From: Candidatus Woesebacteria bacterium
Lineage (GTDB): Bacteria; Patescibacteriota; Microgenomatia; UBA8517
Assembly: GCA_020060565.1 (NCBI GenBank)
Contig: JAGVAE010000001.1
Coordinates: 2,671 to 66,670 of the forward strand
DNA length: 64,000 bases
Direction of reading: 5' to 3'
In this document: piece by piece, positions 1 through 64,000 of the stretch
How the letters are laid out: each line of letters starts with the position of its first letter
Numbering within the stretch: position 1 is the first letter of the stretch
Notes under the pieces: model-generated
The model's input: the letters and a program-made list of their open reading frames with translations, nothing else
Database searches by the model: none
What the model was told of the DNA's origin: nothing
Translations under genes and position numbers: made by a program

Positions 1-754
1 CAAAGAAAAAGGTGAGGAAGTTCCAGTATTGGGTAAGGGAGTAAATGTCTCTGGATTTGTGGTGGATGTAATGGGGGTTGAAGGATTTATTCCAACTTCC
101 CAAATGGGTAAGGATGCATTGGCAGAAGCCCAAAATTTGGTTGGAAAGTACTTCAAAGCCCGTGTAATGGAAGTAGATAAAATGAATAGAAAAGTTGTTC
201 TATCTGAGAAGGAAGTGTCAGAAGCTGGGGATATTAAACTTGCCAAGGAAGCTCTTAAAAAGATCAAAGAAGGAGAAGTTTATGATGGAGTTGTTACAAC
301 CGTTGCACCATTTGGAGCTTTCGTTAAAATCAATGTGGGTAAGGCAAAACTTGAGGGACTTGTACATGTTTCTGAAATTTCATACAAGAAAGTCAATCTT
401 CCAAGTGATGTTTTAACTCAGGGAGACAAAGTGTCTGTAAAAGTTTTGGCAAGCCATGTTGGTAAATTGGCTCTTTCTATGAAACAAGCCCTTAAAGATC
501 CCTGGCTTGAAGTTGAAAATAATTATAAAGCTGAGGATAAAATTACGGGTAAGGTTGTTAGAATTTCTGACTTTGGAGTATTTGTAGAACTGGAACCAGG
601 TGTGGAAGGGTTAATTCACATTACCAAGATTCCTCCTACACACAAACTAGCTTTAGGGTCTGAGGTAAAATGTACAATTGAAGAAGTTAATGCTCATGAC
701 AAAAGAATTGCCTTGGGACTTGTTCTTACCTCTATTCCTCTTGGCTACAAGTAA
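1..754 (+). CDS. rpsA: 30S ribosomal protein S1 (C-terminal S1-domain repeats); 5' end lies outside the window
   Basis: The reading frame is open from the first base; in-frame KEKGEEVPVLGKGVNVSGF precedes the first Met at 29. The product has repeated S1-type OB-fold signatures (G..V.G.V......G.FV.....GL.H.SE), twice in 241 aa. Stop at 752-754. Confidence 0.7.
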   Translation, partial: KEKGEEVPVLGKGVNVSGFVVDVMGVEGFIPTSQMGKDALAEAQNLVGKYFKARVMEVDKMNRKVVLSEKEVSEAGDIKLAKEALKKIKEGEVYDGVVTTVAPFGAFVKINVGKAKLEGLVHVSEISYKKVNLPSDVLTQGDKVSVKVLASHVGKLALSMKQALKDPWLEVENNYKAEDKITGKVVRISDFGVFVELEPGVEGLIHITKIPPTHKLALGSEVKCTIEEVNAHDKRIALGLVLTSIPLGYK

Positions 755-825
755 AAAACTTAGTCTTCGATGTAAGTAAGCTTCGCTTGCGGTGGAAATA
801 AGTTTTGTGATGCTATAATAGCCGT

Positions 826-1164
826 ATGAGATATGTTGATACGATGCTTTCGACTTCAGATATTCAAAAAATTCGTGATGAATTTGGTGACTATGTAAAA
901 CTGACGATAGACATTGTGAATAGAAGGATGGTTGTTGGCCCAATACTTCATGCAGATGGGGAAAAATTGCTTTTGGAAAAAGGAGGAGCCCAAGATGATA
1001 TTTGGGGTGGAGGAATTGATTTGAAAGACAAAATAATTGATACTACCGCGGTTTTGAATCTAAGGCCAAGACTTGGAAATGAAAGCATGGAAATTTTGGA
1101 CCCCCAAAGACGGACAGTATTTATTGAGATTGTTAAAATATTTTTTAAAGCATTATGGCATTAG
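826..1164 (+). CDS. hypothetical protein (112 aa)
   Basis: Intact ORF co-directional with its neighbours; I recognise no motif. Confidence 0.4.
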   Translation: MRYVDTMLSTSDIQKIRDEFGDYVKLTIDIVNRRMVVGPILHADGEKLLLEKGGAQDDIWGGGIDLKDKIIDTTAVLNLRPRLGNESMEILDPQRRTVFIEIVKIFFKALWH

Positions 1165-1361
1165 ATAAATATTCAAAGGAATCGGACAAGATAGCCAATC
1201 TTTATAGAGCCTCTTTTTATTTGGCTAAAGGGTCAGTCGATGTGGCTTTAAATTTTTTGAATAAAACTGGTGAGAAGTTTGATGGAATTGATCTTAAGGG
1301 GAAAGATAATCAACTCTACTGGGCAGAAAAGATATTGGATAGATATTTGATATTAAAATAA
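1155..1361 (+). CDS. hypothetical small protein (68 aa)
   Basis: ORF overlaps the previous stop and the radA start (TAATG), an operon-like arrangement; I recognise no motif. Confidence 0.35.
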   Translation: MALDKYSKESDKIANLYRASFYLAKGSVDVALNFLNKTGEKFDGIDLKGKDNQLYWAEKILDRYLILK

Positions 1362-2668
1362 TGGCTTTTCATTCTAAATACGTATGTCAACAGTGCGGGT
1401 ATGAATCAACTGGCTGGATGGGGAAGTGTCCTGAATGTGGAACATGGAATAGTCTTGTTGAGACTGTAGTTTCGACAAATTCTAAATCCCAAACCCGAAA
1501 TTCTAAACAAGCTTCAAATACAAAATCACAAATTCAAAAACTAAGCGAAATCAAATCATCTGCTACGGCGCGTATTTCTACCAAGATTTCAGAACTTGAC
1601 AGAGTTTTAGGGGGAGGTTTGGTGGGAGGCCAAGTTGTTCTTATAGCAGGAGAGCCAGGAATTGGCAAATCTACACTTCTTTTACAGTTATCCAACAATT
1701 TGGGGAATGTTCTTTATGTTTGTGGAGAAGAATCAGTAGGCCAAATTAAAGTTAGGGCAGATAGGCTTAATGTCAAAAAAGCAGATATTAATCTTCTTGA
1801 AAGCACTGATGTAGATTCTGTAGTTGAAGCAATTGATGCTCCGACTGCAATTATCGTTGATTCAATTCAAACAATGACAACGGGAGATTTGTCAGGCATG
1901 GCAGGGTCAGTTGGACAGGTTAGAGAGTGTGCATTTAGGCTTCTTAAGGCCGCAAAAGAAAAAAATATTCCTCTGTTTTTGGTTGGACATGTTACCAAAG
2001 AAGGAACCGTAGCGGGACCTGCGGTTCTTGCCCACATAGTTGATACTGTATTGTGGTTTGAAGGGGACAAAACACTCACTACACGCGTTTTAAGGGCTGT
2101 TAAGAATAGATTTGGTCCAACTGATGAGGTTGGTGTGTTTGAGATGCAGGACCGCGGTTTAATGCCTATCGCAGACCTTGAAAAAGCATTCCTGGAGAAA
2201 GGAATTAAAAATGTTTCTGGGAGTGTGGTTACTTCAGTTATGCAGGGAACAAGGCCACTTTTGGTAGAAATTCAAGCTCTGGTTGTGCCCACAAAATTGG
2301 CCATTCCTAGGCGTGTTGCGCAAGGAATTGACTCAAGACGCTTGGAACTTTTACTTGCAGTTCTTACCCGAAGATGTGGGCTTCCTCTTTATGATAATGA
2401 TGTTTTTGTTAATATCGCGGGGGGTTTGAAGGTGACAGAACCTGCAAGTGATTTGGCAATAGTCCTAGCAGTTGCATCTTCTTTTTATGACAAAGCGATT
2501 TCGAGTAAAACAATTGCAATTGGAGAAGTTGGTCTTTTGGGGGAGATACGTGAGGTGGTGGCACAAGAAAAAAGGTTTAAAGAAGCAAAGCGTATGGGGT
2601 TTACAGTTCCTATTGGGTCAAAGGAAGTTAAATTTGTGAGTCAAGCCATTAAACAACTCTTCAAATAA
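1361..2668 (+). CDS. radA: DNA repair protein RadA/Sms
   Basis: N-terminal C4 zinc ribbon (CQQCGYESTGWMGKCPECGTWNS), Walker A GEPGIGKST, a RecA-like core and a Lon-like C-terminal domain; 435 aa fits RadA. Confidence 0.9.
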   Translation: MAFHSKYVCQQCGYESTGWMGKCPECGTWNSLVETVVSTNSKSQTRNSKQASNTKSQIQKLSEIKSSATARISTKISELDRVLGGGLVGGQVVLIAGEPGIGKSTLLLQLSNNLGNVLYVCGEESVGQIKVRADRLNVKKADINLLESTDVDSVVEAIDAPTAIIVDSIQTMTTGDLSGMAGSVGQVRECAFRLLKAAKEKNIPLFLVGHVTKEGTVAGPAVLAHIVDTVLWFEGDKTLTTRVLRAVKNRFGPTDEVGVFEMQDRGLMPIADLEKAFLEKGIKNVSGSVVTSVMQGTRPLLVEIQALVVPTKLAIPRRVAQGIDSRRLELLLAVLTRRCGLPLYDNDVFVNIAGGLKVTEPASDLAIVLAVASSFYDKAISSKTIAIGEVGLLGEIREVVAQEKRFKEAKRMGFTVPIGSKEVKFVSQAIKQLFK

Positions 2669-2852
2669 GCCTCATATTTAGTTTATTGATAATAAATTAA
2701 GTTATTAACGAGTTACACCAGCAGGTGAAGTTGTTATATACAACTTATCCACATAATATTATGGGTAAATTGAATTGCCGAAAATACGACCCTTTTAAGT
2801 ACATATATGACTATAGGGATATCAAAAACTGAGTACAAATATGTTATGGGGT

Positions 2853-2881
2853 TTGACAAATTGTATTTACAGTGCTAACAT
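2853..2881 (+). promoter_or_regulatory. sigma70-like promoter (TTGACA-N17-TAACAT)
   Basis: TTGACA at 2853-2858, a 17-nt spacer, TAACAT at 2876-2881. It lies in the 736-bp non-coding gap downstream of radA and upstream of the hairpin-rich segment. Confidence 0.4.
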
Positions 2882-2899
2882 TTTTCTGTACCTTGACTT

Positions 2900-3215
2900 T
2901 AGGTGCCTTTAAGGCACAAAAAAGAGCATCGCCATCGTTGGGTTCTCCTCGAAGTTGACTCGCGGAACTCGCCACGAATAGAGATGCTCTTTAAAAATTT
3001 GATCTAAGTATAAATTAGTATACTTAGTTCACTCGATTTGTCTTGCGGACAGGACAAAACTTGCAATTTTTACTATCAAGACAAATCGTAATTAGACTAA
3101 ATCTCTTAGAGAGGGTTGTCAAGCCCCTTTAAGTGAAGTTTTGAAATATGCACTTTGATTGTTGGTTTAAGGGACGGGTGGAATTTAGGGCAGGAATTCT
3201 ACCCGCTCCTTAATT
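2900..3215 (+). ncRNA. candidate structured RNA or long structured 5' leader (unclassified)
   Basis: A series of perfect stems in a non-coding stretch. GTGCC/GGCAC hairpin at 2902-2917. A 10-bp long-range stem AAAGAGCATC (2921-2930) / GATGCTCTTT (2983-2992). A 9-bp hairpin CTAAGTATA..TATACTTAG (3005-3028). A 12-bp stem CGATTTGTCTTG (3034-3045) / CAAGACAAATCG (3077-3088). A GGGTGGAATT..GAATTCTACCC hairpin at about 3172-3208. No family assigned. Confidence 0.3.
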
Positions 3216-3404
3216 TAATAATTGGGTGCATATTTTTTTGGAAATCGGACTGAAACCCCGCATAATGCGAAGCATATATGCTGGGGCGCTCCTAAGGAAA
3301 GCAAGTACTCACGCGTTTTTTTATGTCTTGTTCCTCTACCCATAGTTTGACTTTTTGGATTTTTCGTCGTATACTTCAGCCTTAAGAAATTTAGATATAA
3401 AAAT

Positions 3405-4748
3405 ATGAGGAAAGAATTAAAAATTGCAGGTGCGGTAGGACTAATGGGTATTTGTGGCGCAACGAGTGTTTTGGCAGAAAATGTGGCAGAACGTTTTGGA
3501 TATCTCTTTAAGGATAATTCTTCAAATACAAATCCTACTTTAGAACCAGAACCAACTTCTACACCAACTCCATCAGAGACTCCCAATCCAAGTTCGACAC
3601 CAACTCCCACCTTGGAACTAACACCAACCAATATACCCACATCCACCTCAACTCCTGAATCTCATGAGGGAATTGTAGTTGAGAATGTTTTACGAAACGG
3701 GGAAGGGATAAAAAGTGATTTTCCTGCTTTCATAAACAAACTGGGAAATGAAAGTACGGGTGTAACTTTGGTGGGGATTGATAGATTCAAGGATTATTTT
3801 CTTCAGAGATTATTGAAAAAAGAGGCTGGAGATGGGTTAATCCAACGTCTTGACAGAATGTTTGGTCAGCTTAGCCTTCCTGTTGATGATCTAAAAGACC
3901 GTGATCTTAATTTTGATTGGAGAAATGAAGGACAGGGACTTGGTTTTGGACTTAACGATTTAGACAATTTAAAGACACTTGAAGAAGTGGTGGATAAAAA
4001 TGAAAGTATTTCAAGAAGAGGAGAAGATTATAGGTATCGTGCTTGGATAATGACAGATGCTAGAGGGTTTGATAGTGCAGTTTTGGCTATGGTTGATGAA
4101 AAATTAAGAATTGATAATCCCGATTACTCTCCCATGGACCCTTCTGTACAAGCAACAAGAAGGGCTCTTTTTGAAAGCGTTGTTTATGGTGATTGGGGAG
4201 TGCAGGCGGAAGATGATGGAGATGAGCGCTGGGAAACAGTTAATGACAAATTTGAAGTTTGTGAGACACATACAGTTATTGCTCGTGTTAGGAGTGAACA
4301 ATCGGAGGCACTTAGAAATGTGCTTTTTGATCCCGATCAAGAAATAAGCGGCAATAATGCTGAAGAGGAAACCATCAAAAGGCGCGATTCAGACAACTCA
4401 GTATTAGTTGCAATGGTTTATGATCCAGTGAATAAATTTTTTAGAGTTGAAGCTTATGATTTAAGCAATCCTCCCGACCCCTTAAATCCCAATCTTGATC
4501 CAGTTTTTCCTGAAGGAAACCCCGTGAGTTCTTTGGGTGGAAGATGGTTGCCCTGTGGACTTTTTGTTCCAACACAAACACACGCCCCCAACATTCCTGA
4601 AAATATACCCACACCTCCAGTTGAATATCCAACGCCAGTTCCAACTAATGTGCATAGAGTAGAAGAACATCCTGAAGAGAGTGATCAACCAGATAGACCA
4701 GTTCAACCTGACAATGAACAGGGTGATGTTTCAACACAAATTCCATGA
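3405..4748 (+). CDS. secreted hypothetical protein with Pro/Thr-rich linker
   Basis: N-terminal signal peptide (MRKELKIAGAVGLMGICGATSVLA|EN), a PT-rich low-complexity linker, then an acidic globular region. The stop overlaps the next start (ATGA). No LPxTG motif. Confidence 0.6.
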   Translation: MRKELKIAGAVGLMGICGATSVLAENVAERFGYLFKDNSSNTNPTLEPEPTSTPTPSETPNPSSTPTPTLELTPTNIPTSTSTPESHEGIVVENVLRNGEGIKSDFPAFINKLGNESTGVTLVGIDRFKDYFLQRLLKKEAGDGLIQRLDRMFGQLSLPVDDLKDRDLNFDWRNEGQGLGFGLNDLDNLKTLEEVVDKNESISRRGEDYRYRAWIMTDARGFDSAVLAMVDEKLRIDNPDYSPMDPSVQATRRALFESVVYGDWGVQAEDDGDERWETVNDKFEVCETHTVIARVRSEQSEALRNVLFDPDQEISGNNAEEETIKRRDSDNSVLVAMVYDPVNKFFRVEAYDLSNPPDPLNPNLDPVFPEGNPVSSLGGRWLPCGLFVPTQTHAPNIPENIPTPPVEYPTPVPTNVHRVEEHPEESDQPDRPVQPDNEQGDVSTQIP

Positions 4749-6016
4749 AGAAATTACTAACTAAAAACATAATCTCACTTATCATTGCACTTGTAATCGT
4801 ATTTATTGGTGCGGGAGTATATTATTTTACAAGTATTAAGGCTTCGGGGGCTGATTTTGCAGGGGGAAATATAGTTGATGCTAAAAATGTAACCGACGGT
4901 AATCCTTCATATATTGATCCTATTAGTGCTAAAGATGGAGATACTATAAGAATTAGGCTCCGTGTAATTAATCTTGGAACTGAACCTGCTACAAATACCA
5001 TTGCTAAATATGATTTAGGAAATGCGGCAAGCCCCAAAGCCAGTGTAGCTGCAGATGGTGCTTCTGAAAAAAGTGATTTTGTAAATATAAATCCAACAGG
5101 GGCTTCACTTAGTTTTATAGGTGGATCTGGCAAAAAGTATGGTCCAGTATGTCCTAGTGGATGTGCGATTGATGACACCATTGTTAGCTCTGGAGTGAAC
5201 TTGGGTACTGTTGAGGTTGGGGATAGTAACAGCTACCAACTTAGTATTGAGGCAAAAGTAGTTGGAACACCATCAGGGGGAGAAACTAAAGCTATATTTC
5301 GAAGTGGAAACATATTTGATGGGGGGGTGACTGGAGTGACTTGGGCAGATCCTGTAACAGCAAATCCTGGACAGGTTGTTGAATTCAGAGTAACTGTCGT
5401 AAATGAAGGAACAGTCGACGCAAAAAACACAATTGTTAAGGTAATGTTTCCAGGAAGTGCGGCAAATCCAATAGTTCCCACAATTTTTGTTAATGCAGAG
5501 GGAGTAGAGAAAGTTTCTGATACTTTTACAATCAATATTGCAGGAGGATCTAGCCAAAAACTAAATTATTGGGAAGGTCATGCAATCAAGTGGGGACCAG
5601 GTTGTACCAATGGTTGTTCACTTCCTGATAATGTTTATGTTGAGGGAGTTAATATTGGAACAGTTGCCCCTGGAGCTAACAATAGCTATCAAGTTGTTTT
5701 TAAAGCCTATGTAACGGGACAATCACCCACACCAACTGCGACTCCTACATCAACACCCACGGCTACACCAACTGCAACACCTACAGCTACACCAACCACG
5801 CCAACTCCTACTCCAACCGCAACACCTACGGCTACACCGACGTCAACACCAACCACGCCAACTCCCACTCCCACCCCAACAGCTCCTCCAGTTTTAGGGG
5901 CAACAACTCCTCCAGTATTACCAAAGACTGGATCAAATGATGTGTTTATCCTATTCGGGCTGGTTAGTACAATGGGGTTAGGCTTTTATATCTTCAAAAA
6001 GTTCAAATTAATTTAA
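4745..6016 (+). CDS. LPxTG cell-wall-anchored surface protein with DUF11-like repeat domains
   Basis: N-terminal TM/signal. Two similar ~130-aa modules, each ending in a CxxGC-type motif (GPVCPSGCAIDD / GPGCTNGCSLPD). A TPTATP linker. C-terminal LPKTG followed by a hydrophobic segment and a basic tail (KKFKLI), the canonical sortase sorting signal. Confidence 0.75.
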   Translation: MKKLLTKNIISLIIALVIVFIGAGVYYFTSIKASGADFAGGNIVDAKNVTDGNPSYIDPISAKDGDTIRIRLRVINLGTEPATNTIAKYDLGNAASPKASVAADGASEKSDFVNINPTGASLSFIGGSGKKYGPVCPSGCAIDDTIVSSGVNLGTVEVGDSNSYQLSIEAKVVGTPSGGETKAIFRSGNIFDGGVTGVTWADPVTANPGQVVEFRVTVVNEGTVDAKNTIVKVMFPGSAANPIVPTIFVNAEGVEKVSDTFTINIAGGSSQKLNYWEGHAIKWGPGCTNGCSLPDNVYVEGVNIGTVAPGANNSYQVVFKAYVTGQSPTPTATPTSTPTATPTATPTATPTTPTPTPTATPTATPTSTPTTPTPTPTPTAPPVLGATTPPVLPKTGSNDVFILFGLVSTMGLGFYIFKKFKLI

Positions 6017-6020
6017 AGTT

Positions 6021-6719
6021 ATGTATCCTGACGGAGTAATTTACGCATCAAGTAAATCATCAGTCTCAGGGGAAGTTAAACTAAGACCATCTTTTTTCAA
6101 AAAACTTCTCTATCATCTATTGCGTGGATTGGGAGCGGGACTTGTTGCCTTTGCCTTTATTGGAATTATTTTTAGCTTTTGGCCAATTGTTAGAAGTGAA
6201 TATCTATATAAGTTTGGGGACAAAGAAAAAATTCAGATTGATAAATTTGCTCAAATCATTGGTAGATCCCAGGCTAAGGAACTTGGACTTGATCCTTATT
6301 TTTCGATTTATATTCCCAAGATTGATGCCAAGTCGAAAGTTTTATCAAATGTTGATGCAGGAAGGGCTACAAGCTATCTAGCAGCCCTTGCTGACGGTGT
6401 AGCACATGCTAAGGGTACTAATTTTCCAGGGCAGGGAAAGACTGTTTATCTTTTTTCCCATTCAACTGATTCTCCAGTAAACGTAGCTAAATACAATGCA
6501 GTTTTTTATCTTTTAAGAAAGCTGGAAAAGGGGGATAGGATAGTTGTTTATTTCCTGGATCAGGAGCATGATTATGTGGTTACTGATAAATTTACCACTA
6601 AGGCTAACGACACTTCCTGGCTGAAAGATGATGGAAGTGGGGAGCGCTTAGTACTTCAAACCTGTGACCCACCAGGAACTTCCTGGAACAGACTTATTGT
6701 AGTAGCCAGGCCAATCTAA
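6021..6719 (+). CDS. sortase (transpeptidase)
   Basis: N-terminal TM helix. Conserved His in LFSHSTDSP, the active-site TLxTC motif as LVLQTCDPPG, and a downstream Arg (VVARP). It sits immediately after the LPKTG substrate gene. Confidence 0.8.
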   Translation: MYPDGVIYASSKSSVSGEVKLRPSFFKKLLYHLLRGLGAGLVAFAFIGIIFSFWPIVRSEYLYKFGDKEKIQIDKFAQIIGRSQAKELGLDPYFSIYIPKIDAKSKVLSNVDAGRATSYLAALADGVAHAKGTNFPGQGKTVYLFSHSTDSPVNVAKYNAVFYLLRKLEKGDRIVVYFLDQEHDYVVTDKFTTKANDTSWLKDDGSGERLVLQTCDPPGTSWNRLIVVARPI

Positions 6720-6741
6720 CCTCATATTCTGCCTATAGTAC

Positions 6742-6770
6742 TTGACTTCTTCTTCTTCTTCTTATAGAAT
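6742..6770 (+). promoter_or_regulatory. candidate promoter TTGACT-N17-TAGAAT whose spacer is a (TTC)5 trinucleotide repeat
   Basis: TTGACT at 6742-6747, the spacer tcttcttcttcttctta, TAGAAT at 6765-6770. The first ATG downstream is at 6778. The ORF-track start at 6742 is a TTG that would translate the repeat as MTSSSSS. Confidence 0.35.
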
Positions 6771-6777
6771 TCCTTCT

Positions 6778-7662
6778 ATGAGTGAAATTAGATTACCAGT
6801 TGAGAGATTTTCTCCACAAATTAAAGAGGTTAAACCTGTCGAGCCAGTGTATATAATCGGAGATGTATCATATTATGATCGTCTCCCTTCAGAACCAACA
6901 GAAAGATCAAGACATACTCTACTTCCAATGTCTTTAGTTGGTGATTGGGTTCGTGATTTCGTAGATGATTGGAACTCAAAGAATGATAAAAAGAAAAATA
7001 TCGGTTGGAAAGTGGACATGGAGGATGAAGCGTTAATAAATCCAAATTTTGGATCAGCACAACATTACGCAGAGGTCAACTACGACGCTGAAGGTAATTT
7101 AACCAATTTTATTAGTGATGGAATTTTGTGGGAAAATGGAAAACTTGATACTCGAACTGGCATAGCCACTCCTGGATCGGTTGTTGCCCCAATAGAAAAA
7201 AGAGAAGATGGTTATTATGTTCACTGTTTTTGGCAATGGAGACCTGCTCCAATGGATTCTGAGATTAAAGTTCCAGCAGAACTTACAGACCCCAAAGACA
7301 TTGAAGAATTTAAAGCCCTTAATACTGGTGAATGGTTTTTAACAACTCCAGGTGGGTTTGCTAGTTTTGTAGGGGATAAAGCCGAAGATGTTGCTAAAAG
7401 GGAAGCTTTGGAAGAGGCTGGTTTAAGAGTTGAAAAACCTGTTTTCGATAAAAAATCTTTTAATAGGGCAAATATTAGAACAAAAATAAATGTTGGATTT
7501 TCCACCTTTGAAAGAATAGGCGATGAAATGGATGATGAAGGGGAAAAACTTTTTGGAAAAATGGCAGTTAGAATTGATAAATTTAGAACTACTGACGACA
7601 TGGTTTCAGCGGCTGTCAATTTTGCCCGTGAGGAACTAGATTTGATTAGCTCTGGAAATTAG
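6778..7662 (+). CDS. NUDIX-domain protein with N-terminal extension
   Basis: Nudix box GGFASFVGDKAEDVAKREALEEAGL (Gx5Ex7REUxEExGU pattern). The start is set at the first ATG, MSEIRL; the ORF track extends upstream to a TTG at 6742. Confidence 0.55.
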   Translation: MSEIRLPVERFSPQIKEVKPVEPVYIIGDVSYYDRLPSEPTERSRHTLLPMSLVGDWVRDFVDDWNSKNDKKKNIGWKVDMEDEALINPNFGSAQHYAEVNYDAEGNLTNFISDGILWENGKLDTRTGIATPGSVVAPIEKREDGYYVHCFWQWRPAPMDSEIKVPAELTDPKDIEEFKALNTGEWFLTTPGGFASFVGDKAEDVAKREALEEAGLRVEKPVFDKKSFNRANIRTKINVGFSTFERIGDEMDDEGEKLFGKMAVRIDKFRTTDDMVSAAVNFAREELDLISSGN

Positions 7663-7673
7663 ATTCTCGCTTC

Positions 7674-7701
7674 TTGACACAACCCCAAAATAGGTTATAC
7701 T
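7674..7701 (+). promoter_or_regulatory. sigma70-like promoter upstream of rho (TTGACA-N16-TATACT)
   Basis: TTGACA at 7674-7679 and TATACT at 7696-7701, about 50 nt upstream of the rho ATG. Confidence 0.4.
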
Positions 7702-7753
7702 TGAGCTAGAAGTTAGAGATTAGTGGTTAGAAGTTAATTCTCCCGTAAAATTC

Positions 7754-9025
7754 ATGTCAGATACAAAAGTGACTACAACTGATTTAATTGGTGCCCCAGA
7801 AGACGCTGGTGCGTTGCCAGAAGCTCCTGTGGCAATTGAACCCGTGGTTTCCAATCCTTTAGTGGTTGATGACCGCATGATTCCTGATGCAGGGCTTCCT
7901 ACTGAATATGTGGAAGGAATACTTGATATTGCTAATGAAGGAAGTGGGCTTCTTCGTCCCCAAAGATTTGCCCCAAGTGACCATGACATCTATATTTCCT
8001 CATCTCAGATTAGGAGATTTAATCTTAGGGTTGGGGATATGATTGGGGGACAAGCAAGGCGTCCTAAGGAGAATGAGAGATACTGGGGGCTTTTAAAGGT
8101 TGAAAAAATCAACGCTACCGATGTTGATAAGGTTGGGGAGCGTCCTAACTTTGATGATATGACAGTTATTTATCCTGAGGAACAAATAATTCTATCGACC
8201 GACAAAGATACATTAACTACTAGAATGATAGACTTAGTGGCACCTGTAGGGTTTGGACAGAGAGCTTTGATTGTTTCCCCCCCTAAAGCAGGTAAAACTT
8301 GGCTTGTAAAAGATATCATAAAAGGCATTGCTCTAAATTATAAAAAGGCACATTTAATGGCCGTTCTTATTGGGGAGAGACCTGAGGAAGTGACTGATAT
8401 TATACGTACCATGAAGACGGTGACTGAAGATAAAGGAGAAGTGGCGGCCAGTAATTTTGATGAAGCACCACAAGACCAAACAAGAGTGGGGGAATTGGCT
8501 CTAGAGCGCGCCAGACGCTTGGTTGAGATGGGGCATGATGTTGTTATAGTTTTAGACTCCATAACTCGTATGGCAAGAGCATATAATTTAGCTCTTCCCA
8601 CATCAGGTCGCACTCTCTCAGGAGGATTTGATCCAATGGCACTATTTCCCGCCAAAAAATTCTTTGGAGCAGCAAGAAAAATTGAAGGCAAAGGTTCATT
8701 AACTATTATTGGAACTTGTTTGGTTGATACGGGATCTCGAATGGATGATCTTATCTATGAGGAATTTAAGGGAACTGGGAACATGGAGCTTCATTTAACA
8801 AGAAAACTAGCTGAGCGTAGGGTTTATCCTGCAATTGATGTTGCCAAATCAGGAACCCGCCAGGATGAGCTTTTGTTTGGAATGGAAAAATTAAAGAAAG
8901 TTAATACCCTAAGACGTATGATTGATTTAATGAATGAAGATGAAAGAACTGAGACATTAATTAGTAGGCTTGAAAAGTCTGAAAATAATGATGAGTTCTT
9001 GGATTCCCTCAAAACTGCCCAGTAG
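7754..9025 (+). CDS. rho: transcription termination factor Rho
   Basis: RNA-binding OB domain (RFNLRVGDMIGGQARRP), Walker A SPPKAGKT, a RecA-like ATPase core and a C-terminal RLEKS motif; 423 aa. Confidence 0.9.
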   Translation: MSDTKVTTTDLIGAPEDAGALPEAPVAIEPVVSNPLVVDDRMIPDAGLPTEYVEGILDIANEGSGLLRPQRFAPSDHDIYISSSQIRRFNLRVGDMIGGQARRPKENERYWGLLKVEKINATDVDKVGERPNFDDMTVIYPEEQIILSTDKDTLTTRMIDLVAPVGFGQRALIVSPPKAGKTWLVKDIIKGIALNYKKAHLMAVLIGERPEEVTDIIRTMKTVTEDKGEVAASNFDEAPQDQTRVGELALERARRLVEMGHDVVIVLDSITRMARAYNLALPTSGRTLSGGFDPMALFPAKKFFGAARKIEGKGSLTIIGTCLVDTGSRMDDLIYEEFKGTGNMELHLTRKLAERRVYPAIDVAKSGTRQDELLFGMEKLKKVNTLRRMIDLMNEDERTETLISRLEKSENNDEFLDSLKTAQ

Positions 9026-9068
9026 CCTCGACTTGACAAAATAACAACGTTTTTGTAAACTGAAGGTA

Positions 9069-9644
9069 ATGAAAAATCTTACCTTTAGCTTATATTCCCT
9101 TCCAAACACTGTTTTTACCACCCGTGAGATCGCCTTGATTCTTAGATGGGATGATCTAGATAAGATTAAGTCAAAGATCAATTATTATGTCAAAAAAGGT
9201 GTACTTAAAAAACTTAGAAGAGGACTTTTCGCAAAGAGTAATGGCTACGAGATTCTAGAAGCATCCAATAAGATCTTTACACCCTCTTATATAAGTCTGG
9301 AAACTGTATTACAAAAAGAGGGTGTAACCTTTCAAAATTATGACAGAACCATTTTTGTAATCAGTTATCAAACAAGGGAAATTGTTTTGGACGGGTTTAC
9401 AATTGTTTTTAAGAAAATTAAAGATGAAATACTAACCAATCTAGAAGGAATTAACACAGAAAACGGTTATTCGATTGCGGGTAAGGAGAGAGCATTTTTA
9501 GATGCCTTATATTTGTATAAAGATTATTATTTTGATAATTTAGATAATATAGATTTCGAAAAAGCGGAAAAAATTTTGCCAATTTACAATAGCAGAGCTG
9601 TTGAGGCAAGATTTAAAAAATATGTTAAATATCGCTTCTCATAA
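9069..9644 (+). CDS. AbiEi-type antitoxin (type IV TA, winged-helix transcriptional regulator)
   Basis: N-terminal wHTH resembling the AbiEi_4 domain (FTTREIALIL...YYVKKGVLKKLRRGLF). Immediately upstream of, and slightly overlapping, a nucleotidyltransferase toxin gene. Confidence 0.65.
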   Translation: MKNLTFSLYSLPNTVFTTREIALILRWDDLDKIKSKINYYVKKGVLKKLRRGLFAKSNGYEILEASNKIFTPSYISLETVLQKEGVTFQNYDRTIFVISYQTREIVLDGFTIVFKKIKDEILTNLEGINTENGYSIAGKERAFLDALYLYKDYYFDNLDNIDFEKAEKILPIYNSRAVEARFKKYVKYRFS

Positions 9645-10305
9645 ATTGGTAATGATAGATGTTCTTAAGGGAATTTATTCCGATATTTCTATCGGGTCGT
9701 TTATTGGATTTAAAGGAGATACGGCACTTTACCTCTTTTACAAACTACCTCGTTTCAGTGTCGACCTGGATTTTGATCTTCTTGACGAATCAAAGAAGGA
9801 AACTGTTTTTTCTAGAGTTTCCGAAATCTCTGAGAACATAGGTGAGCTTAGAGAAGGTAGGGAAAAATATTTCACACTCTTTTGGTTGATCAGTTACGAA
9901 AAAGGTAGAAGGCAGTTAAAAATTGAGATGTCAAAAAGAAATTTAGGATCATCCTATGAAGTAAAAAGCTACCTAGGACTTCCTGTTTTGATAATGAAGA
10001 AAGAGGATATGTTCGCAAACAAGTTAACAGCACTTTTGGGTAGAAAAGTACTTGTTAACCGTGATATTTTTGATATTTGGTTTATGGCTAAAAACAACTG
10101 GGATATTAATTCAGAGCTTTTGGAAAAAAGGACAAATATGCAACCGAAAAAGTATTTGCAAAAATGTATTGACCGTTTGGAAAAAGACCCTCCCAAAAGT
10201 ATTCTTAACGGATTGGGAGATCTACTGGATAACAAAACAAAAGACTGGGTGAAGAAGAATTTGATTAAAGATACCATCTTTTACCTAAAACTTCTGAGTG
10301 AGTAA
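9601..10305 (+). CDS. AbiEii/AbiGii-family nucleotidyltransferase toxin
   Basis: GFKGDTALYL...RFSVDLDFDL, the characteristic GGTAL / RxSxDLDF NTase motif of DUF1814/AbiEii. The real start is probably an internal Met near 9622. Confidence 0.7.
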   Translation: MRQDLKNMLNIASHKLVMIDVLKGIYSDISIGSFIGFKGDTALYLFYKLPRFSVDLDFDLLDESKKETVFSRVSEISENIGELREGREKYFTLFWLISYEKGRRQLKIEMSKRNLGSSYEVKSYLGLPVLIMKKEDMFANKLTALLGRKVLVNRDIFDIWFMAKNNWDINSELLEKRTNMQPKKYLQKCIDRLEKDPPKSILNGLGDLLDNKTKDWVKKNLIKDTIFYLKLLSE

Positions 10306-10433
10306 CTATATTCCTCATGCAAAAAGTTTGCTTCAATAGTTTTCACACTGTATGATCAGAAGCAACTAAAAAGTAAGAAGTAAAAAGTAAAACTGTTTTT
10401 CACTTATCACTTTTCGCTTTTAGCTCATCGTAT

Positions 10434-11525
10434 ATGGACGAAACGTTTCAAACACTTATAGAAATTTGGGAAGATATCAAAACTTTCTTTTTTGAATTAA
10501 CTAAATTTATTCTTAAATCTCTTCATTTGAGTTTTATTAAAGTTGAAGAAAGAAAGGGGATTGTGGTCAATGCACTTTATCGCCAAAGGGGAAAACTTTC
10601 CCAACGTCTAACCCATACAGGAATGGGGGCTTTAGCAGTACTGGGGGTTATGATTGCTCCTATTATTTCTCAAGAATTTCCAGGTACCAGTGTTAATCCT
10701 TGGCAAGTAACAAGTGCTCCTGCAGTTCTTTCCGCTTCAACCCAAGACCCAGGTCTTGATACAGAGATATCTAGTAAAGTAAGGGATAATATCATTAACT
10801 ATACTGTCTTGGATGGTGATACTGTTTCTTCTATTGCTGATAAATTTGGAGTATCTGCTGACTCGATTCGTTGGCAGAATAGCTTATCTGGGGACAAAAT
10901 AAAAGTAGGTCAGACTATTGAAATCTTACCCGTTACAGGTATTGCTCATAAAGTACAAAAAGGGGATACGGTTTATTCAATTGCTAAAAAGTACGACGCA
11001 GAAGCTCAGGCTATAGTTAACTTTCCTTTTAATACATTTGCAAACGATGAAACTTTTGAGCTTGCAATAGGGCAAACTGTAATAGTTCCTGATGGTGTTA
11101 TGCCAAAGGCGGCAGTTACACCTCGTATACGTCAAATTACCCCTTCTGCAGGTACTGTAGTGGCTTCAGGACAATTTGTATGGCCTACACAGGGAACAAT
11201 CTCTCAGAGATATTCTTGGTATCATCCTGGTATTGATATTGCCAATAATGCAGGCCCAACCGTGGTTGCGGCAGATTCGGGAAGAGTAGAGTATGCAGGT
11301 TGGGATGGATCAGGATATGGCAATATGGTTCTTATCGATCATGGTAATGGATTTAAGACCAGATACGGCCATTTAAGCCAAGTAATGGTAGTTTCGGGTC
11401 AAACTGTGGCTCGTGGAAATGCAGTTGGGAAAATGGGCTCCACTGGGCGTTCAACAGGAATCCACCTTCACTTTGAGATATATAAAGGTGGAACACGACC
11501 AAATCCACTTTTGTATTTGAAGTGA
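10434..11525 (+). CDS. LysM-domain M23 family metallopeptidase
   Basis: N-terminal TM, two LysM repeats (YTVLDGDTVSSIADKFGVS / HKVQKGDTVYSIAKKYD), then an M23 domain with HPGIDIA..., GYGNMVLIDHGNGFKTRYGHL and GSTGRSTGIHLHFEI motifs. Confidence 0.85.
   Translation: MDETFQTLIEIWEDIKTFFFELTKFILKSLHLSFIKVEERKGIVVNALYRQRGKLSQRLTHTGMGALAVLGVMIAPIISQEFPGTSVNPWQVTSAPAVLSASTQDPGLDTEISSKVRDNIINYTVLDGDTVSSIADKFGVSADSIRWQNSLSGDKIKVGQTIEILPVTGIAHKVQKGDTVYSIAKKYDAEAQAIVNFPFNTFANDETFELAIGQTVIVPDGVMPKAAVTPRIRQITPSAGTVVASGQFVWPTQGTISQRYSWYHPGIDIANNAGPTVVAADSGRVEYAGWDGSGYGNMVLIDHGNGFKTRYGHLSQVMVVSGQTVARGNAVGKMGSTGRSTGIHLHFEIYKGGTRPNPLLYLK
11482..11525 (+). repeat. direct repeat copy 1 (3' end of the M23 peptidase gene)
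   Basis: ataaaggtggaacacgaccaaatccacttttgtatttgaagtga. The 24-nt core caaatccacttttgtatttgaagt is identical to the copy at 12761-12804. Confidence 0.75.
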
Positions 11526-11531
11526 GAAATA

Positions 11532-12746
11532 TTAAATAATTGACCCTCCCCAAATGTAATTATCGAATTTTGGGGACAAGTTTCTACCAATTAGTTGGAT
11601 ACTTTTGACATTTGCAATAGATGCAATCTTCTTTAGATTTGAAAGGTCGTCACTTGTTGGTGTTTCTTTTGCTTCTGCGGCAAGTTTCCCATCTATAATA
11701 AAGTCTATCTCATTACCATTTTTAAGCGAATAATATTGAATTTGATTATTTCTTACCAACTGGTTATAAAGACTGTTCTCAAATTGAGAACCACTATTTA
11801 GATCAGTCAAAATATTCGCGATTCCTGTATCGCAAAAATAAAGTTTTCTGGATTTGACTATCTCGCGGCCGATATTTTTTGTAAAGACTCCGATGGTACT
11901 AATAAGATAGGTTTTTTCAAAAAAAGAAATATAATTTGCAACTGTCGGTCTGGATAACCCTGTAAGTCTTGACATTTTTGAATATTCGATTCTACTACCG
12001 ACCCTGGAGGCTAAAAGTTTTGCCAGATTATATAAATTTCTTTCGTCACTGAAATCAGCCAAGCTTTTTATGTCTATACTTACATAAGAGGAGAAAATAT
12101 CTTTTAAGTTGTCAATTTTTTCTTTCTCATTTTCCAGTAAAACTACTTGGGGGAACCCACCGAAGCGTATATATTCATTATAATAGGATGAGAGTCTACT
12201 ATATTCTAGTTTATCGAAAGTGCCATGTTTCCATTGAGAATCTGTAAAATTAACATTTTTAAAAGTTAAAAATTCACCAAAATCAAGCGGGTATAACTCA
12301 AAGATTTTTTTCCTGCCTGAAAGGGATTCAGAAAAAAGATTTTTTAGATAATATGAACTTGATCCTGTAACAATAAATTTAATTCCATAATGATCGTAAA
12401 GATATTTGATAGCACTTGGTGAATCTGGGGCGAGCTGAATTTCATCTATTGCAACAATCATATTTTCAGGCGATAGATTTTGTGAGATTAAATTGTTTCT
12501 GATCGCTTCATAGTTTTTCTCCTCAAATAACTCTCGGATATCTAGCCGTTGAAAGTCCAAATAAATTGAGTTTTTGTTAGGTAGATCGGACAAGAGCTGT
12601 TTAACTAGTGTGGTCTTTCCTGTTCTTCTCATGCCTGTCAATACCGTTACTTGTGGGGTTTTAGCATGGGAGAGGAGTTCTGGGTATATTTTTCGGGGAT
12701 ATATCATTGCAATTGATAGTTTACAAAAAGTATTACTTTTTGTCAA
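11532..12746 (-). CDS. AAA-family ATPase (AAA_14 + DUF4143 type)
   Basis: Walker A GMRRTGKTTL, Walker B IVAIDEIQ, and a C-terminal region typical of DUF4143 orphan ATPases. The ORF-track start is a TTG; the probable real start is the ATG at about 12708 (MIYPRK). Confidence 0.75.
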   Translation of the reverse strand: MTKSNTFCKLSIAMIYPRKIYPELLSHAKTPQVTVLTGMRRTGKTTLVKQLLSDLPNKNSIYLDFQRLDIRELFEEKNYEAIRNNLISQNLSPENMIVAIDEIQLAPDSPSAIKYLYDHYGIKFIVTGSSSYYLKNLFSESLSGRKKIFELYPLDFGEFLTFKNVNFTDSQWKHGTFDKLEYSRLSSYYNEYIRFGGFPQVVLLENEKEKIDNLKDIFSSYVSIDIKSLADFSDERNLYNLAKLLASRVGSRIEYSKMSRLTGLSRPTVANYISFFEKTYLISTIGVFTKNIGREIVKSRKLYFCDTGIANILTDLNSGSQFENSLYNQLVRNNQIQYYSLKNGNEIDFIIDGKLAAEAKETPTSDDLSNLKKIASIANVKSIQLIGRNLSPKFDNYIWGGSII

Positions 12747-12760
12747 GTCGCGTATCCATT

Positions 12761-12804
12761 ATAAAGGAGGGTCACGCCCAAATCCACTTTTGTATTTGAA
12801 GTAG
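12761..12804 (+). pseudogene. direct repeat copy 2, a duplicated remnant of the M23 peptidase C-terminus (..YKGGSRPNPLLYLK*)
   Basis: Differs from the YKGGTRPNPLLYLK* end of the intact gene at 11525 only in its first 14 nt. It terminates the spurious ORF 12574-12804. Confidence 0.6.
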
Positions 12805-12816
12805 GTATTATTAAAG

Positions 12817-15800
12817 CTAATTAGTTTCTGGAGTGAACTTTTCTGGGGAACCACCATTCGCAATATAGTCTAAAAATTTATATCTTTCGGGGCTGTTTTT
12901 TTCTAGAAATTCTGGAGCAGTCAAATAAAGAGCCATAGAGTCTGCTAAATCTTCCCAGGCTGCTCTCGTTAAATTAACTGATTTATCATAACTTTGTGCA
13001 TAGGGAGTGGGGGGCTTCTCGTTTAGAAGTTGATCATTTCTTCCATTGTAAAAGTAATTTATAAATGATGCTGGTAGGCTTCCGTTCACATATTTTCCAT
13101 TCTTATCAGTTTCATATTTAAGGGTATGAACAAACTCATGCACTAAAGAGGCTAATGGAACATCTTCCTTTTTTAGATATGAATCTAAACCTGGAACTCT
13201 CAAAAGATGACTTTGATAGAGGTAGTTATTATTAAAAGTAATACTAGTCTCAAGAGTTGACCCCTTGTTTGTGAGATCGTTGCCTGTTAAGCCGTAGTAA
13301 CCCTGACCCAAGTCATTTTCTCCGACTTTAATAATTTTGATTTTATTGCTCAAAAGTTGAGAAAAAGGGGCGAGATTGGTTAATGCTTTGGAGTAATTTG
13401 TTTTATCATTGGGACTAAGGCCGTATCCAGAGAGTTCTAGAGTTACGGTTTTATCTGCTTCTTTTTTCTTTGAATATACAACTTCAATTTTACTATCATT
13501 GATTGTTTTAATTTTTGAAGAAACAGTGTTTTTTGAGTTCTCAACAGAGAGGTTATTATTTTTAATCATTTGATTATTGGTAATTGTGTTTACAATTGAT
13601 TCAGCAATTATATCTGCACCATATTTGTTTGGATGAACACCGTCTTTACCAACACTTTTAGAAAGGTCATACCGACTCGCATACGAACTCCCCATAATTA
13701 CAGGTGAATCTGAAGTTGATATCTGTGAAGCTAACTCCGCGAATTTATTATTCAACTTTTCAGCATCCTCTGTATAGGGTAGACCTTTGTAAGAAAATTT
13801 CGGAACAGAAGTAATAACAACTTTTATATTAGGATTAACATTGTCACGAAGGTAATTAATAATATACTGCATATTAGGGATTATTTTGGTATCTATATCA
13901 TTTTTGTTAACCAAATCATTTATTCCAAACTGTAATACGACCAGATTAACATTTTTATCAAATTCTACTTTTTGTGGGTTTTTATCATAAAGCCACTCTT
14001 TAGCTTTTAATGCATTAACAATCGCGGCTGTAGAATATCCTGTATGACCTTCGGTTATTGTTCCTGCGGTAACTGATTTTTGGTTTCCTAAAAACTCTAT
14101 GTCATAGCCTGCTGCTTTAAGCTGTTCATACAGTGAATCAGATAGATAGCCTTGAGTTAGGGAATCTCCCAATATTAATACATTTGTTTTTGAGAAAGTA
14201 GGTTCCTCTTTCTTTGGTAGTTCTGGAACGGCTTCAGAAAATTGTTGTTGTTTTGAAGTCTCAACCGACGCTTCCCCTTTTTGTATTCTCTGGTTAGAAT
14301 CTTTTATCTTTTCATTCTGATCTTTATCAACGGATACAGGAAGTTTATCTGATGGGGCAGGGAAGATGGATTTAATCTGGTCAATTACTCCTTGCCATAG
14401 ATTTACAGAAAAGTCTATTGCTTTTGGAATTTCATTAGCTGTATTTTGTAAAATAGTTCTTCCCAAAATTGTTCCTCCCACTATATTGACAGCTGCCCCT
14501 ACGGCCAATTTACCATTACTTGTACCAAGGAAAGTTTTAAGATTGTCTGAAACCGTCGGTTTGACCTCAATTGGGACAGTTTTGGTATCAGCTTCAGAGA
14601 CAGATGTTTCTAGTGTTTTCGGAAATGTTGCAGATGGCTCGTCTGAAACTAATTTTTCAGGGAAAAGAGCCTTTGCTTCATCTAAGTTTATCTCTCGATA
14701 TGCAAACCGAGCTTTTGGTACACCATCGAGAGGATAGGATTCCAAACCAGGTATATACAAATATGGCTCTGATATTTTTTCACCAAAAGTGTTGGTGTAT
14801 ATTTGTTGTGCTGGTACTCTTATTTCGGTCATTGCATAAGGTCGAACCTCATAAATGTTTTGAATTTTTTCTATGGGAATTAGGTCTCTAACAATTACAT
14901 CTCCCAAAAAATCAATTTCAGGATTTGATGGTTTTTTAATTGATATGATATAAGAGGGTCTTTCAAATGTGGCCATAGCAAAATAACCCTCACCCTCAGC
15001 TGCATAACCTAAGGCGCGTTCGCTGTTTTGACTAAAATATATACTATCAGTATACCCAACACTTTTCATAATTGGTCCAGATTCAAGTATGTTGTTTTGA
15101 AGTATGGATTGCATTCCTTCAAAATTAATTCCCCTAAAGATAAGTTCTTCTCCATCAATTGTCGAAGGAATGTTTGAATCACCGAGAACGTGGCCATACA
15201 CATCACTAACCAGCGGTTTATATCCAGAGTCTGCAAGGAACTGAATTTCTCCATTTTCTACAACAGATAGTGAGCGATCGTAAAAAAACTCGCCGTTTTT
15301 GAGAATGTTGGAATTTGTTTCAGGGGTCAAAACTATCCTTTTTGTTTCATTATTCCATTTGCCGTTCCAATGGGATGCATAACGTTCAAGATGTTCTCCC
15401 ATATCAAAAACATCACCCATCTTTCCGCCCTTGAGATTTTTTATAGGTAAATCATTAATCCAAGTTTTTTCATTGGTCATCTGGGGTGGTGCAACTGCTA
15501 GATAGGGTTCATCTGGAGCTACTAATGTTCCCACCTCTTCGTGTATTGGAACTACCGGGGTAGTGGGATTTTCTGTTCTTAATTTTGGCAGCCATCCTCG
15601 TTTATCTTTAATATTTTCATTCCACCAACCTTTAGTATTGATTACTGCGGGGGATTGGGTAATGTTTTGTGTGGTTTCTGTTAGTTTATTCCAAGTACTG
15701 GTAAAAATGTTTTGATTTTGAAGGGGAACTATGCCATTTGTATTTCTATTGATTGGTTTGCCTGTATTGATGTTAAATTTACCTTTTTCGTCTTTGAATA

Positions 15801-18729
15801 TAGTGACTATTGGAGTATCACGACGAGTGTTTGTATCAGAACTTAATATACTATCATTATAAGTAATTCGTAAATTATCCTCCAAAACAATATTATTTGC
15901 TTTTACCCAAGCATTATTTTCTTTATCGAAGTAGTAAATGGGACTGTCGTTAGTTCTTTGCAAAACATAAGTTCCATCAGTGGTTTGGCCAACAATTAGT
16001 CCTTCAGCTTCTTCTGCTTTCTCAAGAATATTTTTACCATTAACTTTATGTACCTTTTTTAGTGGAACTTTAGGGGTGGTGTCAGTGGCTACCCTTGCGT
16101 TTTCTAGATAATAACTAAATGATGGCACCCCTATTGAATGGTTTCCATTATAAAATATACTTACAGTGTTATCAGCTTGAATTTTACTTCCAGCTTGAAT
16201 TTTTACAGATTGACCTGGAGCGCACGACCTTCCATCAATTATTATTGTTCTTCCTGTTGTATTTTCAACACTTACTCCATCTCTAGATTTGGTGACTTTA
16301 ACCAACTGAGGATCTGACAAAGATGATTCATGTATTCTAAATTGGCTGTCTGGAGAATTTCCCAAACTATATGTTGTTGTATCAGTCCCTATTTTTCCAG
16401 GTATACCTGGTCGGTTGGGTTCAAGGGTGACTGGCACCATTGAATCTGTGGCTTTTGAAGGTTCAAAGGTAAGATCTGAGGACTTTAATTGGATAGGTTG
16501 GGGATTAGTTGGTTCTTGTGAAACCTTAGGCTTTCCAAGATTATCTACAAAACCCACAATCCTTGCCTGTGCATTCTGAGCAGTTTCTTTTGACTTATCC
16601 CAAGCTTGAGCAAGTGGGGAAGGGAAAGTTGCTGGAATCTCTTTAGGTGCAAAAAGCATATCAGATTTATTTGTAATTTTTATGGGTGCATAGGGTACAA
16701 GTTGGCTTTCATCAGGCATGACTGGACGGGGATTTGATGCAGCTGCTGCCAATGGGTCGGATGGGTGTATCTCTGGGATTCCCTTTGATATAGATGGAAT
16801 ATCAACTTCAGATATCTTACGGAGAGGATTTCCTATTGATAATTGTCCTTGTTTATAATCTATAACCCCAAAACCAGCATCAGCAACCACTGCAACAATT
16901 GAACCTGCGCAATCTAAAACTGATCTTCCTTCTTGAGTGCAGGTGGTAATGGCTGTTGGAATATCAACGACTAAGTTTATACCTGATACTCCAGTATTTA
17001 AACTTCGTGCTAAATTAAGTGATTGAACAGTGGAGGCGGTATTGGAAAATGTTTTTATTAAATAGTTGGCTGTTCCTAAATTTGTCCAAGATAAAGCAGC
17101 AAGACCTGTTTGCTTCCAAGCCTCAAGCGAGCCAGGGTTTTCCACTTGAGCCACGGTTGCATCAACGGTCTGTTGAACGGACGATATTGCTCCCAGATGC
17201 ATAAATCCTGTTGCCACAGCACTTCCAACACTTCCCGCAGTAAAAACAGCCGGTGCAGCAAACACACCCCCCAATGCTGCGGCAGTAATCTTAAACTCAT
17301 TTGTTATTTGGGTGTTCCAATTTTTACATTCAGTACTATTTGGATTATTTTTGCAGGCTTCTGTACCTTCCAAATAAACTTGTGAGAGTTGGGGTGTAGT
17401 AAAATTTTGTCCGATTTGGTTTGTATTTCCCGGAAGGGGATTGTAGGCATTACAAACTCCTCCAAGACATATTTTCTGATCGCTCTTTGCAACTTGAGTT
17501 TCTATCAAAGGTGGGGTATTGATTTGGGGTGGTTTTTCCTGACAAATACCATTGGATGCGTATCCTGATTCACAATACGAAGCGTATTGAACACGTGTCC
17601 CGATTGGATATTTAACCATTACACTTCCTTGTTCGTTTGAAGTGATTGAAGCTGTCTGAGCTTTTGGTACTTCTTGTTTTTTGGTTGATGTCTCTCCGAC
17701 GAATTTACCCGTACTTAGGTCTAAATTTCCAGATGTTGTAACGAGATATGTTTTACCCTGAGCGGGGACTATTTGTGTTTGTGTAGATGGAATTGTAGAA
17801 ACTGTTATTCGTGTGGTCTTGTTTGTTGTTGGGTCATAGGTTGTGGTGGTTGTGTTGGTTACTTGATCTCCTCCTCCTGCAACACCCAGACTTCCATAAG
17901 TGGTTGTGACTGTGGTTGTTGGTTTTTTGTTTTCGATATCGTCTATTCTTCGTAAAGCAGCTTCATTTCTGGATTGTTGTACTTTTTGTGTTGCTTCTGC
18001 CTCAGCTGCAGCTTTATCAGCCATTTGTTTCTCATAATTGGCCTTATTTACAGTTGCTAATGATGTCTCTACATATGTATTAGGATCGTTGCCTGTTCCT
18101 GCGATTGGATAATAAATTTCGCCGATACGATAATAACCTGCGATTTCTACTCCAGGAGCGCACCCTCCTCTTGTGAGACAATCATATCCTGCTCCATTAA
18201 GAGGGGCTTCGGTGTTAACAGCATCTTGACCATGATAACCACCATTGATGGTTTTTACCTTGTTAATAGATGTTGTAGTGGAAACAGTTTTGGTATAAGT
18301 TACATTGCCTTTATGGCAGACATTGCCTTCACAAACTTCTTCACATTCTTTTTGTCCGACTCCACCACATTCATTACTACTGGAACTTTTGGCCGCTTCT
18401 GCAGCTGCTTTGTTGGCATTACTATCAATTTCTATAGCTCTTGGGTCTTCATTGGCCAGTTGGGCTCTATAACTTGCCATAGCCTCTGCATCATTTGGAA
18501 TCTGTTTGGGGGCTCCTGTCATGGGATCTGTAACTGTTATTGTTCCAGCTGCTTTTGGTGAAAAAATTTCTTTTATGTTGGGATTAATTGTTACAGATAA
18601 GATGGTTAGGGTAGAGAAGACTAAAAAGCCAATAAGCGTAATACTTAATATGTCAGCTATTCCACGCTCAAAAAACCCAACAGGTTTAGGCATTAAATAT
18701 ACTTTATTAAATCGCGTGAAAAATAGCAA
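12817..18729 (-). CDS. giant (1970 aa) membrane-anchored multidomain surface protein with an SGNH/GDSL hydrolase domain and a C-terminal HExxH motif
   Basis: N-terminal TM (ILSITLIGFLVFSTLTILSVTI), a Cys-rich segment (NECGGVGQKECEEVCEGNVCHKGN) and Thr-rich tracts. SGNH blocks: I ILGDSLT (14161-14175), II GHTGYS, III FGINDL, V DGVHPN (about 13651-13664). LVHEFVH at 13123-13140. The ORF-track start is a TTG. Confidence 0.8.
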   Translation of the reverse strand: MLFFTRFNKVYLMPKPVGFFERGIADILSITLIGFLVFSTLTILSVTINPNIKEIFSPKAAGTITVTDPMTGAPKQIPNDAEAMASYRAQLANEDPRAIEIDSNANKAAAEAAKSSSSNECGGVGQKECEEVCEGNVCHKGNVTYTKTVSTTTSINKVKTINGGYHGQDAVNTEAPLNGAGYDCLTRGGCAPGVEIAGYYRIGEIYYPIAGTGNDPNTYVETSLATVNKANYEKQMADKAAAEAEATQKVQQSRNEAALRRIDDIENKKPTTTVTTTYGSLGVAGGGDQVTNTTTTTYDPTTNKTTRITVSTIPSTQTQIVPAQGKTYLVTTSGNLDLSTGKFVGETSTKKQEVPKAQTASITSNEQGSVMVKYPIGTRVQYASYCESGYASNGICQEKPPQINTPPLIETQVAKSDQKICLGGVCNAYNPLPGNTNQIGQNFTTPQLSQVYLEGTEACKNNPNSTECKNWNTQITNEFKITAAALGGVFAAPAVFTAGSVGSAVATGFMHLGAISSVQQTVDATVAQVENPGSLEAWKQTGLAALSWTNLGTANYLIKTFSNTASTVQSLNLARSLNTGVSGINLVVDIPTAITTCTQEGRSVLDCAGSIVAVVADAGFGVIDYKQGQLSIGNPLRKISEVDIPSISKGIPEIHPSDPLAAAASNPRPVMPDESQLVPYAPIKITNKSDMLFAPKEIPATFPSPLAQAWDKSKETAQNAQARIVGFVDNLGKPKVSQEPTNPQPIQLKSSDLTFEPSKATDSMVPVTLEPNRPGIPGKIGTDTTTYSLGNSPDSQFRIHESSLSDPQLVKVTKSRDGVSVENTTGRTIIIDGRSCAPGQSVKIQAGSKIQADNTVSIFYNGNHSIGVPSFSYYLENARVATDTTPKVPLKKVHKVNGKNILEKAEEAEGLIVGQTTDGTYVLQRTNDSPIYYFDKENNAWVKANNIVLEDNLRITYNDSILSSDTNTRRDTPIVTIFKDEKGKFNINTGKPINRNTNGIVPLQNQNIFTSTWNKLTETTQNITQSPAVINTKGWWNENIKDKRGWLPKLRTENPTTPVVPIHEEVGTLVAPDEPYLAVAPPQMTNEKTWINDLPIKNLKGGKMGDVFDMGEHLERYASHWNGKWNNETKRIVLTPETNSNILKNGEFFYDRSLSVVENGEIQFLADSGYKPLVSDVYGHVLGDSNIPSTIDGEELIFRGINFEGMQSILQNNILESGPIMKSVGYTDSIYFSQNSERALGYAAEGEGYFAMATFERPSYIISIKKPSNPEIDFLGDVIVRDLIPIEKIQNIYEVRPYAMTEIRVPAQQIYTNTFGEKISEPYLYIPGLESYPLDGVPKARFAYREINLDEAKALFPEKLVSDEPSATFPKTLETSVSEADTKTVPIEVKPTVSDNLKTFLGTSNGKLAVGAAVNIVGGTILGRTILQNTANEIPKAIDFSVNLWQGVIDQIKSIFPAPSDKLPVSVDKDQNEKIKDSNQRIQKGEASVETSKQQQFSEAVPELPKKEEPTFSKTNVLILGDSLTQGYLSDSLYEQLKAAGYDIEFLGNQKSVTAGTITEGHTGYSTAAIVNALKAKEWLYDKNPQKVEFDKNVNLVVLQFGINDLVNKNDIDTKIIPNMQYIINYLRDNVNPNIKVVITSVPKFSYKGLPYTEDAEKLNNKFAELASQISTSDSPVIMGSSYASRYDLSKSVGKDGVHPNKYGADIIAESIVNTITNNQMIKNNNLSVENSKNTVSSKIKTINDSKIEVVYSKKKEADKTVTLELSGYGLSPNDKTNYSKALTNLAPFSQLLSNKIKIIKVGENDLGQGYYGLTGNDLTNKGSTLETSITFNNNYLYQSHLLRVPGLDSYLKKEDVPLASLVHEFVHTLKYETDKNGKYVNGSLPASFINYFYNGRNDQLLNEKPPTPYAQSYDKSVNLTRAAWEDLADSMALYLTAPEFLEKNSPERYKFLDYIANGGSPEKFTPETN

Positions 18730-19532
18730 TGGATATTAGAGGACTATTGACACAAGCTAATAAAAAAATGATACTTAAATATATGGAACCTGCCGTTGAG
18801 TCTAGATTTACTGCAAATTATTCTTCTGATACTAAGCCCACGATGTCTAATGGAGTTAAAAAGATTATAACATATGGTTTAATAGCCATTGTTTTATTGG
18901 TTATTTGGACGTATGTGAATTCTCCCTTAGTGGTCACGGTTACAGGATCGGGGGAGGTTAGTGTTCCTGCTACAAATGCCACAGTTAGTTTTTCCTTGTC
19001 TGCTAATGATGGGTCAATTGGTGCTGCAGTTTCTGCAGTTCAAGCCAAAGCTGAGCTAATGAGAGCCTATTTGCAGGAAAATGGGGTTTCTGAAGGGGAC
19101 ATTGCAGTTTCTCAGGTTACTGCTGTTCCTGCTGCCCTTATTACAGAAGGAGTAGGGGGATATCAGGCAACAGTTTCAATGGCTGCTAAGACATCTCATG
19201 TAACAGGAGTAAGTAATTTAGTTTCTGATCTTTATACCAATGGGGCATTGGTAGTTGCCCAGCCTATTTTATCTGTTGAGAATGAAGATAAATTGGACAA
19301 AGAAGTGTTTGCAACAGCCATGAAAGATGCAAATGCTCAGGCAGCAAAGATAGGGAAAACAAATTGGAAGTTTATTAGAAAGATTATTTCAATTGACCAG
19401 GCAACATCTGGTACTACATCAACTTCAACTACTAAGGCAGATACACTAACTACAGCAAATGATTCAGTGGCTGCAACAAATGGAGTATTTAAAATTGTTA
19501 AAGCAGTCTCCGTTAGCTACAAGATGTGGTGA
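18729..19532 (+). CDS. SIMPL/DUF541-like membrane-anchored protein
   Basis: N-terminal TM, then a domain with VTGSGEVSVPATNATVSFS and a C-terminal pattern resembling the SIMPL (26-kDa periplasmic immunogenic protein) family. It is divergent from the giant gene, and the two start positions abut. Confidence 0.6.
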   Translation: MDIRGLLTQANKKMILKYMEPAVESRFTANYSSDTKPTMSNGVKKIITYGLIAIVLLVIWTYVNSPLVVTVTGSGEVSVPATNATVSFSLSANDGSIGAAVSAVQAKAELMRAYLQENGVSEGDIAVSQVTAVPAALITEGVGGYQATVSMAAKTSHVTGVSNLVSDLYTNGALVVAQPILSVENEDKLDKEVFATAMKDANAQAAKIGKTNWKFIRKIISIDQATSGTTSTSTTKADTLTTANDSVAATNGVFKIVKAVSVSYKMW

Positions 19533-19540
19533 GATAGATT

Positions 19541-19777
19541 TTGTGGTACAATTTAGGCATGACACCCCAGTTTATTCGTAAATATTTTTGGGATATTAAG
19601 ATTGAAAAGGCTGATCCAAAAAAACATCCAGAGTATTTTATTAGTAGGATTTTGGAGTTTGGAGATAGAAAGTCTTTTGGCTGGCTGAAGTCTTTTTTTG
19701 GGATGGAGAAGATTCGTAAAGTTGTAAAATCTAGAAAATTGACACCTAAATCTCAAAATTTCTGGCAAAATGTTTGA
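19541..19777 (+). CDS. small hypothetical protein (78 aa), putative partner of the downstream nucleotidyltransferase
   Basis: Overlaps the next ORF by 8 nt, a TA-like organisation; I recognise no wHTH. Confidence 0.4.
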   Translation: MWYNLGMTPQFIRKYFWDIKIEKADPKKHPEYFISRILEFGDRKSFGWLKSFFGMEKIRKVVKSRKLTPKSQNFWQNV

Positions 19778-20378
19778 AAATACACTTTCTTCCAATAGTC
19801 TTAAGTTTATTAAAGAAATCAAATCTGATAGTTTGCCAAATGATTCCTATCTAGGAGGGGGGACGGCAATTGCTCTTCAAATTGGCCACAGAAAGTCTCT
19901 GGACTTGGATTTTTTTACTCAAACTCAATTTAATGAGACTCAATGGCAACAAAAGTTGGAAGAAGACATTGGGTTTGACCTGATTCAAAAAGATTGGCAG
20001 ACATTAGTTGGAAGCGTGCAAGATATCAAGTTTTCTCTTTTTTATTATAAACATGCCTTGATTGATAAAACTAAGGATTATTACAATATTAAATTAGCCT
20101 CACTTGAAGATTTATCTGCAATGAAATTGGACACTGTCATTTCCAGGGGAACAAGGCGGGATTTAATAGATATCTATTTCCTGGCACAAAAATTTTCCAT
20201 TCCTGGGATGTTTGAATTCTATGATAGAAAGTTTGGAAACTTTAAAGACCGTGAGATTATGATCAAAAAAGCTCTTATTTATTTTGAAGACGCAGAGAAG
20301 GATGAGACCCCTGATATGCTTATTCCTTTCGATTGGAATGAGTTAAAAACATTCTTCAAAAAGGAAATTGAACTTTAA
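19770..20378 (+). CDS. short AbiEii-like nucleotidyltransferase (DUF1814-type)
   Basis: YLGGGTAIALQIGHRKSLDLDFF, the same NTase motif as the other AbiEii copies. At 202 aa it is short for the family. Confidence 0.6.
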   Translation: MFENTLSSNSLKFIKEIKSDSLPNDSYLGGGTAIALQIGHRKSLDLDFFTQTQFNETQWQQKLEEDIGFDLIQKDWQTLVGSVQDIKFSLFYYKHALIDKTKDYYNIKLASLEDLSAMKLDTVISRGTRRDLIDIYFLAQKFSIPGMFEFYDRKFGNFKDREIMIKKALIYFEDAEKDETPDMLIPFDWNELKTFFKKEIEL

Positions 20379-20394
20379 ATAGGTTGTAAGTAAG

Positions 20395-20465
20395 GGCTTG
20401 TAGGTAAGTGGTATACCGTATCATTCGCATTGATAAATCGGCGGTTCGATTCCGCCCAAGTCCAC
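20395..20465 (+). tRNA. tRNA-like element with a CGC (Ala-type) anticodon and a defective acceptor stem; probable tRNA pseudogene or att-site remnant
   Basis: By hand it folds as GGGCTTG-TA-GGTA/AGTGGTA/TACC-G-TATCA/TTCGCAT/TGATA-AATC-GGCGG/TTCGATT/CCGCC-CAATCCA-C. The D, anticodon and T arms are canonical (T-loop TTCGATT), but acceptor pairs 1:72 (G:A) and 4:69 (C:T) are mismatched. Confidence 0.4.
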
Positions 20466-21196
20466 TATTGTAATTTTGACTTCAGTTTTTGGATGAGTAG
20501 ATTCTTCAAATTTTTTGCAATTTCTCTTTGTGATCTGGGTAAAAATTGTGTTAAATCCATATCTAGTTTGGCTTGAGGATAGGATTCAATCTTTTTTAAT
20601 AAATCTGAGATATTAACATCCTTTTTAAGAGGAATTCCTTTTTCCAGTAGAAACCAGACATCAAAAGAATCCCTTCCTTTATTTCGATCCAGAAGAGCCT
20701 CAATTTTTTCTGCAAGAATTTCCTTATTTGAAAAATGTGATATTAAAGGAAACATGGGGATTGGGAATTTGGTTATTAGGGGAGAAACTACAATCTCTGG
20801 TGTATTTTTGATTTGGGTAAAATCCAAACGAATAGTTAAGGGGAACTTAAATCCAACTGGCTGATATTTTATGCGGTAACGGATACCGTTTTTGCCAGAA
20901 TACAAAAGAAGTATTTGCATTTTTGGCATCTCTTTTTGTATGGCTTGTTCCAACTTTTCCAATATTTGTTTAATCTGTTCTTTGTTGTAGGTGGTAGAGA
21001 AATCTAGATCTTCTGAGAATCGTGAGGAACCCAACAGCAATCTAATAGCTGTTCCACCCTTGAAATAAATTTTATTTGCTTTTGCATCTTGGTAAAGATA
21101 ACTCAAGAATAAAAGCTGAAAATGTTCGCGTATGATAGTGAAAGTATCTATTTGATAGTCTTTTGCTAGAGCATCTATTTGTTCTTTAGTAATCAT
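20465..21196 (-). CDS. AbiEii/AbiGii-family nucleotidyltransferase toxin
   Basis: YFKGGTAIRLLLGSSRFSEDLDFS motif; 243 aa. Its stop codon abuts the 3' end of the tRNA-like element. Confidence 0.75.
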   Translation of the reverse strand: MITKEQIDALAKDYQIDTFTIIREHFQLLFLSYLYQDAKANKIYFKGGTAIRLLLGSSRFSEDLDFSTTYNKEQIKQILEKLEQAIQKEMPKMQILLLYSGKNGIRYRIKYQPVGFKFPLTIRLDFTQIKNTPEIVVSPLITKFPIPMFPLISHFSNKEILAEKIEALLDRNKGRDSFDVWFLLEKGIPLKKDVNISDLLKKIESYPQAKLDMDLTQFLPRSQREIAKNLKNLLIQKLKSKLQ

Positions 21197-21783
21197 TTGA
21201 TGATTTTCTTAATAATCTTAGACATCTTTTTATTATCAAATCTTCTAGTGTAAATAACAAGCTTTTGCCTATCAATTCCAGATAATTCCATTTCATCAAA
21301 ATCTAAATTCCGCAATCCCTTTAGTCCTAAATAAATATAATCCAGAAGTGCCTTTTCGGGGTCGGCAATTAAAAAGTCATCTTTTTTTTCGTACCCCCAA
21401 TATAACTTGTTTGCTATTTGTGAATATTGGAACTCCTTTTGTTGAATATTGATATTTTTACTTTTTTTGACAGATATGGATGTTATTTGGTAGGGGAAAC
21501 CAGTAATTATTCCATAAAATGATAGTGCAGATTCGAGAGAAATGTAGGAGGGTTGGAGGGTAAAATTAGCTATTAGAAAGTCATCTGGCGGATTAAGTAA
21601 AAAACTGTATTTACCATTTGTTAATTTCTGGATTAGACCTTTTTTTTCCAGTCTTTGAATCCTTTTGTATAGGTTCAAACTATTTGAAATATCAAACAAT
21701 CTTCCAAAATCTGTTAATGAAAATAGAGAAATTTGTTTTTCTTGCAAAACTTTAATAATATCGGTTGCAGAATACGTTCCCAT
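21193..21783 (-). CDS. AbiEi-type antitoxin (winged-helix)
   Basis: N-terminal wHTH (LYKRIQRLEKKGLIQKLTNGKYSF). Its stop overlaps the toxin start by 4 nt (ATGA). It resembles the 9069-9644 protein (SYISLE...L motif). Confidence 0.7.
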   Translation of the reverse strand: MGTYSATDIIKVLQEKQISLFSLTDFGRLFDISNSLNLYKRIQRLEKKGLIQKLTNGKYSFLLNPPDDFLIANFTLQPSYISLESALSFYGIITGFPYQITSISVKKSKNINIQQKEFQYSQIANKLYWGYEKKDDFLIADPEKALLDYIYLGLKGLRNLDFDEMELSGIDRQKLVIYTRRFDNKKMSKIIKKIIK

Positions 21784-21833
21784 AATTAAGACAATTATAT
21801 GCTAAAATTTGGAACGTGTCAAGCCAAAACTAT

Positions 21834-23873
21834 TTATTGTGTTGCAGCTGGGGGAGTAGCTTCTTCGGGAAGCTCAATTGGAGGTTTTACATTTGATGGC
21901 TCAATCGCTTGAGGGGCTTGTAAGTTGTCAGTTTCCTCACTTGTTTTTGCAGGCTTGTTTTTATTTAGTTCATCCAGAGTGCTTTTTGCAAGTTTATAAT
22001 CTTCTGAATCATTGGGAACCAAACTTATAACATTATTAATTGATGTAATTGCATTGTCATAATCTTTCTTGGCTTGATAGGCGATTGCTAAATTGTAATG
22101 GGCATTGGCAAGATTACTTTTGGCAAGAACTGCAAGTTTAAATGTATCAATTGCATCATCATATCTACCCAGAGCGTAATAAACGCCGCCTAGAGAGATT
22201 CTAAGGGATGGATTTGTTGGATCAAGCGCAACGGCTTGATTGTATGTTTGAATAGCAAATTGATCAGCTCCTGTTGCAAAAGGCATAATGCTTCTATAAA
22301 TTTGCGCCAGTATTTCCCAATTTCCAGATCTTGCTGGGTTTAATGTAACCGTAGCTTTTCCTTCATTGATAGCTTCTTGAACAAGTTGGGTAATTGTTTC
22401 TTTATCAGTATCTGTGACCTCAGTTTTTGAGGCCAGAGATTGAGCTAATGCCATGTCAATCTGGGCTAAGGAAGCATGATATCTGTCCACGGTTGGATTT
22501 TGTTTAACAGCAGCCACAATTGCATCGTATGTAGTTTTAGCATCATTTTTAGCTAAAGCCTCAAGAGCTTTTGTGTAATTGGCCTCAGCTCTGATCCAGC
22601 CGCTTGCAACAAAGAAGAAAACCCCTAAAGCTACTGCAAAAGGCAAACAAATAAGAACAACTGCCGATTTTGATGACGACTCCGCTAAGAGATTTACATT
22701 TTTATTTTCAGATTCAGAAATTATGGCAAGCAAAACAAACAGAATTGTTATTAGAGCAGGGGCAATGGGGAAAATTGCAAAAAGAACCAAGGTGATAATA
22801 GCTGGTAGAAATTTGATATCAAATTTCCTAGAAACAAACTTATAAAGAACAATGAAAAGAACTGCAAAAGCCAATATTCCTGCAAATCCAAGCTCGGAAA
22901 TGGCTGTCATGTAATAATTAGTGGCTGTAGTGAATCTAACTTGCCAAAGATCCGAAGCATTGTATGATACTGGTCTAAATCTATTGAATGCCGTCAAATA
23001 ATTTCCAGGTCCTACCCCCCAAATAGGGCTTACTTTAAGTGTATCAACCGCGATTTGCCAAGATGTATTCAAATCTGGAAGCTTAGGACTTTGGGGCTGT
23101 CCTGGAAGTATGTTTTTACCAAGAATAATCATTCCCAAAATTATTACTCCAGCAGAAACTCCTGCAAAAAGTTTATATACATTATCTTTTTGTTTAAAAA
23201 TAAATAGTGCTGCAATGGTTAATGCAGCTAACATATAGACAACTGCAGGTAAACTTCCACCCATGGGGTTAAAGGTTACGTCTTTTACAAAAGCGGGGAG
23301 TTGGGGAATTTTTGTTAACACTCCAATTTGTGCAAAAAGAACGACAACAGAAAGAAGAACTCCAGAAATTACCACCGCAAAAGATATTCCTTCTTTATCC
23401 TCTGCTTTTAATTGGTTAATTAAGAAATAGAGAAGTGCCGATGCTCCTACAATGGTTGCGGCTCCCGGGAAAAAGAAAGCTTCCATTTTATTAGGAGTTG
23501 CCAAAAACCCTGATGCTATATAAGAAGTTGCCACTAATAGTATAGGTATATCAAATTTTCCAGCCTTAAAACTTACAGACCCTTTTATAACAGATTCAAC
23601 CATCCAAAGGATTATGGCAAGACCAACAACTACTGATAGGAGAATAGTTTTAGGTAGGGTATACGTAGCCGAAGCAAAAGAGAAAACAAAAACAGGATAC
23701 AAAACAACTAAGGTGTAAAGAAGATATTTTTTGATTGTTTCTATGGCTTTAATCATATCATTCCAAGCTAAGTCAGTATTAAATATTTTACCTCTATTGT
23801 CAATAGCGCTTTGCTGCAAAGTATAACTAAATATATATAAATATATACTTTGATATATTAAAGTATCATTCAA
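21834..23873 (-). CDS. O-antigen ligase-like (Wzy_C/PglL-type) polytopic membrane protein with C-terminal TPR repeats
   Basis: At least 10 predicted TM helices. SPIWGVGPGNYLTAF, the loop typical of O-antigen ligase / O-oligosaccharyltransferase families. A C-terminal ~230 aa with TPR-like repeats (YNQAVALDPTNPSLRISLGGVYYALGRYDDAIDTFK..). Confidence 0.7.
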   Translation of the reverse strand: MNDTLIYQSIYLYIFSYTLQQSAIDNRGKIFNTDLAWNDMIKAIETIKKYLLYTLVVLYPVFVFSFASATYTLPKTILLSVVVGLAIILWMVESVIKGSVSFKAGKFDIPILLVATSYIASGFLATPNKMEAFFFPGAATIVGASALLYFLINQLKAEDKEGISFAVVISGVLLSVVVLFAQIGVLTKIPQLPAFVKDVTFNPMGGSLPAVVYMLAALTIAALFIFKQKDNVYKLFAGVSAGVIILGMIILGKNILPGQPQSPKLPDLNTSWQIAVDTLKVSPIWGVGPGNYLTAFNRFRPVSYNASDLWQVRFTTATNYYMTAISELGFAGILAFAVLFIVLYKFVSRKFDIKFLPAIITLVLFAIFPIAPALITILFVLLAIISESENKNVNLLAESSSKSAVVLICLPFAVALGVFFFVASGWIRAEANYTKALEALAKNDAKTTYDAIVAAVKQNPTVDRYHASLAQIDMALAQSLASKTEVTDTDKETITQLVQEAINEGKATVTLNPARSGNWEILAQIYRSIMPFATGADQFAIQTYNQAVALDPTNPSLRISLGGVYYALGRYDDAIDTFKLAVLAKSNLANAHYNLAIAYQAKKDYDNAITSINNVISLVPNDSEDYKLAKSTLDELNKNKPAKTSEETDNLQAPQAIEPSNVKPPIELPEEATPPAATQ

Positions 23874-23918
23874 TCAAGATTTAATCCCTTAAGATTCGAT
23901 CATTTTTCAGCAGACCAA

Positions 23919-26900
23919 TTACTGTACTTGTACTATCCACCAATTGAACTTTACATCAATATCGATAGGATTCGTAAAACCGACTACAAATTGTCCATTC
24001 TCTTTACTTTTTACATACAAAACATTGTTAAGAGTTGGGGAGGTAGGGGTTACATAGACCAAAGTTAGATCTGTAACTTTGGGATTTTTGATGATTATCT
24101 CGCTTGTTTCTGCAGGAACAGTTGCCTGTCCAATCATTGAATTTGTAGTAATAACTCCATCTATAATAGTGCCTGAGACTGTCGCGTCGGAAGCGGCAAC
24201 AATTAGTTCGGGGGTGGTAACAGAATTAAGTGTTGCTGATCCTGTTGCATTGATTATTTTGGCATTAAGCTCTAAAGTTGTAATTTTTCCTGCAACATAC
24301 AAGTTTCCAGCCATTCTCATGTTTCCTTGGGTATCAATTGAAATAAGCCCTCCCATAATTTCAACTGGTGCCATGGCGAGAGATTGAATTTGGAGTGGGG
24401 CAGAAAGACTATTAATAGTATTGCCGTTAAGTCCAATTACCAAGTCGCTTCCTAGGGTTAAGGAATCTGCAATGGAAACTGAGCTCATTGCAGCATTACC
24501 TGTTACAAATAAATCATTTGTAATAAGTTCTGCTATATTTGCACTTCCACTTGCAGTTAAATTGGCTCCTGCAGTTGCAGTAAAAAGAAGAGATTGATCT
24601 GCTGACACTTGGGCAAGTAAAGCTTCAATTTCATCAATGTTTTGTGATCTGACGACTCCACTAAATGAGGCATTACCCATATTGTCAATTGAGGCTACTT
24701 CTGACCCTTCTGAGTTTTGAATTGCAAATTTACCTGATGGAGTAGCTTCCGACCCAATTCTTACTGTTACATCTGTTTCATCAGCAAGAGGGGAGATAAG
24801 TGGGGTTTGAATCCTCTGGGCTATTAATTTATCAGTATCAACTACACCTGCTTTGATACTGGCAATGAGCGCCTGGCTGAAGATTCCAATGTTATTTATT
24901 GTTTCCCCTGTAGCATCTTTAATTTCGTATGCAATTCCGGCCGCATTTACTTTTGCATTTAATAAGTAGGCATTTATATCAGAAAGGATTGGAGTTAAAG
25001 AACTTCCGTTTCCTATAAAAATCATTACATTGTCTTTTTGGTATGTTGGATCCCAAGGTTCGAGAGCGGTTCCAATTGATTTTTCACCCAATACTGCTTT
25101 TTTAGCACGTCCTGGGGTAGAGGAGGAGGTGATTGGATCTCCTGTTTTAATTGCTGCCGAGTCTGTTGCAACTTTGACAGGAACTCGTCCAACAAGAGCC
25201 AGAAGTCTTCTATCTTCAGCTTCAATTCCCAAGGTTTGACCTGCTTTGGTTGAAATTACACCAATAAGTCCAGGGTCACGAATTCCATTTGACTTTCTAA
25301 GAATTGGTACTCCGTAATCGTCCAAGTTGCCACTAACCGAGACTACATCTCCTGAAACAATATCTTGATTGTCTACTCCATAATACTCAGCCAAGTCAGC
25401 TCCGTATACAACTGCGTCAAGCCTAAGTTCCTGATTTTGGCCAGTGTAGTTATATAACCTGACATTATTTGCATCTGTTTGAGTTATTTTGTAGCTGTTG
25501 TTATAACTAAACTGAACATTGTTTACCTGGGGCTGGAAACTTGTATTGGTGGTAGTAAATATTGCTCTATACTGCAAGTAATTGTTGGGGGTTGAGACAA
25601 TTGGTGAACCACTACTTACAGTCATAGCTTTTTCAGCTTTGAAATTATCAAAGTGAATTGTATTCCATGGGTTATTCAAGTTTGTTACTCTAAGTTTGGT
25701 AACACCGTCCTTAGAAGTTGAAACTATATCCGACAAATCCCAATATACTTTTTGCCAAGTACTTGTGGCGTCAATTGTTACAGTTTCTTCTTGTTCTGTT
25801 CCTGCAGCTTCTCCAAAACCAAGCTTTACAGTATTTCCAGATGAGGTTGCATATACCCAAGCAGTTAAGTAGTCATATCCAGAGATGTCAGTTGCACCAA
25901 TAGTTGCTTCTGCGTAACCTCCTCCTTGGGCGGTGTTAACAAATTGAGTTGTGTTTCCCGCAGTTCCTTCATCTTCATCTTCAAATTGATCTACATTCCT
26001 TGTTACTGTGCCATCAGCAACTGTTGCACTAGATCCTGTCCAATCTGTGTGGGTGTTGGCATCTTGAAGGGAAAGGTAATTGGTTGAGGCTATCGCAGGT
26101 TTCCAAGCTTCCCATGTTCCATCAGTTGGATTGGTTGAATTTCCAGTCCTTGTTTGGAATTCTACTTTGCCCCAAGCAGAAGGGGTAGCTTCCCATCTAA
26201 GATCACTTAATGAAACTGCGTTTGGTGTACTAATTACTCCCGAATGATACAAACCATATGGATAGTATGGTTGAACTGTATAGGCTGCAGTGGGGGAGTT
26301 GGTTGAACCTGTATAAGAGGTTGTGTAGTAAATAGCTGTACGTCCTTTGCCTCCCGCACCACCCGCAACAGGTAAACTAGCTCCTCCCGCACCACCCGAT
26401 CCATTTGTTGCAGATACTAAGTTTGTACCTAAAGTAACCGTACCAGCAGATAATTTAACAGATCCTCCAGCTCCACCTCCACCTCCAGCACTCCAATTTG
26501 AACCTGCACTACCGTTTGCACCATTTGACGAGACGGTTCCGCTTACTGTAACACTTGCTGCTGAGATTGTAACGATTCCTCCTCCCGCACCTCCAAGTCC
26601 ACGGGTATCGGAAGAATACTGTCCTGCTGCACCTCCACCCGACCCGAACATAAGATCGGCAAGTGCTGCATCTCCATAAGTTCCACCACCACCCCCACCT
26701 CCAGCTCCTGATGCACCTCCATTACCTGAGGTATTGGTTCCTCCATTTGATCCATTATCTCCTCCATAACCATAAGTTCCGTAACCACCACCTCCACCTG
26801 CGCGACCTCCAGAGTTTTGATCTCCTAATCCCCCTCCTCCTGATCCTCCAAGGGCGGCAGAACCTGTGCCTCCTGCAGGATCTCCACCACCTCCACCACC

Positions 26901-29900
26901 ACAGTATCCATTTGCACCTGAAGCATTGTGTCCACCTCCACCTCCAGCAGCCCCTGCGGATCCATTAACTCCTGATGTTCCTCCAGCTCCGCCTAGTCCG
27001 CAGAAAGCTTCTCCTCCGTTACCACCACCATAACCTCCTGCACCACCAGTTGTTGCACCTCTATAACCCATAGCGTTGGCATGAATATTACCACTTATAG
27101 AAACGGCTCCAGTTGCTCTAAAGAAAATCACTCCACCTTTAGCTCCGTCAAAAGCTGTTGGATAGAAATTTTGAGATGCATTAACGGTTACAGTTGTATA
27201 GTTGGGGACTCTTTGAAGCATCACTCTTTGTGTTCCTGCGGTGGTACCAAGATTGGAATCATCAGTTGCATTATCACCATAGAATTTTGTTTTGGATTTG
27301 GTGAAGTTAACAGTATTGGAGGAAACCGATGAAACCCTAAGTGTTTCGTAATTTCCTACATTTACATATGCACTAGTTGCTCCTTGAAGATTGATAAGCA
27401 AAACTTCATCTCCTACTGTTAAACAACCTGCAGATGGGGTAGTGGAAAGGGTTGCTGCGGTTGAGGTTAGGGAACTTACTGAATAATTTACAGCATCTCC
27501 GCCGTCAGCACAGGAGCGGGCACTAATTAAGCTTGTGGCGTTTATACTAGTGTTTCCTGATACAGTAATGGCGCCATCTGCTCCTGTTCCTGTATCAACT
27601 GATGGGGCAAGTTCAATATCAGTTAGTCTGGTTTGGGTTCTAACTTTTCCTGATGCTGAAGCATTATCAAATTCATTCTGAAGTGACTGCTTCATTGTTA
27701 CTGATTTATCTGTTATTTTTTCCCACAGGCTTGTAATAGTATTTTTGACCCAACCGGTGAGACTTATATCATTTGTGTTTTGATTGTGGGCTACTTCAAC
27801 ATAACCAAGATTGGCAATGTTTGCTGCAGTTGTTGCGTATTTAGTCATATCCATTGCAATCCTATGGAAAGCACTATCTCCAGTTCGAAGATAAAGATGG
27901 TCAACATCTGTGTCGTAATAAATAGTTCCTTCTGCAGTATTTGTAGTTGAGGCCATACCTGCTAGAGTGATTGCTCCATCGTTGTGAACTGTAAATTTAG
28001 ATACACCCGAAGCGGAAGCTGTAAATATATCCCCACCTTTTTGTTGATTAACCATTAGAGCTGCTTGACCAACATTTGCGGTGTTATCTACCAACCAGCT
28101 ACTAGCCCCTAATGTGTTTGATGTTGTTGTTGGTGCAGAAGAGAAAACTATAGTTGCAGTTCCTGCTGAGTTGGCGATTATTCCACTATCAAGATATAAG
28201 TTTCCATCAAGTTCCAAATCACTACTAATTAGAAGATCGCTTCCATCTGTTATTCCTCCTGAATGTCCTGTGGTATTGGTTCCAAATCTATTGTATGCGG
28301 TTGCTGAAGAGTTGTTTACCTGTAGGTTTGAGGTAAAAAGACCTGTTGTGGCTGTCATAGTTCCCGAACAAGCAAGATTGCCGTTAGATCCATCTACTGT
28401 ACAGCCAGTGTCGGTAGATCCACCACCGAACAGTATAGATGAAGCACCACTTCCAGTTGGCCCTAAGTTTATTGTAGTTGCTGCTCCTCCAACATTAAGA
28501 GATGTAGTTGTGGTATTGAAAAGTTCAGCTGTCGTAGCCCCAGAATTAAGATCTCCAGCAATTGTAATATTTGATCCATTGGCAGTTAAAGAGGTGATAC
28601 CTCGAGAATTAATAACTACATTGCCTGTTGTTGCACTCCCTAGGGTAAGATTGGCCATATTTGTTGTTGAAAGATTTCCGTTTCCATTTATGTAGGTAGC
28701 AACATTGGCTGTCGTTCCTGCAATACTTGCAGTTGGTGTTCCTGAGGTAACTCCAGTGAATGCAAACTTGGCAGAAGCTGTTGCAATTCCTCCGATTAAG
28801 ACATCAACGGTTTGGCTATTGGGGTATATTGTTCCTGTTGCATCATCTAGTGTCCAGGTTCCACCTCCTCCTGCTCCATTGTCAACCCAACTTAACTGTC
28901 CTGCAGCATCACTAGAAAGAACATATCCTGAAGAAACTGCATCAGCATCAGGCCATGTGTAGGTTATCCCATGCAGCTGAGTTGTCCCTATGTTTACTAA
29001 GTTTCCAGAAGCATCGATTCTTTGTGTCCCTGCAGTTGCACCAGTGTAAATTCCGTTAACTGCATTAACTGTTCCAGGGGCTCTAAAGTCTGAAGGAATT
29101 GAAAGAGTAATATCTCCTGTTCCTGCACTTGCTGTAATTTGATTTGCAGTTCCAGCCAAAGAACTTACGTAGTTCCCAGTTGTGTGAGTTCCAAGAACTA
29201 TCTTTCCCCAAGATGGAGCAGCTCCAACACCTCCTGAGATTAGAGCATTTCCAACTGCAATATCAGCAAGTTGTGAGAGTGTGTTTGTACTGCTGGCATA
29301 TATCAAATCTCCTGTTGTATATGAATTAAGGCCAGTTCCTCCTTGATCAGTTCCAAGTACTCCGGTTGAGGTCAATGTTTTGTTTGCATCGGTAAATACT
29401 CCTTTTGATGCAGTCAGCCCTGTATCTGTTATGGATCCTGCAGAGAATGGGGAAGAGGAGATTACATTTCCAGTTGTTGCACCTCCAAGTGTAATATCTT
29501 TCATATCAGTATTTGCCAAGTTTCCAGTGGAGGTTAAATATGTTCCTGAAATACTAGCAGTTGGTGTTCCTGATGTAACTCCAGTGAAGGCAAATTTGGC
29601 AGATGTTGTTGCATCTGATCCTATTAGAACATCCATACTGTTGTTCTTTGGAAATAGTGCTCCTTCTGCTGCAGTCCAGTAAATTGAAGAAGCAACAGCA
29701 TCTGCAGGATCCACCCAAGCTAGGGTTGAAGATGCTCCTGTTCCTGTTGATTGAAGTACATAATTTGCAGTGGCACTCCCAGGCCAGGTGTATGTAACTC
29801 CGTTTATCTGAGTAGTACCAATATTGGTTAGATTACCTGATGCATCAATCCTTTGTGTTCCTGCTGTTGCACCAGTGTAAATTCCGTTAACTGCATTAAC

Positions 29901-32900
29901 TGTTCCTGGTGCTCTAAAGTCAGATGGGACACTTAGGGTTATGTCTCCAGTTGATCCTGAAGCTGTAATTTGATTTGCTGTACCTGCTAAACTTGATACA
30001 TAATTTCCAGTTGTATGAGTTCCAAGGGTAATTTGTCCCCAAGATGGAGCTGTCCCAATTCCTCCTGAAAGAAGTACATTTCCAACTGCTACATCACTAA
30101 GTTTGGCAAGGGAAGTGGTGGAGTCTGCATACAACAAATCTCCAACTGTATATGACGACTGTCCAGTTCCTCCATATGCTGCTCCAATAGCTGTTCCATT
30201 CCAGGTTCCACTTGTTATTGGACTTCCAAAATCAACTCCTCCAGTTGTTGCTCCTCCAATTGTTAAGTGGTTCATGTTTGTTGTGGCTAGTGTTCCATTA
30301 CCTGTGAGATATGTGGCTACATCAGATGTAGAACCTGAAATACTTGCTGTTGGTGTTCCTGAAGAAACCCCAGTGAATGCAAACTTGGCAGATGAGGTTG
30401 CATCTGATCCTATTAAAACGTCTATAGTGTTATTTTTAGGGAAGAGGACTCCATTTACCGTGCTTTGATCCCAAAATACTGAAGATGCCGTAAGGGCAGA
30501 GGTCCAAGAAAGTCCTCCCGTGCTATTTGTTGAAAGAACTTGGCCATTGGTTCCATCTAAGGCTGGCCAGGTATATGTAATTCCGTTTAATTGGGTTGTT
30601 CCAATGTTTACTAAATTTCCAGATGCATCAATTCTTTGTGTTCCTGCAGTTGCACCAGTATACAAACCATTGACTGCATTAACTGTTCCAGGAGCACGAA
30701 AATCAGAAGGAATTGAAAGTGTTATATCCCCAGTTGATCCTGAAGCTGTAATCTGATTAGCTGTACCCGCAAGGGAACTTACATAGTTTCCAGAGGTATG
30801 TGTACCTAATGTTACTTTTCCATATGATGGTGCTGCTCCAATTCCACCGGAAAGAAGAACATTTCCTGTAGCTACATCAGCAAGTTTGGCAAGGGAAGTA
30901 GTGGTATCTGCATAAAGCATGTCTCCGATTGTGTACGAAGAAAATCCCGTTCCGCCTTGATCTACTCCAATCGAACCTGTAGAAGTAAGTTGTTTTGATC
31001 CGTCTGTAAATACAACTTTATTGGCAGTAAGGCCACTGTCTATTAAGTTTCCTATAGTCAAGGTGTTAGTTGTTGATGCGCCTCGTGTAGTTACAGAATC
31101 TAAGGTATCAGCTTCAGTTGCGGTTAGATTTAGAGTTCCACCTAATGAAACCGCTCCGCCTCCTGACAATATTCCTCCTGCATTTATTGTTATGGCAGAA
31201 TTTGCCAGTTCGGAATTGGCTACACAACCTGAACATGTAAGGTCGGTTGCTGAAATTGTTCCTGTTCCACTTGTAGAAAGACTTGCTCCAGTTCCTACCA
31301 CCATTGTGGCTGTAGTATTAGTTCCTGAAAGAAGTCCTGAGAAGGGGACAGTTGCTGCGGTTCCAACGGAAACCCAAGCTGAACCATTCCAGAAATATAT
31401 GATGTTTTCTGTGGAGTTATAGACCATGGATCCTGTTCCAACATTTGTGGGATTGGTTACAAAATTGCCTAGCTTTAATTGACCATCAAATTGAGCGTTT
31501 CCATTTGAAACTAAAAGAGCCATGCCTGTTCCAAAAGCGTTGTATCTATTAAGAACTAAAGTTGAATAGCTGGTGTTGGGTGTTACATCTCGCTCGTCTA
31601 ATGTCATAGTAACTGCATTGTTTAATGCTGTGCCTGTTTTGGTAACAGAGGCAAAGTCTCCTGGATTTTGATTTATGACAAAGTTACCTGAGTTTTGAGA
31701 ATAGCCTGTTATGTTTTGTAATGCTCCAGTTGAACTTATTCTTGATGTGCCTCCTGTTTGGATTGAGCCTCCAGCATTGATATTTCCAGTTGCCATGGTA
31801 TTACCCAATGCATCAACTGAAAAACGAGTGATTGGTTTTGATCCATTTTGTAATCTTATGAGATCATAGCCAGTTGCATTATTTGCCACTATTCCGTAAT
31901 AAAGAGAACCACTGTTTAGGTTAGGGGCTTGGGCATTAAGAAAGTTACCTTTCGACCCCTCAAAAAGAAAATGGGCAATACCTTTGCCGTCTGGGTTAAT
32001 CTCGATGTTTCCATTCGTGCCATCAACCGTTTTTAACGTAAGAGCTTGCCCTTGAACTAAAAGATTTCCTGCCTTTGCATTTATGGCAGGGGATTCACTG
32101 GCTAAATTAAGTGAACCATTTTCATCAATCACTGGAACGGTTAGTGCGTTTGCTCCAACTTTTGGATCTGCTGGCAAGTAACCTCCAAGATTTGCCGCAA
32201 TATTTGCGGTAGAAACTGGAATTCTGGCATTTGCTGTTGCGGAAGCTATCTCTGGTTCTACAAATAGCTTTTGATTCTCAAAAAAGAGGTTGCTTGGAAC
32301 TCTATCTAAAGATATCAAAGCAGATCCTGTATCATCAGTTGTTATTGTTTGAGGTTCACTTGTGTATAGAGCTGTTCCTCCGACTTCCGAATTATAGACT
32401 TTGAATGATAAGGTTTGAGAACCAACCTTTGGAGTTCCGTCTTCGTTTGACAATTTTAAATTTGCGTAAAGATTCCAGGAGCCATTTGACGCATTATCTG
32501 CGGAGATTGAACCTGACGGGGTTGAGTTGGGAAGTATGTTTTGATTATCTAAAGTAATCTTGGCTGTGGGGTTATTTTCAACCCCTGCTGCAAAGTTTCT
32601 TATGAACTCAATTGGGGATCCAAGCTTCCAAGAAAGAAGAAAAATAAGAACAATAAGACCCAATGTTGTGCCCGTTAGTAACCAAGTTCTAGCCGAAATT
32701 CTGCCTTTGGGTTTTGAGATTGAATTAGTAAATGTTTGTGGCATGGGGTTGGTTTCAATGTGGCCCTTCTCTTCCGCCCAGCCAAAGAATTTATTTAAAG
32801 AAGCTACTTTTCTTTTGGCTGTAGCAGGAGATGCGATTCTAGCCATCTCTTCTTGATACTTTTGAATTATTTGGGGAGATATTGTGGGTAGAGTAGACAT
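23919..32900 (-). CDS. giant (2993 aa) single-pass membrane surface protein with a cytoplasmic integrase-type SAM-like N-terminal domain, tandem repeat modules and a Gly-rich block
   Basis: N-terminal ~60 aa (IIQKYQEEMARIASPATAKRKVASLNKFFGWAEEKGHIETNP) resembles a phage-integrase core-binding domain. One TM helix follows (TWLLTGTTLGLIVLIFLLSW), then about 2900 aa of Ser/Thr/Gly/Asn-rich beta-type sequence. Three ~270-aa repeats (..GTHTxGNYVSSLAGTANQITASGSTGDITLSxPSDFRAPGTVNAVNG.YTGATAGTQRIDASGNL.NIGTTQ.NG.TYTWP..). A GGxGG-type Gly-rich block. Confidence 0.8.
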   Translation of the reverse strand: MSTLPTISPQIIQKYQEEMARIASPATAKRKVASLNKFFGWAEEKGHIETNPMPQTFTNSISKPKGRISARTWLLTGTTLGLIVLIFLLSWKLGSPIEFIRNFAAGVENNPTAKITLDNQNILPNSTPSGSISADNASNGSWNLYANLKLSNEDGTPKVGSQTLSFKVYNSEVGGTALYTSEPQTITTDDTGSALISLDRVPSNLFFENQKLFVEPEIASATANARIPVSTANIAANLGGYLPADPKVGANALTVPVIDENGSLNLASESPAINAKAGNLLVQGQALTLKTVDGTNGNIEINPDGKGIAHFLFEGSKGNFLNAQAPNLNSGSLYYGIVANNATGYDLIRLQNGSKPITRFSVDALGNTMATGNINAGGSIQTGGTSRISSTGALQNITGYSQNSGNFVINQNPGDFASVTKTGTALNNAVTMTLDERDVTPNTSYSTLVLNRYNAFGTGMALLVSNGNAQFDGQLKLGNFVTNPTNVGTGSMVYNSTENIIYFWNGSAWVSVGTAATVPFSGLLSGTNTTATMVVGTGASLSTSGTGTISATDLTCSGCVANSELANSAITINAGGILSGGGAVSLGGTLNLTATEADTLDSVTTRGASTTNTLTIGNLIDSGLTANKVVFTDGSKQLTSTGSIGVDQGGTGFSSYTIGDMLYADTTTSLAKLADVATGNVLLSGGIGAAPSYGKVTLGTHTSGNYVSSLAGTANQITASGSTGDITLSIPSDFRAPGTVNAVNGLYTGATAGTQRIDASGNLVNIGTTQLNGITYTWPALDGTNGQVLSTNSTGGLSWTSALTASSVFWDQSTVNGVLFPKNNTIDVLIGSDATSSAKFAFTGVSSGTPTASISGSTSDVATYLTGNGTLATTNMNHLTIGGATTGGVDFGSPITSGTWNGTAIGAAYGGTGQSSYTVGDLLYADSTTSLAKLSDVAVGNVLLSGGIGTAPSWGQITLGTHTTGNYVSSLAGTANQITASGSTGDITLSVPSDFRAPGTVNAVNGIYTGATAGTQRIDASGNLTNIGTTQINGVTYTWPGSATANYVLQSTGTGASSTLAWVDPADAVASSIYWTAAEGALFPKNNSMDVLIGSDATTSAKFAFTGVTSGTPTASISGTYLTSTGNLANTDMKDITLGGATTGNVISSSPFSAGSITDTGLTASKGVFTDANKTLTSTGVLGTDQGGTGLNSYTTGDLIYASSTNTLSQLADIAVGNALISGGVGAAPSWGKIVLGTHTTGNYVSSLAGTANQITASAGTGDITLSIPSDFRAPGTVNAVNGIYTGATAGTQRIDASGNLVNIGTTQLHGITYTWPDADAVSSGYVLSSDAAGQLSWVDNGAGGGGTWTLDDATGTIYPNSQTVDVLIGGIATASAKFAFTGVTSGTPTASIAGTTANVATYINGNGNLSTTNMANLTLGSATTGNVVINSRGITSLTANGSNITIAGDLNSGATTAELFNTTTTSLNVGGAATTINLGPTGSGASSILFGGGSTDTGCTVDGSNGNLACSGTMTATTGLFTSNLQVNNSSATAYNRFGTNTTGHSGGITDGSDLLISSDLELDGNLYLDSGIIANSAGTATIVFSSAPTTTSNTLGASSWLVDNTANVGQAALMVNQQKGGDIFTASASGVSKFTVHNDGAITLAGMASTTNTAEGTIYYDTDVDHLYLRTGDSAFHRIAMDMTKYATTAANIANLGYVEVAHNQNTNDISLTGWVKNTITSLWEKITDKSVTMKQSLQNEFDNASASGKVRTQTRLTDIELAPSVDTGTGADGAITVSGNTSINATSLISARSCADGGDAVNYSVSSLTSTAATLSTTPSAGCLTVGDEVLLINLQGATSAYVNVGNYETLRVSSVSSNTVNFTKSKTKFYGDNATDDSNLGTTAGTQRVMLQRVPNYTTVTVNASQNFYPTAFDGAKGGVIFFRATGAVSISGNIHANAMGYRGATTGGAGGYGGGNGGEAFCGLGGAGGTSGVNGSAGAAGGGGGHNASGANGYCGGGGGGDPAGGTGSAALGGSGGGGLGDQNSGGRAGGGGGYGTYGYGGDNGSNGGTNTSGNGGASGAGGGGGGGTYGDAALADLMFGSGGGAAGQYSSDTRGLGGAGGGIVTISAASVTVSGTVSSNGANGSAGSNWSAGGGGGAGGSVKLSAGTVTLGTNLVSATNGSGGAGGASLPVAGGAGGKGRTAIYYTTSYTGSTNSPTAAYTVQPYYPYGLYHSGVISTPNAVSLSDLRWEATPSAWGKVEFQTRTGNSTNPTDGTWEAWKPAIASTNYLSLQDANTHTDWTGSSATVADGTVTRNVDQFEDEDEGTAGNTTQFVNTAQGGGYAEATIGATDISGYDYLTAWVYATSSGNTVKLGFGEAAGTEQEETVTIDATSTWQKVYWDLSDIVSTSKDGVTKLRVTNLNNPWNTIHFDNFKAEKAMTVSSGSPIVSTPNNYLQYRAIFTTTNTSFQPQVNNVQFSYNNSYKITQTDANNVRLYNYTGQNQELRLDAVVYGADLAEYYGVDNQDIVSGDVVSVSGNLDDYGVPILRKSNGIRDPGLIGVISTKAGQTLGIEAEDRRLLALVGRVPVKVATDSAAIKTGDPITSSSTPGRAKKAVLGEKSIGTALEPWDPTYQKDNVMIFIGNGSSLTPILSDINAYLLNAKVNAAGIAYEIKDATGETINNIGIFSQALIASIKAGVVDTDKLIAQRIQTPLISPLADETDVTVRIGSEATPSGKFAIQNSEGSEVASIDNMGNASFSGVVRSQNIDEIEALLAQVSADQSLLFTATAGANLTASGSANIAELITNDLFVTGNAAMSSVSIADSLTLGSDLVIGLNGNTINSLSAPLQIQSLAMAPVEIMGGLISIDTQGNMRMAGNLYVAGKITTLELNAKIINATGSATLNSVTTPELIVAASDATVSGTIIDGVITTNSMIGQATVPAETSEIIIKNPKVTDLTLVYVTPTSPTLNNVLYVKSKENGQFVVGFTNPIDIDVKFNWWIVQVQ
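26340..27060 (-). repeat. Gly-rich low-complexity coding block (GGxGG repeats) inside the giant gene
   Basis: Translated as GGAGGYGGGNGG...GGGGGGDPAGGTGS...GGGGGGGTYG. GGN codons make the segment locally GC-rich and create long spurious antisense ORFs (the Pro/His-rich 26347-26679 and 26663-26968). Confidence 0.6.
28200..30900 (-). repeat. three tandem ~800-bp DNA repeats inside the giant gene
   Basis: Near-identical segments recur at about 28985-29225, 29805-30050 and 30585-30830 (for example ...gcatcaat(c/t)ctttgtgttcctgc(a/t)gttgcaccagt(g/a)ta(a/c)a...), with periods of about 830 and 780 bp. They match the three protein-level repeats. Confidence 0.7.
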
Positions 32901-32905
32901 AGAAT

Positions 32906-33421
32906 TTAGTATTTAGAATTTAGAATTTCATGGTTAGTCTCTAACCATGTCAAGAACTGTTTGATATCACTTAGGTAGTTTTTGATTGTGCTAGAAGAAA
33001 CCTTTTCGGCCTCAAGAAAAGCTCTGAAGTCGTTGACGACTGGATCCATATTTGGTTTTTCTTTAGCTCCAATTCCTACGTTTTCAATGCCACTCATAAA
33101 GTCAAGATCAATTATTTGTGTTGCAGTTAAGAAGCGTGAGAGATGCCTAAGGGTAGAGAGCCTGCGATTAACAGTTTTAACAGGAACTGAATTTTCAGTC
33201 ATGTAGTTTTTGTAACTTTTTGCCAGATCAAAAGTTAAAAACGGAACGACCTCACTCAATGATTCAACGTAAGAGCCAAATGATCTGATCTTAAGAATTG
33301 CCCAACCAATGAAGTGGCTTAAATCGCTTCTGTAGTTCTTGTGGGATTTAGGTGAAATACCAAGAGATTCAAGATATTTTACGAATTCGTTTTTGATGGA
33401 GTCTAATTGTTTTTCGGGCAT
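32906..33421 (-). CDS. orphan protein of two tandem phage-integrase N-terminal SAM-like (core-binding) domains, with no catalytic domain
   Basis: Two ~80-aa repeats with the ..KNYRSDLSHFIGWA.. and ..KNYLSDIKQFLTWLE.. pattern typical of tyrosine-recombinase N-terminal domains. 171 aa in total, with no R..HxxR..Y catalytic region. Its stop lies 5 bp upstream of the giant gene. Confidence 0.55.
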   Translation of the reverse strand: MPEKQLDSIKNEFVKYLESLGISPKSHKNYRSDLSHFIGWAILKIRSFGSYVESLSEVVPFLTFDLAKSYKNYMTENSVPVKTVNRRLSTLRHLSRFLTATQIIDLDFMSGIENVGIGAKEKPNMDPVVNDFRAFLEAEKVSSSTIKNYLSDIKQFLTWLETNHEILNSKY

Positions 33422-33961
33422 TTTATTTCAAGGCTAAATTATACTGATTATACTTATTAGACTATTATTAAAAGATTTTAGGAACCTGTCAAGAGGCTAA
33501 ACGGCCAATAATCTAATAAGCAAATAATCAAATAAACAAATAAATTTCACGGTGTATGTAGTATAATTACCGCATAATATTTACGCATATATCTAATGGC
33601 TTAGTGGATAATATGATAACTTATAACTTAAATTTTAACGTATTTTGCCTGTATTTTTTGTGCCTAAATATTATTTGCGGGAAAGTGCGGAGATATATAT
33701 GATTTTAGTAGCACTGCGGAAATCGATATTGTGTTATGCCTAATATCGTATATCATAATATATCAAATTGTATAACCTGCTTTATTTTTATACTTTTATG
33801 TGTGGAGATTATTATTGTTTTTATCGAGTACATTATAAGATTGCAATTGGCAGATTAGACTACTGAGCGCTAGGAAATATTATTGGTGATTTGTTCCGAA
33901 AAATTGGGGATTATTTTTTTGTGTAGCTTACTGTTGCAATTTTACCCTTTTCGGATAAAAT

Positions 33962-36298
33962 TTGTTTATGACGCAAGACGATGCATATATGGCTAGTAAG
34001 TATGATCATATCAAAGTAGAGAAAAAGTGGCAAGAGGAGTGGAAAAGTAAGAATTTGTACGTTGCGGATATCAAGGGAAACGGTAAACATTTCTATAATC
34101 TCTGGATGTTTCCATACCCTTCAGCCGAAGGACTTCATGCAGGACACGCATTTGCATCGACTGGTTCTGACATATTTGGTCGTTTTATGAGGATGAGAGG
34201 AATGGAAGTCTTTCAGCCTATTGGCTATGACTCATTTGGAATCCACTCTGAAAACTACGCAATTAAGATCAATGAGAATCCTCATGAGGTAGTTAAAAGA
34301 ACTACAAAACATTATGAAGAACAAATGAGAAGTTTGGGTCATGGTTATGACTGGACAAGGACGGTAACTACTTCAGATCCTGATTACTACAAATGGACAC
34401 AATGGCTGTTTATTAAGATGTTTGAAAATGGTTTGGCTTACAAAAAGAAAGCCACTGTTAACTTTTGTCCTTCCTGCAAGACCGTGTTGGCTGACGAACA
34501 GGTAATGAGTCCCAAAGCAGCGGGGAAGGAAGCTAGGAGTGCTCAAGGTGAATCGATTGCGGGTGACGAGTTACGGGTATGTGAGAGATGTGGAACTGTT
34601 GTAGAAAAGAAAGATCTTGACCAGTGGTTTTTTAAAATCACTAAATATGCTGACAAGCTTTTATCAGGATTAGATAAGATTGACTGGAGCGAAAGAGTAG
34701 TTATTGCCCAAAGGAATTGGATAGGACGTTCCAATGGCATGCTTATTGATTTCAAAAAAGAGGACGGAAGTAAGTTATCAGTCTTTACTACACGACCAGA
34801 TACACTAAATGCTATCACTTTTATAGCGATAGCTGATGAGAAGCTGTATAACCAGGCAAGCAAAGAAAAAGTGGGCAAGTTTACGGGGGAATATGCAATT
34901 GATCCACTAAGTGGTAAGAAGCTTCCAATTTGGAAAACTAATTATGTTGCTCCAGGGTATGGTACTGGTGTTGTCATGGGAGTACCTGCACACGATGAAC
35001 GTGATAGGGAGTTTGCCAAAAAGTATAAGTTAGATATAGTTCAGAAAGACCCTGATGAAAAACTTTGGGCTACAATCCAAAAAGAAAAGTGGGGTAAAAA
35101 GGAAACCAATTATCACCTTAGAGATTGGCTTGTAAGCCGTCAGAGATATTGGGGTGCGCCAATTCCAATGATTAATTGCCCCAAATGTGGTTGGGTGAGC
35201 GTACCTGAAAAGGATTTACCAGTACTGCTTCCCACAATAACTGATTTTAAACCCGAAGGAACAGGGAAAGGGCCTCTTGCCAATCACAAAGAGTTTTACA
35301 GTGTAAGCTGTCCGCATTGTGGATCTGAAGCAGCCAGGGAAACTGATGTGATGGATACTTTTGTTGATTCTTCTTGGTATTTTTTAAGATATCCAACTGT
35401 TGGAAGTAAAAGTGCTAGTACGATACCTTTTGATAAGGAAATTACAAAGAAATGGTTGCCTGTTGACCTTTATTTTGGGGGAGCTGAACATTCAGTTTTA
35501 CATCTTATGTATGCCCGTTTTGTAACGATGGTACTAAACGATATTGGAGTTTTAGACTTTGATGAGCCTTTTCCTAGATTCTTTGCTCATGGTCTTATGA
35601 TTAAAGATGGTGCCAAGATGAGTAAAAGCAGGGGAAATGTGGTCAATCCAGATGATTATATTAAAAAATTTGGGGCTGACGCACTACGTCTTTATCTTGC
35701 TTTTATGGGACCCATGGATGCTTCTCCTGATTTTAGAGATTCTGGAATTGAAGGAGCGAGTAGATTTTTGGGGAGAGTCTGGAGGCTATTTACTGAGCCT
35801 AAAGCTTTAAAGGAAAGTAAAAATACTGATGAAGAAGTAGTGTCTAGATTACATCAAACCATTCAGAAAGTAACCGATGATATTGAAAAGTATAAATTCA
35901 ATACTTCAATAGCCTCAATTATGGAGCTGGTAAATGTAATTCAGGCTCGAGGAGCGGACAAAGAAACCCTTAAGAACCTCGCCCTTCTTTTAGCTCCATT
36001 TGCGCCTCATATGATGGAAGATGTGTGGGTTACGTACTTACATATGCCTTTTAGTATTCACAAGGCTCCTTGGCCCTTATATGAAGCCAAGCACATTAAG
36101 CAAAATGAGGTAACGGTAGTGATTCAGATAAATGGAAAAGTACGGGGACAATTAACAGTGAACATTGAACGGTCAACAGATAAGAAAGAAGTTGAGAAGT
36201 TGGCAAAGAAAGATGAAAAAATCGTTAAATGGTTGAACGGACAAATAGTTAAGAAAACAATCTTCGTCTCTGGAAAATTAATCAACTTCGTTATATAA
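33962..36298 (+). CDS. leuS: leucyl-tRNA synthetase
   Basis: HIGH motif (GLHAGHAF), KMSKS (GAKMSKSRGN), the zinc-knuckle CPSCKT...CERCG, and a C-terminal anticodon-binding region; 778 aa. Confidence 0.9.
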   Translation: MFMTQDDAYMASKYDHIKVEKKWQEEWKSKNLYVADIKGNGKHFYNLWMFPYPSAEGLHAGHAFASTGSDIFGRFMRMRGMEVFQPIGYDSFGIHSENYAIKINENPHEVVKRTTKHYEEQMRSLGHGYDWTRTVTTSDPDYYKWTQWLFIKMFENGLAYKKKATVNFCPSCKTVLADEQVMSPKAAGKEARSAQGESIAGDELRVCERCGTVVEKKDLDQWFFKITKYADKLLSGLDKIDWSERVVIAQRNWIGRSNGMLIDFKKEDGSKLSVFTTRPDTLNAITFIAIADEKLYNQASKEKVGKFTGEYAIDPLSGKKLPIWKTNYVAPGYGTGVVMGVPAHDERDREFAKKYKLDIVQKDPDEKLWATIQKEKWGKKETNYHLRDWLVSRQRYWGAPIPMINCPKCGWVSVPEKDLPVLLPTITDFKPEGTGKGPLANHKEFYSVSCPHCGSEAARETDVMDTFVDSSWYFLRYPTVGSKSASTIPFDKEITKKWLPVDLYFGGAEHSVLHLMYARFVTMVLNDIGVLDFDEPFPRFFAHGLMIKDGAKMSKSRGNVVNPDDYIKKFGADALRLYLAFMGPMDASPDFRDSGIEGASRFLGRVWRLFTEPKALKESKNTDEEVVSRLHQTIQKVTDDIEKYKFNTSIASIMELVNVIQARGADKETLKNLALLLAPFAPHMMEDVWVTYLHMPFSIHKAPWPLYEAKHIKQNEVTVVIQINGKVRGQLTVNIERSTDKKEVEKLAKKDEKIVKWLNGQIVKKTIFVSGKLINFVI

Positions 36299-36305
36299 CT
36301 AGTTA

Positions 36306-36938
36306 ATGGATGGTTTCAATTATCAAGAACTGTTGTCAAAATTTCGTTATCCTTTATTAATTTTTTTAATTGGTATGGTTTTGGTTTTGGGGGGAATTTT
36401 CTTTTTTAAGTCGGGTCTTTCTTTTGGTGGGACAAAAGTTGAAGTGTTAACAGATGGGGTAGAGGAAAACAATAATTCAAAAAGTATAACTGCTGAAATT
36501 TCTGGAGAAGTAGTAAACCCTGGTGTTTATAAACTTTCAAGTAATGGTAGGGTTGATGATTTATTGATTGCTGCGGGTGGTTTTTCGCAAAAAGCGGACA
36601 GAGTTTGGACGGATAAATACTTAAATAGGGCAGCTAAAGTAATTGATGGACAAAAGGTATTTATACCATCGGTAGACAAGCAGTCCGATGTTTTAAGTGC
36701 TAAAAATGTGGGAGGAGATCAAAGTATATCAACCAATTTTTCATCCGATAGTATGGGTCTAATTAACATAAATTCTGCTAGCCTTGGGGAATTAGACAGC
36801 TTACCTGGAATTGGCCAAGTTTACGGCCAAAGTATCATTGAACACAGACCTTACTCAGATGTGTCAGAATTGTTGTCAAAAGGGGTTTTGAAAAAATCTG
36901 TTTATGAAAAGATTAAAAACGAAATTTCCATATATTAA
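36306..36938 (+). CDS. comEA: ComEA-like DNA-binding competence protein (SLBB + helix-hairpin-helix)
   Basis: N-terminal TM, an SLBB-like segment (VVNPGVYKL..GRVDDLLIAAGGF) and a C-terminal tandem HhH (ININSASLGELDSLPGIGQVYGQSIIEHRP). Confidence 0.75.
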   Translation: MDGFNYQELLSKFRYPLLIFLIGMVLVLGGIFFFKSGLSFGGTKVEVLTDGVEENNNSKSITAEISGEVVNPGVYKLSSNGRVDDLLIAAGGFSQKADRVWTDKYLNRAAKVIDGQKVFIPSVDKQSDVLSAKNVGGDQSISTNFSSDSMGLININSASLGELDSLPGIGQVYGQSIIEHRPYSDVSELLSKGVLKKSVYEKIKNEISIY

Positions 36939-36943
36939 CTATT

Positions 36944-38029
36944 TTGATCAAAAATTTAGTAATTATTTCTCTTCTAATTTTAGTAATTTTCATCCGTTAT
37001 ATAACAGCTAGACCCATCTATAAAGACGGCGATAGGGTAAGAATTACAACTTCTGTTTTATCCGATCCAATTAAATATTCGACCAGTGTTTATATAAAAG
37101 TTAGGGACTTAAAAGTTTATTTACCAAAAGACACAGATATTTCTTATGGTGACAAAATTATTGTGGAGGGGGTAGTTAATGACGACCCCAACAGTGGAGT
37201 TAAAAAACTAACTAACACAAAGCTTAAAAAGGTGGAGAAAGAAAAAACCGTTTTGTCTTCTTTTAGAAACTCAATAATTTCTTTTTATCAACGAGTTTTG
37301 CCGGAGCCCTCGGGGGGACTAATGAGCGGAATAATAATTGGAGCAAAAGGAGCACTATCAACTGAATTTTATGATTTAACTAAAAAAGTAGGAGTTGCCC
37401 ATGTTGTCGTTGCATCGGGGACAAATATTTCTTTTGTAGTTTCTTTCTTAATGGGAACATTAACATTGGTACTTTCTAGAAGAAAAGCGATATTGTTTGT
37501 TATAGTTGGTATTGTTTTGTATCTATTTATATCAGGGTTTGATGCTCCACTAATAAGAGCGGCTATCATGGCTTCACTTCTTTTTGTGGCTCAGAGAAGT
37601 GGAAGACTTTCTTCTTCTTGGAGGATTTTGGTTTTGACTGCCTCGGCTATGCTTATTTATAACCCTGAGTGGACAAACGACATTGGTTTTATCCTTTCTT
37701 TTGTTTCAACTGCAAGTATTATGCTTTTTGAGAAAAGAATTAGAGTTTTTTTAAAAAAGGTGCCAGAAATCTTAAGAGAAGGGCTTTCTACCTCTTTTGC
37801 TGCTCAAATTGGGGTTTCTCCTATCATTTTTGTTACTTTTGGTCAGTTTAATATATTTTCCCCTTTGGTTAATGCACTTGTTCTGTGGACCATTCCGTAT
37901 ATTATGGTTTTGGGTGTGGTTGGAGGAATGATGGGACTTATTTTCCCAATAATTGGAAAAATGGTTCTTTGGATGGCTTATCCTTTATTATGGTGGTTCG
38001 TACATATCGTTACATTATTCAACTTTTAG
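36944..38029 (+). CDS. comEC: ComEC/Rec2 competence channel, N-terminal part (DUF4131 OB-fold plus Competence TM domain)
   Basis: Polytopic membrane region with a ComEC 'Competence'-domain pattern (GGLMSGIIIGAKGAL..HVVVASGTNISFV..). It ends at the TAG at 38027-38029. The beta-lactamase domain continues in another frame. Confidence 0.7.
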   Translation: MIKNLVIISLLILVIFIRYITARPIYKDGDRVRITTSVLSDPIKYSTSVYIKVRDLKVYLPKDTDISYGDKIIVEGVVNDDPNSGVKKLTNTKLKKVEKEKTVLSSFRNSIISFYQRVLPEPSGGLMSGIIIGAKGALSTEFYDLTKKVGVAHVVVASGTNISFVVSFLMGTLTLVLSRRKAILFVIVGIVLYLFISGFDAPLIRAAIMASLLFVAQRSGRLSSSWRILVLTASAMLIYNPEWTNDIGFILSFVSTASIMLFEKRIRVFLKKVPEILREGLSTSFAAQIGVSPIIFVTFGQFNIFSPLVNALVLWTIPYIMVLGVVGGMMGLIFPIIGKMVLWMAYPLLWWFVHIVTLFNF

Positions 38030-38031
38030 TT

Positions 38032-38823
38032 TTGGTAATTGCGGGGGTTGTTATTGCAATAACCCAACTACCTGATGACAATCTTCATATTATTGCTTGT
38101 AATGTTGGACAAGGGGACGCAATTTTAGTTACTTATAAAAATATTCAGATTTTGACTGATGGAGGACCAGACTCATCTGTCTTAGATTGTCTTGGAAAAT
38201 ATATTCCTTTTTGGGATAGAGACATAGAACTGGTTATTCTATCCCATCCCGATGCAGATCATCTGACAGGCTTAGTCGATGTAATAAAAAGATATAATGT
38301 TGACAGTATTCTTAAAAATCCAACGGAAGTTAGCACTGAAATACAACGACTGCTAGAGAATGCGGTGGGGGGTCGGGGGGTAAGGGTCATTGAGCCTGAT
38401 ATAAATATGTCTTTTAGGTTAGATTTGATATATTTAGATATAGTCTCTGAATATGATTTCACAAATGCGGATACGAATTACAATTCTATTGTTTATAAAT
38501 TGAAATTTAAAGCTTTCTCAGGCTTGTTTATGGGAGACATTCCTCCTGAAGTAAGTGACAAACTTGCAGAACAGATGGAAACAGTTAACTATATCAAAGT
38601 ACCTCACCATGGAAGTCGCAATGGAATGACCAAAAATCTCCTCAAGGTTCTTGTGCCTAAAGTTGCGGTAATCTCAGTAAGTGCTAAAAACCCATGGGGG
38701 TTTCCTTCAAATGAAATTCTCCAAATGTTAAAAGACTATAATAATGTTGAAGTTTTGCGGACTGATCTTATGGGGGATGTTGAGGTGATTAGTGATGGGG
38801 AGAGGATTTGGTGGAAAAATTAA
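38032..38823 (+). CDS. comEC: ComEC C-terminal metallo-beta-lactamase domain (split or frameshifted relative to the upstream part)
   Basis: ACNVGQGDAILV...LSHPDADHLTGL...VPHHGS, the MBL-fold motifs of the ComEC C-terminus. It is in the +1 frame relative to the 36944-38029 ORF and overlaps it. A TTG at 38032 could act as an independent start; the ORF track extends back to 37885. Confidence 0.6.
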   Translation: MVIAGVVIAITQLPDDNLHIIACNVGQGDAILVTYKNIQILTDGGPDSSVLDCLGKYIPFWDRDIELVILSHPDADHLTGLVDVIKRYNVDSILKNPTEVSTEIQRLLENAVGGRGVRVIEPDINMSFRLDLIYLDIVSEYDFTNADTNYNSIVYKLKFKAFSGLFMGDIPPEVSDKLAEQMETVNYIKVPHHGSRNGMTKNLLKVLVPKVAVISVSAKNPWGFPSNEILQMLKDYNNVEVLRTDLMGDVEVISDGERIWWKN

Positions 38824-39047
38824 CGTTTACTTTTTATTTTATTTAATTCCTTAACAAAATCTTCATATCTCTTAAAATCACCAAGGTTTTCAAGCGACTC
38901 TTTTTCTTCAGGATCCAGATTAAACTTAGTATTCCCAAAACCTTGAGCAATGGTTTCCATACGGGTGTCTTTTTTTAAAATGCCTTTTTTAAATCTTTCA
39001 CTTATTATTCCCACTTCATGGATGACATCGATATCTTTTTGGGGCAT
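38820..39047 (-). CDS. hypothetical small protein (75 aa)
   Basis: Intact ORF paired with the next small ORF on the same strand; no motif recognised. Confidence 0.35.
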   Translation of the reverse strand: MPQKDIDVIHEVGIISERFKKGILKKDTRMETIAQGFGNTKFNLDPEEKESLENLGDFKRYEDFVKELNKIKSKR

Positions 39048-39054
39048 ATTACTA

Positions 39055-39330
39055 TTATGGTTTGCGTTCGACCATGGAGCCGAATAATTGAGTTGTTACA
39101 GAAGTCTTGGGGAAGACCTTAATTGAATCTATATGGTTATCTCCTCTCATTCTAGCCATATGAATGTTGTAATGGTCGCCACAATCAAAAACTTCGAATG
39201 TGGGAGGTTTATTGCTAAGTTGACTAATTTCTGAGGGTGCAGTCTCACTAACTGGATTGACTAATTGAGCGTGACGATAGGGGGGATCTATGTCAATTGG
39301 TTGTGTAGAGATTTCTACCATAGCAGGCAA
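39055..39330 (-). CDS. hypothetical small protein (91 aa)
   Basis: Intact ORF; no motif recognised. Possibly a two-gene module with 38820-39047. Confidence 0.35.
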   Translation of the reverse strand: MPAMVEISTQPIDIDPPYRHAQLVNPVSETAPSEISQLSNKPPTFEVFDCGDHYNIHMARMRGDNHIDSIKVFPKTSVTTQLFGSMVERKP

Positions 39331-39401
39331 GTTTAACTGTATTTTTTAAAAAAATAAATAGGAATGTATCATTTTTTGCTTAAAGATATTAAAATGATCG
39401 T

Positions 39402-41081
39402 ATGATTAAAGATAAACTTGAAAAAATATTGGGATTTGAGATTGAAGCTACTGAGAATCCAATTTTTGGAGATTATTCTTCGAATATTGCCATGAATCAA
39501 AAATCTCCACGAGAATTTGCTGAAAAAGAAGTTGAAAAACTTAAGACAAATAATGAACTAGGGGAGCTTGTAGATAAAATCGAAATTGCAGGACCTGGAT
39601 TTATTAACTTTTGGCTTAAAAAAGATATATTACTTAGTAATTTGATGCAGATTGATAGTGAGAAAGAAAATTACGGGAAATCAGATATTCTTAAGGGTCA
39701 AAAAATAATGTTTGAGTTTGCTCACCCTAATACCCACAAAGCTTTCCATATTGGACATTTAAGAAATATTACAATAGGGGAAACATTGTCGAGATTTTAT
39801 GAAGCAGTTGGAGCGAAAGTAATCCGTGCCAATTATCAGGGGGACGTGGGGCTCCATATTGCAAAAGCGTTGTATGGGATTAAAAGGCTTGGTTTTAACG
39901 ACCCTAAAGATATTAAACTAAGAGCTGAGTATCTTGGCAAGGTTTATGCCTCAGGCGCTACTGCTTATGAAGTGGACGAAAAGGCCAAAGAAGAAATTCA
40001 TGCAATAAATGGAAAACTCTATGACAAATCTGACTCTGAAATTAACAAAATTTATCAAGAAACCAGGCATTGGTCCTTAGATTATTTTGATCAAATATAT
40101 AAAAGAGTATATACAAAGTTCGACAGACTCTATTTTGAGAGCGAAGTATACGAAAGTGGTAAACAAATAGCCGAAGAAGCTCTTTCAAAAGGGATCTTAA
40201 AGAAAAGCGATGGTGCAGTAATTTTCCCTGGGTCGGAATATGACCTTCATGACAGAGTTTTTATATCCAGTAAGGGTGTACCTACGTATGAGGCAAAAGA
40301 CTTAGGTTTGGCCAAACTTCAATTTTTGGAATACGATTCGGATAAAATAATTCATACAGTTGGACCTGAACAAAGTGCTTATTTCCAGGTAATTTTTAAA
40401 GCTCTTGAGTTTATTGAACCCGAAACCAAAGGACGCGAAATACATATTCCGTACGGATGGGTAAGACTAAAAGAAGGGAAAATGAGCAGTAGGACTGGAA
40501 ATGTTGTTTTGGGAGAGCAAATACTTGATGACGCAAAGGAAGCTATTAAAAAAACATATAAAACCAAAGAAAATGTGGCAGAAATGATAGCCGTGGGAGC
40601 AGTTAAATATTCATTTTTAAAGACGGGTTTGAACCAGGATATCGCTTTTGATCTTAAAGAATCAATTTCTTTGGAAGGCAATAGTGGGCCATATCTCCAA
40701 TATACCGTTGCTCGTACTAATTCAGTTGTTTCAAAAGCAAAAGAAGGGGGAGATATTAAACCAGATATTAAAACTGATTTAAACAATGAAGAGCTTACAA
40801 TTTTAAGGAGTTTGATCCGATTTCCTGAGATAATTGAGACTGCAGCAAAAAGTTACTCACCTAATTTGCTATGTAATTATCTGTATGATTTAGCTTCTAA
40901 ATACAATACTTTTTATGCCAAATATAGAATACTGGCACCTAGCGAGGAATCGAGCGACAATAAACATAAGATAATAGATTCGGAAAATGAAAGTTTCAGA
41001 CTGATGTTAACTAAAGCTACGGGGCAGGTGCTTAAAAATGGCCTAAAACTATTGGGAATTCAAACACCCGAACGTATGTAG
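39402..41081 (+). CDS. argS: arginyl-tRNA synthetase
   Basis: Class I HIGH (HPNTHKAFHIGHLRN), a degenerate KMSKS (GKMSSRTGN) and a C-terminal DALR anticodon-binding domain; 559 aa. Confidence 0.9.
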   Translation: MIKDKLEKILGFEIEATENPIFGDYSSNIAMNQKSPREFAEKEVEKLKTNNELGELVDKIEIAGPGFINFWLKKDILLSNLMQIDSEKENYGKSDILKGQKIMFEFAHPNTHKAFHIGHLRNITIGETLSRFYEAVGAKVIRANYQGDVGLHIAKALYGIKRLGFNDPKDIKLRAEYLGKVYASGATAYEVDEKAKEEIHAINGKLYDKSDSEINKIYQETRHWSLDYFDQIYKRVYTKFDRLYFESEVYESGKQIAEEALSKGILKKSDGAVIFPGSEYDLHDRVFISSKGVPTYEAKDLGLAKLQFLEYDSDKIIHTVGPEQSAYFQVIFKALEFIEPETKGREIHIPYGWVRLKEGKMSSRTGNVVLGEQILDDAKEAIKKTYKTKENVAEMIAVGAVKYSFLKTGLNQDIAFDLKESISLEGNSGPYLQYTVARTNSVVSKAKEGGDIKPDIKTDLNNEELTILRSLIRFPEIIETAAKSYSPNLLCNYLYDLASKYNTFYAKYRILAPSEESSDNKHKIIDSENESFRLMLTKATGQVLKNGLKLLGIQTPERM

Positions 41082-41642
41082 TTATTTTTTAGAATTAATA
41101 GTTTCTTTTATAATTTCTGTGATTTCAGTAATAGGTTTATCTGAGTTTACAAGTTGTTCTTGAAGCTTTCTTTCAATATACCCAGCGTCAATATTTTTTG
41201 TCATATCGTCAAGTTCTACATCTGTCTCACAATCTTTCTTAATTTCTTCACGAATTTCTTTAAGTAGTTTTAAAACCTTAGTAATTTCACGCTCAGCTAT
41301 TAAATTTACCTGTAGTTGAAGATCTTGTCTTAAACTATTCATTTGATTTTCCCTGTTTTGACTAATAAGAACAATAATAGATAAAACAATCGCTTCAAGT
41401 GAGACAGTCATTGTTAAAAATATATAAGGATATGGATCAAACACACCGATCCATTTAACGTGGCCGTTGTTAATATAAATCCAAACAACAAAGAATATAA
41501 TATTAACAACTAAAAATGTTAGGGTCCCGAATTGGGAAGTAAAAATATCTGCTAATTTAATAGAAAAAGGTCTTTTCTTTGCTGCTTGAGCCTCAAAACT
41601 TTTGATTAAATAAAAACTTCTTTTGTCGCGTACTTCTGCCAT
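41082..41642 (-). CDS. DUF1003-like membrane protein
   Basis: Two TM helices with the FGT..F......W......FDPYPYIFL pattern I associate with DUF1003, plus a C-terminal coiled coil. Confidence 0.5.
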   Translation of the reverse strand: MAEVRDKRSFYLIKSFEAQAAKKRPFSIKLADIFTSQFGTLTFLVVNIIFFVVWIYINNGHVKWIGVFDPYPYIFLTMTVSLEAIVLSIIVLISQNRENQMNSLRQDLQLQVNLIAEREITKVLKLLKEIREEIKKDCETDVELDDMTKNIDAGYIERKLQEQLVNSDKPITEITEIIKETINSKK

Positions 41643-41671
41643 ATATTAATAATTTATTATATACTAATCGC

Positions 41672-42946
41672 ATGGATTACAAGCTTCAAAAACTTTCATC
41701 TGGTCTTAGATTTCTTACGGTTCCTATGCCTTCACTTGAATCTGCAACTGTTGCTGTTTGGGTAAAAACTGGTTCTCGGTATGAAGAAAAAGGTACAAAT
41801 GGTCTTTCTCATTTCTTGGAACACGTGGTTTTTAAGGGAAGTAAAAAAAGACCCTCAGCTCATGCTATTTCTGAAGTGGTAGATTCAATTGGGGGAGAGT
41901 TTAATGCAGGAACGAGCAAAGATTGGACTAACTTCTACATAAAAACTAGAGTTGGGAATATCGATCTCGCAATGGATGTCTTAAGCGATATGGTACTAAA
42001 CCCACTTTTAAAGGAAGAAGAAATAGAAAGAGAGAAGGGAACAATAATTCAGGAGATTGCCATGTATGAAGACACCCCCATGATGCACATTGGGGACATT
42101 TTTGAAAGTGTTGCTTTTGACGGTAATCCACTTGGTTGGGATACGGTGGGGAGTGCAAAAACAGTTAAAAATATCCATAGAAATGACTTTGTCCGATATA
42201 GAGATATACATTATTACTCAGAAAATATGCTGGTAACTGTTGTGGGTGGGGTGACTGATAATAATTCAAAAAAACTAGTAGAAAAGTATTTCGGGGAATT
42301 TAATTCCAATGGAGTCGAATCCACCTTCAATGAATTTTCGGTGAGGCAAGCAAAACCTCAGGTGAAACTGCAAACAAAAGATGCTGAACAGGCACATTTG
42401 ATACTGGGATTTATGTCAGAGGGAAGAAATTATGAAGGTAGATTTGCCCAAAGCCTTCTTTCTACTATCTTGGGCGGGGGAATGAGTTCCAGGATGTTTA
42501 TTGAAGTAAGGGAAAGGCGCGGACTTGCTTACGCTATCAGAACTGGAATGGATAGATATCAGGAAGTGGGCTATTTATCTACTTATGCGGGGGTAAATGT
42601 TGAAAAAGCCGATGAAGCTGTAAAAGTTATGCTGGAGCAGTACTATGGAATTAAAAATTTAAAATTAAAAATTAAAAATTCGGAACTCCTCAAGGCCAAG
42701 GAGTTCTTGAAGGGACGTTTAGCCTTGGCTTTGGAGGATACAAAGGATGTAACTTCCTTTTTTGCTGATCAGGCTTTGTTTGCCAATGAAATACTAACAC
42801 CCGAGGAGGTATATAAAAAGATTGATAAAGTAGGCCTCGATAGTGTTCTATTTGAGGCTGCAAAGCTTTTTGTACCTGAAAGACTTAATCTAGCCATAAT
42901 TGGTCCTTTCAAGAGTGGGGAAAAATTTGTACAATTGCTCAAATGA
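41672..42946 (+). CDS. M16-family (pitrilysin/insulinase-like) zinc peptidase
   Basis: Inverted zinc-binding motif HFLEH (HxxEH) near the N-terminus and a downstream E..E region; 424 aa. Confidence 0.8.
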   Translation: MDYKLQKLSSGLRFLTVPMPSLESATVAVWVKTGSRYEEKGTNGLSHFLEHVVFKGSKKRPSAHAISEVVDSIGGEFNAGTSKDWTNFYIKTRVGNIDLAMDVLSDMVLNPLLKEEEIEREKGTIIQEIAMYEDTPMMHIGDIFESVAFDGNPLGWDTVGSAKTVKNIHRNDFVRYRDIHYYSENMLVTVVGGVTDNNSKKLVEKYFGEFNSNGVESTFNEFSVRQAKPQVKLQTKDAEQAHLILGFMSEGRNYEGRFAQSLLSTILGGGMSSRMFIEVRERRGLAYAIRTGMDRYQEVGYLSTYAGVNVEKADEAVKVMLEQYYGIKNLKLKIKNSELLKAKEFLKGRLALALEDTKDVTSFFADQALFANEILTPEEVYKKIDKVGLDSVLFEAAKLFVPERLNLAIIGPFKSGEKFVQLLK

Positions 42947-44007
42947 AAGGCTTGGAATTTCCACTAATTGGCACTAAAGTCGCAGGTTTAACTAAAAAAT
43001 TTGATCTTAATTCTCCAGAAGGCCGTGCCGCCTATTTTGAAGCCAAAGCAGGTACGGAAATTGAAAAGATTAGAAAATACTTAGATAAAAACACCTTTGT
43101 TGCTTATTTAATAGGTAAGAAAAATTCAGGTAAAGGGACTTATTCTCAGATATTTACGGAAATATTTGGTGCTGACAAAATAGCCTTGGTTTCTATAGGA
43201 GATGTAGTTAGAAATACAAGTGATGACTGGGAAAATTTTAAGAAATCTGATAAATTTGAAAGACTTAAAAGACTATACAGAGGTTATATTTCCTTTGATG
43301 ACGCGTGTGACGCGTTAACCGGGAGAACACAGTCAAAGTTGCTTCCGACAGAGTTTGTTTTGGCACTTTTGAAACTTACAATTGAAGATCTTAAGGGTAA
43401 AACTCTATTTATTGATGGACTTCCTCGTGAGCTTGATCAAGTTTCCTATTCACTCTACTTCAGGGATCTTATTGGTTACAGAGAAGATCCTGATATGTTT
43501 ATATTAATTGATATTCCCGAGTCAGTAATTGATGAAAGAATAAAATACCGTGTGGTTTGCCCAAACTGTAAAAATACAAGAAATATCAAGCTTCTTATAA
43601 CCAGTAAGTATGAATATGACAAGAAAACCAAAAAATTCTATCTGCTTTGCGACAGCCCCAGGTGTACAGGGGGATTCAGGATGGAGCCTAAAGAAGGGGA
43701 TAGTTTAGGAATTGGACCGATCAGAGATAGGCTGGATAAAGATGAAGAGATTTTAAGAAAAGCCTTCGCTCTGCATGGCATTCCAAAGGTTCTTCTTAGA
43801 AACCATGTAGCAGAAGCTGAATCAGATACTTACTTTGATGATTATGAAATTACTCCTGAATATTCATTTAAACTAAATGGAGAAAAAATTGAGGTTGTTG
43901 AGAAACCTTGGAGTGTAAAAGATGATAATGGGATTTCCTCGGTAAGTTTACTCTCAGCCCCAGTTGTAGTCTCCATGCTCAAACAGATTGCTGAAATTCT
44001 TCCCTAG
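42943..44007 (+). CDS. adenylate-kinase-like NMP kinase with Cys4 LID and long insertions
   Basis: P-loop YLIGKKNSGKGTYS, the NMP-binding motif LFIDGLPRELDQV (compare xDGFPR..xQ), and a zinc-ribbon LID CPNCKN...CDSPRC. At 354 aa it is much longer than a canonical Adk. Confidence 0.5.
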   Translation: MKGLEFPLIGTKVAGLTKKFDLNSPEGRAAYFEAKAGTEIEKIRKYLDKNTFVAYLIGKKNSGKGTYSQIFTEIFGADKIALVSIGDVVRNTSDDWENFKKSDKFERLKRLYRGYISFDDACDALTGRTQSKLLPTEFVLALLKLTIEDLKGKTLFIDGLPRELDQVSYSLYFRDLIGYREDPDMFILIDIPESVIDERIKYRVVCPNCKNTRNIKLLITSKYEYDKKTKKFYLLCDSPRCTGGFRMEPKEGDSLGIGPIRDRLDKDEEILRKAFALHGIPKVLLRNHVAEAESDTYFDDYEITPEYSFKLNGEKIEVVEKPWSVKDDNGISSVSLLSAPVVVSMLKQIAEILP

Positions 44008-44025
44008 TTTTAAAATAGTAAAAAT

Positions 44026-44385
44026 ATGATTTCAAGTGAGGAATGGAAGATTGTTTATTATGAAAGCACCAATGGAGACATTCCTGTTCATAATTTTATT
44101 GAGAGTTTGAATGCTAGGGCTAAATCTAAAATCTCCAATACCTTTGATTTATTGTCTGAGTATGGAATCAGATTAGGATTGCCTCATGTTAAGAAATTGG
44201 TAGGTACAGATATTTGGGAATTGAGAATATTGGGAGGTGATAACATCAGAATTTTCTATATTGCGATTTCTGGCAAGGTTTTTTTACTTCTTCACGGGTT
44301 TATTAAAAAGAGTCAAAAAACACCAAACAAAGAGATGAAAGTTGCCTTGATGAGGCTAAATGAATACAAGAGTAGAAAACATTGA
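44026..44385 (+). CDS. RelE/ParE-superfamily toxin (phage Gp49/HigB-like)
   Basis: 119 aa with a W.I.YY......P...F......F...HGFIKKSQKTP pattern typical of Gp49-like toxins. Immediately followed by an XRE HTH gene. Confidence 0.65.
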   Translation: MISSEEWKIVYYESTNGDIPVHNFIESLNARAKSKISNTFDLLSEYGIRLGLPHVKKLVGTDIWELRILGGDNIRIFYIAISGKVFLLLHGFIKKSQKTPNKEMKVALMRLNEYKSRKH

Positions 44386-44418
44386 CATATCACAATTTTG
44401 TGATATTATGATTGTAAT

Positions 44419-44691
44419 ATGGATTGGAAAACACACAAAAAACAACTATTAAAGGATCCTGAAGTAAGACAGGCTCTCAAAGAAAGCGAACTTGAGTTTC
44501 AGATTGCAAAATCTATAATTGAAGCGAGGATAAAAAGGGGAATGACCCAAAAAGAGCTAGCCAGAAGACTAAAAACTAAACAATCTGTGATCTCTAGACT
44601 AGAAACAGTTAAGACAATCCCCACTCTCTCATTTCTTAAGAGAGTGGCAGAGACTTTGGGTATTTCACTTAAAGTAGAATTGGGTGTTTAG
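44419..44691 (+). CDS. XRE-family helix-turn-helix antitoxin (HigA-like)
   Basis: HTH_3 core RIKRGMTQKELARRLKTKQSVISRLE; 90 aa. Its stop codon abuts the tRNA-Pro 3' end. Confidence 0.7.
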   Translation: MDWKTHKKQLLKDPEVRQALKESELEFQIAKSIIEARIKRGMTQKELARRLKTKQSVISRLETVKTIPTLSFLKRVAETLGISLKVELGV

Positions 44692-44763
44692 TCGGAGAGG
44701 AGGGAATTGAACCCTCTACTTCCGCGTCCCGAACGCGGCGGTCTACCGATGACCTACTCTCCG
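44692..44763 (-). tRNA. tRNA-Pro (anticodon CGG)
   Basis: On the minus strand it folds as CGGAGAG-TA-GGTC/ATCGGTA/GACC-G-CCGCG/TTCGGGA/CGCGG-AAGTA-GAGGG/TTCAATT/CCCTC-CTCTCCG-A. All four stems are perfectly paired, with a C1:G72 pair and G37, as expected for bacterial tRNA-Pro. CCA is not encoded. Confidence 0.85.
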
Positions 44764-44827
44764 AATAGCTTCAATTATATATCATTCGTATTGAGATTTT
44801 ATGACACTTGTAGTATAAAGTCGCAAT

Positions 44828-45316
44828 ATGGCTGAAATTGACAATCAAATTTTTTATGCAAAAAGAGATCCCATTGAGGCTAGATTGATAGATGGATTAC
44901 CAGAAGACGGAGTGAGAAATTTTCTGAATGAAACCGATCGCAACAAATTGAACCAAATGGCAATCGATTTTGGTCTGATGAGACCAAATGAGGAAGTGGT
45001 GACATCTGAATTCTCGGAATTTATTAGTGAAAAAGGAAGATTATTGTCCTTAAAAGAGTACAAATACTATTTGACAATATACAGACTAACACTTGAAGGT
45101 CCAGTAAGTGCAAAAACTATTCATGAGAATGTTTGGGGGTTATCTTTTGATGAAGATCTTGGTGACAAAGAAAATATTTGGGTTGGCATCTCTAGAATAA
45201 GGGAAAAAATAGGCAAAGACGCAATTGTGACTGTACGAGGATCAGGTTATGTCTCGTTGGAGGCTCTTAGACGAAACAATATATCTTTGAGGGAATATAG
45301 AGAGAAATATTGTTAA
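44828..45316 (+). CDS. stand-alone OmpR/PhoB-type winged-helix DNA-binding protein (no receiver domain)
   Basis: C-terminal trans_reg_C-like pattern (IHENVWGLSFDEDLGDKENIWVGISRIREKIG...VTVRGSGYVS); 162 aa. Flanked by two tRNA genes. Confidence 0.55.
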   Translation: MAEIDNQIFYAKRDPIEARLIDGLPEDGVRNFLNETDRNKLNQMAIDFGLMRPNEEVVTSEFSEFISEKGRLLSLKEYKYYLTIYRLTLEGPVSAKTIHENVWGLSFDEDLGDKENIWVGISRIREKIGKDAIVTVRGSGYVSLEALRRNNISLREYREKYC

Positions 45317-45322
45317 AGTTTG

Positions 45323-45394
45323 TGCCCCCAGCAGGAATTGGACCTACATTCCCCGCTTAGGACGCGGATGCTCTATCCGTTGAGCTATGGGGGC
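45323..45394 (-). tRNA. tRNA-Arg (anticodon CCT), with an atypical T-loop
   Basis: On the minus strand it folds as GCCCCCA-TA-GCTC/AACGGATA/GAGC-A-TCCGC/GTCCTAA/GCGGG-GAAT-GTAGG/TCCAATT/CCTGC-TGGGGGC-A. The acceptor stem is perfect, with one G.U in the anticodon stem and one in the T stem. The T-loop reads TCCAATT, so C occupies the near-invariant U55 position. Confidence 0.55.
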
Positions 45395-45430
45395 GCGTCT
45401 ACTTTGAAATTATACCACGAATGAAGCTAG

Positions 45431-46648
45431 TTACTTGATTGTCAGGGTGTAAAGATTGGCTGGGGTATTTTCTGCTCCTAAGTTGGTTAGAATAAGAAGT
45501 CTAGTGGTGTTATTAAATGGAAAAGCAAATGTATTGATGTATGAGCCTGAATAGACGGTTTCTCTGTTTGTTCCATCATAGTCCATGATTACAATCTGAC
45601 CAGGTGAGGCCAAAAGTAGGTGACGGCTTGTTGACATCCACCTTAAAGCAGGAATTATATTTTCTTTTTCTGATAATTTCTCACCAATTACTACTGGCTG
45701 ATCAGTGAGCTTGAAGTTTCTATCTTCTTTAATATCATAAACATACGTGCTCCCTGTCTGAATATTTCTTTCCTGTTTTTGAGTTGAGGCTCCTGGCAAT
45801 TGTTTAATTAAGTTATCGGGGAGAGTACCCGAAGTACTTGCTGTATAAAGTATCATTTGATCATCGGGCGAGAAAACAAAACTACTAGTTCTTCTAGTTA
45901 AAACTTCATTTAAGATATTAGGTAAATTTTTTGTTAGACTGGTGTTTTTGGTTGTTTCTTCCTTTTTCCATTGGGTTAGAATTGTTTCCTTTTGACTGGT
46001 TACATTAACCATTTGATTTTGAGCTGTAAATGATCCAGAATCAAGTACAAATATACCGTTTGATGTAGTTAGCATAATCTGTCTACCATCGGGAGAAAAG
46101 GTATATGTTGTATTTATAAGATTGCCGTCTGTTATTCTTTTGGGATCATTGGAAAAACCTAATGGAAGAGAAAAAGTATCAAGTGTCCAAAGACCAATTT
46201 TATCTGTTGTAATACTTTCTCCAGGGAGAACTGAGTATGCAATTTTACCTCCATCTGGGGCCATTATTGGATTTGAGGCTCCCGAAAAGGTGGTTGGGGA
46301 GAGGGAAGGGACATTTCTAAATAATGAAACAGTAGCCTGAGTTACGATTTCTTTTTCAATAGTTAACCTTTTATACCAACTAAAATAACCATCACGTCTT
46401 ACTTCGACGTCATATATCCCGGGTGAGAGGGAAATTGTTGCATTTGTGGCAGTCCTGAGATCTCCATTTATAAAAACGGACGCCCCATCGGGTTCAGATT
46501 TGATTACTAAAATTCCGTTAGGTTGAAAATCTAGAGTTTTGAGATTGAATCTGTAACCTCTGGCATAGAGAGCAAAAAAAACACCCACGATTCCCACTAT
46601 TAATATACCAATAGCAAAAGCAATAACCCTGATTTTAGCCATAGCCAT
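45431..46648 (-). CDS. membrane-anchored PEGA-domain / TolB-like beta-propeller protein
   Basis: N-terminal TM. A PEGA-like segment (ILVIKSEPDGASVFINGDLR...PGIYDVEVRRDGYFSW). Then repeated SPDG..I.. motifs like TolB/PD40 propeller blades. Confidence 0.55.
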   Translation of the reverse strand: MAMAKIRVIAFAIGILIVGIVGVFFALYARGYRFNLKTLDFQPNGILVIKSEPDGASVFINGDLRTATNATISLSPGIYDVEVRRDGYFSWYKRLTIEKEIVTQATVSLFRNVPSLSPTTFSGASNPIMAPDGGKIAYSVLPGESITTDKIGLWTLDTFSLPLGFSNDPKRITDGNLINTTYTFSPDGRQIMLTTSNGIFVLDSGSFTAQNQMVNVTSQKETILTQWKKEETTKNTSLTKNLPNILNEVLTRRTSSFVFSPDDQMILYTASTSGTLPDNLIKQLPGASTQKQERNIQTGSTYVYDIKEDRNFKLTDQPVVIGEKLSEKENIIPALRWMSTSRHLLLASPGQIVIMDYDGTNRETVYSGSYINTFAFPFNNTTRLLILTNLGAENTPANLYTLTIK

Positions 46649-46649
46649 A

Positions 46650-46672
46650 TTATATCAGATGATCTGATATAA
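46650..46672. promoter_or_regulatory. 23-bp perfect palindrome (TTATATCAGAT-G-ATCTGATATAA) in a 31-bp divergent intergenic region
   Basis: 11-bp inverted arms around a central G, between the start codons of the PEGA/TolB-like gene (46648, minus) and mreB (46680, plus). Confidence 0.45.
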
Positions 46673-46679
46673 TCCGATT

Positions 46680-47687
46680 ATGCTTCGAAAAAATATTGCT
46701 ATTGATTTAGGAACTGCTAATACGTTAGTTTGGGTAGCGGGGGTAGGTCTTATTGTAAATGAACCTACGGTTGTTGCAATTTCTTCAGAAGATGGAAAAG
46801 TTGTGGCAGTTGGGGAGGAAGCAAAACAAATGTTAGGAAGAACTCCTGAAGCCCTGACCGCAAGCCGTCCAATGAGGGATGGGGTAATTGCTGACTATCA
46901 AGTAACCGAGGCCATGCTCAGGTATTTTATAGGCAAAGTCGTTGGAAGATTCCAGTTTTTTAAGCCTGAAGTGATGGTATGTGTGCCTGCTGGTTGTACT
47001 CAAGTGGAAAGGAGAGCAGCACTTGATGCTACCATGTCAGCAGGAGCAGGGCATGCCTATTTAATTGATGAACCCTTAGCTGCTGCAATTGGAGCAGGTA
47101 TTCCAGTGTCAGCTCCTTCTGGGCACATGATAGTTGACGTTGGGGGTGGTTCAACCGAGGCTGCAGTTATTTCTTTGGGGGGGGTTGTTAATCATAAATC
47201 AGTGAGAGTAGCGGGGAATAAAATAGATGAAGCAATCCAAATATATCTTAAAAAGAAACATAATCTAATAGTTGGAGACACAACTGCAGAGGATATCAAA
47301 CTTAAAATTGGTTCGGCAACACCTCTTGTTAAGGAAGAAAAACTTGAAATATCGGGGAGGGACTTGGTATTTGGTCTTCCTAGAAGTGTTGTTATTACAA
47401 GTACTGAGGTTACTGAAGCCATAAAGCCCGTTTTGATACAAATAATTGGGGGTGTTAAGGGAGTTTTAGAAGACACGCCACCCGAACTTGCAGCTGATAT
47501 TATAGATAAAGGAATAGTTATGAGTGGAGGAACATCAACTTTAAGGAATTTTGATAAACTAATGACAGAGGAAACAGGAGTTCCTGCTCATGTGGCTGAC
47601 GAGCCACTTTTGAGTGTAGTCAGGGGAACAGGTCTAGTTCTTGAGAACATTGAACTTTGGAAAAGAAGTATAACCAATAAGCGTTAG
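46680..47687 (+). CDS. mreB: rod-shape-determining protein MreB
   Basis: Actin-fold motifs IAIDLGTANTLV, MIVDVGGGSTE and VMSGGTSTLRNFDKL; 335 aa. Confidence 0.9.
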   Translation: MLRKNIAIDLGTANTLVWVAGVGLIVNEPTVVAISSEDGKVVAVGEEAKQMLGRTPEALTASRPMRDGVIADYQVTEAMLRYFIGKVVGRFQFFKPEVMVCVPAGCTQVERRAALDATMSAGAGHAYLIDEPLAAAIGAGIPVSAPSGHMIVDVGGGSTEAAVISLGGVVNHKSVRVAGNKIDEAIQIYLKKKHNLIVGDTTAEDIKLKIGSATPLVKEEKLEISGRDLVFGLPRSVVITSTEVTEAIKPVLIQIIGGVKGVLEDTPPELAADIIDKGIVMSGGTSTLRNFDKLMTEETGVPAHVADEPLLSVVRGTGLVLENIELWKRSITNKR

Positions 47688-48094
47688 ATCTAATTATAGG
47701 ATATATCTGATTTGATAGAGTTCTAAAAGCTATAGGAGTTATATTTCGAAGTTATAAAAAGTTATAATATTGAAAGTAATAAAAATATTGGGGCTACTAA
47801 TCATGCTAGAGAGAATTACTTATAGTACGAGATAAATATATACGAATAATTCTTGATAGAATGAGGATAAGTTTTTTCAGACGAAGCTGAAAAAAGAGTT
47901 AAAAAATTGCTCAATAGTGTGTATTTGATTATCTGAAGCACTCAAGAATTTTGCCTGTAGTAGATGAATATTTTGATTGAGAACTAATATACTATAAACA
48001 CTTTGGCCTTTTAAATATAGGATGATGATAGATGCGGAAAATGTGAGGCTAATAGTATAAAAACTAAAAATTATAAGGTAAAAGTCAAAAGTTT

Positions 48095-48895
48095 ATGAAA
48101 AATATTATGAAAAATATTAACCAAATGAGCCAAAATTACGTCAATATATTGGGAATTAACGTGCTTAGCACAACCACTTCCCATCTGCTAACAAGCGTAA
48201 GAGAAAAAGTTACCCATAGTAAGAGGTTTTATATACTTACACCCAATCCCGAGCTTGTTTTAGCTTCAACTAAGAATAATGATTTAAAAAATGCACTAAA
48301 CTCTGCAACATATGCAGTTCCTGATGGAGTTGGTTTAAACTATGCTTCAAAATTTTTGTATGGAAAAAGTATTAATATTATTCCTGGAAGAAAATTATTT
48401 AAAGATTTGATTGAACTAGCCAATAAAAAGGCCTGGAAAGTATTTTTTCTGGGTGGACATGGGGCTGAGGCTAAAGGCGCAGCTGAAAAATTAAGAATTA
48501 ACTACAAAAGCGTCAAAATAGAAACATTTGCAGGACCGATTGTAAATACTGCGGGTGTACCAGTGGGGGAAGAAGACAAAGAACTTCAAAAAGAGGCTAT
48601 AGCTAGAATAAATAAGTTCTCACCCCAACTTCTTTTTGTAGCTTTTACTAATCCTAAGCAGGAGATTTGGATTCACAAGAATCTTAAAAGCCTTAATGTT
48701 GGGGGTGCAATGGCTGTAGGAGGCACTTTCCGCTATATTGCTGGGGCAAGTAAGCTCCCACCTAGCTGGATGGAGAGGGCGGGGCTTGAGTGGGTCTGGA
48801 GGCTTATTACAGAGCCTTACAGATTGGCAAGAATATTTAATGCCTTTCCTCTTTTTCCTTTAAGAGTGTTTTGGTTCAAGCTTACTGGACTCTGA
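48095..48895 (+). CDS. WecB/TagA/CpsF-family glycosyltransferase (UDP-ManNAc/ManNAcA transferase-like)
   Basis: Family pattern ..ILGINVLSTT....YILTPNPELV....AVPDGVGL..A......IPGR.LF.....A..K...VFFLGG........A; 266 aa. Confidence 0.75.
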   Translation: MKNIMKNINQMSQNYVNILGINVLSTTTSHLLTSVREKVTHSKRFYILTPNPELVLASTKNNDLKNALNSATYAVPDGVGLNYASKFLYGKSINIIPGRKLFKDLIELANKKAWKVFFLGGHGAEAKGAAEKLRINYKSVKIETFAGPIVNTAGVPVGEEDKELQKEAIARINKFSPQLLFVAFTNPKQEIWIHKNLKSLNVGGAMAVGGTFRYIAGASKLPPSWMERAGLEWVWRLITEPYRLARIFNAFPLFPLRVFWFKLTGL

Positions 48896-49399
48896 CCAAA
48901 CTTCTGCAAACTCCTCTTTTGCTCTATAGATTCTTCCTTCAACAGCTCGATCTGAAATACCAAGGATTTTTCCAATCTTCTCATATGAGTAATCTTTCCA
49001 GTATCTAAACCAAAGAAGTTGTCTTTTTTCGTAGGGAAGAAGATTTAAACAGTTGTTAACTGAGGTTCTAAGTTCTTTTAAGGCCAAATTTTCTTCGGGG
49101 GATAAGTTATCTCGATCAATATATGTCAAACTATCAATAAGTGGAACAATTATGCCTGAGTTTTCATTGACTTGATCGTGATAATAGTCTGCGATTTTGT
49201 TTAGAGCGATTCTACAAAGCCAGGTAAAATATGTGCTTTTATGTTGAAATGTTTTATATCCTTTCCAACCTGCGACTATTGTTTCTTCAAATATTTCCTC
49301 AACAGTAACTTGATCTTTTCCTAAATGTTTTGCAATGAATTTAAAAAGAGGGGTGGAAATGGATCTGTAGAGGGCGTCGAAGTGTGGGTTTTTAGTCAT
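48860..49399 (-). CDS. RNA polymerase sigma-70 family factor, ECF-type
   Basis: Region 2 (FTWLCRIALNKIADYY) and a region 4 HTH (YSYEKIGKILGISDRAVEGRIYRAKEEF); 179 aa. Its 3' end overlaps the convergent glycosyltransferase gene by 36 nt. Confidence 0.8.
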   Translation of the reverse strand: MTKNPHFDALYRSISTPLFKFIAKHLGKDQVTVEEIFEETIVAGWKGYKTFQHKSTYFTWLCRIALNKIADYYHDQVNENSGIIVPLIDSLTYIDRDNLSPEENLALKELRTSVNNCLNLLPYEKRQLLWFRYWKDYSYEKIGKILGISDRAVEGRIYRAKEEFAEVWSESSKLEPKHS

Positions 49400-49474
49400 A
49401 CTAAAGACTAATTATATACCATGCAGGTGCCAAGAGTGGAATTGAAGGGGGATAAATGAGAGAATACTTTTCAA

Positions 49475-49942
49475 ATGGAACAAGAGAAGATTAATATTTG
49501 GGGAAAGGTTGGATGTGAATTACCCGATGGTAGCCTTTGTTACGCCTGTTGTGTTTTATCACGAATAGAATTGGAAAACACTTATGTGTCTGTTATTAAA
49601 CCTGAAAATTCTCCGTGTCCGAATTTATATAGTCGGGATAAAGAGAGTAATGATTACCAGGGGTGTAAACTTCAAAATAATGGAAAGCCAGGCAATTGTC
49701 TTGGATGGCATTGTAGTATGGCGGATTTAAATAAAAAGATGGATTTTATTGCACAAGGTTTGTCCTTGGGTTTGGTTACAGAAGCTAAGGCAATTACTTC
49801 TGCCCTAAAACTATTAAGAGAAAAAGGAGGGACTGTCAACATTGTTGGTGTAATCAAAAATGAAGTATTGGATAAATCTGTTTTGTTGACAAAAATAACA
49901 AATTCTAAAGATTTAATTGCTTGTGACCTAGATGAAACATGA
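49475..49942 (+). CDS. Cys-rich hypothetical protein (155 aa)
   Basis: Ten Cys in the first 85 aa (C..C..CC......C.....C....C...C); function unknown. Its stop overlaps the start of the first GHMP kinase gene. Confidence 0.4.
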   Translation: MEQEKINIWGKVGCELPDGSLCYACCVLSRIELENTYVSVIKPENSPCPNLYSRDKESNDYQGCKLQNNGKPGNCLGWHCSMADLNKKMDFIAQGLSLGLVTEAKAITSALKLLREKGGTVNIVGVIKNEVLDKSVLLTKITNSKDLIACDLDET

Positions 49943-50760
49943 GAAAATTAATAGTAAACAAAGTATCAACACCAGGTAAAATAATTCTTTCTGGTGAACA
50001 TGCAGTTGTTTATGGTTATCCTGCAATTGCTACTGCTATTAATTTGCGTTTAACAGCCACGAGAGCAGGTAAAATTGAATCAGATATTCCAATTGGGGCG
50101 GGAATGGGGTCTTCCGCCGCTTTTGCTGTGGCAATATCTGCTTTTAAAGTGGGTGAACTTAATTTTGAAAAAATAAATAATCATGCGTATAAGTTGGAGA
50201 AAGATCTTCATGGCAATCCCAGTGGGGTGGATAATACAATTGTTACTTATGGTGGTTTTTTGTGGTACAGAAAAGAGACTGAGGATTTTAAGACTTTTAA
50301 ACAAATTGAGTCAAAAGCAAAACTGCCAAAATTATTTTTACTCAATTCAGGTAAGCCACAAGAATCTACAAAAGAAATGGTTTCATTTGTAGCGGGATTA
50401 TATAAAAGAAAGAAGAAGGCTACAGAAGAAATTTTTAGACAGATAGAAGGTGTAACCAAAGGTTTTTTAAGACTTTTATTAGATGATGATAATTTTGAGT
50501 TGGGGGAATTGATAAAAAACAATGAGAAGCTTTTGGAAAGATTGGGTGTGGTTTCGGATAATACTAAACAAATTATTAAGATAATCGAAAAAGAAGGAGG
50601 AAGTGCTAAAATCTCAGGAGCGGGGGGAATTAAAGATGGGTCTGGGATGGTAATTGTGTATCATAAAGATATAAAAAAGATTAGTTTGATAGCAAAAAAA
50701 TATAATTTTGGTTTATCTCCTGTAAAATTGGGGGAGGAGGGATTAAGAATTGAAAAATAA
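49939..50760 (+). CDS. GHMP kinase, mevalonate-kinase-like
   Basis: N-terminal TPGKIILSGEHAVVYG and GHMP motif PIGAGMGSSAAFAVA; a short (273 aa) archaeal-type form. Confidence 0.7.
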   Translation: MRKLIVNKVSTPGKIILSGEHAVVYGYPAIATAINLRLTATRAGKIESDIPIGAGMGSSAAFAVAISAFKVGELNFEKINNHAYKLEKDLHGNPSGVDNTIVTYGGFLWYRKETEDFKTFKQIESKAKLPKLFLLNSGKPQESTKEMVSFVAGLYKRKKKATEEIFRQIEGVTKGFLRLLLDDDNFELGELIKNNEKLLERLGVVSDNTKQIIKIIEKEGGSAKISGAGGIKDGSGMVIVYHKDIKKISLIAKKYNFGLSPVKLGEEGLRIEK

Positions 50761-51736
50761 CATTACGGTTTCTGCCCCAGGCAAACTCATGCTTTTTGGA
50801 GAACACGCTGTTGTCTACGGTTTACCGTGCATAGTCACCGCGGTGGATCAAAGAATGTGGACAAATATTATTCGCACTCAGAAATTGACAATTAAGCTCG
50901 CGGCTCCCGAAGTCAAAATACCAAAGTTTGAAGCAGATATAAATATTCCATTGAAAAAAGTTCCCCAGGGAGCTAAGTTTGTGTTTGCGGCTGTCAAAAA
51001 TTTTTACAAGGAATATAAGGTTAGTTCTGGTTTGGATATTAAAACCCGAAGCGATTTTTCAAGTAGCTTCGGATTTGGTAGCTCATCGGCTGTTACTGTT
51101 TGTGTAGTCAAAGGTTTGGCGGAAATCTTTGGAATAAAAATTAGCAATAAAGCACTTTTTGATATTTGTTATAAAACAATCCTTGATGTTCAAGGTGTGG
51201 GGAGTGGTTTTGACATTGCAGCGGCCATTTGGGGAGGAACATTGTATTTTGTTGGGGGTGGTAAAAAAATTGCACAGATATCAAAAGAGAATTTACCCTT
51301 AACTGTTGGTTATACAGGAGTTAAAGCGGATACGACCACTCTGGTAAAAAAAGTGGCAGAATTAAAGAAGATAAAACCAAAAGTAGTAAATTCTATATTT
51401 AATTTGATTGTTTTAATTGTTGAAGATGCCAAAAAACTATTAAAAAAGGCTAATTGTGAAGAGTTGGGTAGACTTGCAAATTTAAATCAAGGACTTTTAG
51501 AAGCATTGGGTATTAGTACTTTTGAGCTTTCAAATTTGATATATGCATCAAGAGGAGCTGGGGCTTTTGGGGCCAAATTATCTGGGGCTGGTGGAGGGGA
51601 TTGTATGATTGCCTTTGCACCCCCAACTAAAACATCTAAAATCAAAAAAGCGATTGAGAAACATGGTGGTACATTTTTACCTGTCAAAACTGGAGCAGAG
51701 GGGGTTAGAGTTGAGAAAATAAATATTAAAAGATGA
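50750..51736 (+). CDS. GHMP kinase, second mevalonate/phosphomevalonate-kinase-like paralogue
   Basis: N-terminal APGKLMLFGEHAVVYG, GHMP motif GFGSSSAVTV, and a C-terminal KLSGAGGGDCMIA; 328 aa. Confidence 0.7.
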   Translation: MKNNITVSAPGKLMLFGEHAVVYGLPCIVTAVDQRMWTNIIRTQKLTIKLAAPEVKIPKFEADINIPLKKVPQGAKFVFAAVKNFYKEYKVSSGLDIKTRSDFSSSFGFGSSSAVTVCVVKGLAEIFGIKISNKALFDICYKTILDVQGVGSGFDIAAAIWGGTLYFVGGGKKIAQISKENLPLTVGYTGVKADTTTLVKKVAELKKIKPKVVNSIFNLIVLIVEDAKKLLKKANCEELGRLANLNQGLLEALGISTFELSNLIYASRGAGAFGAKLSGAGGGDCMIAFAPPTKTSKIKKAIEKHGGTFLPVKTGAEGVRVEKINIKR

Positions 51737-52698
51737 AAATAACAGTAAAAGCACCAGCAAATATTGCTTTTATAAAATATTGGGGTAAAAGAAATGAAAA
51801 GTTGAGATTGCCAGCCAATTCTTCTATTTCGATGAATTTATCAGGAGCATATACCACAACCTCTGTAGAATTTGATAGCAAGCTAAAATCAGATATCCTG
51901 ATATTAAATAATAAAGAAGTTGTTGGTAGAGAAATGGAGAGGGTATCTAAACACCTAGATTTAATTAGAAGTATTGCAAAAAGTAAGAATTATGCTCAAG
52001 TAAAAAGTACAAACAATTTCCCAAAGGGGGCTGGAATAGCTTCATCTGCTTCTGGATTTGCTGCATTGACAGTTGCTGCGGCTAAAGCAGTTAACTTGAA
52101 TCTCTCAGAAAAAAAACTTTCTATACTAGCACGTCTAGGATCGGGATCTGCTTGCCGCTCAATTCCTAACGGCTTTGTTGAATGGAAAATGGGAAATTCC
52201 AGCGAGAGTTCATACGCTCGATCACTTTTCGGATCAGAATATTGGAATATCTATGATTTGATTGCAGTAGTTGGTGAAAATAGTAAAAAAATTAGTTCTA
52301 CCGAAGGTCATGCCGTAGCTGAAAGTAGTCCATTTTACAAAACAAGACTTTCTGGTATGAAAGATAAAGTTGCAGAAATTAAATCTGCATTGAAAAGGAA
52401 AGATTTTACAAAATTTGGTGAAATCACAGAAGCTGAGGCTATTAACATGCATACAGTTATGATGACCTCTGTTCCACCACTCTATTATTTATTACCAGGA
52501 ACTTTGGATGTTATATCCCATGTTTTGGAGTTGAGGGAAAAGGGAATTGAATGTTACTTTACGATAGATGCTGGTCCTAATGTACATGTTATCTGTAAAG
52601 AGGAAAATAAACGTAAGATACAAAAAGTACTCTCGGATATTAAAAGTGTAAAGACAGTTTTAATAAACAGAGCTGCTTGTGGCGCGAGAGTTATATAA
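51733..52698 (+). CDS. mvaD: diphosphomevalonate decarboxylase
   Basis: APANIAFIKYWGKRNEKLRLPANSSISMNL and GIASSASGFAAL, the hallmark MDD N-terminus and GHMP motif; 321 aa. Confidence 0.8.
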   Translation: MKITVKAPANIAFIKYWGKRNEKLRLPANSSISMNLSGAYTTTSVEFDSKLKSDILILNNKEVVGREMERVSKHLDLIRSIAKSKNYAQVKSTNNFPKGAGIASSASGFAALTVAAAKAVNLNLSEKKLSILARLGSGSACRSIPNGFVEWKMGNSSESSYARSLFGSEYWNIYDLIAVVGENSKKISSTEGHAVAESSPFYKTRLSGMKDKVAEIKSALKRKDFTKFGEITEAEAINMHTVMMTSVPPLYYLLPGTLDVISHVLELREKGIECYFTIDAGPNVHVICKEENKRKIQKVLSDIKSVKTVLINRAACGARVI

Positions 52699-53210
52699 CC
52701 ATGAATAATATAGTTTTAGTTGATAAAAGGGATAGAGTAATTGGGTTAAAAGAAAAGTTTGAAGCTCACAAAATTCCAGTTCCTCTTCACCGTGCAATTT
52801 CAATAGTAATTTTTAACAAAGATAAAAGTCAGATACTTATAACAAAAAGAGCCAAAACCAAACCCACCTGGCCATCAGTTTGGTCTAACGCTGTTTGCAC
52901 CCATCCATACCCAGACGAATCTTATCTAAAGGCTTCAAAAAGACGTCTTTATGAAGAGTTGGGATTTAAAACATCACTTAAGGAGGCATTCAGTTTTATC
53001 TATCAAGCAAAAATGGCTGATGGAATTTGGGGGGAAAATGAACTTGACCATACTTTTGTTGGTAAATATGAAGGAAGAGTGATTCCCAATCCTTCTGAGG
53101 TTGATGGATATGAATGGATTAAGACAAGTGATTTAAAGAAGGATATTGAAAAGAATCCTAAAAAATACACTCCATGGTTTAAAATCATTATGGAAAAGCT
53201 TGAAGTTTAG
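52677..53210 (+). CDS. idi: isopentenyl-diphosphate delta-isomerase, type 1 (Nudix fold)
   Basis: HRAISIVIFN...TKRAKTKPTWPSVWSNAVCTHPYP..E and the ELGF motif match type 1 IDI; 177 aa. Confidence 0.8.
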   Translation: MWRESYITMNNIVLVDKRDRVIGLKEKFEAHKIPVPLHRAISIVIFNKDKSQILITKRAKTKPTWPSVWSNAVCTHPYPDESYLKASKRRLYEELGFKTSLKEAFSFIYQAKMADGIWGENELDHTFVGKYEGRVIPNPSEVDGYEWIKTSDLKKDIEKNPKKYTPWFKIIMEKLEV

Positions 53211-54088
53211 TATTTTCTTTCCAAAATAAAATCTATAAGTTCTATTAGTTGATTTCTGGCAGGCTCATCTTTCAGAAAATTTAACTTTGTGTCAAAAATT
53301 TCTTTTGCTTTTTGTTTCATTTCCTCTGCTAGTTCTTTTGCATATTTTATTCCTTTTGTGTTTGCAAGTGTTACCTTTCCTTCTTTTTTATCTTGTTCTA
53401 GATCAATTAGATCGTCAACCAGTTGGAAACAACGTCCAAGGTATAGTCCAAATTCAGTAATGGAATCTAATTGTGTTTTTGTAGAATTGGCAATCATTGC
53501 CCCCAATCTCATGGGTCCTGCAATAGAGTAATATGCACTTTTACTGTCAGCAATGAATAAGCATTCATCTTTTGTGATATTTTTCTTTCCCTTGTTTGTC
53601 CAAATTTGTTCCACTCCTTGGCCAAGAACTGTGCGCATTAGCATTGTGTAAAACTCCTCATTTATCTCTTTTGAGTTTTGATCATTAATTATTTTCCACA
53701 TAATAACGTGTAGGCAATCTCCTGCATTTATGGCTAATTCATGGCCGTAGATTTTATGAAGAGTTGTTTTTTCTCGTCTTTTCTCTGAATTGTCCTCTAT
53801 GTCATCATGAATCAATATCCATTCCTCTGAAAGCTGCATGGCTGCGGCAGTTTTGATTGCCTTTGTGACATCCGTCCCCATGGCTTGGGCAATAAGAAGA
53901 ACAAGTGTGGGGCGTAGATATTTACCTTTTCTTTCTGGATACTCCTTGTTTATCTTCCAATATAAATCAACATCCTTCTTATATTTTGAAGGGATTCTAA
54001 ATTGGGAAGGATAGATAGGATCTTTTAAGTATTTCTGAATCTCGGGCCAGACAAGTGTTTTGGTTTTCTCTAGGGTTTCTTGTACCAT
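53207..54088 (-). CDS. short-chain trans-polyprenyl diphosphate synthase (FPP/GGPP synthase family)
   Basis: First aspartate-rich motif LIHDDIEDNSEKRR and second FQLVDDLIDLEQD; 293 aa. Confidence 0.8.
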   Translation of the reverse strand: MVQETLEKTKTLVWPEIQKYLKDPIYPSQFRIPSKYKKDVDLYWKINKEYPERKGKYLRPTLVLLIAQAMGTDVTKAIKTAAAMQLSEEWILIHDDIEDNSEKRREKTTLHKIYGHELAINAGDCLHVIMWKIINDQNSKEINEEFYTMLMRTVLGQGVEQIWTNKGKKNITKDECLFIADSKSAYYSIAGPMRLGAMIANSTKTQLDSITEFGLYLGRCFQLVDDLIDLEQDKKEGKVTLANTKGIKYAKELAEEMKQKAKEIFDTKLNFLKDEPARNQLIELIDFILERKY

Positions 54089-54093
54089 GAGAT

Positions 54094-55365
54094 TTGTATT
54101 ATAATACTTTCTACATGGCAGACGAAATAAATCTTCCTAGTGGCACCGTTTTCCCAAATCACATAGCCATGATTCTTGATGGAAATAGACGCTGGGCAAG
54201 AGCTCGTGGACTTGAACCCTGGAAAGGGCATTTTTATGGCTACAAAGCAGTTAATGCATTGGCTCATGCAACCAGAAAGCTTGGAATTCATACTTTTACT
54301 GTTTGGGCATTTTCAACTGAGAATTGGGAGCGTCCTAAAAACGAGATTGATGAGATTATGAATATATTTAGACGAGCTCTCAAAGAAACTGAGAAGGAAT
54401 TCCACAAAGAGCATGTTGCTATGGTTCACTTGGGTCGCAAAGACAGACTCCCTGTTGATATTCAGGAGGAAGTTGCAAGGATTGAGGCTGAAACTGCCAA
54501 GTATGCCAATGAGCATATTTTTAATATGGCAATTGATTATGGTGGGAGGGATGAAATTGTCAGGGCTGTAAAGAAATTGGTCAAAGATAAAGTTCCAGTG
54601 AATGAGATTGACGAGAAAACATTTGAAAAATGTCTTGATACATATGGTCAACCATATCCTGACCCTGATTTGTTTATTAGAACCAGCGGGGAACAAAGAA
54701 CTTCAGGGTTTCTTCCTTGGCAAATGAGCTACACCGAGTTCTATTTTGAGCAGGAACACCTTCCTGACTTTACTCCTGGCAAACTAAAAACTGCAATTTT
54801 GGATTATTCAAGACGAAGGCGCAGATTTGGAGGAGATGATGTAGTGGAACATTTTAAATTTAATCCTGAACTTTTAGCAAGGCTTGAGATTAAGTGGTGG
54901 AGATTGGGTAAGATTCCTGAAGGGATGAGATTTATGGATTATACAATGAAGCATTTAAAGGAACAGTATGGGCTTTCTAAAGAATTGGCAAAAGATGCCG
55001 CCAAATTACTTTTTGAATCTTTGGCTGAAGAAAATGATTCCAAATTTGAAATGGCAAAGGTTAAAACTGTTAAATTCTATGAACTAATCAGGGATGAAAT
55101 TAAATTAGCATTTGAGCCTGAAATTGTTGCTTCATTGGAAGTTAGGATGCGAAAAGAAATGGGAGAGGGGGAAGATACAACTCGTGAGTATTTGGCAGAG
55201 GTATATAGAATCTCACTTTTCCAAGCTGCCAAAGCTGCACATCTTAAAGTTCTTGCTAATATTGAACGAAATAAAGCAGAAAAAGGACAAGGAGAGGAAC
55301 ATTGGGCCAAAGCTGAGGATTATCTTCAAAAGTATTATCATGCCCTAAAGGAAAGAGTTGCTTAA
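54094..55365 (+). CDS. uppS: undecaprenyl-diphosphate synthase (cis-prenyltransferase) with a ~170-aa C-terminal all-alpha extension
   Basis: HIAMILDGNRRWA, TVWAFSTENWERP, IDYGGRDEI and FIRTSGEQRTSGFLPWQ are canonical UPPS motifs. The N-terminal ~250 aa is UppS-like; the remaining ~170 aa is charged/helical with no match I recognise. Confidence 0.8.
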   Translation: MYYNTFYMADEINLPSGTVFPNHIAMILDGNRRWARARGLEPWKGHFYGYKAVNALAHATRKLGIHTFTVWAFSTENWERPKNEIDEIMNIFRRALKETEKEFHKEHVAMVHLGRKDRLPVDIQEEVARIEAETAKYANEHIFNMAIDYGGRDEIVRAVKKLVKDKVPVNEIDEKTFEKCLDTYGQPYPDPDLFIRTSGEQRTSGFLPWQMSYTEFYFEQEHLPDFTPGKLKTAILDYSRRRRRFGGDDVVEHFKFNPELLARLEIKWWRLGKIPEGMRFMDYTMKHLKEQYGLSKELAKDAAKLLFESLAEENDSKFEMAKVKTVKFYELIRDEIKLAFEPEIVASLEVRMRKEMGEGEDTTREYLAEVYRISLFQAAKAAHLKVLANIERNKAEKGQGEEHWAKAEDYLQKYYHALKERVA

Positions 55366-55742
55366 CCACTTATTTCTTTGCCAATGATTCTTTGGATAAA
55401 TTGCTCTTGCGCTGTGGGATTTAATAAATCAAAAAGATCTGGTATTGCTCTTTCATTTCTACTTAATACACCGTTTCTAACCAATTCACTCTCCTGCGAA
55501 GTTAAGTAATAAAAAGTATCGCAGGATCCAAAAGCTTTCCAAATAACCCCCTTTTCTACCAGAAGATCAATTATTCCTGAAAGTCTGAATAATTCTGAAT
55601 GGCTTGCTCCATCTTCTTTGGGTAAAAACTCACCTCTTGGTTGGGGCCCCGAGGATAATTTATTGATAATTTCTTGCTCATCTTTGGTAAATATCAAACT
55701 GTGTCCGTTTTTTCTAGGCATAATGCGCGAATTATAACACAT
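55362..55742 (-). CDS. hypothetical protein
   Basis: Intact ORF (probable start MPRKNGHSL); no motif recognised. Confidence 0.35.
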   Translation of the reverse strand: MCYNSRIMPRKNGHSLIFTKDEQEIINKLSSGPQPRGEFLPKEDGASHSELFRLSGIIDLLVEKGVIWKAFGSCDTFYYLTSQESELVRNGVLSRNERAIPDLFDLLNPTAQEQFIQRIIGKEISG

Positions 55743-55786
55743 TTTTATTTTTTGCTAAAAACATGGTTTTAGTCTAGAATCTCTTC

Positions 55787-57280
55787 ATGTCGAAAGCCTT
55801 TAGAAACAGGGTAATTCTAAATATTCTGGATAAATATAAAGATATATGGGCATTGGGGTATATGGGAGCTGTTGCTAATTGGGATCTGGAGACTTATATG
55901 CCAGTTAGTGGTGCGAAAGTACGAGGAGAGGCATTTGGGAGACTATCTACTATTAGTCAAAATCTTTTTTTGAAGAAGGATTTTGTTTCATTGATACATA
56001 AAGGTGAGAAAGAAAAGAATCTAACTGATGAAGAGAAGGGAGTTATTAGGGCTTTAATACGTTCACTTAAATACTACACTAGGCTGCCGAGTGATTTCTT
56101 AGAGAAATACGAAAAGACTACAACGGAAGCCACTGTTATCTGGAGAGAAGCGAGAGACAGTAATAACTTTAAGCTATTTGAACCCTATTTATCTAAAATT
56201 TTTAATTTAAATAAAGCTAAGGCAGAATATCTTGGCTACAAAGATTCTCCATACGATGCACTCATGGATCAATATGAAGAAAATCTTTCAACCCGTGAGG
56301 TTGAACTGTTTTTTGGGGAGATTAGGGAACCGCTTAAAGAATTACTCGTAAAAATACAAAAATCACCTAAGTACTTTAAAGAACACAAATTAGAAAAGGC
56401 CTTATATAATGAAGAAAAACTAAAAGACCTAAATTTTAAAATATTGGAGACGTTTTGGGCAGATTTCAGCCGATTAAGGCTGGACATCTCAAGTCATCCT
56501 TTCACAACCTCCTTTTCTAATACGGACACCCGTATAACTACATGGTATCACAAGAGCGATTTTGCAAGAAGTTTACTAGGCACTATTCATGAGTTTGGTC
56601 ATGCTTTATATGACTTGCAATGTAAAGATGAACTTGAAATGACACCAATTGTAGGTGGAACTTCACTGGTTATTCATGAAAGCCAAAGTAGGCTTTGGGA
56701 AAACTTCGTAGGTCGTAGTGAGGGATTTATAAGAAAGTATAAAAAAGATTTTGACTCTGTTTTGTCAGTTAAACAGTCTGTCAGTTTGCCAGTTGATCAG
56801 TATTTACAATATTTTAATAAAGTAAGACCTAGTCTGCTACGTGTCGAGGCGGATGAAGTCACTTATCACTTCCATATAATGTTAAGGTTTGAGATTGAAA
56901 AAGGACTAATTGAAGGAAGATTGAAGGTAAGGGATGTAAGGGAGGTTTGGAATAGCAAGATGAAGGAATATTTGGGTGTTATACCTAAGAAAGATTCGGA
57001 TGGGGTACTTCAGGATATTCATTGGAGTGGGGGAACTGTTGGGTACTTTCCAACTTACAGTTTAGGTACGTTTCTGAGCGCTCAGTGGGAGCAAAAAATG
57101 GGTTTAGAGTTTAGAATTCAGAATTTAGAGTTTGTGAAGAATTGGCTCGAAGAACACATTCACAAATATGGCTCAACATATACACTTGACGATCTACTCA
57201 AGAAAAATCATATGAAATTTGATCCAAGCGTTAACTTAAAATATTTGGAGAAAAAATATTCAAAAATATATGGATTTTGA
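55787..57280 (+). CDS. M32-family carboxypeptidase (Taq-like)
   Basis: HEFGHALYD zinc motif plus DIHWSGGTVGYFPTYSLG and the other M32 signature blocks; 497 aa. Confidence 0.85.
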   Translation: MSKAFRNRVILNILDKYKDIWALGYMGAVANWDLETYMPVSGAKVRGEAFGRLSTISQNLFLKKDFVSLIHKGEKEKNLTDEEKGVIRALIRSLKYYTRLPSDFLEKYEKTTTEATVIWREARDSNNFKLFEPYLSKIFNLNKAKAEYLGYKDSPYDALMDQYEENLSTREVELFFGEIREPLKELLVKIQKSPKYFKEHKLEKALYNEEKLKDLNFKILETFWADFSRLRLDISSHPFTTSFSNTDTRITTWYHKSDFARSLLGTIHEFGHALYDLQCKDELEMTPIVGGTSLVIHESQSRLWENFVGRSEGFIRKYKKDFDSVLSVKQSVSLPVDQYLQYFNKVRPSLLRVEADEVTYHFHIMLRFEIEKGLIEGRLKVRDVREVWNSKMKEYLGVIPKKDSDGVLQDIHWSGGTVGYFPTYSLGTFLSAQWEQKMGLEFRIQNLEFVKNWLEEHIHKYGSTYTLDDLLKKNHMKFDPSVNLKYLEKKYSKIYGF

Positions 57281-57672
57281 TATATAATATGAATATGACA
57301 GAATCTTTTAACCCAAGCCCTGAAGATATTGAAGTGTACGGAAATTTGGGGAGGATGTTGGACAAATTTCGCCGTACCCCCGGAAGCCGCATAAATGATA
57401 CGTGGTATGAGTATAGAAAAGGAGCCATAAAAAATTTTGGTGAAGATGCGATTGCTACTTTAATCCCCCAAAAAATCAATGTTTCATCGACTTTGATTAC
57501 GAGAGCCTTGAATAATCTTGCCAGAAATGGGGTAAAAACGACGCAAGACTTGGTTTGTATTGACTTAGACGATTTTATGAGGGATGAGCCCAAAGACTTC
57601 GGGTCAAAATCATTAGAGTTTGCAAAGGCTCTAAAGGCAGTTTCCCAGATTGAATTAAAAAGAAAATTTTAA
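57277..57672 (+). CDS. hypothetical protein with an HhH-like motif reminiscent of RNA polymerase alpha-CTD
   Basis: INVSSTLITRALNNLARNGVKTTQDLV resembles the alpha-CTD HhH. The ORF overlaps the previous stop (ATGA). A weak call. Confidence 0.35.
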   Translation: MIYNMNMTESFNPSPEDIEVYGNLGRMLDKFRRTPGSRINDTWYEYRKGAIKNFGEDAIATLIPQKINVSSTLITRALNNLARNGVKTTQDLVCIDLDDFMRDEPKDFGSKSLEFAKALKAVSQIELKRKF

Positions 57673-57797
57673 TCAATTACTTCTTAATTTTTTGTCAACT
57701 AAAAACTTTTAATATCAAAATGACTATTGACACCCATGAAGCGCTTTGATATCTTCTGACTAAGATTGATAAGAGATAGGCAGGGAACTATAACAAA

Positions 57798-58016
57798 ATG
57801 GAACCAACTACAAAAAAGAAAGTCAGATTAGAAGCTTTACCCGATTTACTCACTGTTCGTGAAGTTGCAGATATACTTCGAGTTTCACCCTTAACCATTA
57901 AAAGATGGGGTAAACGAGGCAAGCTTCCTGCAATACGTATAAACTCTCGAGGTGATAGACGTTACAAGAAAGAAGCTGTTCTTTGGCTTCTCGGCATGCA
58001 GGCAAAGGAAGAATAA
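57798..58016 (+). CDS. small helix-turn-helix DNA-binding protein (MerR/excisionase-type HTH_17)
   Basis: LLTVREVADILRVSPLTIKRWGKRGKLPAIRI; 72 aa. Confidence 0.6.
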   Translation: MEPTTKKKVRLEALPDLLTVREVADILRVSPLTIKRWGKRGKLPAIRINSRGDRRYKKEAVLWLLGMQAKEE

Positions 58017-58018
58017 CT

Positions 58019-59758
58019 TCAGTCTAACTTAATCTGTAAATTCCAAAAGTGGGAATATAAACTATTTTTATCTTTGAGTAAGGATTCATGAGTTCCTATT
58101 TCTTTTATTTTGCCATACTCCATGACAACTATTTTATCTGCTCTCATAATAGTTGAGAGTCTGTGGGCAACAATGATGGTGGTTTTTCCTGCTCTAGCTT
58201 TCCAGAAGGCATCCTGAATTAATTTTTCAGACTCGGAATCTAAATGACTTGTTGCTTCATCAAATACAACAATATCTGGATCACTTAGTATCATGCGTGC
58301 TATGGCAAGTCTTTGTTTTTGTCCTCCAGAGAGCTTAACACCGCGTTCACCAACTTCAGTATTATATTTGTCTTTAAGATCTTCTATAAACTCATCTATA
58401 TTAGCAAGATTTGAAGCTATTTTTATCTCACTTAGTTTTGGTCTATTTTTTCCATAGCCGATGTTGTAGGCAATTGTGTTATTAAATAGTATTGGTTCTT
58501 GGGGAACTACTCCAATAAAACTTCTTAAAGTGCTTTTTGTAAATTTTGTGATATTCACTCCATCAATGGTGATTTCACCACTGTCCAAATCATAAAATCT
58601 CATTAATAGCTTGGTTAAGGTGGTTTTTCCACTTCCACTTCTACCTACAAGCGCTATTGATTCACCGGGCTTGATATTAAGATTTATACCGTTTATGGCA
58701 TTTTTGGATCTGCCGTTATATGTAAAGCGAATATTGTTAAATTTAATCTCACCTTTTACATGGGACATTTTTATTGGATTTTCTGGATCGACGATTTCTA
58801 TTTTTTCATCAAGAAATCCAAAATACTTTTCAATATCAGCGTAGTTTTTAGCAATTCCACGAATTCCATAGACCAGATTCCATATTTTTGGAATAAACAT
58901 TCCAATGAATCCTATGACCAAAACAAACTCCCCAATACTCAATCTATGATTAACCGTCAGATATAAAGCCACAAAAAAAGTAAGAAATGTACTGATACTT
59001 GTTATAATTCCCAATACAACATCAATTAACCTAAATGAGTTGGCATAGCCCCAAAGTGTTTTAATCCATCTGATAAATGCGACGGAAAGACGTTTTTCTT
59101 CCCATTTTTCCTTGGCAAAAAGCTTTACAGTCTCGTAGTTGATCATGTTGTCAGCGATAATTCCCGAGACATAATCTTCTTCTTTGTTAAAAATATTTCT
59201 TTTTTGGATGTTGAACCTAATCAAAAACTTAATGGATATGAGTATTATGACTAAAGGAACAACCATAGTTACAGCAATTAGAAGGTTAATCTTTGTAAAA
59301 AAGAAAACCATAACTATTGTGGTTATTAAAATGTTTATAATATTGAAGTGAATTGTATGAAACATATCAAAGAATGATCCATCACCTCTTTTAAAGGCTG
59401 AAATAAGCCCACCGGTACTTTTACCTGAGTGGAAGACGAAATCAAGGTCTTGAACGTGCTTAAAGATTTCTTGTCTGGCATCTCGTGATGAGTTAAGAAG
59501 AATTACATCCCCAACCCACTCACCTAGTATTGAGACAGTTAAACCCAAAACACTAGCTCCCGTATATATAAGTAGTATATTTATGAGCCTTCCATAATCC
59601 AGGGATGGAATAGCATCTACAAACAGTTTTAAAAAGTAGGGAGATATGCTTTGTAGAATTCCAGCCACAACAATAGAAACAATAAACAGTATGTAAACTG
59701 CCTTTTTACGGTAAACAAAATGAAAAAAAGTTTTTAGTACTTTAAGCATAAAAAACAC
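58019..59758 (-). CDS. ABC transporter, fused permease/ATPase exporter (MsbA-like)
   Basis: Six TM helices in the N-terminal half; Walker A GRSGSGKTT, signature LSGGQKQRLAIAR, Walker B IVVFDEATSHLD. The ORF-track start is a GTG; an ATG follows three codons later. Confidence 0.85.
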   Translation of the reverse strand: MFFMLKVLKTFFHFVYRKKAVYILFIVSIVVAGILQSISPYFLKLFVDAIPSLDYGRLINILLIYTGASVLGLTVSILGEWVGDVILLNSSRDARQEIFKHVQDLDFVFHSGKSTGGLISAFKRGDGSFFDMFHTIHFNIINILITTIVMVFFFTKINLLIAVTMVVPLVIILISIKFLIRFNIQKRNIFNKEEDYVSGIIADNMINYETVKLFAKEKWEEKRLSVAFIRWIKTLWGYANSFRLIDVVLGIITSISTFLTFFVALYLTVNHRLSIGEFVLVIGFIGMFIPKIWNLVYGIRGIAKNYADIEKYFGFLDEKIEIVDPENPIKMSHVKGEIKFNNIRFTYNGRSKNAINGINLNIKPGESIALVGRSGSGKTTLTKLLMRFYDLDSGEITIDGVNITKFTKSTLRSFIGVVPQEPILFNNTIAYNIGYGKNRPKLSEIKIASNLANIDEFIEDLKDKYNTEVGERGVKLSGGQKQRLAIARMILSDPDIVVFDEATSHLDSESEKLIQDAFWKARAGKTTIIVAHRLSTIMRADKIVVMEYGKIKEIGTHESLLKDKNSLYSHFWNLQIKLD

Positions 59759-59829
59759 CCCCGAGGGGGAAAAGTGTGCGGCGAGCCTTAATTGTATGAT
59801 ATAATACCAGTACTTTCAACTAAATTTCC

Positions 59830-60711
59830 ATGCGAAAACTAATTTTTCTATTGTTATTTGTGGTTGTAGGCTTGGTTTTGCCCGAAAGGGCCATTGCTGT
59901 TGTTCCTACAATTAGTCCATCCCCTGAGGCTTCAGCCAGTGCAGTCCCTATTGCTATACCTACTTCTGTACCAGACATAACTCAAAAAACAGCAGAAACC
60001 TTGGGTCCATTGGAGCAAATATTAGAATCCCAAATTCTGGGTCCCGTTTGGCCAACAAACCCTATTAAGTACGCAATCCGTGGAGCAGTTGGCTCGGGAG
60101 TTCCTGCCAATACAATAGTTCTTCTTCTACTTCTTCCCATAATGACCTTTATTATTGCATTCTCACGCAATGTTGTTGGAATTAGGGGGTTTGGAATTTT
60201 TCTTCCCGCTGCTTTATCTGTTGTTTTAGTTGCAACTGGACCAATTGTAGGAATTGGGCTTTTCTTACTAATTGTTGCAGTTTCAACACTCCTGCGTCTT
60301 ATTTTAAGAACACTAAAGATCAAACTTCAATATTTACCCAGGATGGCATTTATCCTTTGGGGTGTGGTTGTTGGAGTATTGGGAGCTTTATTCTTGGCTC
60401 CATATCTTAAATTTTCACAATTAAATAATGTTTCGATTTTTGCTGTCTTGATACTGATATTATTATCTGAAGATTTTACCAGAGTCCAACTTGGTAAAAG
60501 TGCTAAGACAGCTATAAATCTTACATTTGAAACATTAGTTCTTTCCCTAATTTCTTTCTTCTTTTTGACTCTTAAACCTCTTCAGGAATTTGTTCTTCTT
60601 AATCCTGAGGCTAGTCTTATTGGAGTTGCCTTACTTGATTTGATATTGGGTAAATATGCTGGACTTCGGGTAATGGAGTTCTATCGTTTTAGAAAAATTA
60701 TTAATCAATAA
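59830..60711 (+). CDS. polytopic membrane protein (about 7 TM helices) with signal peptide and Pro-rich N-terminal linker; first gene of the ATP-grasp cluster
   Basis: A signal/TM, a PT-rich stretch, then about seven hydrophobic helices. Its stop abuts the next start (TAA-ATG). Confidence 0.5.
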   Translation: MRKLIFLLLFVVVGLVLPERAIAVVPTISPSPEASASAVPIAIPTSVPDITQKTAETLGPLEQILESQILGPVWPTNPIKYAIRGAVGSGVPANTIVLLLLLPIMTFIIAFSRNVVGIRGFGIFLPAALSVVLVATGPIVGIGLFLLIVAVSTLLRLILRTLKIKLQYLPRMAFILWGVVVGVLGALFLAPYLKFSQLNNVSIFAVLILILLSEDFTRVQLGKSAKTAINLTFETLVLSLISFFFLTLKPLQEFVLLNPEASLIGVALLDLILGKYAGLRVMEFYRFRKIINQ

Positions 60712-61998
60712 ATGAAGCTTTCTTCAATTCTCGGTTTAAATGCCCGTTCTCAACTCTTTGCTTATCGTTACAATACTCGCAAGGGTAAAAAGATTGCTGA
60801 CAGTAAGATCCAGACTGCAGGAGCATTAAGACGTGCGGGGGTTGCCCACCCCAAGATTTTTAAAAAATTTAGGGATCCTAGGGAGGTAACAAATTTTAAT
60901 TGGGATAGCCTTCCTGATAAGTTTGCCCTTAAACCAAGCCGAGGATTTGGGGGAGAGGGAATAATTGTAGTTAAACAAAGGCTCAATGGTGGCGGTTGGC
61001 TGACAACACAAAAAGAGAAAGTTAATATTTCCGATCTTAAACTTCACACATTGGATATTTTAGAAGGTGCTTATTCAATGGGGGATGAGCCTGATGTTGC
61101 GTTTACCCAAGAATATATTGGACGTCACCCCGCATTTCGCCGTTGGGCGTTTAGGGGCACTCCTGATATACGCATTATTATTTTTAATAAAGTTCCCGTT
61201 ATGGCGATGCTAAGACTTCCAACAAAAGAGTCTGGGGGAAGAGCAAATTTACATCAAGGAGCGATTGGGGTAGGAATAGATATTGCAACTGGAATAACCA
61301 CAAAGGCCATTTGGCATGGGGAGCAAATTGTATTCAAACCAGGGACAGTAAAGAAACTTAGAGGAATAAAGATACCCAATTGGAACAACATTCTTGAAAC
61401 TGCAGTAAATGCTCAAATAGCCTCACATTTGGGCTATGTTGGAATAGACATAGTACTTCATCCAGAAAAAGGACCCATGGTTCTTGAAATGAATGCTCAA
61501 CCAGGGCTTCAGATCCAGTTGGCTAATATGGAGGGGCTAAGAAGAAGGCTGGAAAGAATTGATGATTTAGAAATACGAAATGCTGAGCATGGTGTTAAAA
61601 TAGCCAAGGCTCTTTTTGCTGGAAGGTTTGCAGATAGAGTTAGGGCTGAGGAGGGGGTAAAAACCATTGGTGTCTGGGAAGAAATAAAAGTACTATCTGG
61701 AGATGGAGTAAAAGCTGCCGTAAAAGCCAAGATTGACACTGGAGCTTGGAAAACATCTATCGATAAAGATTTAGCGGATAAACTAAATCTTGAAAAGAAA
61801 AGTAACATTCTTTGGGAAAAGGAATATAAAAGTTCCCTGGGAAGCGAGCGAAGAAAGGTTATTGGCCTGACCATTTTTATAGCAGGAAGAAGGATAACAA
61901 CTATTGCCAATGTAGCCAATCGGTCAAACCTTAGGTCCCAAGTGATTATAGGTAGGAGAGACCTCGAAGGCTTTTTGGTTAAGACAAACAAAGAATAA
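60712..61998 (+). CDS. ATP-grasp ligase (alpha-L-glutamate-ligase-like) fused to a C-terminal retropepsin-like aspartic protease domain
   Basis: ATP-grasp core (FALKPSRGFGGEGIIVV...VGIDIVLHPEKGPMVLEMNAQPG). The C-terminal ~110 aa carries VKAKIDTGAWKTSI, the D-T-G-A catalytic signature of retropepsin-like domains. Confidence 0.65.
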   Translation: MKLSSILGLNARSQLFAYRYNTRKGKKIADSKIQTAGALRRAGVAHPKIFKKFRDPREVTNFNWDSLPDKFALKPSRGFGGEGIIVVKQRLNGGGWLTTQKEKVNISDLKLHTLDILEGAYSMGDEPDVAFTQEYIGRHPAFRRWAFRGTPDIRIIIFNKVPVMAMLRLPTKESGGRANLHQGAIGVGIDIATGITTKAIWHGEQIVFKPGTVKKLRGIKIPNWNNILETAVNAQIASHLGYVGIDIVLHPEKGPMVLEMNAQPGLQIQLANMEGLRRRLERIDDLEIRNAEHGVKIAKALFAGRFADRVRAEEGVKTIGVWEEIKVLSGDGVKAAVKAKIDTGAWKTSIDKDLADKLNLEKKSNILWEKEYKSSLGSERRKVIGLTIFIAGRRITTIANVANRSNLRSQVIIGRRDLEGFLVKTNKE

Positions 61999-62020
61999 GC
62001 TTTATAATAGGACACCCACT

Positions 62021-62929
62021 ATGAAAAAAATATTAATACTAGTAGATAAAATAGGACGCAAAAAGGAGCTTTTTGCTGAAGAAATTGCCAAAAGAGCTCC
62101 CGAAACAACCATAACTCTGGCCAGATTTTCGGATCTTTATTTTGAAATTGATCAAGAAAATATATATGTAGAAATAAATAAAATACCAATTGTGGAATAT
62201 GACTTAGTGTATTTCCGAAGAGCGGGTAATGACTTCTCGGTTCTTGCTGCAACTCTTGCTTTTAGTCTAAAACATCTTGGAGTCAAGTTCATGGATACCA
62301 CCTGGGGAGATATTGGGTCTTTGGGAAGCAAATTTACGTCGTTGGTAAAATTGGCTAGTATTAACCTTCCAATATTTCATTCAATTTATGTCTGGAAGAC
62401 TCAAATTTCTGATAATAAAGAAAGAATAGTCAAAAATTTAAAACTACCCCTAATTGCAAAAGAGCTTTCAACCCAAAGAGGAATGGGGGTTCATATGATT
62501 AGCTCTTTGGAAGATTTCGACAAGCTTCCAATGACTGACAAAGGTGGTAGAGATAATCAATATCTTTTTCAGGAATTTGCAGAGTTAGATGAGGAATATA
62601 GACTTTTAGTTTTAGGTAATAGGGTGGGGGTTTGGGAGAAAAAGATTGTTACGGTTGAGGGGGAGTTTCGTCACAATTTATCACTCGGAGCAGATGAAGA
62701 ATATCTAAAGATTGCCGATTTACCTGCCGATCTTGAAAAAATTACAGTTGATAGTGCCAGGATTCTTAATCTTCAAATTGCAGGAGTAGATGTTGCAAAG
62801 GCTAAATCAGATGGGAAGTATAGAATGATTGAGGTAAACCGTGGACCAGGGTTTACATATGATACAAATATCTCTCCTGAAATGAATGAACTTGCAAAGT
62901 TTTTAAAGAAAGAAGCAGAGGATAAATGA
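62021..62929 (+). CDS. RimK-like ATP-grasp ligase
   Basis: LPLIAKELSTQRGMGVHMI, LLVLGNRVGVWEKKIV and QIAGVDVA..GKYRMIEVNRGPGF: the ATP-grasp fold in RimK/GshB-like order; 302 aa. Confidence 0.65.
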   Translation: MKKILILVDKIGRKKELFAEEIAKRAPETTITLARFSDLYFEIDQENIYVEINKIPIVEYDLVYFRRAGNDFSVLAATLAFSLKHLGVKFMDTTWGDIGSLGSKFTSLVKLASINLPIFHSIYVWKTQISDNKERIVKNLKLPLIAKELSTQRGMGVHMISSLEDFDKLPMTDKGGRDNQYLFQEFAELDEEYRLLVLGNRVGVWEKKIVTVEGEFRHNLSLGADEEYLKIADLPADLEKITVDSARILNLQIAGVDVAKAKSDGKYRMIEVNRGPGFTYDTNISPEMNELAKFLKKEAEDK

Positions 62930-63876
62930 TCAAAAAAAGTGTTGGTATGGCCTTCTCCAGAAAACTTACTGGGAGTGATCCTCTAGGGCATATTGGTGTT
63001 AAAAAGCCCGTATATATGAGATTTTTTGAGTTATGCAAAAAAGAGGGATGGAACTTATATGTTTTAACTAGAAAGACGTACAAAGGAAATGGAATCTTTG
63101 AAGGAGGGTGGAAGTATGATGAAAAAAAATTTGTTTTGGATAGGTCTTCTATAAAAATTGATTTGGTATATGACAGAAGTGCTGGTGTGAAGTTTCCTCC
63201 AAAGAATGACACAAGTACTATTTGGGTAAATGAACATTCCTTTAAAACTTTAGCGTGGGACAAGTGGGCTGCCTATCAAGGAATCGGAAAATATATGCCA
63301 CAAACACTGTTGGTTGAAGATGAAAGTATGCTATCCAAAATTTTACCCAAAATAAATACTGACTGGGTAGTACTTAAGCCGTTTAACGGATTAAAGGGGA
63401 TTGGTATTTTTATTGGTCCAAAGGCTGATGCCGAAGATTTTACTTTTAATAAAAAATACAGGCCCTACATTGCTCAAGAATTTGTTGATACATCGGGTGG
63501 AATTGAGGGAGTCACGTCAGGGAGACACGATTTAAGAATTGTTATTATAAACGGAAAAGTAGTGTGGAGTCATATAAGAACTCCAGTTGGTGAGAGCTTT
63601 TTAGCAAATGCTGCACAGGGTGGAAACTTAGTGGAAATTGATTATTCAAAAGTACCACTATCCGTTAAAGGTGTTGTGGAAAATGTATCAGAATTATTTT
63701 CTGAGAAGTATGACAGTCCTATCTATAGTTTAGATTTTGGAATTGATAGAGAAGGGGAGCCAAGAATATTTGAGATTAATGATCAAATAGGTTTCCCTCA
63801 GTGGGACATGAAGAATAGGGACAAATTCTTGTTTTCACTGATTGAGAACTTCAAAGGTAAGCTTTCTGCCCACTAA
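62926..63876 (+). CDS. RimK-like ATP-grasp ligase (second paralogue)
   Basis: WVVLKPFNGLKGIGIFI, DLRIVIINGKVVW and YSLDFGIDREGEPRIFEINDQIGFP; 316 aa. Its start overlaps the previous stop (ATGA). Confidence 0.65.
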   Translation: MIKKSVGMAFSRKLTGSDPLGHIGVKKPVYMRFFELCKKEGWNLYVLTRKTYKGNGIFEGGWKYDEKKFVLDRSSIKIDLVYDRSAGVKFPPKNDTSTIWVNEHSFKTLAWDKWAAYQGIGKYMPQTLLVEDESMLSKILPKINTDWVVLKPFNGLKGIGIFIGPKADAEDFTFNKKYRPYIAQEFVDTSGGIEGVTSGRHDLRIVIINGKVVWSHIRTPVGESFLANAAQGGNLVEIDYSKVPLSVKGVVENVSELFSEKYDSPIYSLDFGIDREGEPRIFEINDQIGFPQWDMKNRDKFLFSLIENFKGKLSAH

Positions 63877-64000
63877 CTATTTATTGGTATTTTGGCCATT
63901 AACTACATATATAGAACAATTAAAATATCCAGCAAAGCGTGAAAACATTAGCCTTTTCACAATCCCAACATAATACGAAGCAATTTTTGTATACAATTAT

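What the first reader, a model, noticed from the sequence alone, without database searches (positions are those of the whole stretch)
11482..12804. AAA (DUF4143-type) ATPase gene inserted into the 3' end of the M23 peptidase gene between ~43-bp imperfect direct repeats
The last 43 nt of the LysM/M23 peptidase gene (..YKGGTRPNPLLYLK*) recur 1279 bp downstream at 12761-12804 (..YKGGSRPNPLLYLK*). The central 24 nt are identical; the first 14 nt diverge. A minus-strand orphan AAA/DUF4143 ATPase gene fills the space exactly between the two copies. This pattern suggests a gene cassette acquired by recombination within the peptidase 3' end. The divergent copy would then be a relic of the donor's peptidase allele, rather than a simple target-site duplication. 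DUF4143 ATPases are frequent orphan or defence-island passengers, so this may mark a small mobile or defence-associated insertion.
Basis: seen in the sequence. Interest (0 to 1): 0.6.

Follow-up and report, generated by a model that had tools for sequence, protein, structure and literature searches.

The report
Defence-gene cassette inserted in peptidase end
A single candidate anti-phage gene with its own promoter has been inserted into the tail of a cell-wall peptidase gene, leaving a spare copy of that tail; the same integrase-less pattern recurs at other conserved genes in many ultra-small (CPR) bacteria.

Summary
The last 45 nt of the LysM/M23 peptidase gene (11481-11525) recur at 12760-12804, with a 25-nt exact core and a spacing of 1279 nt. 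Between the copies lie only an AAA_14/DUF4143 ATPase gene (11532-12707, minus strand) and its promoter.

It is an insertion. A relative with a 92%-identical peptidase has the empty site (L114). Two other relatives carry the same ATPase at the same place (L064, L149), one with a second, unrelated DUF4143 ATPase in tandem and its own relic.

The cassette is much younger than its hosts: four-fold-site identity is 0.72, against 0.40-0.47 for the flanking genes.

The pattern recurs. 10 of 58 homologous loci have target-derived flanking repeats of 29-165 nt, at the 3' ends of MgsA, ClpC-like, DedA and giant-protein genes, often in arrays with toxin-antitoxin and AbiE cassettes.

Repeat copies differ like two functional alleles: 54 of 73 mismatches fall at third codon positions and no relic has a premature stop.

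The elements contain no integrase, terminal inverted repeats or attC-like hairpin.

The ATPase matches PADLOC candidate defence family PDC-S01 and folds as a STAND/Orc1-like ATPase with a PD-(D/E)XK nuclease.

Best reading: a defence cassette spread by recombination at a gene-end hotspot. The step that creates the first junction is unknown.

The parts
10434..11525 (+). LysM/M23 peptidase gene, the target of the insertion
   Evidence: Pfam Peptidase_M23 E 1e-32 and two LysM domains. 80 orthologous loci were fetched. 78 of them have no ATPase next to the gene.
11481..11525 (+). Repeat copy 1: the 3' end of the peptidase gene now in use (YKGGTRPNPLLYLK, stop TGA). Weak similarity continues to 11536.
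11526..11531 (.). 6-nt spacer between the convergent stop codons of the peptidase and ATPase genes
   Evidence: Read from the sequence. The spacer is also 6 nt in L064 and 5-6 nt in L149, depending on register.
11532..12707 (-). Cassette gene of 391 aa: STAND/Orc1-like AAA+ ATPase, winged helix and PD-(D/E)XK nuclease (AAA_14 + DUF4143), matching PADLOC candidate defence family PDC-S01
   Evidence: Pfam. PADLOC E 4.6e-67. AlphaFold model with pLDDT 88.7; Foldseek matches to Apaf-1, Orc1/Cdc6, MalT and Avs5. Invariant Walker A/B residues and D335/E345/K347.
12718..12746 (-). Cassette promoter (TTGACA, 17 nt, TAAACT) overlapping a 13-nt palindrome (12720-12732 / 12734-12746). Homology among cassettes at different loci begins here.
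   Evidence: 10 of 12 promoter positions; inverted repeat I8; ACTTGACAAAWAGTAWTACTTTTTGTAAAGT conserved in about 40 loci, with no conservation upstream of it.
12747..12759 (-). Outermost 13 nt of the cassette on the promoter side (ATGGATACGCGAC on the ATPase strand)
   Evidence: L149 has the same end (ATGGATATACCAC) next to a different neighbour, a 17-nt relic.
12760..12804 (+). Repeat copy 2: displaced relic of the peptidase 3' end (YKGGSRPNPLLYLK, stop TAG), in the native position 12 nt from the stop of the convergent giant gene
   Evidence: Orthologous relics occur in L064 (two) and L149. Empty site in L114.
12817..18729 (-). Convergent giant gene (1970 aa, GDSL lipase domain), the native downstream flank

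Best explanation
Positions 11526-12759 are a horizontally acquired single-gene cassette: a promoter and a gene for a STAND-like ATPase with a PD-(D/E)XK nuclease, a candidate anti-phage system (PDC-S01). It sits at an insertion hotspot, the 3' end of the conserved LysM/M23 peptidase gene, where two convergent genes leave almost no intergenic space.

The insertion keeps the peptidase intact because a second copy of its last ~45 nt comes with the event. One copy finishes the gene. The other (12760-12804) is left as a relic beside the native downstream gene.

Inferred mechanism: the cassette spreads between genomes by host homologous recombination after DNA uptake, not by an enzyme it encodes. 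One crossover falls in the peptidase gene. The other falls in the short relic, or at an illegitimate junction.

Once a cassette is flanked by two copies of the gene end, it can be moved into any genome that has that gene. Repeated events build tandem arrays.

Shown: the insertion, its recurrence at this site, its youth relative to the hosts, the allele-like repeat copies, and the absence of a recombinase or terminal repeats in the element.

Inferred: the recombination route, and which copy is the imported one.
For: Empty site. L114 has a 92%-identical peptidase with the same C-terminal residues. Its stop is followed after 1 nt by the convergent gene. 78 of 80 orthologous loci lack an adjacent ATPase.

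Same site filled independently. L064 reads: peptidase, ATPase2, relic 2, ATPase1, relic 1. L149 has the reverse cassette order, with a degraded ATPase2.

Cassette younger than hosts. Four-fold-site identity between the window and L064 is 0.72 for ATPase1, 0.47 for rho and 0.40 for the peptidase.

Family-wide recurrence. 10 of 58 loci have flanking direct repeats of 29-165 nt, each with a different sequence. In 150 cross-locus controls the maximum score was 14. The targets are 3' ends of MgsA, ClpC-like, VTT/DedA and giant-protein genes.

Arrays. Cassettes carrying HepT/MNT, AbiE, BrnT/CopG, PIN and further DUF4143 ATPases are separated by copies of one target segment.

An AbiE cassette also sits at the peptidase 3' end, with a 219-nt repeat (about 76 codons).

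Two alleles rather than decay. 13, 6 and 54 mismatches fall at codon positions 1, 2 and 3 (P = 1.5e-12). No relic has a premature stop. The third-position share (0.74) matches true orthologues (0.71-0.78). A mixture with half neutral decay is rejected at P <= 0.002.

Mosaic pattern. Identical blocks sit beside diverged blocks: L096 has ~65 nt near-identical, then ~25% divergence; L032 gives P = 0.0006; the window gives P = 0.04.

Donor sequence carried along. L149 has an 11-nt fragment ATTTGAAGTAA next to ATPase1 that does not match L149's own gene end.

Nothing in the element to move it. Homology among cassettes runs only from the promoter to the stop codon. There are no terminal repeats and no recombinase.

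The window encodes ComEA, ComEC and RadA.
Against: Recombination explains spread between homologous sites. It does not explain how a cassette first acquires a repeat at a new gene.

Repeat length differs between events at this one site (17, 36-39, 45 and 54 nt; 219 nt for the AbiE cassette), yet the cassette end ATGGATA is constant in the window and L149. That looks more like defined element ends than random illegitimate joints.

A 25-45 nt relic is very short homology for a crossover between genomes only ~77-80% identical.

DUF4143 ATPases are strikingly over-represented among the cassettes, which a purely host-driven process does not predict.

No mosaic signal was detectable in the window's own peptidase gene.

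Within the window itself the allele-like evidence rests on only 4 substitutions plus the stop codon.

Tyrosine recombinase genes lie near two of the other loci.
Confidence: 0.5

Rival explanations
1. The cassettes are integrase-less passengers moved in trans by a site-specific (tyrosine) recombinase encoded elsewhere in the genome or on a helper element. The repeats would be attL/attR sites, and the element-borne att would mimic the 3' end of the target gene, as in islands that integrate into tRNA or gene ends and in cis-mobilisable elements.
For: The target is the 3' end of a conserved gene, the gene is restored by the event, and tandem accretion happens next to the functional copy. This is the classic signature of integrase-mediated islands.

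In some pairs an identical core is flanked by diverged sequence.

A 181-aa catalytic-domain-only tyrosine recombinase lies 2.8 kb beyond the L151 array. A full XerC/D-like integrase abuts the repeat in L032.
Against: There is no integrase in any cassette. The 64-kb window has none either, apart from a 171-aa ORF carrying only SAM-like domains, 20 kb away.

The targets are many unrelated sequences. Repeat boundaries vary between events at the same site (17-54 nt, and 219 nt for the AbiE cassette).

No conserved att-like sequence exists at the cassette ends.
Confidence: 0.17
2. The DUF4143 ATPase/nuclease mobilises its own gene. It would recognise or cut conserved gene ends and promote insertion of the promoter-plus-gene unit with long, variable target duplications. 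That would make it a single-gene autonomous element, with other cassettes perhaps riding in trans.
For: The family is ~70% identical across several CPR classes and sits at many different loci.

Cassette boundaries are sharply defined: promoter to stop codon. The 5' end is the same in the window and L149 despite different relic lengths.

Nuclease and ATPase catalytic residues are invariant. A conserved palindrome lies at the cassette's 5' end.

Several divergent DUF4143 ATPases pile up at the same hotspots.
Against: AbiE, toxin-antitoxin, EamA, GDPD and glycosyltransferase cassettes show the same repeat-flanked arrangement.

The repeat copies are two alleles rather than fresh duplications.

The fold resembles STAND/NLR-type sensors with a nuclease effector, which suggests defence and not transposition.

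There are no terminal inverted repeats. About 80% of loci show no repeat at all.
Confidence: 0.15
3. An in-situ duplication of the peptidase 3' end arose at the time of a one-off illegitimate insertion (a true target duplication). The two copies then drifted apart, with no further mobility.
For: Some family members have perfect or near-perfect repeats: L042 (126 nt, 100%), L023 (165 nt, 99%) and L043 (29 nt, 100%).

A 7-nt TATTAAA match at the stop-side junction in the window could be junctional microhomology.
Against: The mismatches carry the codon-position signature of two selected alleles, and no relic has a premature stop.

The same cassette occupies the same site in hosts that are saturated at synonymous sites.

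Cassette order differs between L064 and L149.

The window's mismatches are clustered (P = 0.04).
Confidence: 0.1
4. The repeat is a metagenome assembly artefact that joined two strain variants.
For: The window comes from a metagenome-type assembly, and the repeat is shorter than typical k-mers.
Against: The same architecture, including the junction between relic and promoter, appears in independent assemblies from other samples and pipelines: L064 and L065 (ENA) and L149 (JGI). It also appears in dozens of other loci.
Confidence: 0.02

Closest known systems
Genomic islands and integrative elements that insert into the 3' end of tRNA or conserved protein genes and carry a replacement 3' end (attL/attR direct repeats), including integrase-less cis-mobilisable elements and tycheposon-type island arrays. 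This comparison is from my own knowledge.
   Same: The target is the 3' end of a conserved gene and the gene stays intact. A displaced relic copy marks the far end. New elements stack next to the functional copy, giving arrays separated by partial target repeats.
   Different: The element is about 1.2 kb: one gene and a promoter. It has no integrase or excisionase and no conserved att. Repeat length varies between events at one site. Many unrelated target genes are used.
Integron cassette arrays and CALINs (attC clusters lacking an integrase)
   Same: Arrays of small, mostly single-gene cassettes rich in toxin-antitoxin and unknown genes, separated by similar repeats.
   Different: The repeats are copies of a host gene end, not attC hairpins (fold z-scores -2.0 to +0.8). 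The cassettes carry their own promoter and lie in either orientation. There is no intI/attI platform.
Core defence hotspots exchanged by recombination in flanking core genes, and homology-facilitated illegitimate recombination or transformation-generated duplications in naturally competent bacteria. This comparison is from my own knowledge.
   Same: Defence genes lie between conserved core genes with no mobility genes. There is allele-like mosaicism at the borders, and competence genes are present.
   Different: Here the gene end is duplicated and the relic itself seems to supply the second homology arm. Nothing like this has been described for CPR bacteria in the papers I could search.
PADLOC PDC-S01 (candidate single-gene defence system; AAA_14 + DUF4143 / COG1373). 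DUF4143 is listed as a PD-(D/E)XK family of unknown function in PMC3424549.
   Same: Full-length HMM match (E 4.6e-67), the same two-domain architecture, and a defence-island context.
   Different: Anti-phage activity is untested. I found no description of this family behaving as a mobile, repeat-flanked cassette.

Membership tests
PDC-S01 / AAA_14-DUF4143 ATPases | Full-length match to the family profile | tested here: met
   PADLOC PDLC04789: E 4.6e-67, residues 1-349 against profile positions 1-338 of 375. Pfam AAA_14 E 3e-32 and DUF4143 E 7e-26, both above their curated cut-offs.
PDC-S01 / AAA_14-DUF4143 ATPases | Intact Walker A/B and PD-(D/E)XK catalytic residues | tested here: met
   G25, R27, G30, K31, D88, E89, D335 and K347 are invariant, and E345 is nearly invariant, across 34 sequences down to 26% identity.
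PDC-S01 / AAA_14-DUF4143 ATPases | Protects against phage | not testable with these tools
   The only evidence is association with toxin-antitoxin and AbiE neighbours.
Integron cassette / CALIN | Cassette bounded by an attC site (imperfect palindrome that folds as single-stranded DNA) | tested here: not met
   Repeats from the window, L007 and L146 do not fold better than shuffles: z = -2.0 to +0.8 with weak energies. The window repeat is a conserved coding sequence.
Integron cassette / CALIN | Promoterless cassettes downstream of an intI/attI/Pc platform | tested here: not met
   The cassette has its own conserved promoter. No intI was found in the window.
Integrase-mediated integrative element | Element encodes a tyrosine or serine recombinase | tested here: not met
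   The only gene between the repeats is the ATPase.
Integrase-mediated integrative element | Direct repeats at both ends derived from the target, with the gene restored | tested here: met
Integrase-mediated integrative element | Fixed att core shared by all copies of the element | tested here: not met
   Repeat sequences differ by locus. Boundaries vary at one site (17-54 nt). No conserved sequence lies outside the promoter-to-stop interval.
Transposon / insertion sequence | Transposase, terminal inverted repeats and a short fixed-length target duplication | tested here: not met
   No transposase domain. No inverted repeats at the ends. Duplications range from 17 to 219 nt.
Homing endonuclease gene | Nuclease gene copied into the cut allele without target duplication | tested here: inconclusive
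   A nuclease domain is present, but the insertions carry duplications. Cleavage specificity cannot be tested here.

The most novel reading that the evidence does not exclude
Promoter-plus-gene DUF4143 (PDC-S01) units may be a previously unrecognised kind of mobile element that needs no integrase or transposase. Either the encoded STAND-like ATPase/PD-(D/E)XK nuclease drives insertion at conserved gene ends with long, variable duplications, or the duplicated gene end acts as a portable homology handle that lets RecA stand in for an integrase. Either way, this would build integron-like defence arrays in CPR bacteria.
Probability: 0.2. Interest if true: 0.85.

Novelty: new variant of a known kind. 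Interest (0 to 1): 0.62.

Why it matters
CPR/Patescibacteria have tiny, densely packed genomes and few recognisable mobile elements, so how they acquire and shuffle defence genes is poorly understood.

This locus and its relatives show a simple, recurrent route. Single defence or toxin-antitoxin genes, each with its own promoter, land on the tails of conserved housekeeping genes. A spare copy of the tail keeps the gene intact, and the cassettes stack into arrays with no integrase in sight.

If the duplicated gene end works as a portable homology arm, these arrays would be a recombination-driven counterpart of integrons.

The locus also gives a natural system for testing whether the widespread but uncharacterised DUF4143 ATPase/nuclease family is a defence gene, a selfish element, or both. 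It offers filled, doubly filled and empty alleles of one site.

Tried and rejected
Exact-sequence look-ups of the window's own peptidase and ATPase found nothing on record.

No close relatives of the ATPase occur in IMG/VR viral contigs, so there is no sign of a phage vector.

The repeats in array loci are not tRNA, tmRNA or Rfam RNAs. They are not hairpin-forming attC-like sites.

The AbiE cassette upstream of the peptidase (9069-10305) is absent in L064 but has no flanking repeat; the best match is 9 nt. Not every insertion here leaves a duplication.

A sliding-window comparison of the window's peptidase with L114, L064 and L149 showed no clear recombination breakpoint.

I tried to decide which copy of the L096-type repeat is native by nearest-neighbour identity. 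This was inconclusive: strain contigs are 100% identical through the peptidase and 92-98% identical downstream.

Literature searches for DUF4143, COG1373, AAA_14 and CPR cassettes found only the PD-(D/E)XK classification, and nothing on mobility.

Full report
**1. The observation**

The repeat exists as described. The repeat finder reports 11481-11536 and 12760-12815: 56 nt, 86% identity, spacing 1279.

The exact core is 25 nt (11499-11523 = 12778-12802). It has no other match in the window even with 3 mismatches, and none in 100 shuffles. The only other exact direct repeats of 25 nt or more are inside a giant gene.

In the peptidase frame the copies read YKGGTRPNPLLYLK* and YKGGSRPNPLLYLK*. 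Three of the four substitutions fall at third codon positions, and both copies keep a stop codon, although a different one (TGA vs TAG). Similarity stops abruptly 5' of the Tyr codon.

**2. What lies between the copies**

There is one gene, 11532-12707 on the minus strand (391 aa from its ATG). It has AAA_14 and DUF4143 domains.

- A TTGACA-17-TAAACT promoter lies at 12746-12718. It overlaps a 13-nt palindrome.
- Six nt separate the two convergent stop codons.
- Thirteen nt separate the promoter from the relic.
- The relic ends 12 nt from the stop of the convergent 1970-aa gene.

The region is chromosomal: rho, an AbiEi/AbiEii pair, the peptidase, giant surface proteins, tRNAs and aminoacyl-tRNA synthetases. 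ATPase homologues are named Gottesman-, Curtiss-, Roizman-, Collier- and Woesebacteria, which places it among CPR Microgenomates.

**3. It is an insertion, and the site is a hotspot**

Of 80 orthologous peptidase loci from metagenomes, 78 have no ATPase beside the gene.

L114 is the empty site. Its peptidase is 92% identical, with identical C-terminal residues. The peptidase stop is followed after 1 nt by the stop of a convergent 128-aa gene, and then by the giant gene.

L064 has an 86%-identical peptidase. Read in the peptidase direction, it runs:
- peptidase
- ATPase2 (409 aa, only 26% identical to ATPase1)
- relic 2
- ATPase1 (95% identical to the window's)
- relic 1
- the 128-aa gene
- the giant gene

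Relic 1 lies 3 nt from the 128-aa gene, in the native position.

L149 is a third genome with ATPase1 (95% identical) beside the peptidase end. There the order is reversed: ATPase1 is next to the functional end, and only the promoter of ATPase2 survives. It has a 17-nt relic and a farther 57-nt relic.

In L096, L097, L099 and L100 an AbiE cassette occupies the same site, with a 219-nt repeat of the peptidase end (about 76 codons).

**4. The cassette is younger than its hosts**

Between the window and L064, identity at four-fold degenerate sites is 0.47 for rho and 0.40 for the peptidase. That is essentially saturated. For ATPase1 it is 0.72.

Together with the different cassette order in L064 and L149, this means the same cassette entered the same gene end more than once, after the hosts diverged.

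**5. The pattern recurs across the family**

In 63 genome loci with homologues I compared the 300 nt upstream of the ATPase start with the 300 nt downstream of its stop.

- Ten of the 58 loci that could be scored have flanking direct repeats of 29-165 nt: L002, L007, L018, L023, L028, L032, L038, L042, L043 and L048.
- In 150 cross-locus controls the maximum score was 14.
- L148 (85% identical ATPase) is a further case.

Each repeat has a different sequence and derives from the neighbouring gene: the 3' end of MgsA/RarA (L038), a ClpC-like gene (L048), a VTT/DedA gene (L042) and a 3643-aa gene (L152).

Many loci are arrays in which copies of one target segment separate successive cassettes. 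L007/L151 has six ~80-nt copies. L002/L152 has five. L028 has three DUF4143 ATPases and a PDDEXK_3 gene. L146 has four ATPases with HEPN/MNT and BrnT/CopG pairs.

Cassettes other than ATPases also carry flanking repeats: EamA, GDPD, a glycosyltransferase, REase-ARP and AbiE. The arrangement is therefore not exclusive to the ATPase.

**6. What defines the cassette**

Alignment of about 40 loci shows that homology begins at the promoter/operator ACTTGACAAAWAGTAWTACTTTTTGTAAAGT, about 45 nt before the ATG. It ends at the stop codon. Nothing outside that interval is conserved.

There is no recombinase, no terminal inverted repeat and no conserved att sequence. The repeats do not fold as attC-like hairpins, and they are not RNA genes.

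The outermost 13 nt on the promoter side (ATGGATA...) are shared by the window and L149, although the adjoining relics differ in length (45 vs 17 nt).

**7. The two repeat copies are two alleles**

I pooled the window, L038, L048 and L096. Mismatches fall 13, 6 and 54 at codon positions 1, 2 and 3 (P = 1.5e-12 against uniform). That corresponds to 42 synonymous and 18 non-synonymous codon differences. No relic has a premature stop.

The third-position share is 0.74. True orthologue comparisons of rho, the peptidase and the ATPase give 0.71-0.78. A model in which half the changes are neutral decay of the relic is rejected at P <= 0.002.

In several pairs an identical block adjoins a diverged block:
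- L096: ~65 nt near-identical, then ~25% divergence.
- L032: a 47-nt identical run, P = 0.0006.
- The window: P = 0.04.

That is the pattern recombination between diverged alleles would produce.

Some pairs are perfect (L042 126 nt, L023 165 nt, L043 29 nt), so recent or within-population events also occur.

**8. Which copy is imported**

The relic sits where the native gene end was (L064 against L114).

The sequence type of the peptidase end follows the cassette on its stop side:
- ATPase1 is next to ...TATTTGAAGT(GA/AA) in the window, in L064 and, as an 11-nt fragment, in L149. L149's own gene ends ...TATCTTAAATAG.
- ATPase2 is next to ...AAAATAA in L064 and L149.

This suggests the end now in use came in with the cassette, and that 12760-12804 is the displaced resident end. 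It rests on few observations.

**9. The protein**

PADLOC matches the candidate defence family PDC-S01 (E 4.6e-67). DUF4143 is classed in the PD-(D/E)XK superfamily with unknown function (PMC3424549).

Walker A/B residues and D335/E345/K347 are conserved down to 26% identity.

The AlphaFold model (pLDDT 88.7) matches Apaf-1, Orc1/Cdc6, MalT, Avs5 and plant NLRs. That describes a STAND/ORC-like ATPase with a winged helix followed by a nuclease.

Such an architecture fits a sensor-effector defence protein better than a transposase. The conserved palindromic operator suggests autoregulation; this is inference.

**10. Mechanism**

The best-supported reading is a defence cassette at a gene-end hotspot that spreads by host recombination after DNA uptake. 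One crossover falls in the conserved target gene. The other falls in the relic or at an illegitimate joint.

A donor arranged as target gene, cassette, relic can replace an empty site by an ordinary double crossover, because the relic is homologous to the recipient's gene end.

This accounts for:
- the two-allele repeats and their mosaic blocks,
- tandem accretion beside the functional copy,
- the lack of any mobility gene,
- the mix of cassette types.

The window also encodes ComEA, ComEC and RadA.

It does not explain how the first repeat arises at a new gene, why cassette ends are so sharply defined, or why DUF4143 ATPases dominate the arrays. A trans-acting recombinase stays open, because recombinase genes lie near L151 and L032. 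Self-mobilisation by the ATPase/nuclease also stays open.

**11. Verdict**

The finding is real and its interpretation largely right. On its own it is a small insertion. Its value is that it exposes a recurrent, integrase-less, repeat-flanked cassette system in CPR bacteria, and offers filled, doubly filled and empty alleles of one site.

I rate it a new variant of a known kind: gene-end integration and defence hotspots. There is a modest chance that it is a new kind of mobile element.

Noticed in passing
window 9069-10305: An AbiEi-like gene and an AbiEii toxin gene lie between rho and the peptidase. They are absent in L064, where rho and the peptidase are 77 nt apart. There is no flanking repeat. 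The promoter (TTGACAAAATAACAACGTTTTTGTAAACT) resembles the ATPase cassette's. This looks like a second, independent cassette insertion next to the same gene.
   Followed up: partly
window 19770-21783: There are further AbiEii-like genes at 19770-20378 and 20465-21196, with a partner ORF at 21193-21783. They flank tRNA-Ala (20394-20465). This may be another cassette hotspot at a tRNA.
   Followed up: no
window 12817-18729 and 23919-32900: Two giant genes of 1970 and 2993 aa. The first has a GDSL lipase domain. Its C-terminal ~250 aa have no counterpart in the L064 and L114 orthologues, which instead have a separate 128-aa gene at that position. The second contains long internal exact repeats spaced 831 nt apart (29035/29866).
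   Followed up: partly
window 32906-33421: A 171-aa ORF has only integrase N-terminal SAM-like domains and no catalytic domain. Conversely, L151 17328-17873 encodes a 181-aa tyrosine recombinase with the catalytic domain only. These may be split or minimal recombinases in CPR genomes.
   Followed up: no
window 36306-38823 and 1361-2668: ComEA (HHH_3/SLBB), ComEC (Competence and metallo-beta-lactamase domains, possibly split or frameshifted across 36944-38029 and 37885-38823) and RadA/Sms. The DNA-uptake and recombination machinery is encoded nearby.
   Followed up: partly
window 49939-52698: Three consecutive GHMP-kinase-type genes, including a diphosphomevalonate decarboxylase, followed by NUDIX and polyprenyl/undecaprenyl synthase genes. 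This is a mevalonate-pathway cluster.
   Followed up: no
L151 9847-14539 (= L007 3846-8572): Six copies of an ~80-nt repeat (86-93% identical) separate cassettes: a DUF4143 ATPase, a C39-like peptidase, an EamA transporter and small ORFs. Each copy could encode a short peptide (MNDVRTHFDPNSTDYQILKSLL...). No intact parent gene was found for this repeat.
   Followed up: partly
L146 1227-5885: Each cassette in this array is followed by AACTAATCCCCTTTTGTGGCTGGG. In the copy near 4475 the repeat is split by a ~37-nt GC-rich hairpin-like insert.
   Followed up: no
window 12718-12746 and about 40 loci: The ATPase promoter contains a palindrome (TTGACAAAAAGTA/TACTTTTTGTAAA) conserved in homologues down to ~53% identity. 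It is probably an autoregulatory operator for the protein's winged-helix domain.
   Followed up: partly
(homologue lists): Thousands of homologues sit near 70% amino-acid identity across several class-level CPR lineages. That is unusually conserved for an accessory gene and consistent with frequent horizontal transfer.
   Followed up: partly

Follow-up and report, generated by a model that had tools for sequence, protein, structure and literature searches.

A giant membrane-anchored protein is encoded on the reverse strand

We analysed a stretch of 64 000 nucleotides from a Candidatus Woesebacteria bacterium (contig JAGVAE010000001.1; hereafter the window), in which positions 12817..18729 of the reverse strand form one ORF without interruption. 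Counted from the TTG at 18729 it comprises 1970 codons, which is the length that a preliminary description had given in amino acids; the ATG at 18693 is the more likely start, however, since the resulting protein of 1958 aa is identical to the database entry P0001 and the MPR... N-termini of two relatives, P0002 and the L010 ORF, align with it. On recomputation, the positions earlier assigned to the SGNH and HExxH segments proved correct. The product is a 1958-residue membrane-anchored bacterial protein with a predicted acetyl-esterase module and a predicted lethal-factor-like zinc protease module; a third enzyme module is probably ADP-ribosyltransferase (ART)-like. The features of the locus are as follows:

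12817..18693, reverse strand: complete coding region (1958 aa and the stop codon); upstream open to TTG 18729
18783..19532, forward strand: divergent SIMPL/DUF541 gene; likely start M19 of the listed ORF 18729-19532
18583..18654, reverse strand: N-terminal signal anchor, aa 14-37, from Kyte-Doolittle (KD) hydropathy and Hessa-type energy; sole autonomous membrane segment predicted
18316..18369, reverse strand: Cys cluster, aa 109-126
17584..18240, reverse strand: conserved scaffold domain (GYDC..GGCAPG, GTGNxPxTY..TSLATV) and Thr-rich tract, aa 152-370, from similarity to P0002
16861..17289, reverse strand: Gly/Ala-rich, moderately hydrophobic region, aa 469-611, KD peaks 1.25-1.74
15538..15633, reverse strand: Trp-rich inter-module linker (KGWWNENIKD..LP..NPTTP), aa 1021-1052, from similarity to the P0002 linker
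14659..15531, reverse strand: ART-like module, aa 1055-1345, from homologs and predicted fold
15133-15135 and 14848-14850, reverse strand: ART-like invariants F-R-G-x-N (R1187) and Y-E-x-R-P (E1282), from a 6-sequence alignment
14452..14508, reverse strand: short Gly-rich hydrophobic helix, aa 1396-1414, directly N-terminal to the enzyme cassette
13594..14184, reverse strand: SGNH/GDSL esterase domain, aa 1504-1700, from Pfam and structure-sequence alignment
14161-14163, 13918-13920 and 13633-13644, reverse strand: predicted SGNH catalytic residues S1511, N1592 and D1684/H1687, from alignment with 5b5s
12820..13506, reverse strand: gluzincin (lethal-factor/PPEP-like) metallopeptidase-like domain, aa 1730-1958, from family and predicted fold
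13126-13140, 13000-13008 and 12949-12954, reverse strand: gluzincin motifs HEFVH, T1896-x-Y1898 and E1914-D1915, from the family alignment

When the whole protein and eight segments were searched against Pfam, NCBIfam, PHROGs and PADLOC, the SGNH domain was the sole match; the best PHROG hit (E 0.049) was not significant, PADLOC gave none, and the ~400 residues from aa 640 to 1035 matched no domain in these searches. A full-length word-indexed search of 5.8 billion proteins returned the protein itself and P0002, and nothing else. The public annotation of the protein, 'lysophospholipase L1-like esterase', covers ~10% of it. All 15 Cys lie within aa 109-824 (p = 2e-6 if spread uniformly), and the C-terminal module part (1134 aa) contains none. 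The GC content of the gene is that of the window.

The SIMPL neighbour is kept at the P0002 locus (64% identity to the L001 neighbour). The downstream gene encodes an AAA_14/DUF4143 ATPase here and is a 130-aa ORF in L001, the two being mutually unrelated. An M23+LysM peptidase gene lies 1.3 kb away in the window, and a Wzy_C-type gene is also close by. The window region further holds several AbiE toxin-antitoxin genes, one tRNA and an integrase fragment. The second giant ORF of the window (2993 aa) is not related to this protein.

A single anchor is followed by a Cys- and Thr-rich scaffold

An N-terminal TM anchor, a Cys-rich segment and Thr-rich tracts had been described previously, and all three are borne out. 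Residues 18-36 have a mean Kyte-Doolittle value of 2.23, and on a Hessa-type insertion-energy scale the anchor is the sole negative segment (sum -1.36), every other segment scoring at least +3.9; K3 and R10 stand on the N side of the anchor. A polytopic topology was dropped as the default, no internal hydrophobic segment being predicted by this scale to insert autonomously. Four Cys fall within the 18 residues of aa 109-126, five closely spaced Cys pairs follow downstream, and Thr accounts for 22% of aa 201-300.

The scaffold recurs in the relatives. The scaffold domain is 34% identical to aa 55-269 of P0002 (E 5e-20; 40% by MAFFT alignment), and the Trp-rich linker shares 48% identity with a P0002 linker that is itself repeated within P0002. 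The Gly/Ala-rich region, at the end of which lies the Cys pair C585/C595, is by prediction not an autonomous TM segment; it has a counterpart at the same position in both P0002 and the L010 ORF. The short hydrophobic helix at aa 1396-1414 likewise has a P0002 counterpart (aa 1978-1996). A metagenome scan with the N-terminal scaffold as query gave no match.

The C-terminus joins an acetyl-esterase-like and a lethal-factor-like domain

The SGNH domain passes the Pfam threshold for Lipase_GDSL_2 (aa 1507-1694, E 4e-14; 53.9 bits against a cut-off of 32.9), and the Lipase_GDSL model scores 41.5 (cut-off 23.6). The block set that had been noted as complete is indeed so: GDS (S1511), EGHTG in EGHxG, GIND (N1592) and DGVHPN (D1684, H1687) all align to CE3 acetyl esterases, with the presumptive catalytic Ser, Asp and His in register with 5b5s. 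A two-sequence SGNH profile matched 5b5s with an E of 2.4e-13, and the block motifs are kept in the copy of a further relative, L002. CE3 acetyl esterases (5b5s, 2vpt) are the best sequence matches among solved structures, with Ser, Gly, Asn and Asp/His shared, whereas here the module sits in a 1958-aa anchored protein and is joined to a gluzincin. We predict that the domain is a CE3-like acetyl-esterase module.

The sole HExxH of the protein, HEFVH, occupies aa 1852-1856; the LVHEFVH motif had been placed ~130 aa from the C-terminus and is present, but the actual distance is 106 residues. From composition, 0.008 HExxH motifs would be expected. The family to which the domain belongs is very small (8 matches among 1.84 billion representative proteins); its invariant columns are H1852, H1856, T1896, Y1898, E1914 and D1915, and E1853 is likewise conserved. 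A profile aligned the HExxH, TxY and ED motifs alike with the zinc metallohydrolase 9urd, with a borderline E of 0.021. ATLF was matched by 2 of the 10 aligned domain copies, below threshold (best E 2.5e-4), and family members also match Pfam Peptidase_Mx1 and M90; the window's own domain gave no Pfam match at E up to 10, and a PDB sequence search with the single C-terminal sequence returned nothing useful. Judged by this conservation, the HExxH marks a real zincin-type domain rather than a chance motif.

The AF2 model of the domain (pLDDT 80, pTM 0.84) places the HExxH in helix 113-130 (pLDDT about 88) and E1914-D1915 in helix 179-196 (pLDDT 91-96). Top Foldseek matches were the lethal factor structures 1pwu, 1j7n and 1pwp (E 2.4-4.5e-4, prob 1.0, with a modest TMq of 0.41-0.44), and next came PPEP-3 (E 0.011) and M1 peptidases. 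The HExxH would accordingly lie in a peptidase-type helix, and E1914, in the invariant ED motif on the confidently modelled downstream helix, is a candidate third zinc ligand. The spacing from Tyr to Glu is 7-8 residues in the shortest family members, as in LF and PPEP-1, and 16 in the window copy. Of the earlier comparison with small zincin-like domains and DUF4157, the zincin type stands, but the domain is a gluzincin of roughly 230 aa nearest to lethal factor and PPEP (M34, ATLF). DUF4157 itself gave no match for the window's domain, and none of the 10 aligned copies hit it either.

With lethal factor and PPEP (M34; ATLF PF07737) the domain shares the HExxH helix and a following helix with the putative Glu ligand, which a conserved Tyr precedes. 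It differs from lethal factor in sequence (~11% identity), and from both in the longer Tyr-Glu spacing of this copy, in the family-specific motif ED[FL]xD..LY..P and in its position inside giant multi-domain proteins. On the predicted structure it is a relative of M34 by fold, rather than a demonstrated ATLF member. PPEP homologs occur in secreted as well as in membrane- or wall-anchored forms (PMC8610288).

The middle of the protein holds a probable ADP-ribosyltransferase-like module

The middle ~800 aa had been set down as unrecognised, which is still true for Pfam and NCBIfam; it does, however, hold the module at aa 1055-1345, with an ART-like predicted fold. Stand-alone homologs of ~300 aa (P0010-P0014) are 33-43% identical to it over >90% of its length, and the L010 ORF also carries a module of this type. 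In six sequences R1187 and E1282 are invariant, and the middle Ser position varies between S, A and G. The AF2 model (pLDDT 73) matched the DUF952 protein 2o0q in the PDB by Foldseek (E 0.009, prob 1.0, TMt 0.63); other ART-like matches, to pertussis toxin S1, MTX, PARP16 and DarT, gave E 0.04-0.6, so that the PDB fold E-values are weak throughout, and the best BFVD match was to an unnamed protein (E 1e-7). A profile search against PDB sequences returned nothing useful, and the module matched no ART family at the sequence level. Identification as ART-like by predicted fold has weaker support than that of the two C-terminal domains, and we propose it more tentatively. The predicted fold resembles 2o0q and the R-S-E toxins of the ART superfamily (a clan including DUF952 and Pertussis_S1; PMC7955679), and its conserved elements would come in the same order: F-R-G closes one strand, a strand and a helix follow, and Y-E lies in a further strand. 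Deviating from known ARTs, the module has one Glu rather than ExE, a variable Ser motif and an extra N-terminal beta subdomain (aa ~1075-1175).

Enzyme modules differ among scaffold relatives and recur in other giants

A gammaproteobacterial MAG (L002) has an ORF of at least 6880 aa in which the esterase likewise precedes the gluzincin; it is 34-35% identical to aa 1486-1954 and retains all motifs, and this giant also has an intein and a sub-threshold match to the polyvalent-protein domain LPD3. As a cassette, the esterase and the protease travel jointly among giants from distinct lineages. Elsewhere among giants, a beta-lactamase-like or a VanW domain precedes the gluzincin, and an LCP domain is also fused to it among the relatives; these partners point to cell-wall chemistry, of either the producer's own wall or a foreign one. 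A strong internal TM helix stands directly N-terminal to the enzyme cassette in L002, L003 and L005. Another gluzincin-bearing relative, P0003, contains a SecA_DEAD domain.

P0002 and the L010 ORF, by comparison, have the anchor and scaffold in common with the 1958-aa protein and carry different enzyme modules; P0002 can be aligned with it over about 220 aa only (34%), while the adjacent SIMPL genes share 64% identity. Cys are limited to the scaffold in all three of these proteins, and in the L010 ORF all 36 fall in the first 491 aa. Across the three, the module types are ART-like, acetyl-esterase, LF-like protease, kinase-like and papain-like. The C-terminal module of P0002 bears a weak likeness to a CdiA toxin domain (E 0.014), below significance. 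The idea that aa 860-960 of the 1958-aa protein hold a degenerate kinase module was rejected, as an HMM of the three kinase-like modules of P0002 did not match the protein (best domain E 0.76).

Possible functions of the protein

In the reading that we prefer, and to which we give an even chance, the protein is a surface-anchored modular array of exchangeable enzymes that modify the cell envelope, with activity and targets predicted. With type-II anchoring, the N-terminus would face the cell interior, and some 1920 aa would be exposed on the exterior. A first, conserved part would comprise the TM anchor, the disulfide- and Thr-rich stalk, the Gly/Ala-rich hydrophobic region and the Trp-rich linkers; the second would be the Cys-free array of ART-like (1055-1345), CE3-like SGNH (1504-1700) and LF/PPEP-like protease (1730-1958) modules, held out from the cell surface by the stalk. 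The esterase may strip O-acetyl groups from glycans, be it peptidoglycan or a surface polysaccharide, and the adjacent gluzincin may cleave peptides or surface proteins of the same envelope, so that both would work as a single cassette. Module swapping among the relatives fits diversifying selection at a cell-cell interface. We infer the extracellular position of the modules, their enzyme activity, their substrates and a direction against another cell, and likewise the host as that cell and an episymbiotic lifestyle. ADP-ribosyltransferases require NAD+, which is unexpected outside cells, and the ART-like module is therefore awkward in a purely extracellular array. Also against this reading, LCP, beta-lactamase-like and VanW domains are typical of own-wall metabolism.

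In a rival reading the protein is a contact-dependent multi-effector toxin like CdiA or MARTX: the scaffold would bind a neighbouring cell, the Gly/Ala-rich segments would insert in its membrane, and the Cys-free enzymes would be passed through this membrane or onto the cell, where the ART-like module would use cytosolic NAD+ while esterase and protease harm the envelope. The ART-like fold does have toxin relatives (pertussis S1, MTX, CARDS), the hydrophobic regions are conserved in position yet none is an autonomous TM segment, and a Cys-free module part opposes a Cys-rich stalk in this protein as in the L010 ORF and P0002. Like the polymorphic toxins (CdiA, MARTX, Rhs/LXG), P0001, P0002 and the L010 ORF have an N-terminal part that is conserved and C-terminal enzymes that are exchangeable and differ among relatives, one of them weakly CdiA-like in P0002, and the modules are also met as stand-alone proteins or within giants of no relation. 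We nevertheless regard this reading as rather unlikely. The trafficking, repeat and pre-toxin domains that define such toxins (LXG, Rhs, PAAR, TPS, RTX) were not found with Pfam and NCBIfam, the toxin-domain likenesses stay below significance, and several modules stand in series in place of one terminal toxin; SGNH and M34-like enzymes are, moreover, usually extracellular. No adjacent immunity gene was recognised, the gene downstream not being conserved between the window and L001.

Alternatively, the scaffold could serve housekeeping, with the esterase taking O-acetyl groups off the producer's peptidoglycan or polysaccharide, while the peptidase would trim stem peptides or surface proteins in growth and division. 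The anchor sits in the producer's own membrane, the gluzincin is fused in relatives to domains usual for the own wall (LCP, beta-lactamase-like, VanW), and the nearby M23+LysM and Wzy_C-type genes would suit such a role. Housekeeping enzymes are normally conserved, however, and P0002, whose neighbour gene is 64% identical, is without both; the extreme rarity of the gluzincin, the ART-like module and the long stalk would also be unexpected for wall enzymes, and we hold this explanation to be decidedly improbable. Least probable by far is a polyvalent protein of a phage or conjugative element, moved with its DNA to overcome a recipient: the LPD3 match and intein of the L002 giant, the resemblance of the ART-like model to large MuF-type phage and ParB-type proteins in BFVD and the AbiE, tRNA and integrase sequences of the window region speak for it, but a search of 2.9 million viral contigs yielded no member of the gluzincin or of the ART-like family, PHROG and PADLOC gave nothing significant, the SIMPL neighbour is kept in another genome, the gene has the GC content of the window, and a membrane anchor with a disulfide-rich stalk is ill-suited to a packaged or transferred cytosolic protein.

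Relation to other giant proteins and significance

The envelope-modifying array that we favour has parallels in other lineages. The 'archaeovorins' of Omnitrophota are giant TM-containing multi-enzyme proteins of >30,000 aa with SecA (West-Roberts et al., bioRxiv 10.1101/2023.11.21.568195), and large membrane proteins are also present in Vampirococcus (PMC8080830). Those giants of ultrasmall or predatory bacteria are very long, membrane-associated and highly divergent and mix hydrolases with peptidases; roles in attachment and in digesting cell walls have been proposed for them. P0003 has the SecA_DEAD domain typical of the Omnitrophota giants. The protein studied here differs from the latter in its 1958 aa, the lack of a SecA match, a single autonomous TM segment and a distinct conserved N-terminal scaffold.

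A further possibility, which we consider unlikely, is that the three scaffold relatives represent an undescribed contact-dependent delivery system of a small-genome, low-GC lineage, in which a membrane-inserting region carries the Cys-free effectors to a partner cell. If true, the Gly/Ala-rich region behind the disulfide-rich stalk would insert into membranes conditionally, the system would work without any known toxin-trafficking domain, and SGNH domain and gluzincin would make up a mobile two-enzyme 'wall-opening' cassette that giants of >6800 aa in other phyla also have.

Among the candidates for the means by which ultrasmall or host-dependent bacteria take hold of other cells and breach them, large, membrane-anchored proteins that evolve fast come first. 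To our knowledge, almost none of them has had its chemistry assigned. For the protein described here, candidate catalytic residues can be given for three modules (S1511/D1684/H1687, H1852/E1853/H1856/E1914 and R1187/E1282), and two families outside Pfam are newly defined, the rare LF-like gluzincin and the ART-like family. The conserved scaffold with its swapped modules offers a starting point for finding more effectors.

Gene start and domain organization

The minus-strand ORF encoding the giant protein (12817..18729) is uninterrupted and counts 1970 codons from TTG. However, translation more likely begins at the ATG at 18693, since the resulting 1958-aa product is the exact sequence of P0001, a publicly deposited protein from a 197.5-kb contig (JGI name 'lysophospholipase L1-like esterase'), and since its N-terminus MPKPVGFF... 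lines up with MPRQHRF... and MPRKYRF... of two relatives. Residues are numbered by the 1958-aa form throughout, and nucleotide coordinates were verified by translation. Three predicted enzyme modules were delimited:

14659-15531, minus strand, aa 1055-1345: middle module (homologs, motifs and predicted fold)
13594-14184, minus strand, aa 1504-1700: SGNH domain (Pfam and PDB sequence matches)
12820-13506, minus strand, aa 1730-1958: HExxH domain (motif, family and model)

An acetyl esterase-like SGNH domain and an M34-like gluzincin

The SGNH domain exceeds the curated Pfam cut-offs of both Lipase_GDSL_2 (E 4e-14) and Lipase_GDSL (E 2e-10). By sequence its nearest solved structures are CE3-type acetyl esterases, i.e. 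5b5s and 5b5l (E 9e-6 for the sequence alone, 2.4e-13 for a profile of two sequences) and 2vpt (E 4.9e-7). In the alignment GDS (S1511), EGHxG, GxND (N1592) and DGVHPN (D1684, H1687) pair with the same motifs of the acetyl esterase; as all catalytic residues align, the SGNH block set claimed in the preliminary description holds.

HEFVH (aa 1852-1856) is the sole HExxH of the giant protein, with 0.008 expected from composition. Scanning 1.84 billion representative proteins with HMMER yielded seven relatives of this domain besides the giant protein, several of them very long and two containing the domain twice. H1852, H1856, T1896, Y1898, E1914, D1915, L1922, Y1923 and two prolines are invariant in the 10 aligned copies; E1853 is kept in all except one misaligned row, which itself contains HELAH. 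Read from the sequence, HExxH ... TxY ... ED[FL]xD..LY is the gluzincin pattern with a candidate Glu ligand on a later helix. The family profile matches 9urd, a zinc metallohydrolase lipoprotein of solved structure (E 0.021; all three motifs align), and individual members match Pfam ATLF (best 2.5e-4), Peptidase_Mx1 (0.0084) and Peptidase_M90. AlphaFold2 on the family alignment gave a model with pLDDT 80 and pTM 0.84 (88-96 in the HExxH and ED helices), whose top Foldseek match in the PDB is anthrax lethal factor (E 2.4e-4, prob 1.0, TMq 0.41-0.44); PPEP-3, a Pro-Pro endopeptidase, and M1 aminopeptidases rank next. The shortest members of the family have the Tyr 7-8 residues ahead of the Glu, which is also its position in lethal factor and PPEP-1; the copy in the giant protein has an insertion of ~9 residues between the two. 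By predicted fold and motif the domain is thus an M34-like gluzincin, a label preferred to ATLF membership because its own sequence has no Pfam match. The initial observation of SGNH and HExxH on one anchored giant is confirmed and its interpretation supported in part: the esterase residues align, while the suggested likeness to DUF4157 does not stand.

The two domains form a cassette shared with another giant

Four loci were recovered when genomes were scanned with the gluzincin profile. One of them (L002, CAYIXE010000002.1 2-20641, plus strand), from a MAG labelled Gammaproteobacteria, has one frame open through the entire 20.6 kb, encoding 6880 aa or more and extending beyond the locus on both sides. 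This ORF aligns with aa 1486-1954 of the giant protein at 34-35% identity over ~470-514 columns, with SGNH and gluzincin (the latter placed by BLAST alignment) in the same order and every catalytic motif retained. Its Pfam matches are SGNH and an intein splicing domain, plus sub-threshold LPD3, LCP and a protein-kinase-like stretch, the LCP domain lying directly upstream of the cassette. In two further loci (L003 and L005) and in P0003, another giant sharing the gluzincin, a beta-lactamase-like domain precedes the gluzincin. P0003 (4445 aa) combines two gluzincin copies with Beta-lactamase2, VanW and SecA_DEAD and matches the giant proteins with SecA domains that have been described in Omnitrophota. 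L002, L003 and L005 each have a strong internal TM helix (KD 2.1-2.6) immediately in front of the enzyme cassette. The gene flanking L003 encodes a PBP1a whose nearest counterparts are those of Pseudomonas, Haemophilus and Acinetobacter, so that the MAGs of these loci look gammaproteobacterial. Mainly because the domains that recur beside the gluzincin all belong to envelope enzymes, we infer that its substrate is located in a cell envelope.

Anchor, stalk and a probable ART-like middle module

The sole strongly hydrophobic segment of the giant protein, aa 18-36 (Kyte-Doolittle mean 2.23), is also its only 19-mer with negative insertion energy (-1.36 on a Hessa-type biological scale); other hydrophobic segments (aa 469-503, 593-611 and 1396-1414) score +3.9 to +7.0. 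Preceded by K3 and R10, aa 18-36 reads as an N-in signal anchor that would leave ~1920 residues outside. All 15 cysteines, mostly in close pairs, fall within aa 109-824 (chance probability 2e-6), and the remaining 1134 residues, which contain all recognizable enzyme modules, have none. Thr makes up 22% of aa 201-300. No domain could be assigned to a stretch of ~400 aa (aa 640-1035).

Five stand-alone proteins of 297-370 aa are homologous to the middle module (33-43% identity, >90% of the query covered); invariant motifs include F-R-G-x-N (R1187), [YF]-F, Y-A-A, F..PS and Y-E-x-R-P (E1282). Its AlphaFold2 model (pLDDT 73) matches the DUF952 protein 2o0q in the PDB (Foldseek E 0.009, prob 1.0, TMt 0.63, rmsd 3.0 Å) and, with weak E-values, pertussis toxin S1, mosquitocidal toxin, PARP16, DarT and CARDS toxin; DUF952 and Pertussis_S1 are both members of the ADP-ribosyl clan of Pfam (PMC7955679). 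The best match among viral models is unnamed (E 1e-7), with Bacillus phage G proteins, MuF-/ParB-type large phage proteins and an Alt-like ADP-ribosylase below it. The predicted order of elements (strand ending FRG, helix, strand-helix pair, long YE strand) matches R-S-E type ARTs, but the middle Ser is not conserved; an ART-like identity is probable rather than established. Directly downstream of one stand-alone homolog (locus L009), a 463-aa ORF with an 'AFRGI' motif (2489-3880, plus strand) may encode a partner protein.

Module exchange on a common scaffold

With the full-length giant protein as query, P0002 (2252 aa) was the sole relative retrieved. Both have the anchor and a GYDC..GGCAPG/GTGNxPxTY domain (34% over ~220 aa). 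They also share Trp-rich linkers, a Cys pair behind a hydrophobic region rich in Gly and Ala and, ahead of the last module, a short helix rich in Gly. P0002 has neither SGNH domain nor gluzincin; by eye it contains two or three kinase-like modules, and its C-terminal module weakly matches CdiA toxin domains in the PDB (E 0.014). The P0002 gene lies divergently beside a SIMPL/DUF541 gene 64% identical to that of the window, which suggests fairly close genomes whose giants diverged by module replacement. A third family member was found:

Ga0172379_10029050 1181-5221, plus strand: L010 ORF, 1346 aa

It has the same anchor, all 36 cysteines within aa 52-491, a Gly/Ala-rich region, then an ART-like module (34% identity to aa 1035-1338 of the giant protein) and a P0002-type linker at its C-terminal end; SGNH domain and gluzincin are absent. 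The family follows the logic of polymorphic effector proteins: its N-terminal part is conserved and the enzymes behind it vary, and these enzymes are also met as free-standing proteins or within unrelated giants. The trafficking domains defining the known polymorphic classes were not found in the giant protein.

Genomic surroundings

The giant gene shares the 37.5% GC of the window, and the genes around it are those of an ordinary bacterial chromosome (RadA, Rho, LeuRS, ArgRS, M16 and M32 peptidases). Its neighbours include:

10434-11525, plus strand: M23 peptidase with two LysM domains
11532-12746, minus strand: AAA_14/DUF4143 ATPase, directly downstream
18729-19532, plus strand: SIMPL/DUF541 ORF, divergent
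21834-23873, minus strand: Wzy_C (O-antigen ligase-like) protein with TPR repeats

Judged by alignment with the homolog beside the P0002 gene, the true start of SIMPL/DUF541 is probably codon 19 of the ORF (nt 18783), which would separate it from the ATG of the giant gene by ~90 nt of divergent intergenic DNA. Three AbiEii toxin genes (9069-10305, 19770-20378 and 20465-21783), at least two with AbiEi-like partners, flank the region, with tRNA-Ala(cgc) at 20394-20465 amid them. Two adjacent plus-strand ORFs (3405-4748, 447 aa; 4745-6016, 423 aa) have no Pfam match at E up to 1e-5. A second, unrelated giant ORF (23919-32900, minus strand, 2993 aa) has no Pfam match above threshold; with three 'GD[LM][LI]YA ... 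LGT[HN]T.GNYV' repeats (aa 659, 920 and 1197, ~270 aa apart) it may be a fibrous surface protein. Five nucleotides upstream of it on the same strand ends a 171-aa ORF (32906-33421) that contains only the SAM-like N-terminal domains of a phage-type integrase; it could be an integrase cut short or a DNA-binding protein in its own right.

Possible function

In the best-supported reading, which we give about an even chance, a stalk anchored at the cell surface would carry an exchangeable enzyme array acting on a cell envelope, with acetyl esterase and lethal factor-like protease acting together. A contact-dependent multi-effector toxin delivering its modules into a partner cell is possible, if rather doubtful; room for such delivery is left by the lack of Cys in the modules, by hydrophobic regions that do not qualify as autonomous TM segments, and by the NAD+ requirement of the ART-like module. 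Housekeeping wall remodelling appears unlikely, and a polyvalent protein of a mobile element most improbable.

Large membrane proteins have been described in predatory CPR bacteria (PMC8080830), and giant TM/SecA proteins have been implicated in degrading cell walls (bioRxiv 10.1101/2023.11.21.568195). The giant protein is a shorter, differently organized relative of this theme, with two domain families outside Pfam coverage and one conserved two-enzyme cassette.

Follow-up and report, generated by a model that had tools for sequence, protein, structure and literature searches.

Two toxin modules converge at this locus on a 71-nt tRNA-like element, which raises the question of whether the element records their arrival or is an ordinary gene beside which accessory DNA accumulates. 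A preliminary description had taken the first view: a tRNA-like remnant with a damaged acceptor stem, such as an imperfectly reconstituted att site would leave, within a small toxin-antitoxin islet acquired by tRNA-targeted integration. We analysed the locus in its window (the whole stretch of DNA under study, 64 kb) and compared it with syntenic relatives. The reading that we prefer, and consider likely, is that of a predicted-functional tRNA-Ala(CGC) gene, on a Candidatus Woesebacteria (Patescibacteria/CPR) chromosome, placed between an older operon, composed of a DUF6922 gene and a short toxin gene, and an AbiE cassette gained by this lineage in a variable slot. The features are as follows.

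9069..10305, plus strand: third AbiEi/AbiEii pair of the window, unrelated to the other (PADLOC AbiEi 2.4e-57, AbiEii 2e-70)
18729..19532, plus strand: SIMPL/DUF541 gene, conserved on the left side of the DUF6922 module (PF04402, 2.3e-16)
19541..19777, plus strand: small DUF6922 ORF, presumed antitoxin/partner of the short toxin (PF21956, 1.2e-14)
19770..20378, plus strand: short AbiEii/DUF1814 (MenT-fold) nucleotidyltransferase, 202 aa, presumed toxin (PF08843, 1.6e-13)
20394..20464, plus strand: tRNA-Ala(CGC), 'allele A', 71 nt (ARAGORN and Rfam RF00005)
20465..21196, minus strand: AbiEii nucleotidyltransferase toxin, 243 aa (PF08843, 2e-28; PADLOC AbiEii 4.6e-27, full length)
20465..21833, no strand assigned: lineage-specific insert, AbiE operon plus promoter (blastn breakpoints against L025, L026 and L107)
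21193..21783, minus strand: predicted AbiEi antitoxin/autoregulator, 196 aa (PADLOC AbiEi 3.1e-39)
21794..21822, minus strand: sigma-70 promoter of the AbiE operon, TTGACA-17-TATAAT, 12/12 consensus match
21834..23873, minus strand: membrane protein with Wzy_C (O-antigen-ligase-like) and TPR parts, conserved limit of the slot on the right (Pfam)

The tRNA-Ala(CGC) gene and the modules on either side

ARAGORN called the element tRNA-Ala(CGC), and RF00005 matched it over model positions 1-71 of 71 with 65.0 bits (gathering score 29), the top Rfam score among the three tRNAs of the window. No non-canonical pair was flagged by this model and the four stems are all intact. Placed in the correct register, the acceptor stem (GGGCUUG/CAAGUCC) forms seven pairs, including G3:U70 (G20396 with T20461), and is followed by the discriminator A73 (A20464). 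The G3:U70 wobble pair is an identity element for AlaRS. The two mismatches initially described, G1:A72 and C4:T69, come from a register error, as all seven positions pair in the correct one. CCA is absent from the gene sequence (the bases after 20464 are C-T-A), and there is neither the truncation nor the disruption of stems by which a tRNA pseudogene is recognised. Judged on its sequence and fold, the element is a full-length normal alanine tRNA gene, predicted to be functional, and its reading as a remnant with an imperfectly reconstituted att site fails because of this high-scoring functional tRNA call. Exact and relaxed searches of genome, metagenome and viral collections, which do not contain the source genome, returned no match to the tRNA sequence.

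The tRNA starts 15 nt after the stop codon of the short toxin, and no promoter of its own was recognisable within this gap. Transcription may run on into the tRNA from the toxin operon upstream, in which case some regulatory coupling is possible. On its other side, the minus-strand AbiEii stop codon TAG (20467-20465) directly adjoins the discriminator base at 20464. This abutment had been pointed out in the preliminary description, as had the canonical AbiEi/AbiEii pair on the minus strand and the small ORF plus short AbiEii-like nucleotidyltransferase on the plus strand; all are borne out by the coordinates and by the Pfam and PADLOC matches given above.

The AbiEii protein carries the motifs GGTA, RFSEDLDF and K164..R171..R175 D176..D179. 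In 30 homologues, G47 G48, R59-S61-D63-L64-D65, K164, R171, D176 and D179 are invariant and R175 is conserved in at least 90%; the closest non-self homologue is just 67% identical. AbiEi, an antitoxin of the COG5340 type, matched NCBIfam TAA_AbiEi at 2.4e-11 with 43.7 bits, below the 150-bit equivalog cut-off, and gave no match in a Pfam search. The two genes overlap by 4 nt (ATGA). Their promoter, the sole 12/12 sigma-70 match between 18600 and 22000, lies 10 nt upstream of the AbiEi ATG, and the 7-bp inverted repeat that brackets it (ACGTTCC/GGAACGT, 21774-21780 and 21811-21817) may be an AbiEi operator. A viral origin was rejected, as IMG/VR returned only relatives at no more than 45% identity, and no more than 30% over any long stretch.

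On the plus strand, the DUF6922 ORF encodes 78 aa from a TTG, or 72 aa from the likelier start, ATG 19559, and overlaps the start of the short toxin by 8 nt. The toxin residues G30 G31, R41-S43-D45-L46-D47, K119, R126 and R130 D131 D134 are invariant in 30 homologues. Its AF2 model (pLDDT 95) gave Foldseek matches to JHP933 (4o8s/4ok0; E = 9.9e-6 for 4o8s), MenT1 (8an5/8an4; 4.7e-5 for 8an5_B) and MenT4 (6y56; 1.4e-4), and a sequence search of the PDB gave nothing useful. The DUF6922 protein is modelled as all-alpha (AF2, pLDDT 88.6), with no sequence match in the PDB and no fold match there better than E = 1.6. The family counts 746 cluster representatives, and no mention of it was found in the searchable literature. 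DUF6922 genes lie directly upstream of the short-toxin homologues in L024-L026, L107-L111, L138-L142, L145 and L146, a linkage that spans at least five genomic contexts; in L143 and L144 the gap upstream of the homologue (~300 nt) contains no called gene. Given this consistent coupling to short MenT-like toxins, DUF6922 could well represent a new class of antitoxins, and this unstudied family of small proteins is possibly useful to specialists.

A variable slot 3' of the tRNA

The syntenic comparison set comprised five lineages and seven contigs, six of them reaching the slot, which begins 1 nt past the tRNA gene and extends to the stop codon of the wzy-TPR gene. In the window it is filled by the insert 20465..21833 (1.37 kb): blastn homology to L025, L026 and L107 ends at 20376-20465 and restarts exactly at 21834. 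The slot measures 10 nt in L025 and L026, which come from two separate samples, and ~133 nt in L107, where it contains a tRNA relic; L111 carries there a 5.8-kb block of five genes, whose products are secreted and membrane proteins and which includes no element genes. The AbiE pair was absent from all syntenic relatives reaching the slot (L025, L026, L107 and L111 included), and the more distant L005 is also without it. On this comparison, the slot is a strain-variable hot spot in the clade. Its conserved right boundary, the wzy-TPR gene, has orthologues of 43-62% identity in Woesebacteria/Patescibacteria MAGs, which supports the assignment of the host; to the left, the SIMPL/DUF541 gene is syntenic in L024-L026, L107, L111 and L146.

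The plus-strand module behaves differently from the AbiE pair. With SIMPL on one side and the tRNA on the other in 7/7 syntenic contigs, it is an older resident and not a recent arrival. The syntenic homologues of the short toxin are 95, 93, 87 and 80% identical, and the tRNA is found 1-58 nt past the stop of this gene in the six contigs that extend beyond it. GC content is lower across the toxin-antitoxin modules; in the insert it is 0.29-0.34, against ~0.36-0.42 in the flanks. For the AbiE pair, parsimony and the lack of close homologues suggest a gain in the lineage of the window strain and not a loss in the relatives. Of the islet first proposed beside the tRNA 3' end, the AbiE pair can be retained, as the only accessory DNA that is directly 3' of the tRNA and missing from syntenic relatives; the DUF6922 module, common to all of them, cannot.

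The tRNA gene itself varies. Two very different alleles, A and B, occur at the locus, together with split halves of a third in one relative. The window tRNA is identical to that of L107 (71/71), although the flanks are 78% identical, and shares 57/75 positions with that of L025, although the flanks are 87.6% identical; its first 30 nt match L146. The distribution of the alleles is incongruent with flank similarity, and both are present in the samples of one study (SRR22388156 vs SRR22388165 and SRR22388168). They differ at acceptor-stem pairs 6:67 and 7:66, the 5' strand of the stem reading GGGCUUG in one and GGGCUGU/GGGCCGU in the other.

Genuine tRNA relics are present at the orthologous locus in two relatives only, L107 and L025, and not in the window. 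In L107, the 5' half of an older tRNA-Ala (28/35, above all 2000 null scores) and its 3' end (18/22) surround the new tRNA. The break in this resident gene falls in the anticodon loop, and the 3' end of the gene now lies beyond the insert; the incoming DNA brings a whole replacement tRNA without completing the resident one. At least two replacements of the tRNA gene by highly divergent alleles have taken place. Arrival of the window tRNA and the AbiE pair as one unit was considered and is not supported: L107 and L146 have the same allele, and the L107 slot is without AbiE. With its whole-gene allele replacement and split relics, the Woesebacteria tRNA-Ala(CGC) locus offers a small tractable example of a tRNA-adjacent hot spot in genomes seemingly without the usual integrases.

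Integration signatures and competing histories

Among the genes tested around the locus in the 64-kb window, none encodes a catalytic integrase. The sole integrase-like gene (32906-33421) has N-terminal SAM-like domains alone and no catalytic one, and L003 has a syntenic counterpart. The insert contains the two AbiE genes and nothing else. A search of the window for a repeat of the tRNA 3' segment, within 3 mismatches, gave no match, and no tRNA-like signal was detected at the right junction (21740-21860), even in a low-threshold Rfam scan. Two apparent repeats were examined and rejected as chance. A distal att candidate at 12775-12799 (23/27), the closest match to the tRNA 3' end in the window, is part of a duplicated M23 peptidase gene tail, and 10.7% of random 71-nt segments find a match equal to or better than it (p ~0.11). 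The AbiE cassette is also flanked by an imperfect repeat of 43 nt (20465-20507 vs 21830-21866; empirical p ~0.01). Since its score falls mostly on toxin codons 231-234, which include Leu234 and directly follow Leu230, both invariant across 30 homologues, it is genuine toxin coding sequence and was not copied from the wzy tail. The window shows no integrase, transposase or flanking repeat that would explain the AbiE insertion. The signatures of tRNA-targeted site-specific integration are missing there, including a credible att repeat and the direct repeat of the tRNA 3' segment that the preliminary description proposed to look for; a more distant integrase, or a second tRNA-Ala(CGC), may lie in the genome outside these 64 kb.

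In the history that we prefer, the clade would inherit the operon of DUF6922 and the 202-aa toxin along with the tRNA right behind it. AbiEi/AbiEii would be a self-contained convergent cassette, with its own consensus promoter and candidate operator, gained solely in the lineage of the window strain, in the short spacer that separates the tRNA 3' end from the wzy-TPR stop. The two flanking operons would be unrelated, both belonging to the DUF1814 (AbiEii/MenT) nucleotidyltransferase superfamily. Joint arrival of both modules by tRNA-targeted integration, with a tRNA decayed through imperfect att reconstitution, is almost certainly wrong. Both modules do flank the tRNA and converge on it, and relics of this kind do exist in L107 and L025, but the window tRNA is complete with a perfect acceptor stem, a tRNA fragment lies at neither junction of the window, and the modules did not arrive together because one is common to syntenic relatives and the other unique to the window. 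An AbiE pair ancestral at the slot, with independent losses across the sampled relatives, is also improbable: toxin-antitoxin loci are often lost and the relative lineages sampled are just five, but this would take three or four precise and independent deletions at the least, including in the outgroups L111 and L005, and the closest AbiEii homologue anywhere is at 67%, against 80-95% for the vertically inherited neighbour. As to how a gained cassette came to lie here, an eroded tyrosine-integrase element at the tRNA 3' end, having lost integrase and att and kept the addictive toxin-antitoxin genes, seems to us rather unlikely. Such an origin would fit an insert that starts ~1-15 nt from the tRNA 3' end, a slot variable in every relative, and the splitting of the L107 resident at a classical position for crossover, the anticodon loop; tRNA genes are well-known hot spots for genomic islands (e.g. 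PMC4891358). It is at odds with the missing catalytic integrase and tRNA 3' repeat, with the cargo of L111, and with L107, whose gain of a whole tRNA next to an uncompleted resident is not the classical pattern. We regard as a serious possibility that cassette and tRNA allele were swapped between co-existing strains by homologous recombination through the conserved flanks (short toxin gene and wzy-TPR), without site-specific machinery. Homology breaks off where the conserved flanking genes end, the incongruent alleles A and B were both sampled in one study, att repeats and integrase were not found in the window, and the window contains ComEA-like and ComEC-like competence genes. Recombination of this kind leaves unexplained, however, the first entry of the cassette into the slot and the split tRNA relic of L107, and the search yielded no donor carrying this cassette.

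A further view gives the adjacency a function: one or both toxins would have the tRNA as substrate, decoy or regulatory partner, co-transcription being one possible link. We judge this very improbable. In its favour, DUF1814 toxins act on tRNA 3' ends: MenT3 and MenT1 modify tRNA acceptor ends (PMC7450476, PMC10435456), and AbiEii of S. agalactiae acts as a pyrimidine-specific tRNA nucleotidyltransferase, with an auto-phosphorylation induced by AbiEi (bioRxiv 10.64898/2026.01.19.700257). The close spacing of toxin and tRNA in the six syntenic contigs, the lack of an obvious promoter for the tRNA and the differences between alleles at two acceptor-stem pairs could be read in the same way. Against it, the characterised relatives in the literature prefer other tRNAs, Ser or class II, and the adjacency is confined to this syntenic locus. 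In 80 loci of AbiEii homologues (369 kb) we counted five tRNAs, none at the toxin end (0/80), and a family-wide AbiE-tRNA association was rejected; the non-syntenic DUF6922/short-toxin loci have no tRNA at all (0/11). A general linkage to tRNA genes is seen in neither toxin family. In compact genomes it is unremarkable for tRNAs to be tightly packed and co-transcribed with the genes beside them. The adjacency marks a place where accessory DNA accumulates and not a functional partnership. Also very improbable to us is the related idea of an evolutionary coupling between this tRNA gene and the toxins that modify tRNAs, in which the turnover would reflect selection on the tRNA as substrate or decoy. 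If this were true, a complete tRNA compatible with the toxin would come in with the arriving segment, and the resident tRNA would be disrupted; otherwise the turnover would be neutral, as hot-spot behaviour.

Relation to known systems and the third AbiE pair

The minus-strand operon resembles the AbiE systems of Lactococcus, Streptococcus agalactiae and Serratia in its overlapping genes, antitoxin then toxin, in a toxin that matches the AbiEii models over its full length with nucleotidyltransferase motifs intact, and in a partner that matches AbiEi models. A strong promoter inside an inverted repeat is what AbiEi autoregulation would predict. It differs by its CPR host, by an AbiEi that stays under the NCBIfam equivalog cut-off and outside Pfam, and by its tRNA-abutting position, which is not a family trait. 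The plus-strand operon can be compared with MenAT1 of Mycobacterium tuberculosis (PMC10435456), where a short (~200 aa) DUF1814-fold toxin likewise follows a small (~70 aa) upstream protein; the predicted fold of the short toxin matches MenT1 and MenT4. Sequence identity is however only ~14%, the top fold matches are those to H. pylori JHP933, and DUF6922 resembles neither MenA1 nor anything in the PDB by sequence or fold, and is a different partner family. By analogy with characterised relatives, each toxin, once released from its partner, would extend the 3' ends of tRNAs with added nucleotides and block translation. AbiEi would be the repressor of its own promoter and the antidote to AbiEii, and the small DUF6922 protein the antidote to the short toxin.

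As in tRNA-gene-associated islands, strain-specific DNA lies directly 3' of a tRNA, its cargo varies and relatives contain tRNA fragments. Unlike them, the window has neither integrase nor tRNA 3' repeat, the insert is small, and the L107 insert supplies a complete replacement tRNA without restoring the resident. The locus is ordinary biology: a toxin-antitoxin cassette in a tRNA-adjacent variable slot. Its significance as it stands is little; the analysis corrects a false pseudogene call and documents, for a poorly studied CPR lineage, the familiar build-up of such cassettes at the side of a tRNA.

An expansion of the AbiE family in this genome had also been proposed, from a third pair at 9069-10305. 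This pair is real, but the 'expansion' consists of three independent acquisitions, because the AbiEii-family toxins of the window are only 22-27% identical pairwise. The third pair sits between rho and a LysM/M23 peptidase gene; in L005, rho and M23 are adjacent.

An intact tRNA-Ala(CGC) between two convergent modules

The locus consists of an intact tRNA-Ala(CGC) with one older and one lineage-specific toxin-antitoxin (TA) module, whose presumed functions are discussed below. The four ORFs reported in the preliminary description were found again, and its third AbiE pair was identified as AbiEi/AbiEii by PADLOC:

Genes at the locus and the third AbiE pair
9069-10305: third AbiEi/AbiEii pair (PADLOC 2.4e-57 for AbiEi, 2e-70 for AbiEii)
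19541-19777, plus strand: DUF6922 small ORF, 78 aa (Pfam 1.2e-14)
19770-20378, plus strand: short AbiEii toxin, 202 aa (PF08843 1.6e-13)
20465-21196, minus strand: AbiEii toxin (AbiEii_2), 243 aa (PF08843 2e-28)
21193-21783, minus strand: AbiEi, 196 aa (PADLOC AbiEi 3.1e-39; NCBIfam AbiEi 2.4e-11, under the model cut-off; no match in a Pfam search)

The 71-nt element between the modules had been taken for a damaged tRNA remnant with two acceptor stem mismatches, G1:A72 and C4:T69, and a high-scoring tRNA call had been named beforehand as the refuting outcome. Such a call was obtained. ARAGORN places a tRNA-Ala(CGC) at 20394-20465, and Rfam RF00005 aligns over the whole model on 20394-20464 with 65.0 bits (gathering score 29), the top score among the three tRNAs of the window, with no non-canonical pairs marked. 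All seven positions pair in the acceptor stem GGGCUUG/CAAGUCC, among them G3:U70, which marks alanine identity; the discriminator A73 follows. The supposed mismatches resulted from a register shift; in the correct register the stem is fully paired. The stop codon of the minus-strand toxin does adjoin the tRNA 3′ end, as described: its TAG is the complement of 20465-20467, next to A73. On the other side, 15 nt separate the stop of the short toxin from G1.

Pairwise identity among the three toxins is only 22-27%; the proposed expansion of the family is therefore a matter of three independent acquisitions and not of within-genome duplication.

An older and a lineage-specific module

Orthologues of the wzy-TPR gene (Wzy_C + TPR, 21834-23873), located to the right of the AbiE pair, were found in Candidatus Woesebacteria/Patescibacteria MAGs. 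Syntenic contigs were gathered through short-toxin homologues at 95, 93, 87 and 80% identity; the comparison covers five syntenic lineages and the 64 kb of genome visible. SIMPL designates the gene to the left of the DUF6922 module.

Gene order at the locus in relatives
L025, L026 (two separate samples): SIMPL-DUF6922-toxin-tRNA-Ala(CGC), 10 nt, convergent wzy-TPR stop
L107: SIMPL-DUF6922-toxin-tRNA-Ala(CGC), ~133 nt, wzy-TPR
L111: SIMPL-DUF6922-toxin-tRNA-Ala(CGC), five genes (5.8 kb, secreted/membrane proteins), wzy-TPR
L146: SIMPL-DUF6922-toxin, then contig end at tRNA position 30
L005 (more distant): rho-M23-tRNA-Ala(CGC)-wzy-TPR, tRNA orientation reversed

Every one of the seven syntenic contigs has the plus-strand DUF6922 module, and in the six that run past the toxin the tRNA lies behind it. 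L005 carries no TA genes whatsoever. Homology between the window and its relatives (blastn) breaks off between 20376 and 20465, at the short-toxin stop or the tRNA end, and restarts exactly at 21834. The minus-strand AbiE pair and its promoter occur in the window alone among the syntenic sequences, the top homologue of AbiEii_2 anywhere reaches 67% identity, and the modules are somewhat GC-poor (0.29-0.35 versus about 0.36-0.42). Gain of the AbiE pair in the lineage of the window is the parsimonious reading. An accessory TA islet beside the tRNA, as initially proposed, holds for this lineage-specific pair but not for the DUF6922 module, shared by all syntenic contigs. The five-gene cargo of L111 has no homologues in the window or in the other relatives.

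A strain-variable tRNA locus and the probable arrival of the AbiE pair

The tRNAs of the relatives (L025:3829-3899; L111:9611-9681; L107:3164-3234; L146:1697-1726) were compared with that of the window (20394-20464). Allele A, carried by the window, agrees with the L107 tRNA at 71/71 positions despite a flank identity of only 78%, and its first 30 nt match L146. In L025, a closer relative with 87.6% flank identity, allele B occurs instead; it shares only 57/75 with the window tRNA, and the tRNAs of L111 and L005 resemble it. Those of the window, L107, L025, L111 and L005 all pass Rfam at 58-65 bits. The two tRNA-Ala(CGC) alleles, highly divergent although the strains are closely related, are distributed incongruently with flank similarity. 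The L146 contig terminates within the tRNA, as expected at a strain branch point of the assembly graph.

In L107, two pieces of an older tRNA-Ala lie on both sides of the intact allele A. The upstream 5′ half (L107:3117-3151, GGGCTGTTAGCTTATCCGGTAGAGCACCGCATTCG), broken in the anticodon, matches tRNA positions 1-34 at 28/35, with a score (28) that none of the 2000 null scores reaches. The downstream decayed 3′ end (L107:3335-3358, ..GGTTCGACTCTGCTACAGTCCA) matches positions 50-71 at 18/22 and lies 10 nt ahead of the wzy stop, where the tRNA 3′ end sits in L025. The acceptor strands of the two pieces are complementary, and L025 keeps the first 18 nt of the 5′ fragment (L025:3789-3806). In L107, incoming DNA brings a whole replacement tRNA and the resident one is not restored. 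Relics of the kind first imagined do exist in L107 and L025, but not at the window junctions, where alignment scores (15 and 9-10) fall inside the null distribution and a low-threshold Rfam scan gave no tRNA-like signal. The tRNA locus is a strain-variable hot spot, a tRNA-adjacent slot in a CPR genome.

The preliminary description attributed the islet to tRNA-targeted integration, and suggested searching for a distal direct repeat of the tRNA 3′ end; none occurs in the window within three mismatches. The best match, 12775-12799 (23/27), is equalled for 10.7% of random segments, is attributed to chance, and falls in the 56-nt duplicated tail of an M23 peptidase gene. An imperfect repeat of 43 nt spans the AbiE cassette (p about 0.01). 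Most of its score stems from toxin codons 231-234; Leu234, within this stretch, and Leu230, directly beside it, are both invariant in 30 homologues. The repeat is toxin coding sequence and does not copy the wzy tail. The sole integrase-like ORF tested (32906-33421) carries N-terminal SAM-like domains only, not a catalytic integrase. With neither a tRNA-end repeat, a genuine cassette repeat nor a catalytic integrase, site-specific tRNA-targeted integration cannot be shown for the window. An exchange via the conserved flanks, by homologous recombination, is no less likely. Alleles A and B are both present in samples with neighbouring run accessions, SRR22388156 as against SRR22388165 and SRR22388168.

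Toxins, tRNA and neighbouring insertions

tRNA 3′ ends are targets of DUF1814 toxins (PMC7450476; PMC10435456; bioRxiv 10.64898/2026.01.19.700257). Around AbiEii_2 homologues, five tRNAs were found in 80 metagenomic loci (369 kb), none at the toxin end, and eleven DUF6922/short-toxin loci outside the syntenic set contain no tRNA. Comparison across loci thus speaks against a functional tie between tRNA and toxins; tRNA adjacency belongs to this locus and not to the toxin modules. In four of the five cases (L047, L061, L095, L101), a tRNA-Ser (three) or tRNA-Leu (one) precedes the toxin by ~700-1000 nt, close to where the AbiEi gene begins; by rough expectation, this is probably not significant. 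As promoter-like sites upstream of the tRNA are only weak, its co-transcription with the DUF6922/toxin operon is possible.

The AbiE operon has a 12/12 consensus promoter at 21822-21794, 10 nt from the ATG, so that its transcript is probably near-leaderless; ACGTTCC/GGAACGT bracket this promoter as a candidate operator. By homology, AbiEi would be the repressor of this promoter and would neutralise AbiEii, and free AbiEii would add pyrimidines onto tRNA 3′ ends, halting translation. Neutralisation by AbiEi through induced toxin auto-phosphorylation is described in a 2026 preprint (bioRxiv 10.64898/2026.01.19.700257). The two genes of the plus-strand module share an 8-nt overlap. In the 202-aa protein the GG / RxSxDLD / K..R..RD..D motifs are invariant, and its model (pLDDT 95) resembles JHP933, MenT1 and MenT4. 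The DUF6922 model is small and all-helical (pLDDT 88.6), with no relative in the PDB and no literature; given its 746 cluster representatives and tight linkage to the toxin, DUF6922 is most likely the antitoxin.

At the eleven loci outside the syntenic set, contexts of the DUF6922/short-toxin pair include type-IV-secretion-like genes, MreB-WecG and TA islands with MNT/HEPN pairs. In other CPR contigs (L142:2750-3618 and 6323-6618; L145; L108-L110) the pair lies in TA islands beside MNT/HEPN-type pairs, with two copies on one contig, or beside PrgI/TraC/TraG-like T4S genes. These neighbours suggest that it travels as a passenger of conjugative or defence islands.

The third AbiEi/AbiEii pair (cassette 9026-10325) separates rho from the M23 peptidase gene. 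In L005 the rho-M23 gap is 66 nt, and the motif in that spacer has its counterpart downstream of the cassette, at window 10326-10358; this pair, too, is therefore an insertion relative to L005. An AAA_14 + DUF4143 ATPase gene (404 aa, 11532-12746, minus strand) lies between ~56-nt direct repeats (11489-11545 and 12763-12820, ~86% identical) corresponding to the LysM/M23 peptidase 3′ tail; the orphan copy still codes ..YKGGSRPNPLLYLK*. The insertion is clean, and the M23 gene end is duplicated. The interval from the M23 gene to the tRNA holds no gene in L005. The 171-aa ORF with the phage-integrase N-terminal SAM-like domains (minus strand), upstream of the gene for a 2993-aa giant protein, is syntenic in L003. 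Inside this giant ORF (23919-32900), GC rises at 26400-27200 up to 0.50-0.56 (elsewhere ~0.38) and GC skew falls to -0.43.
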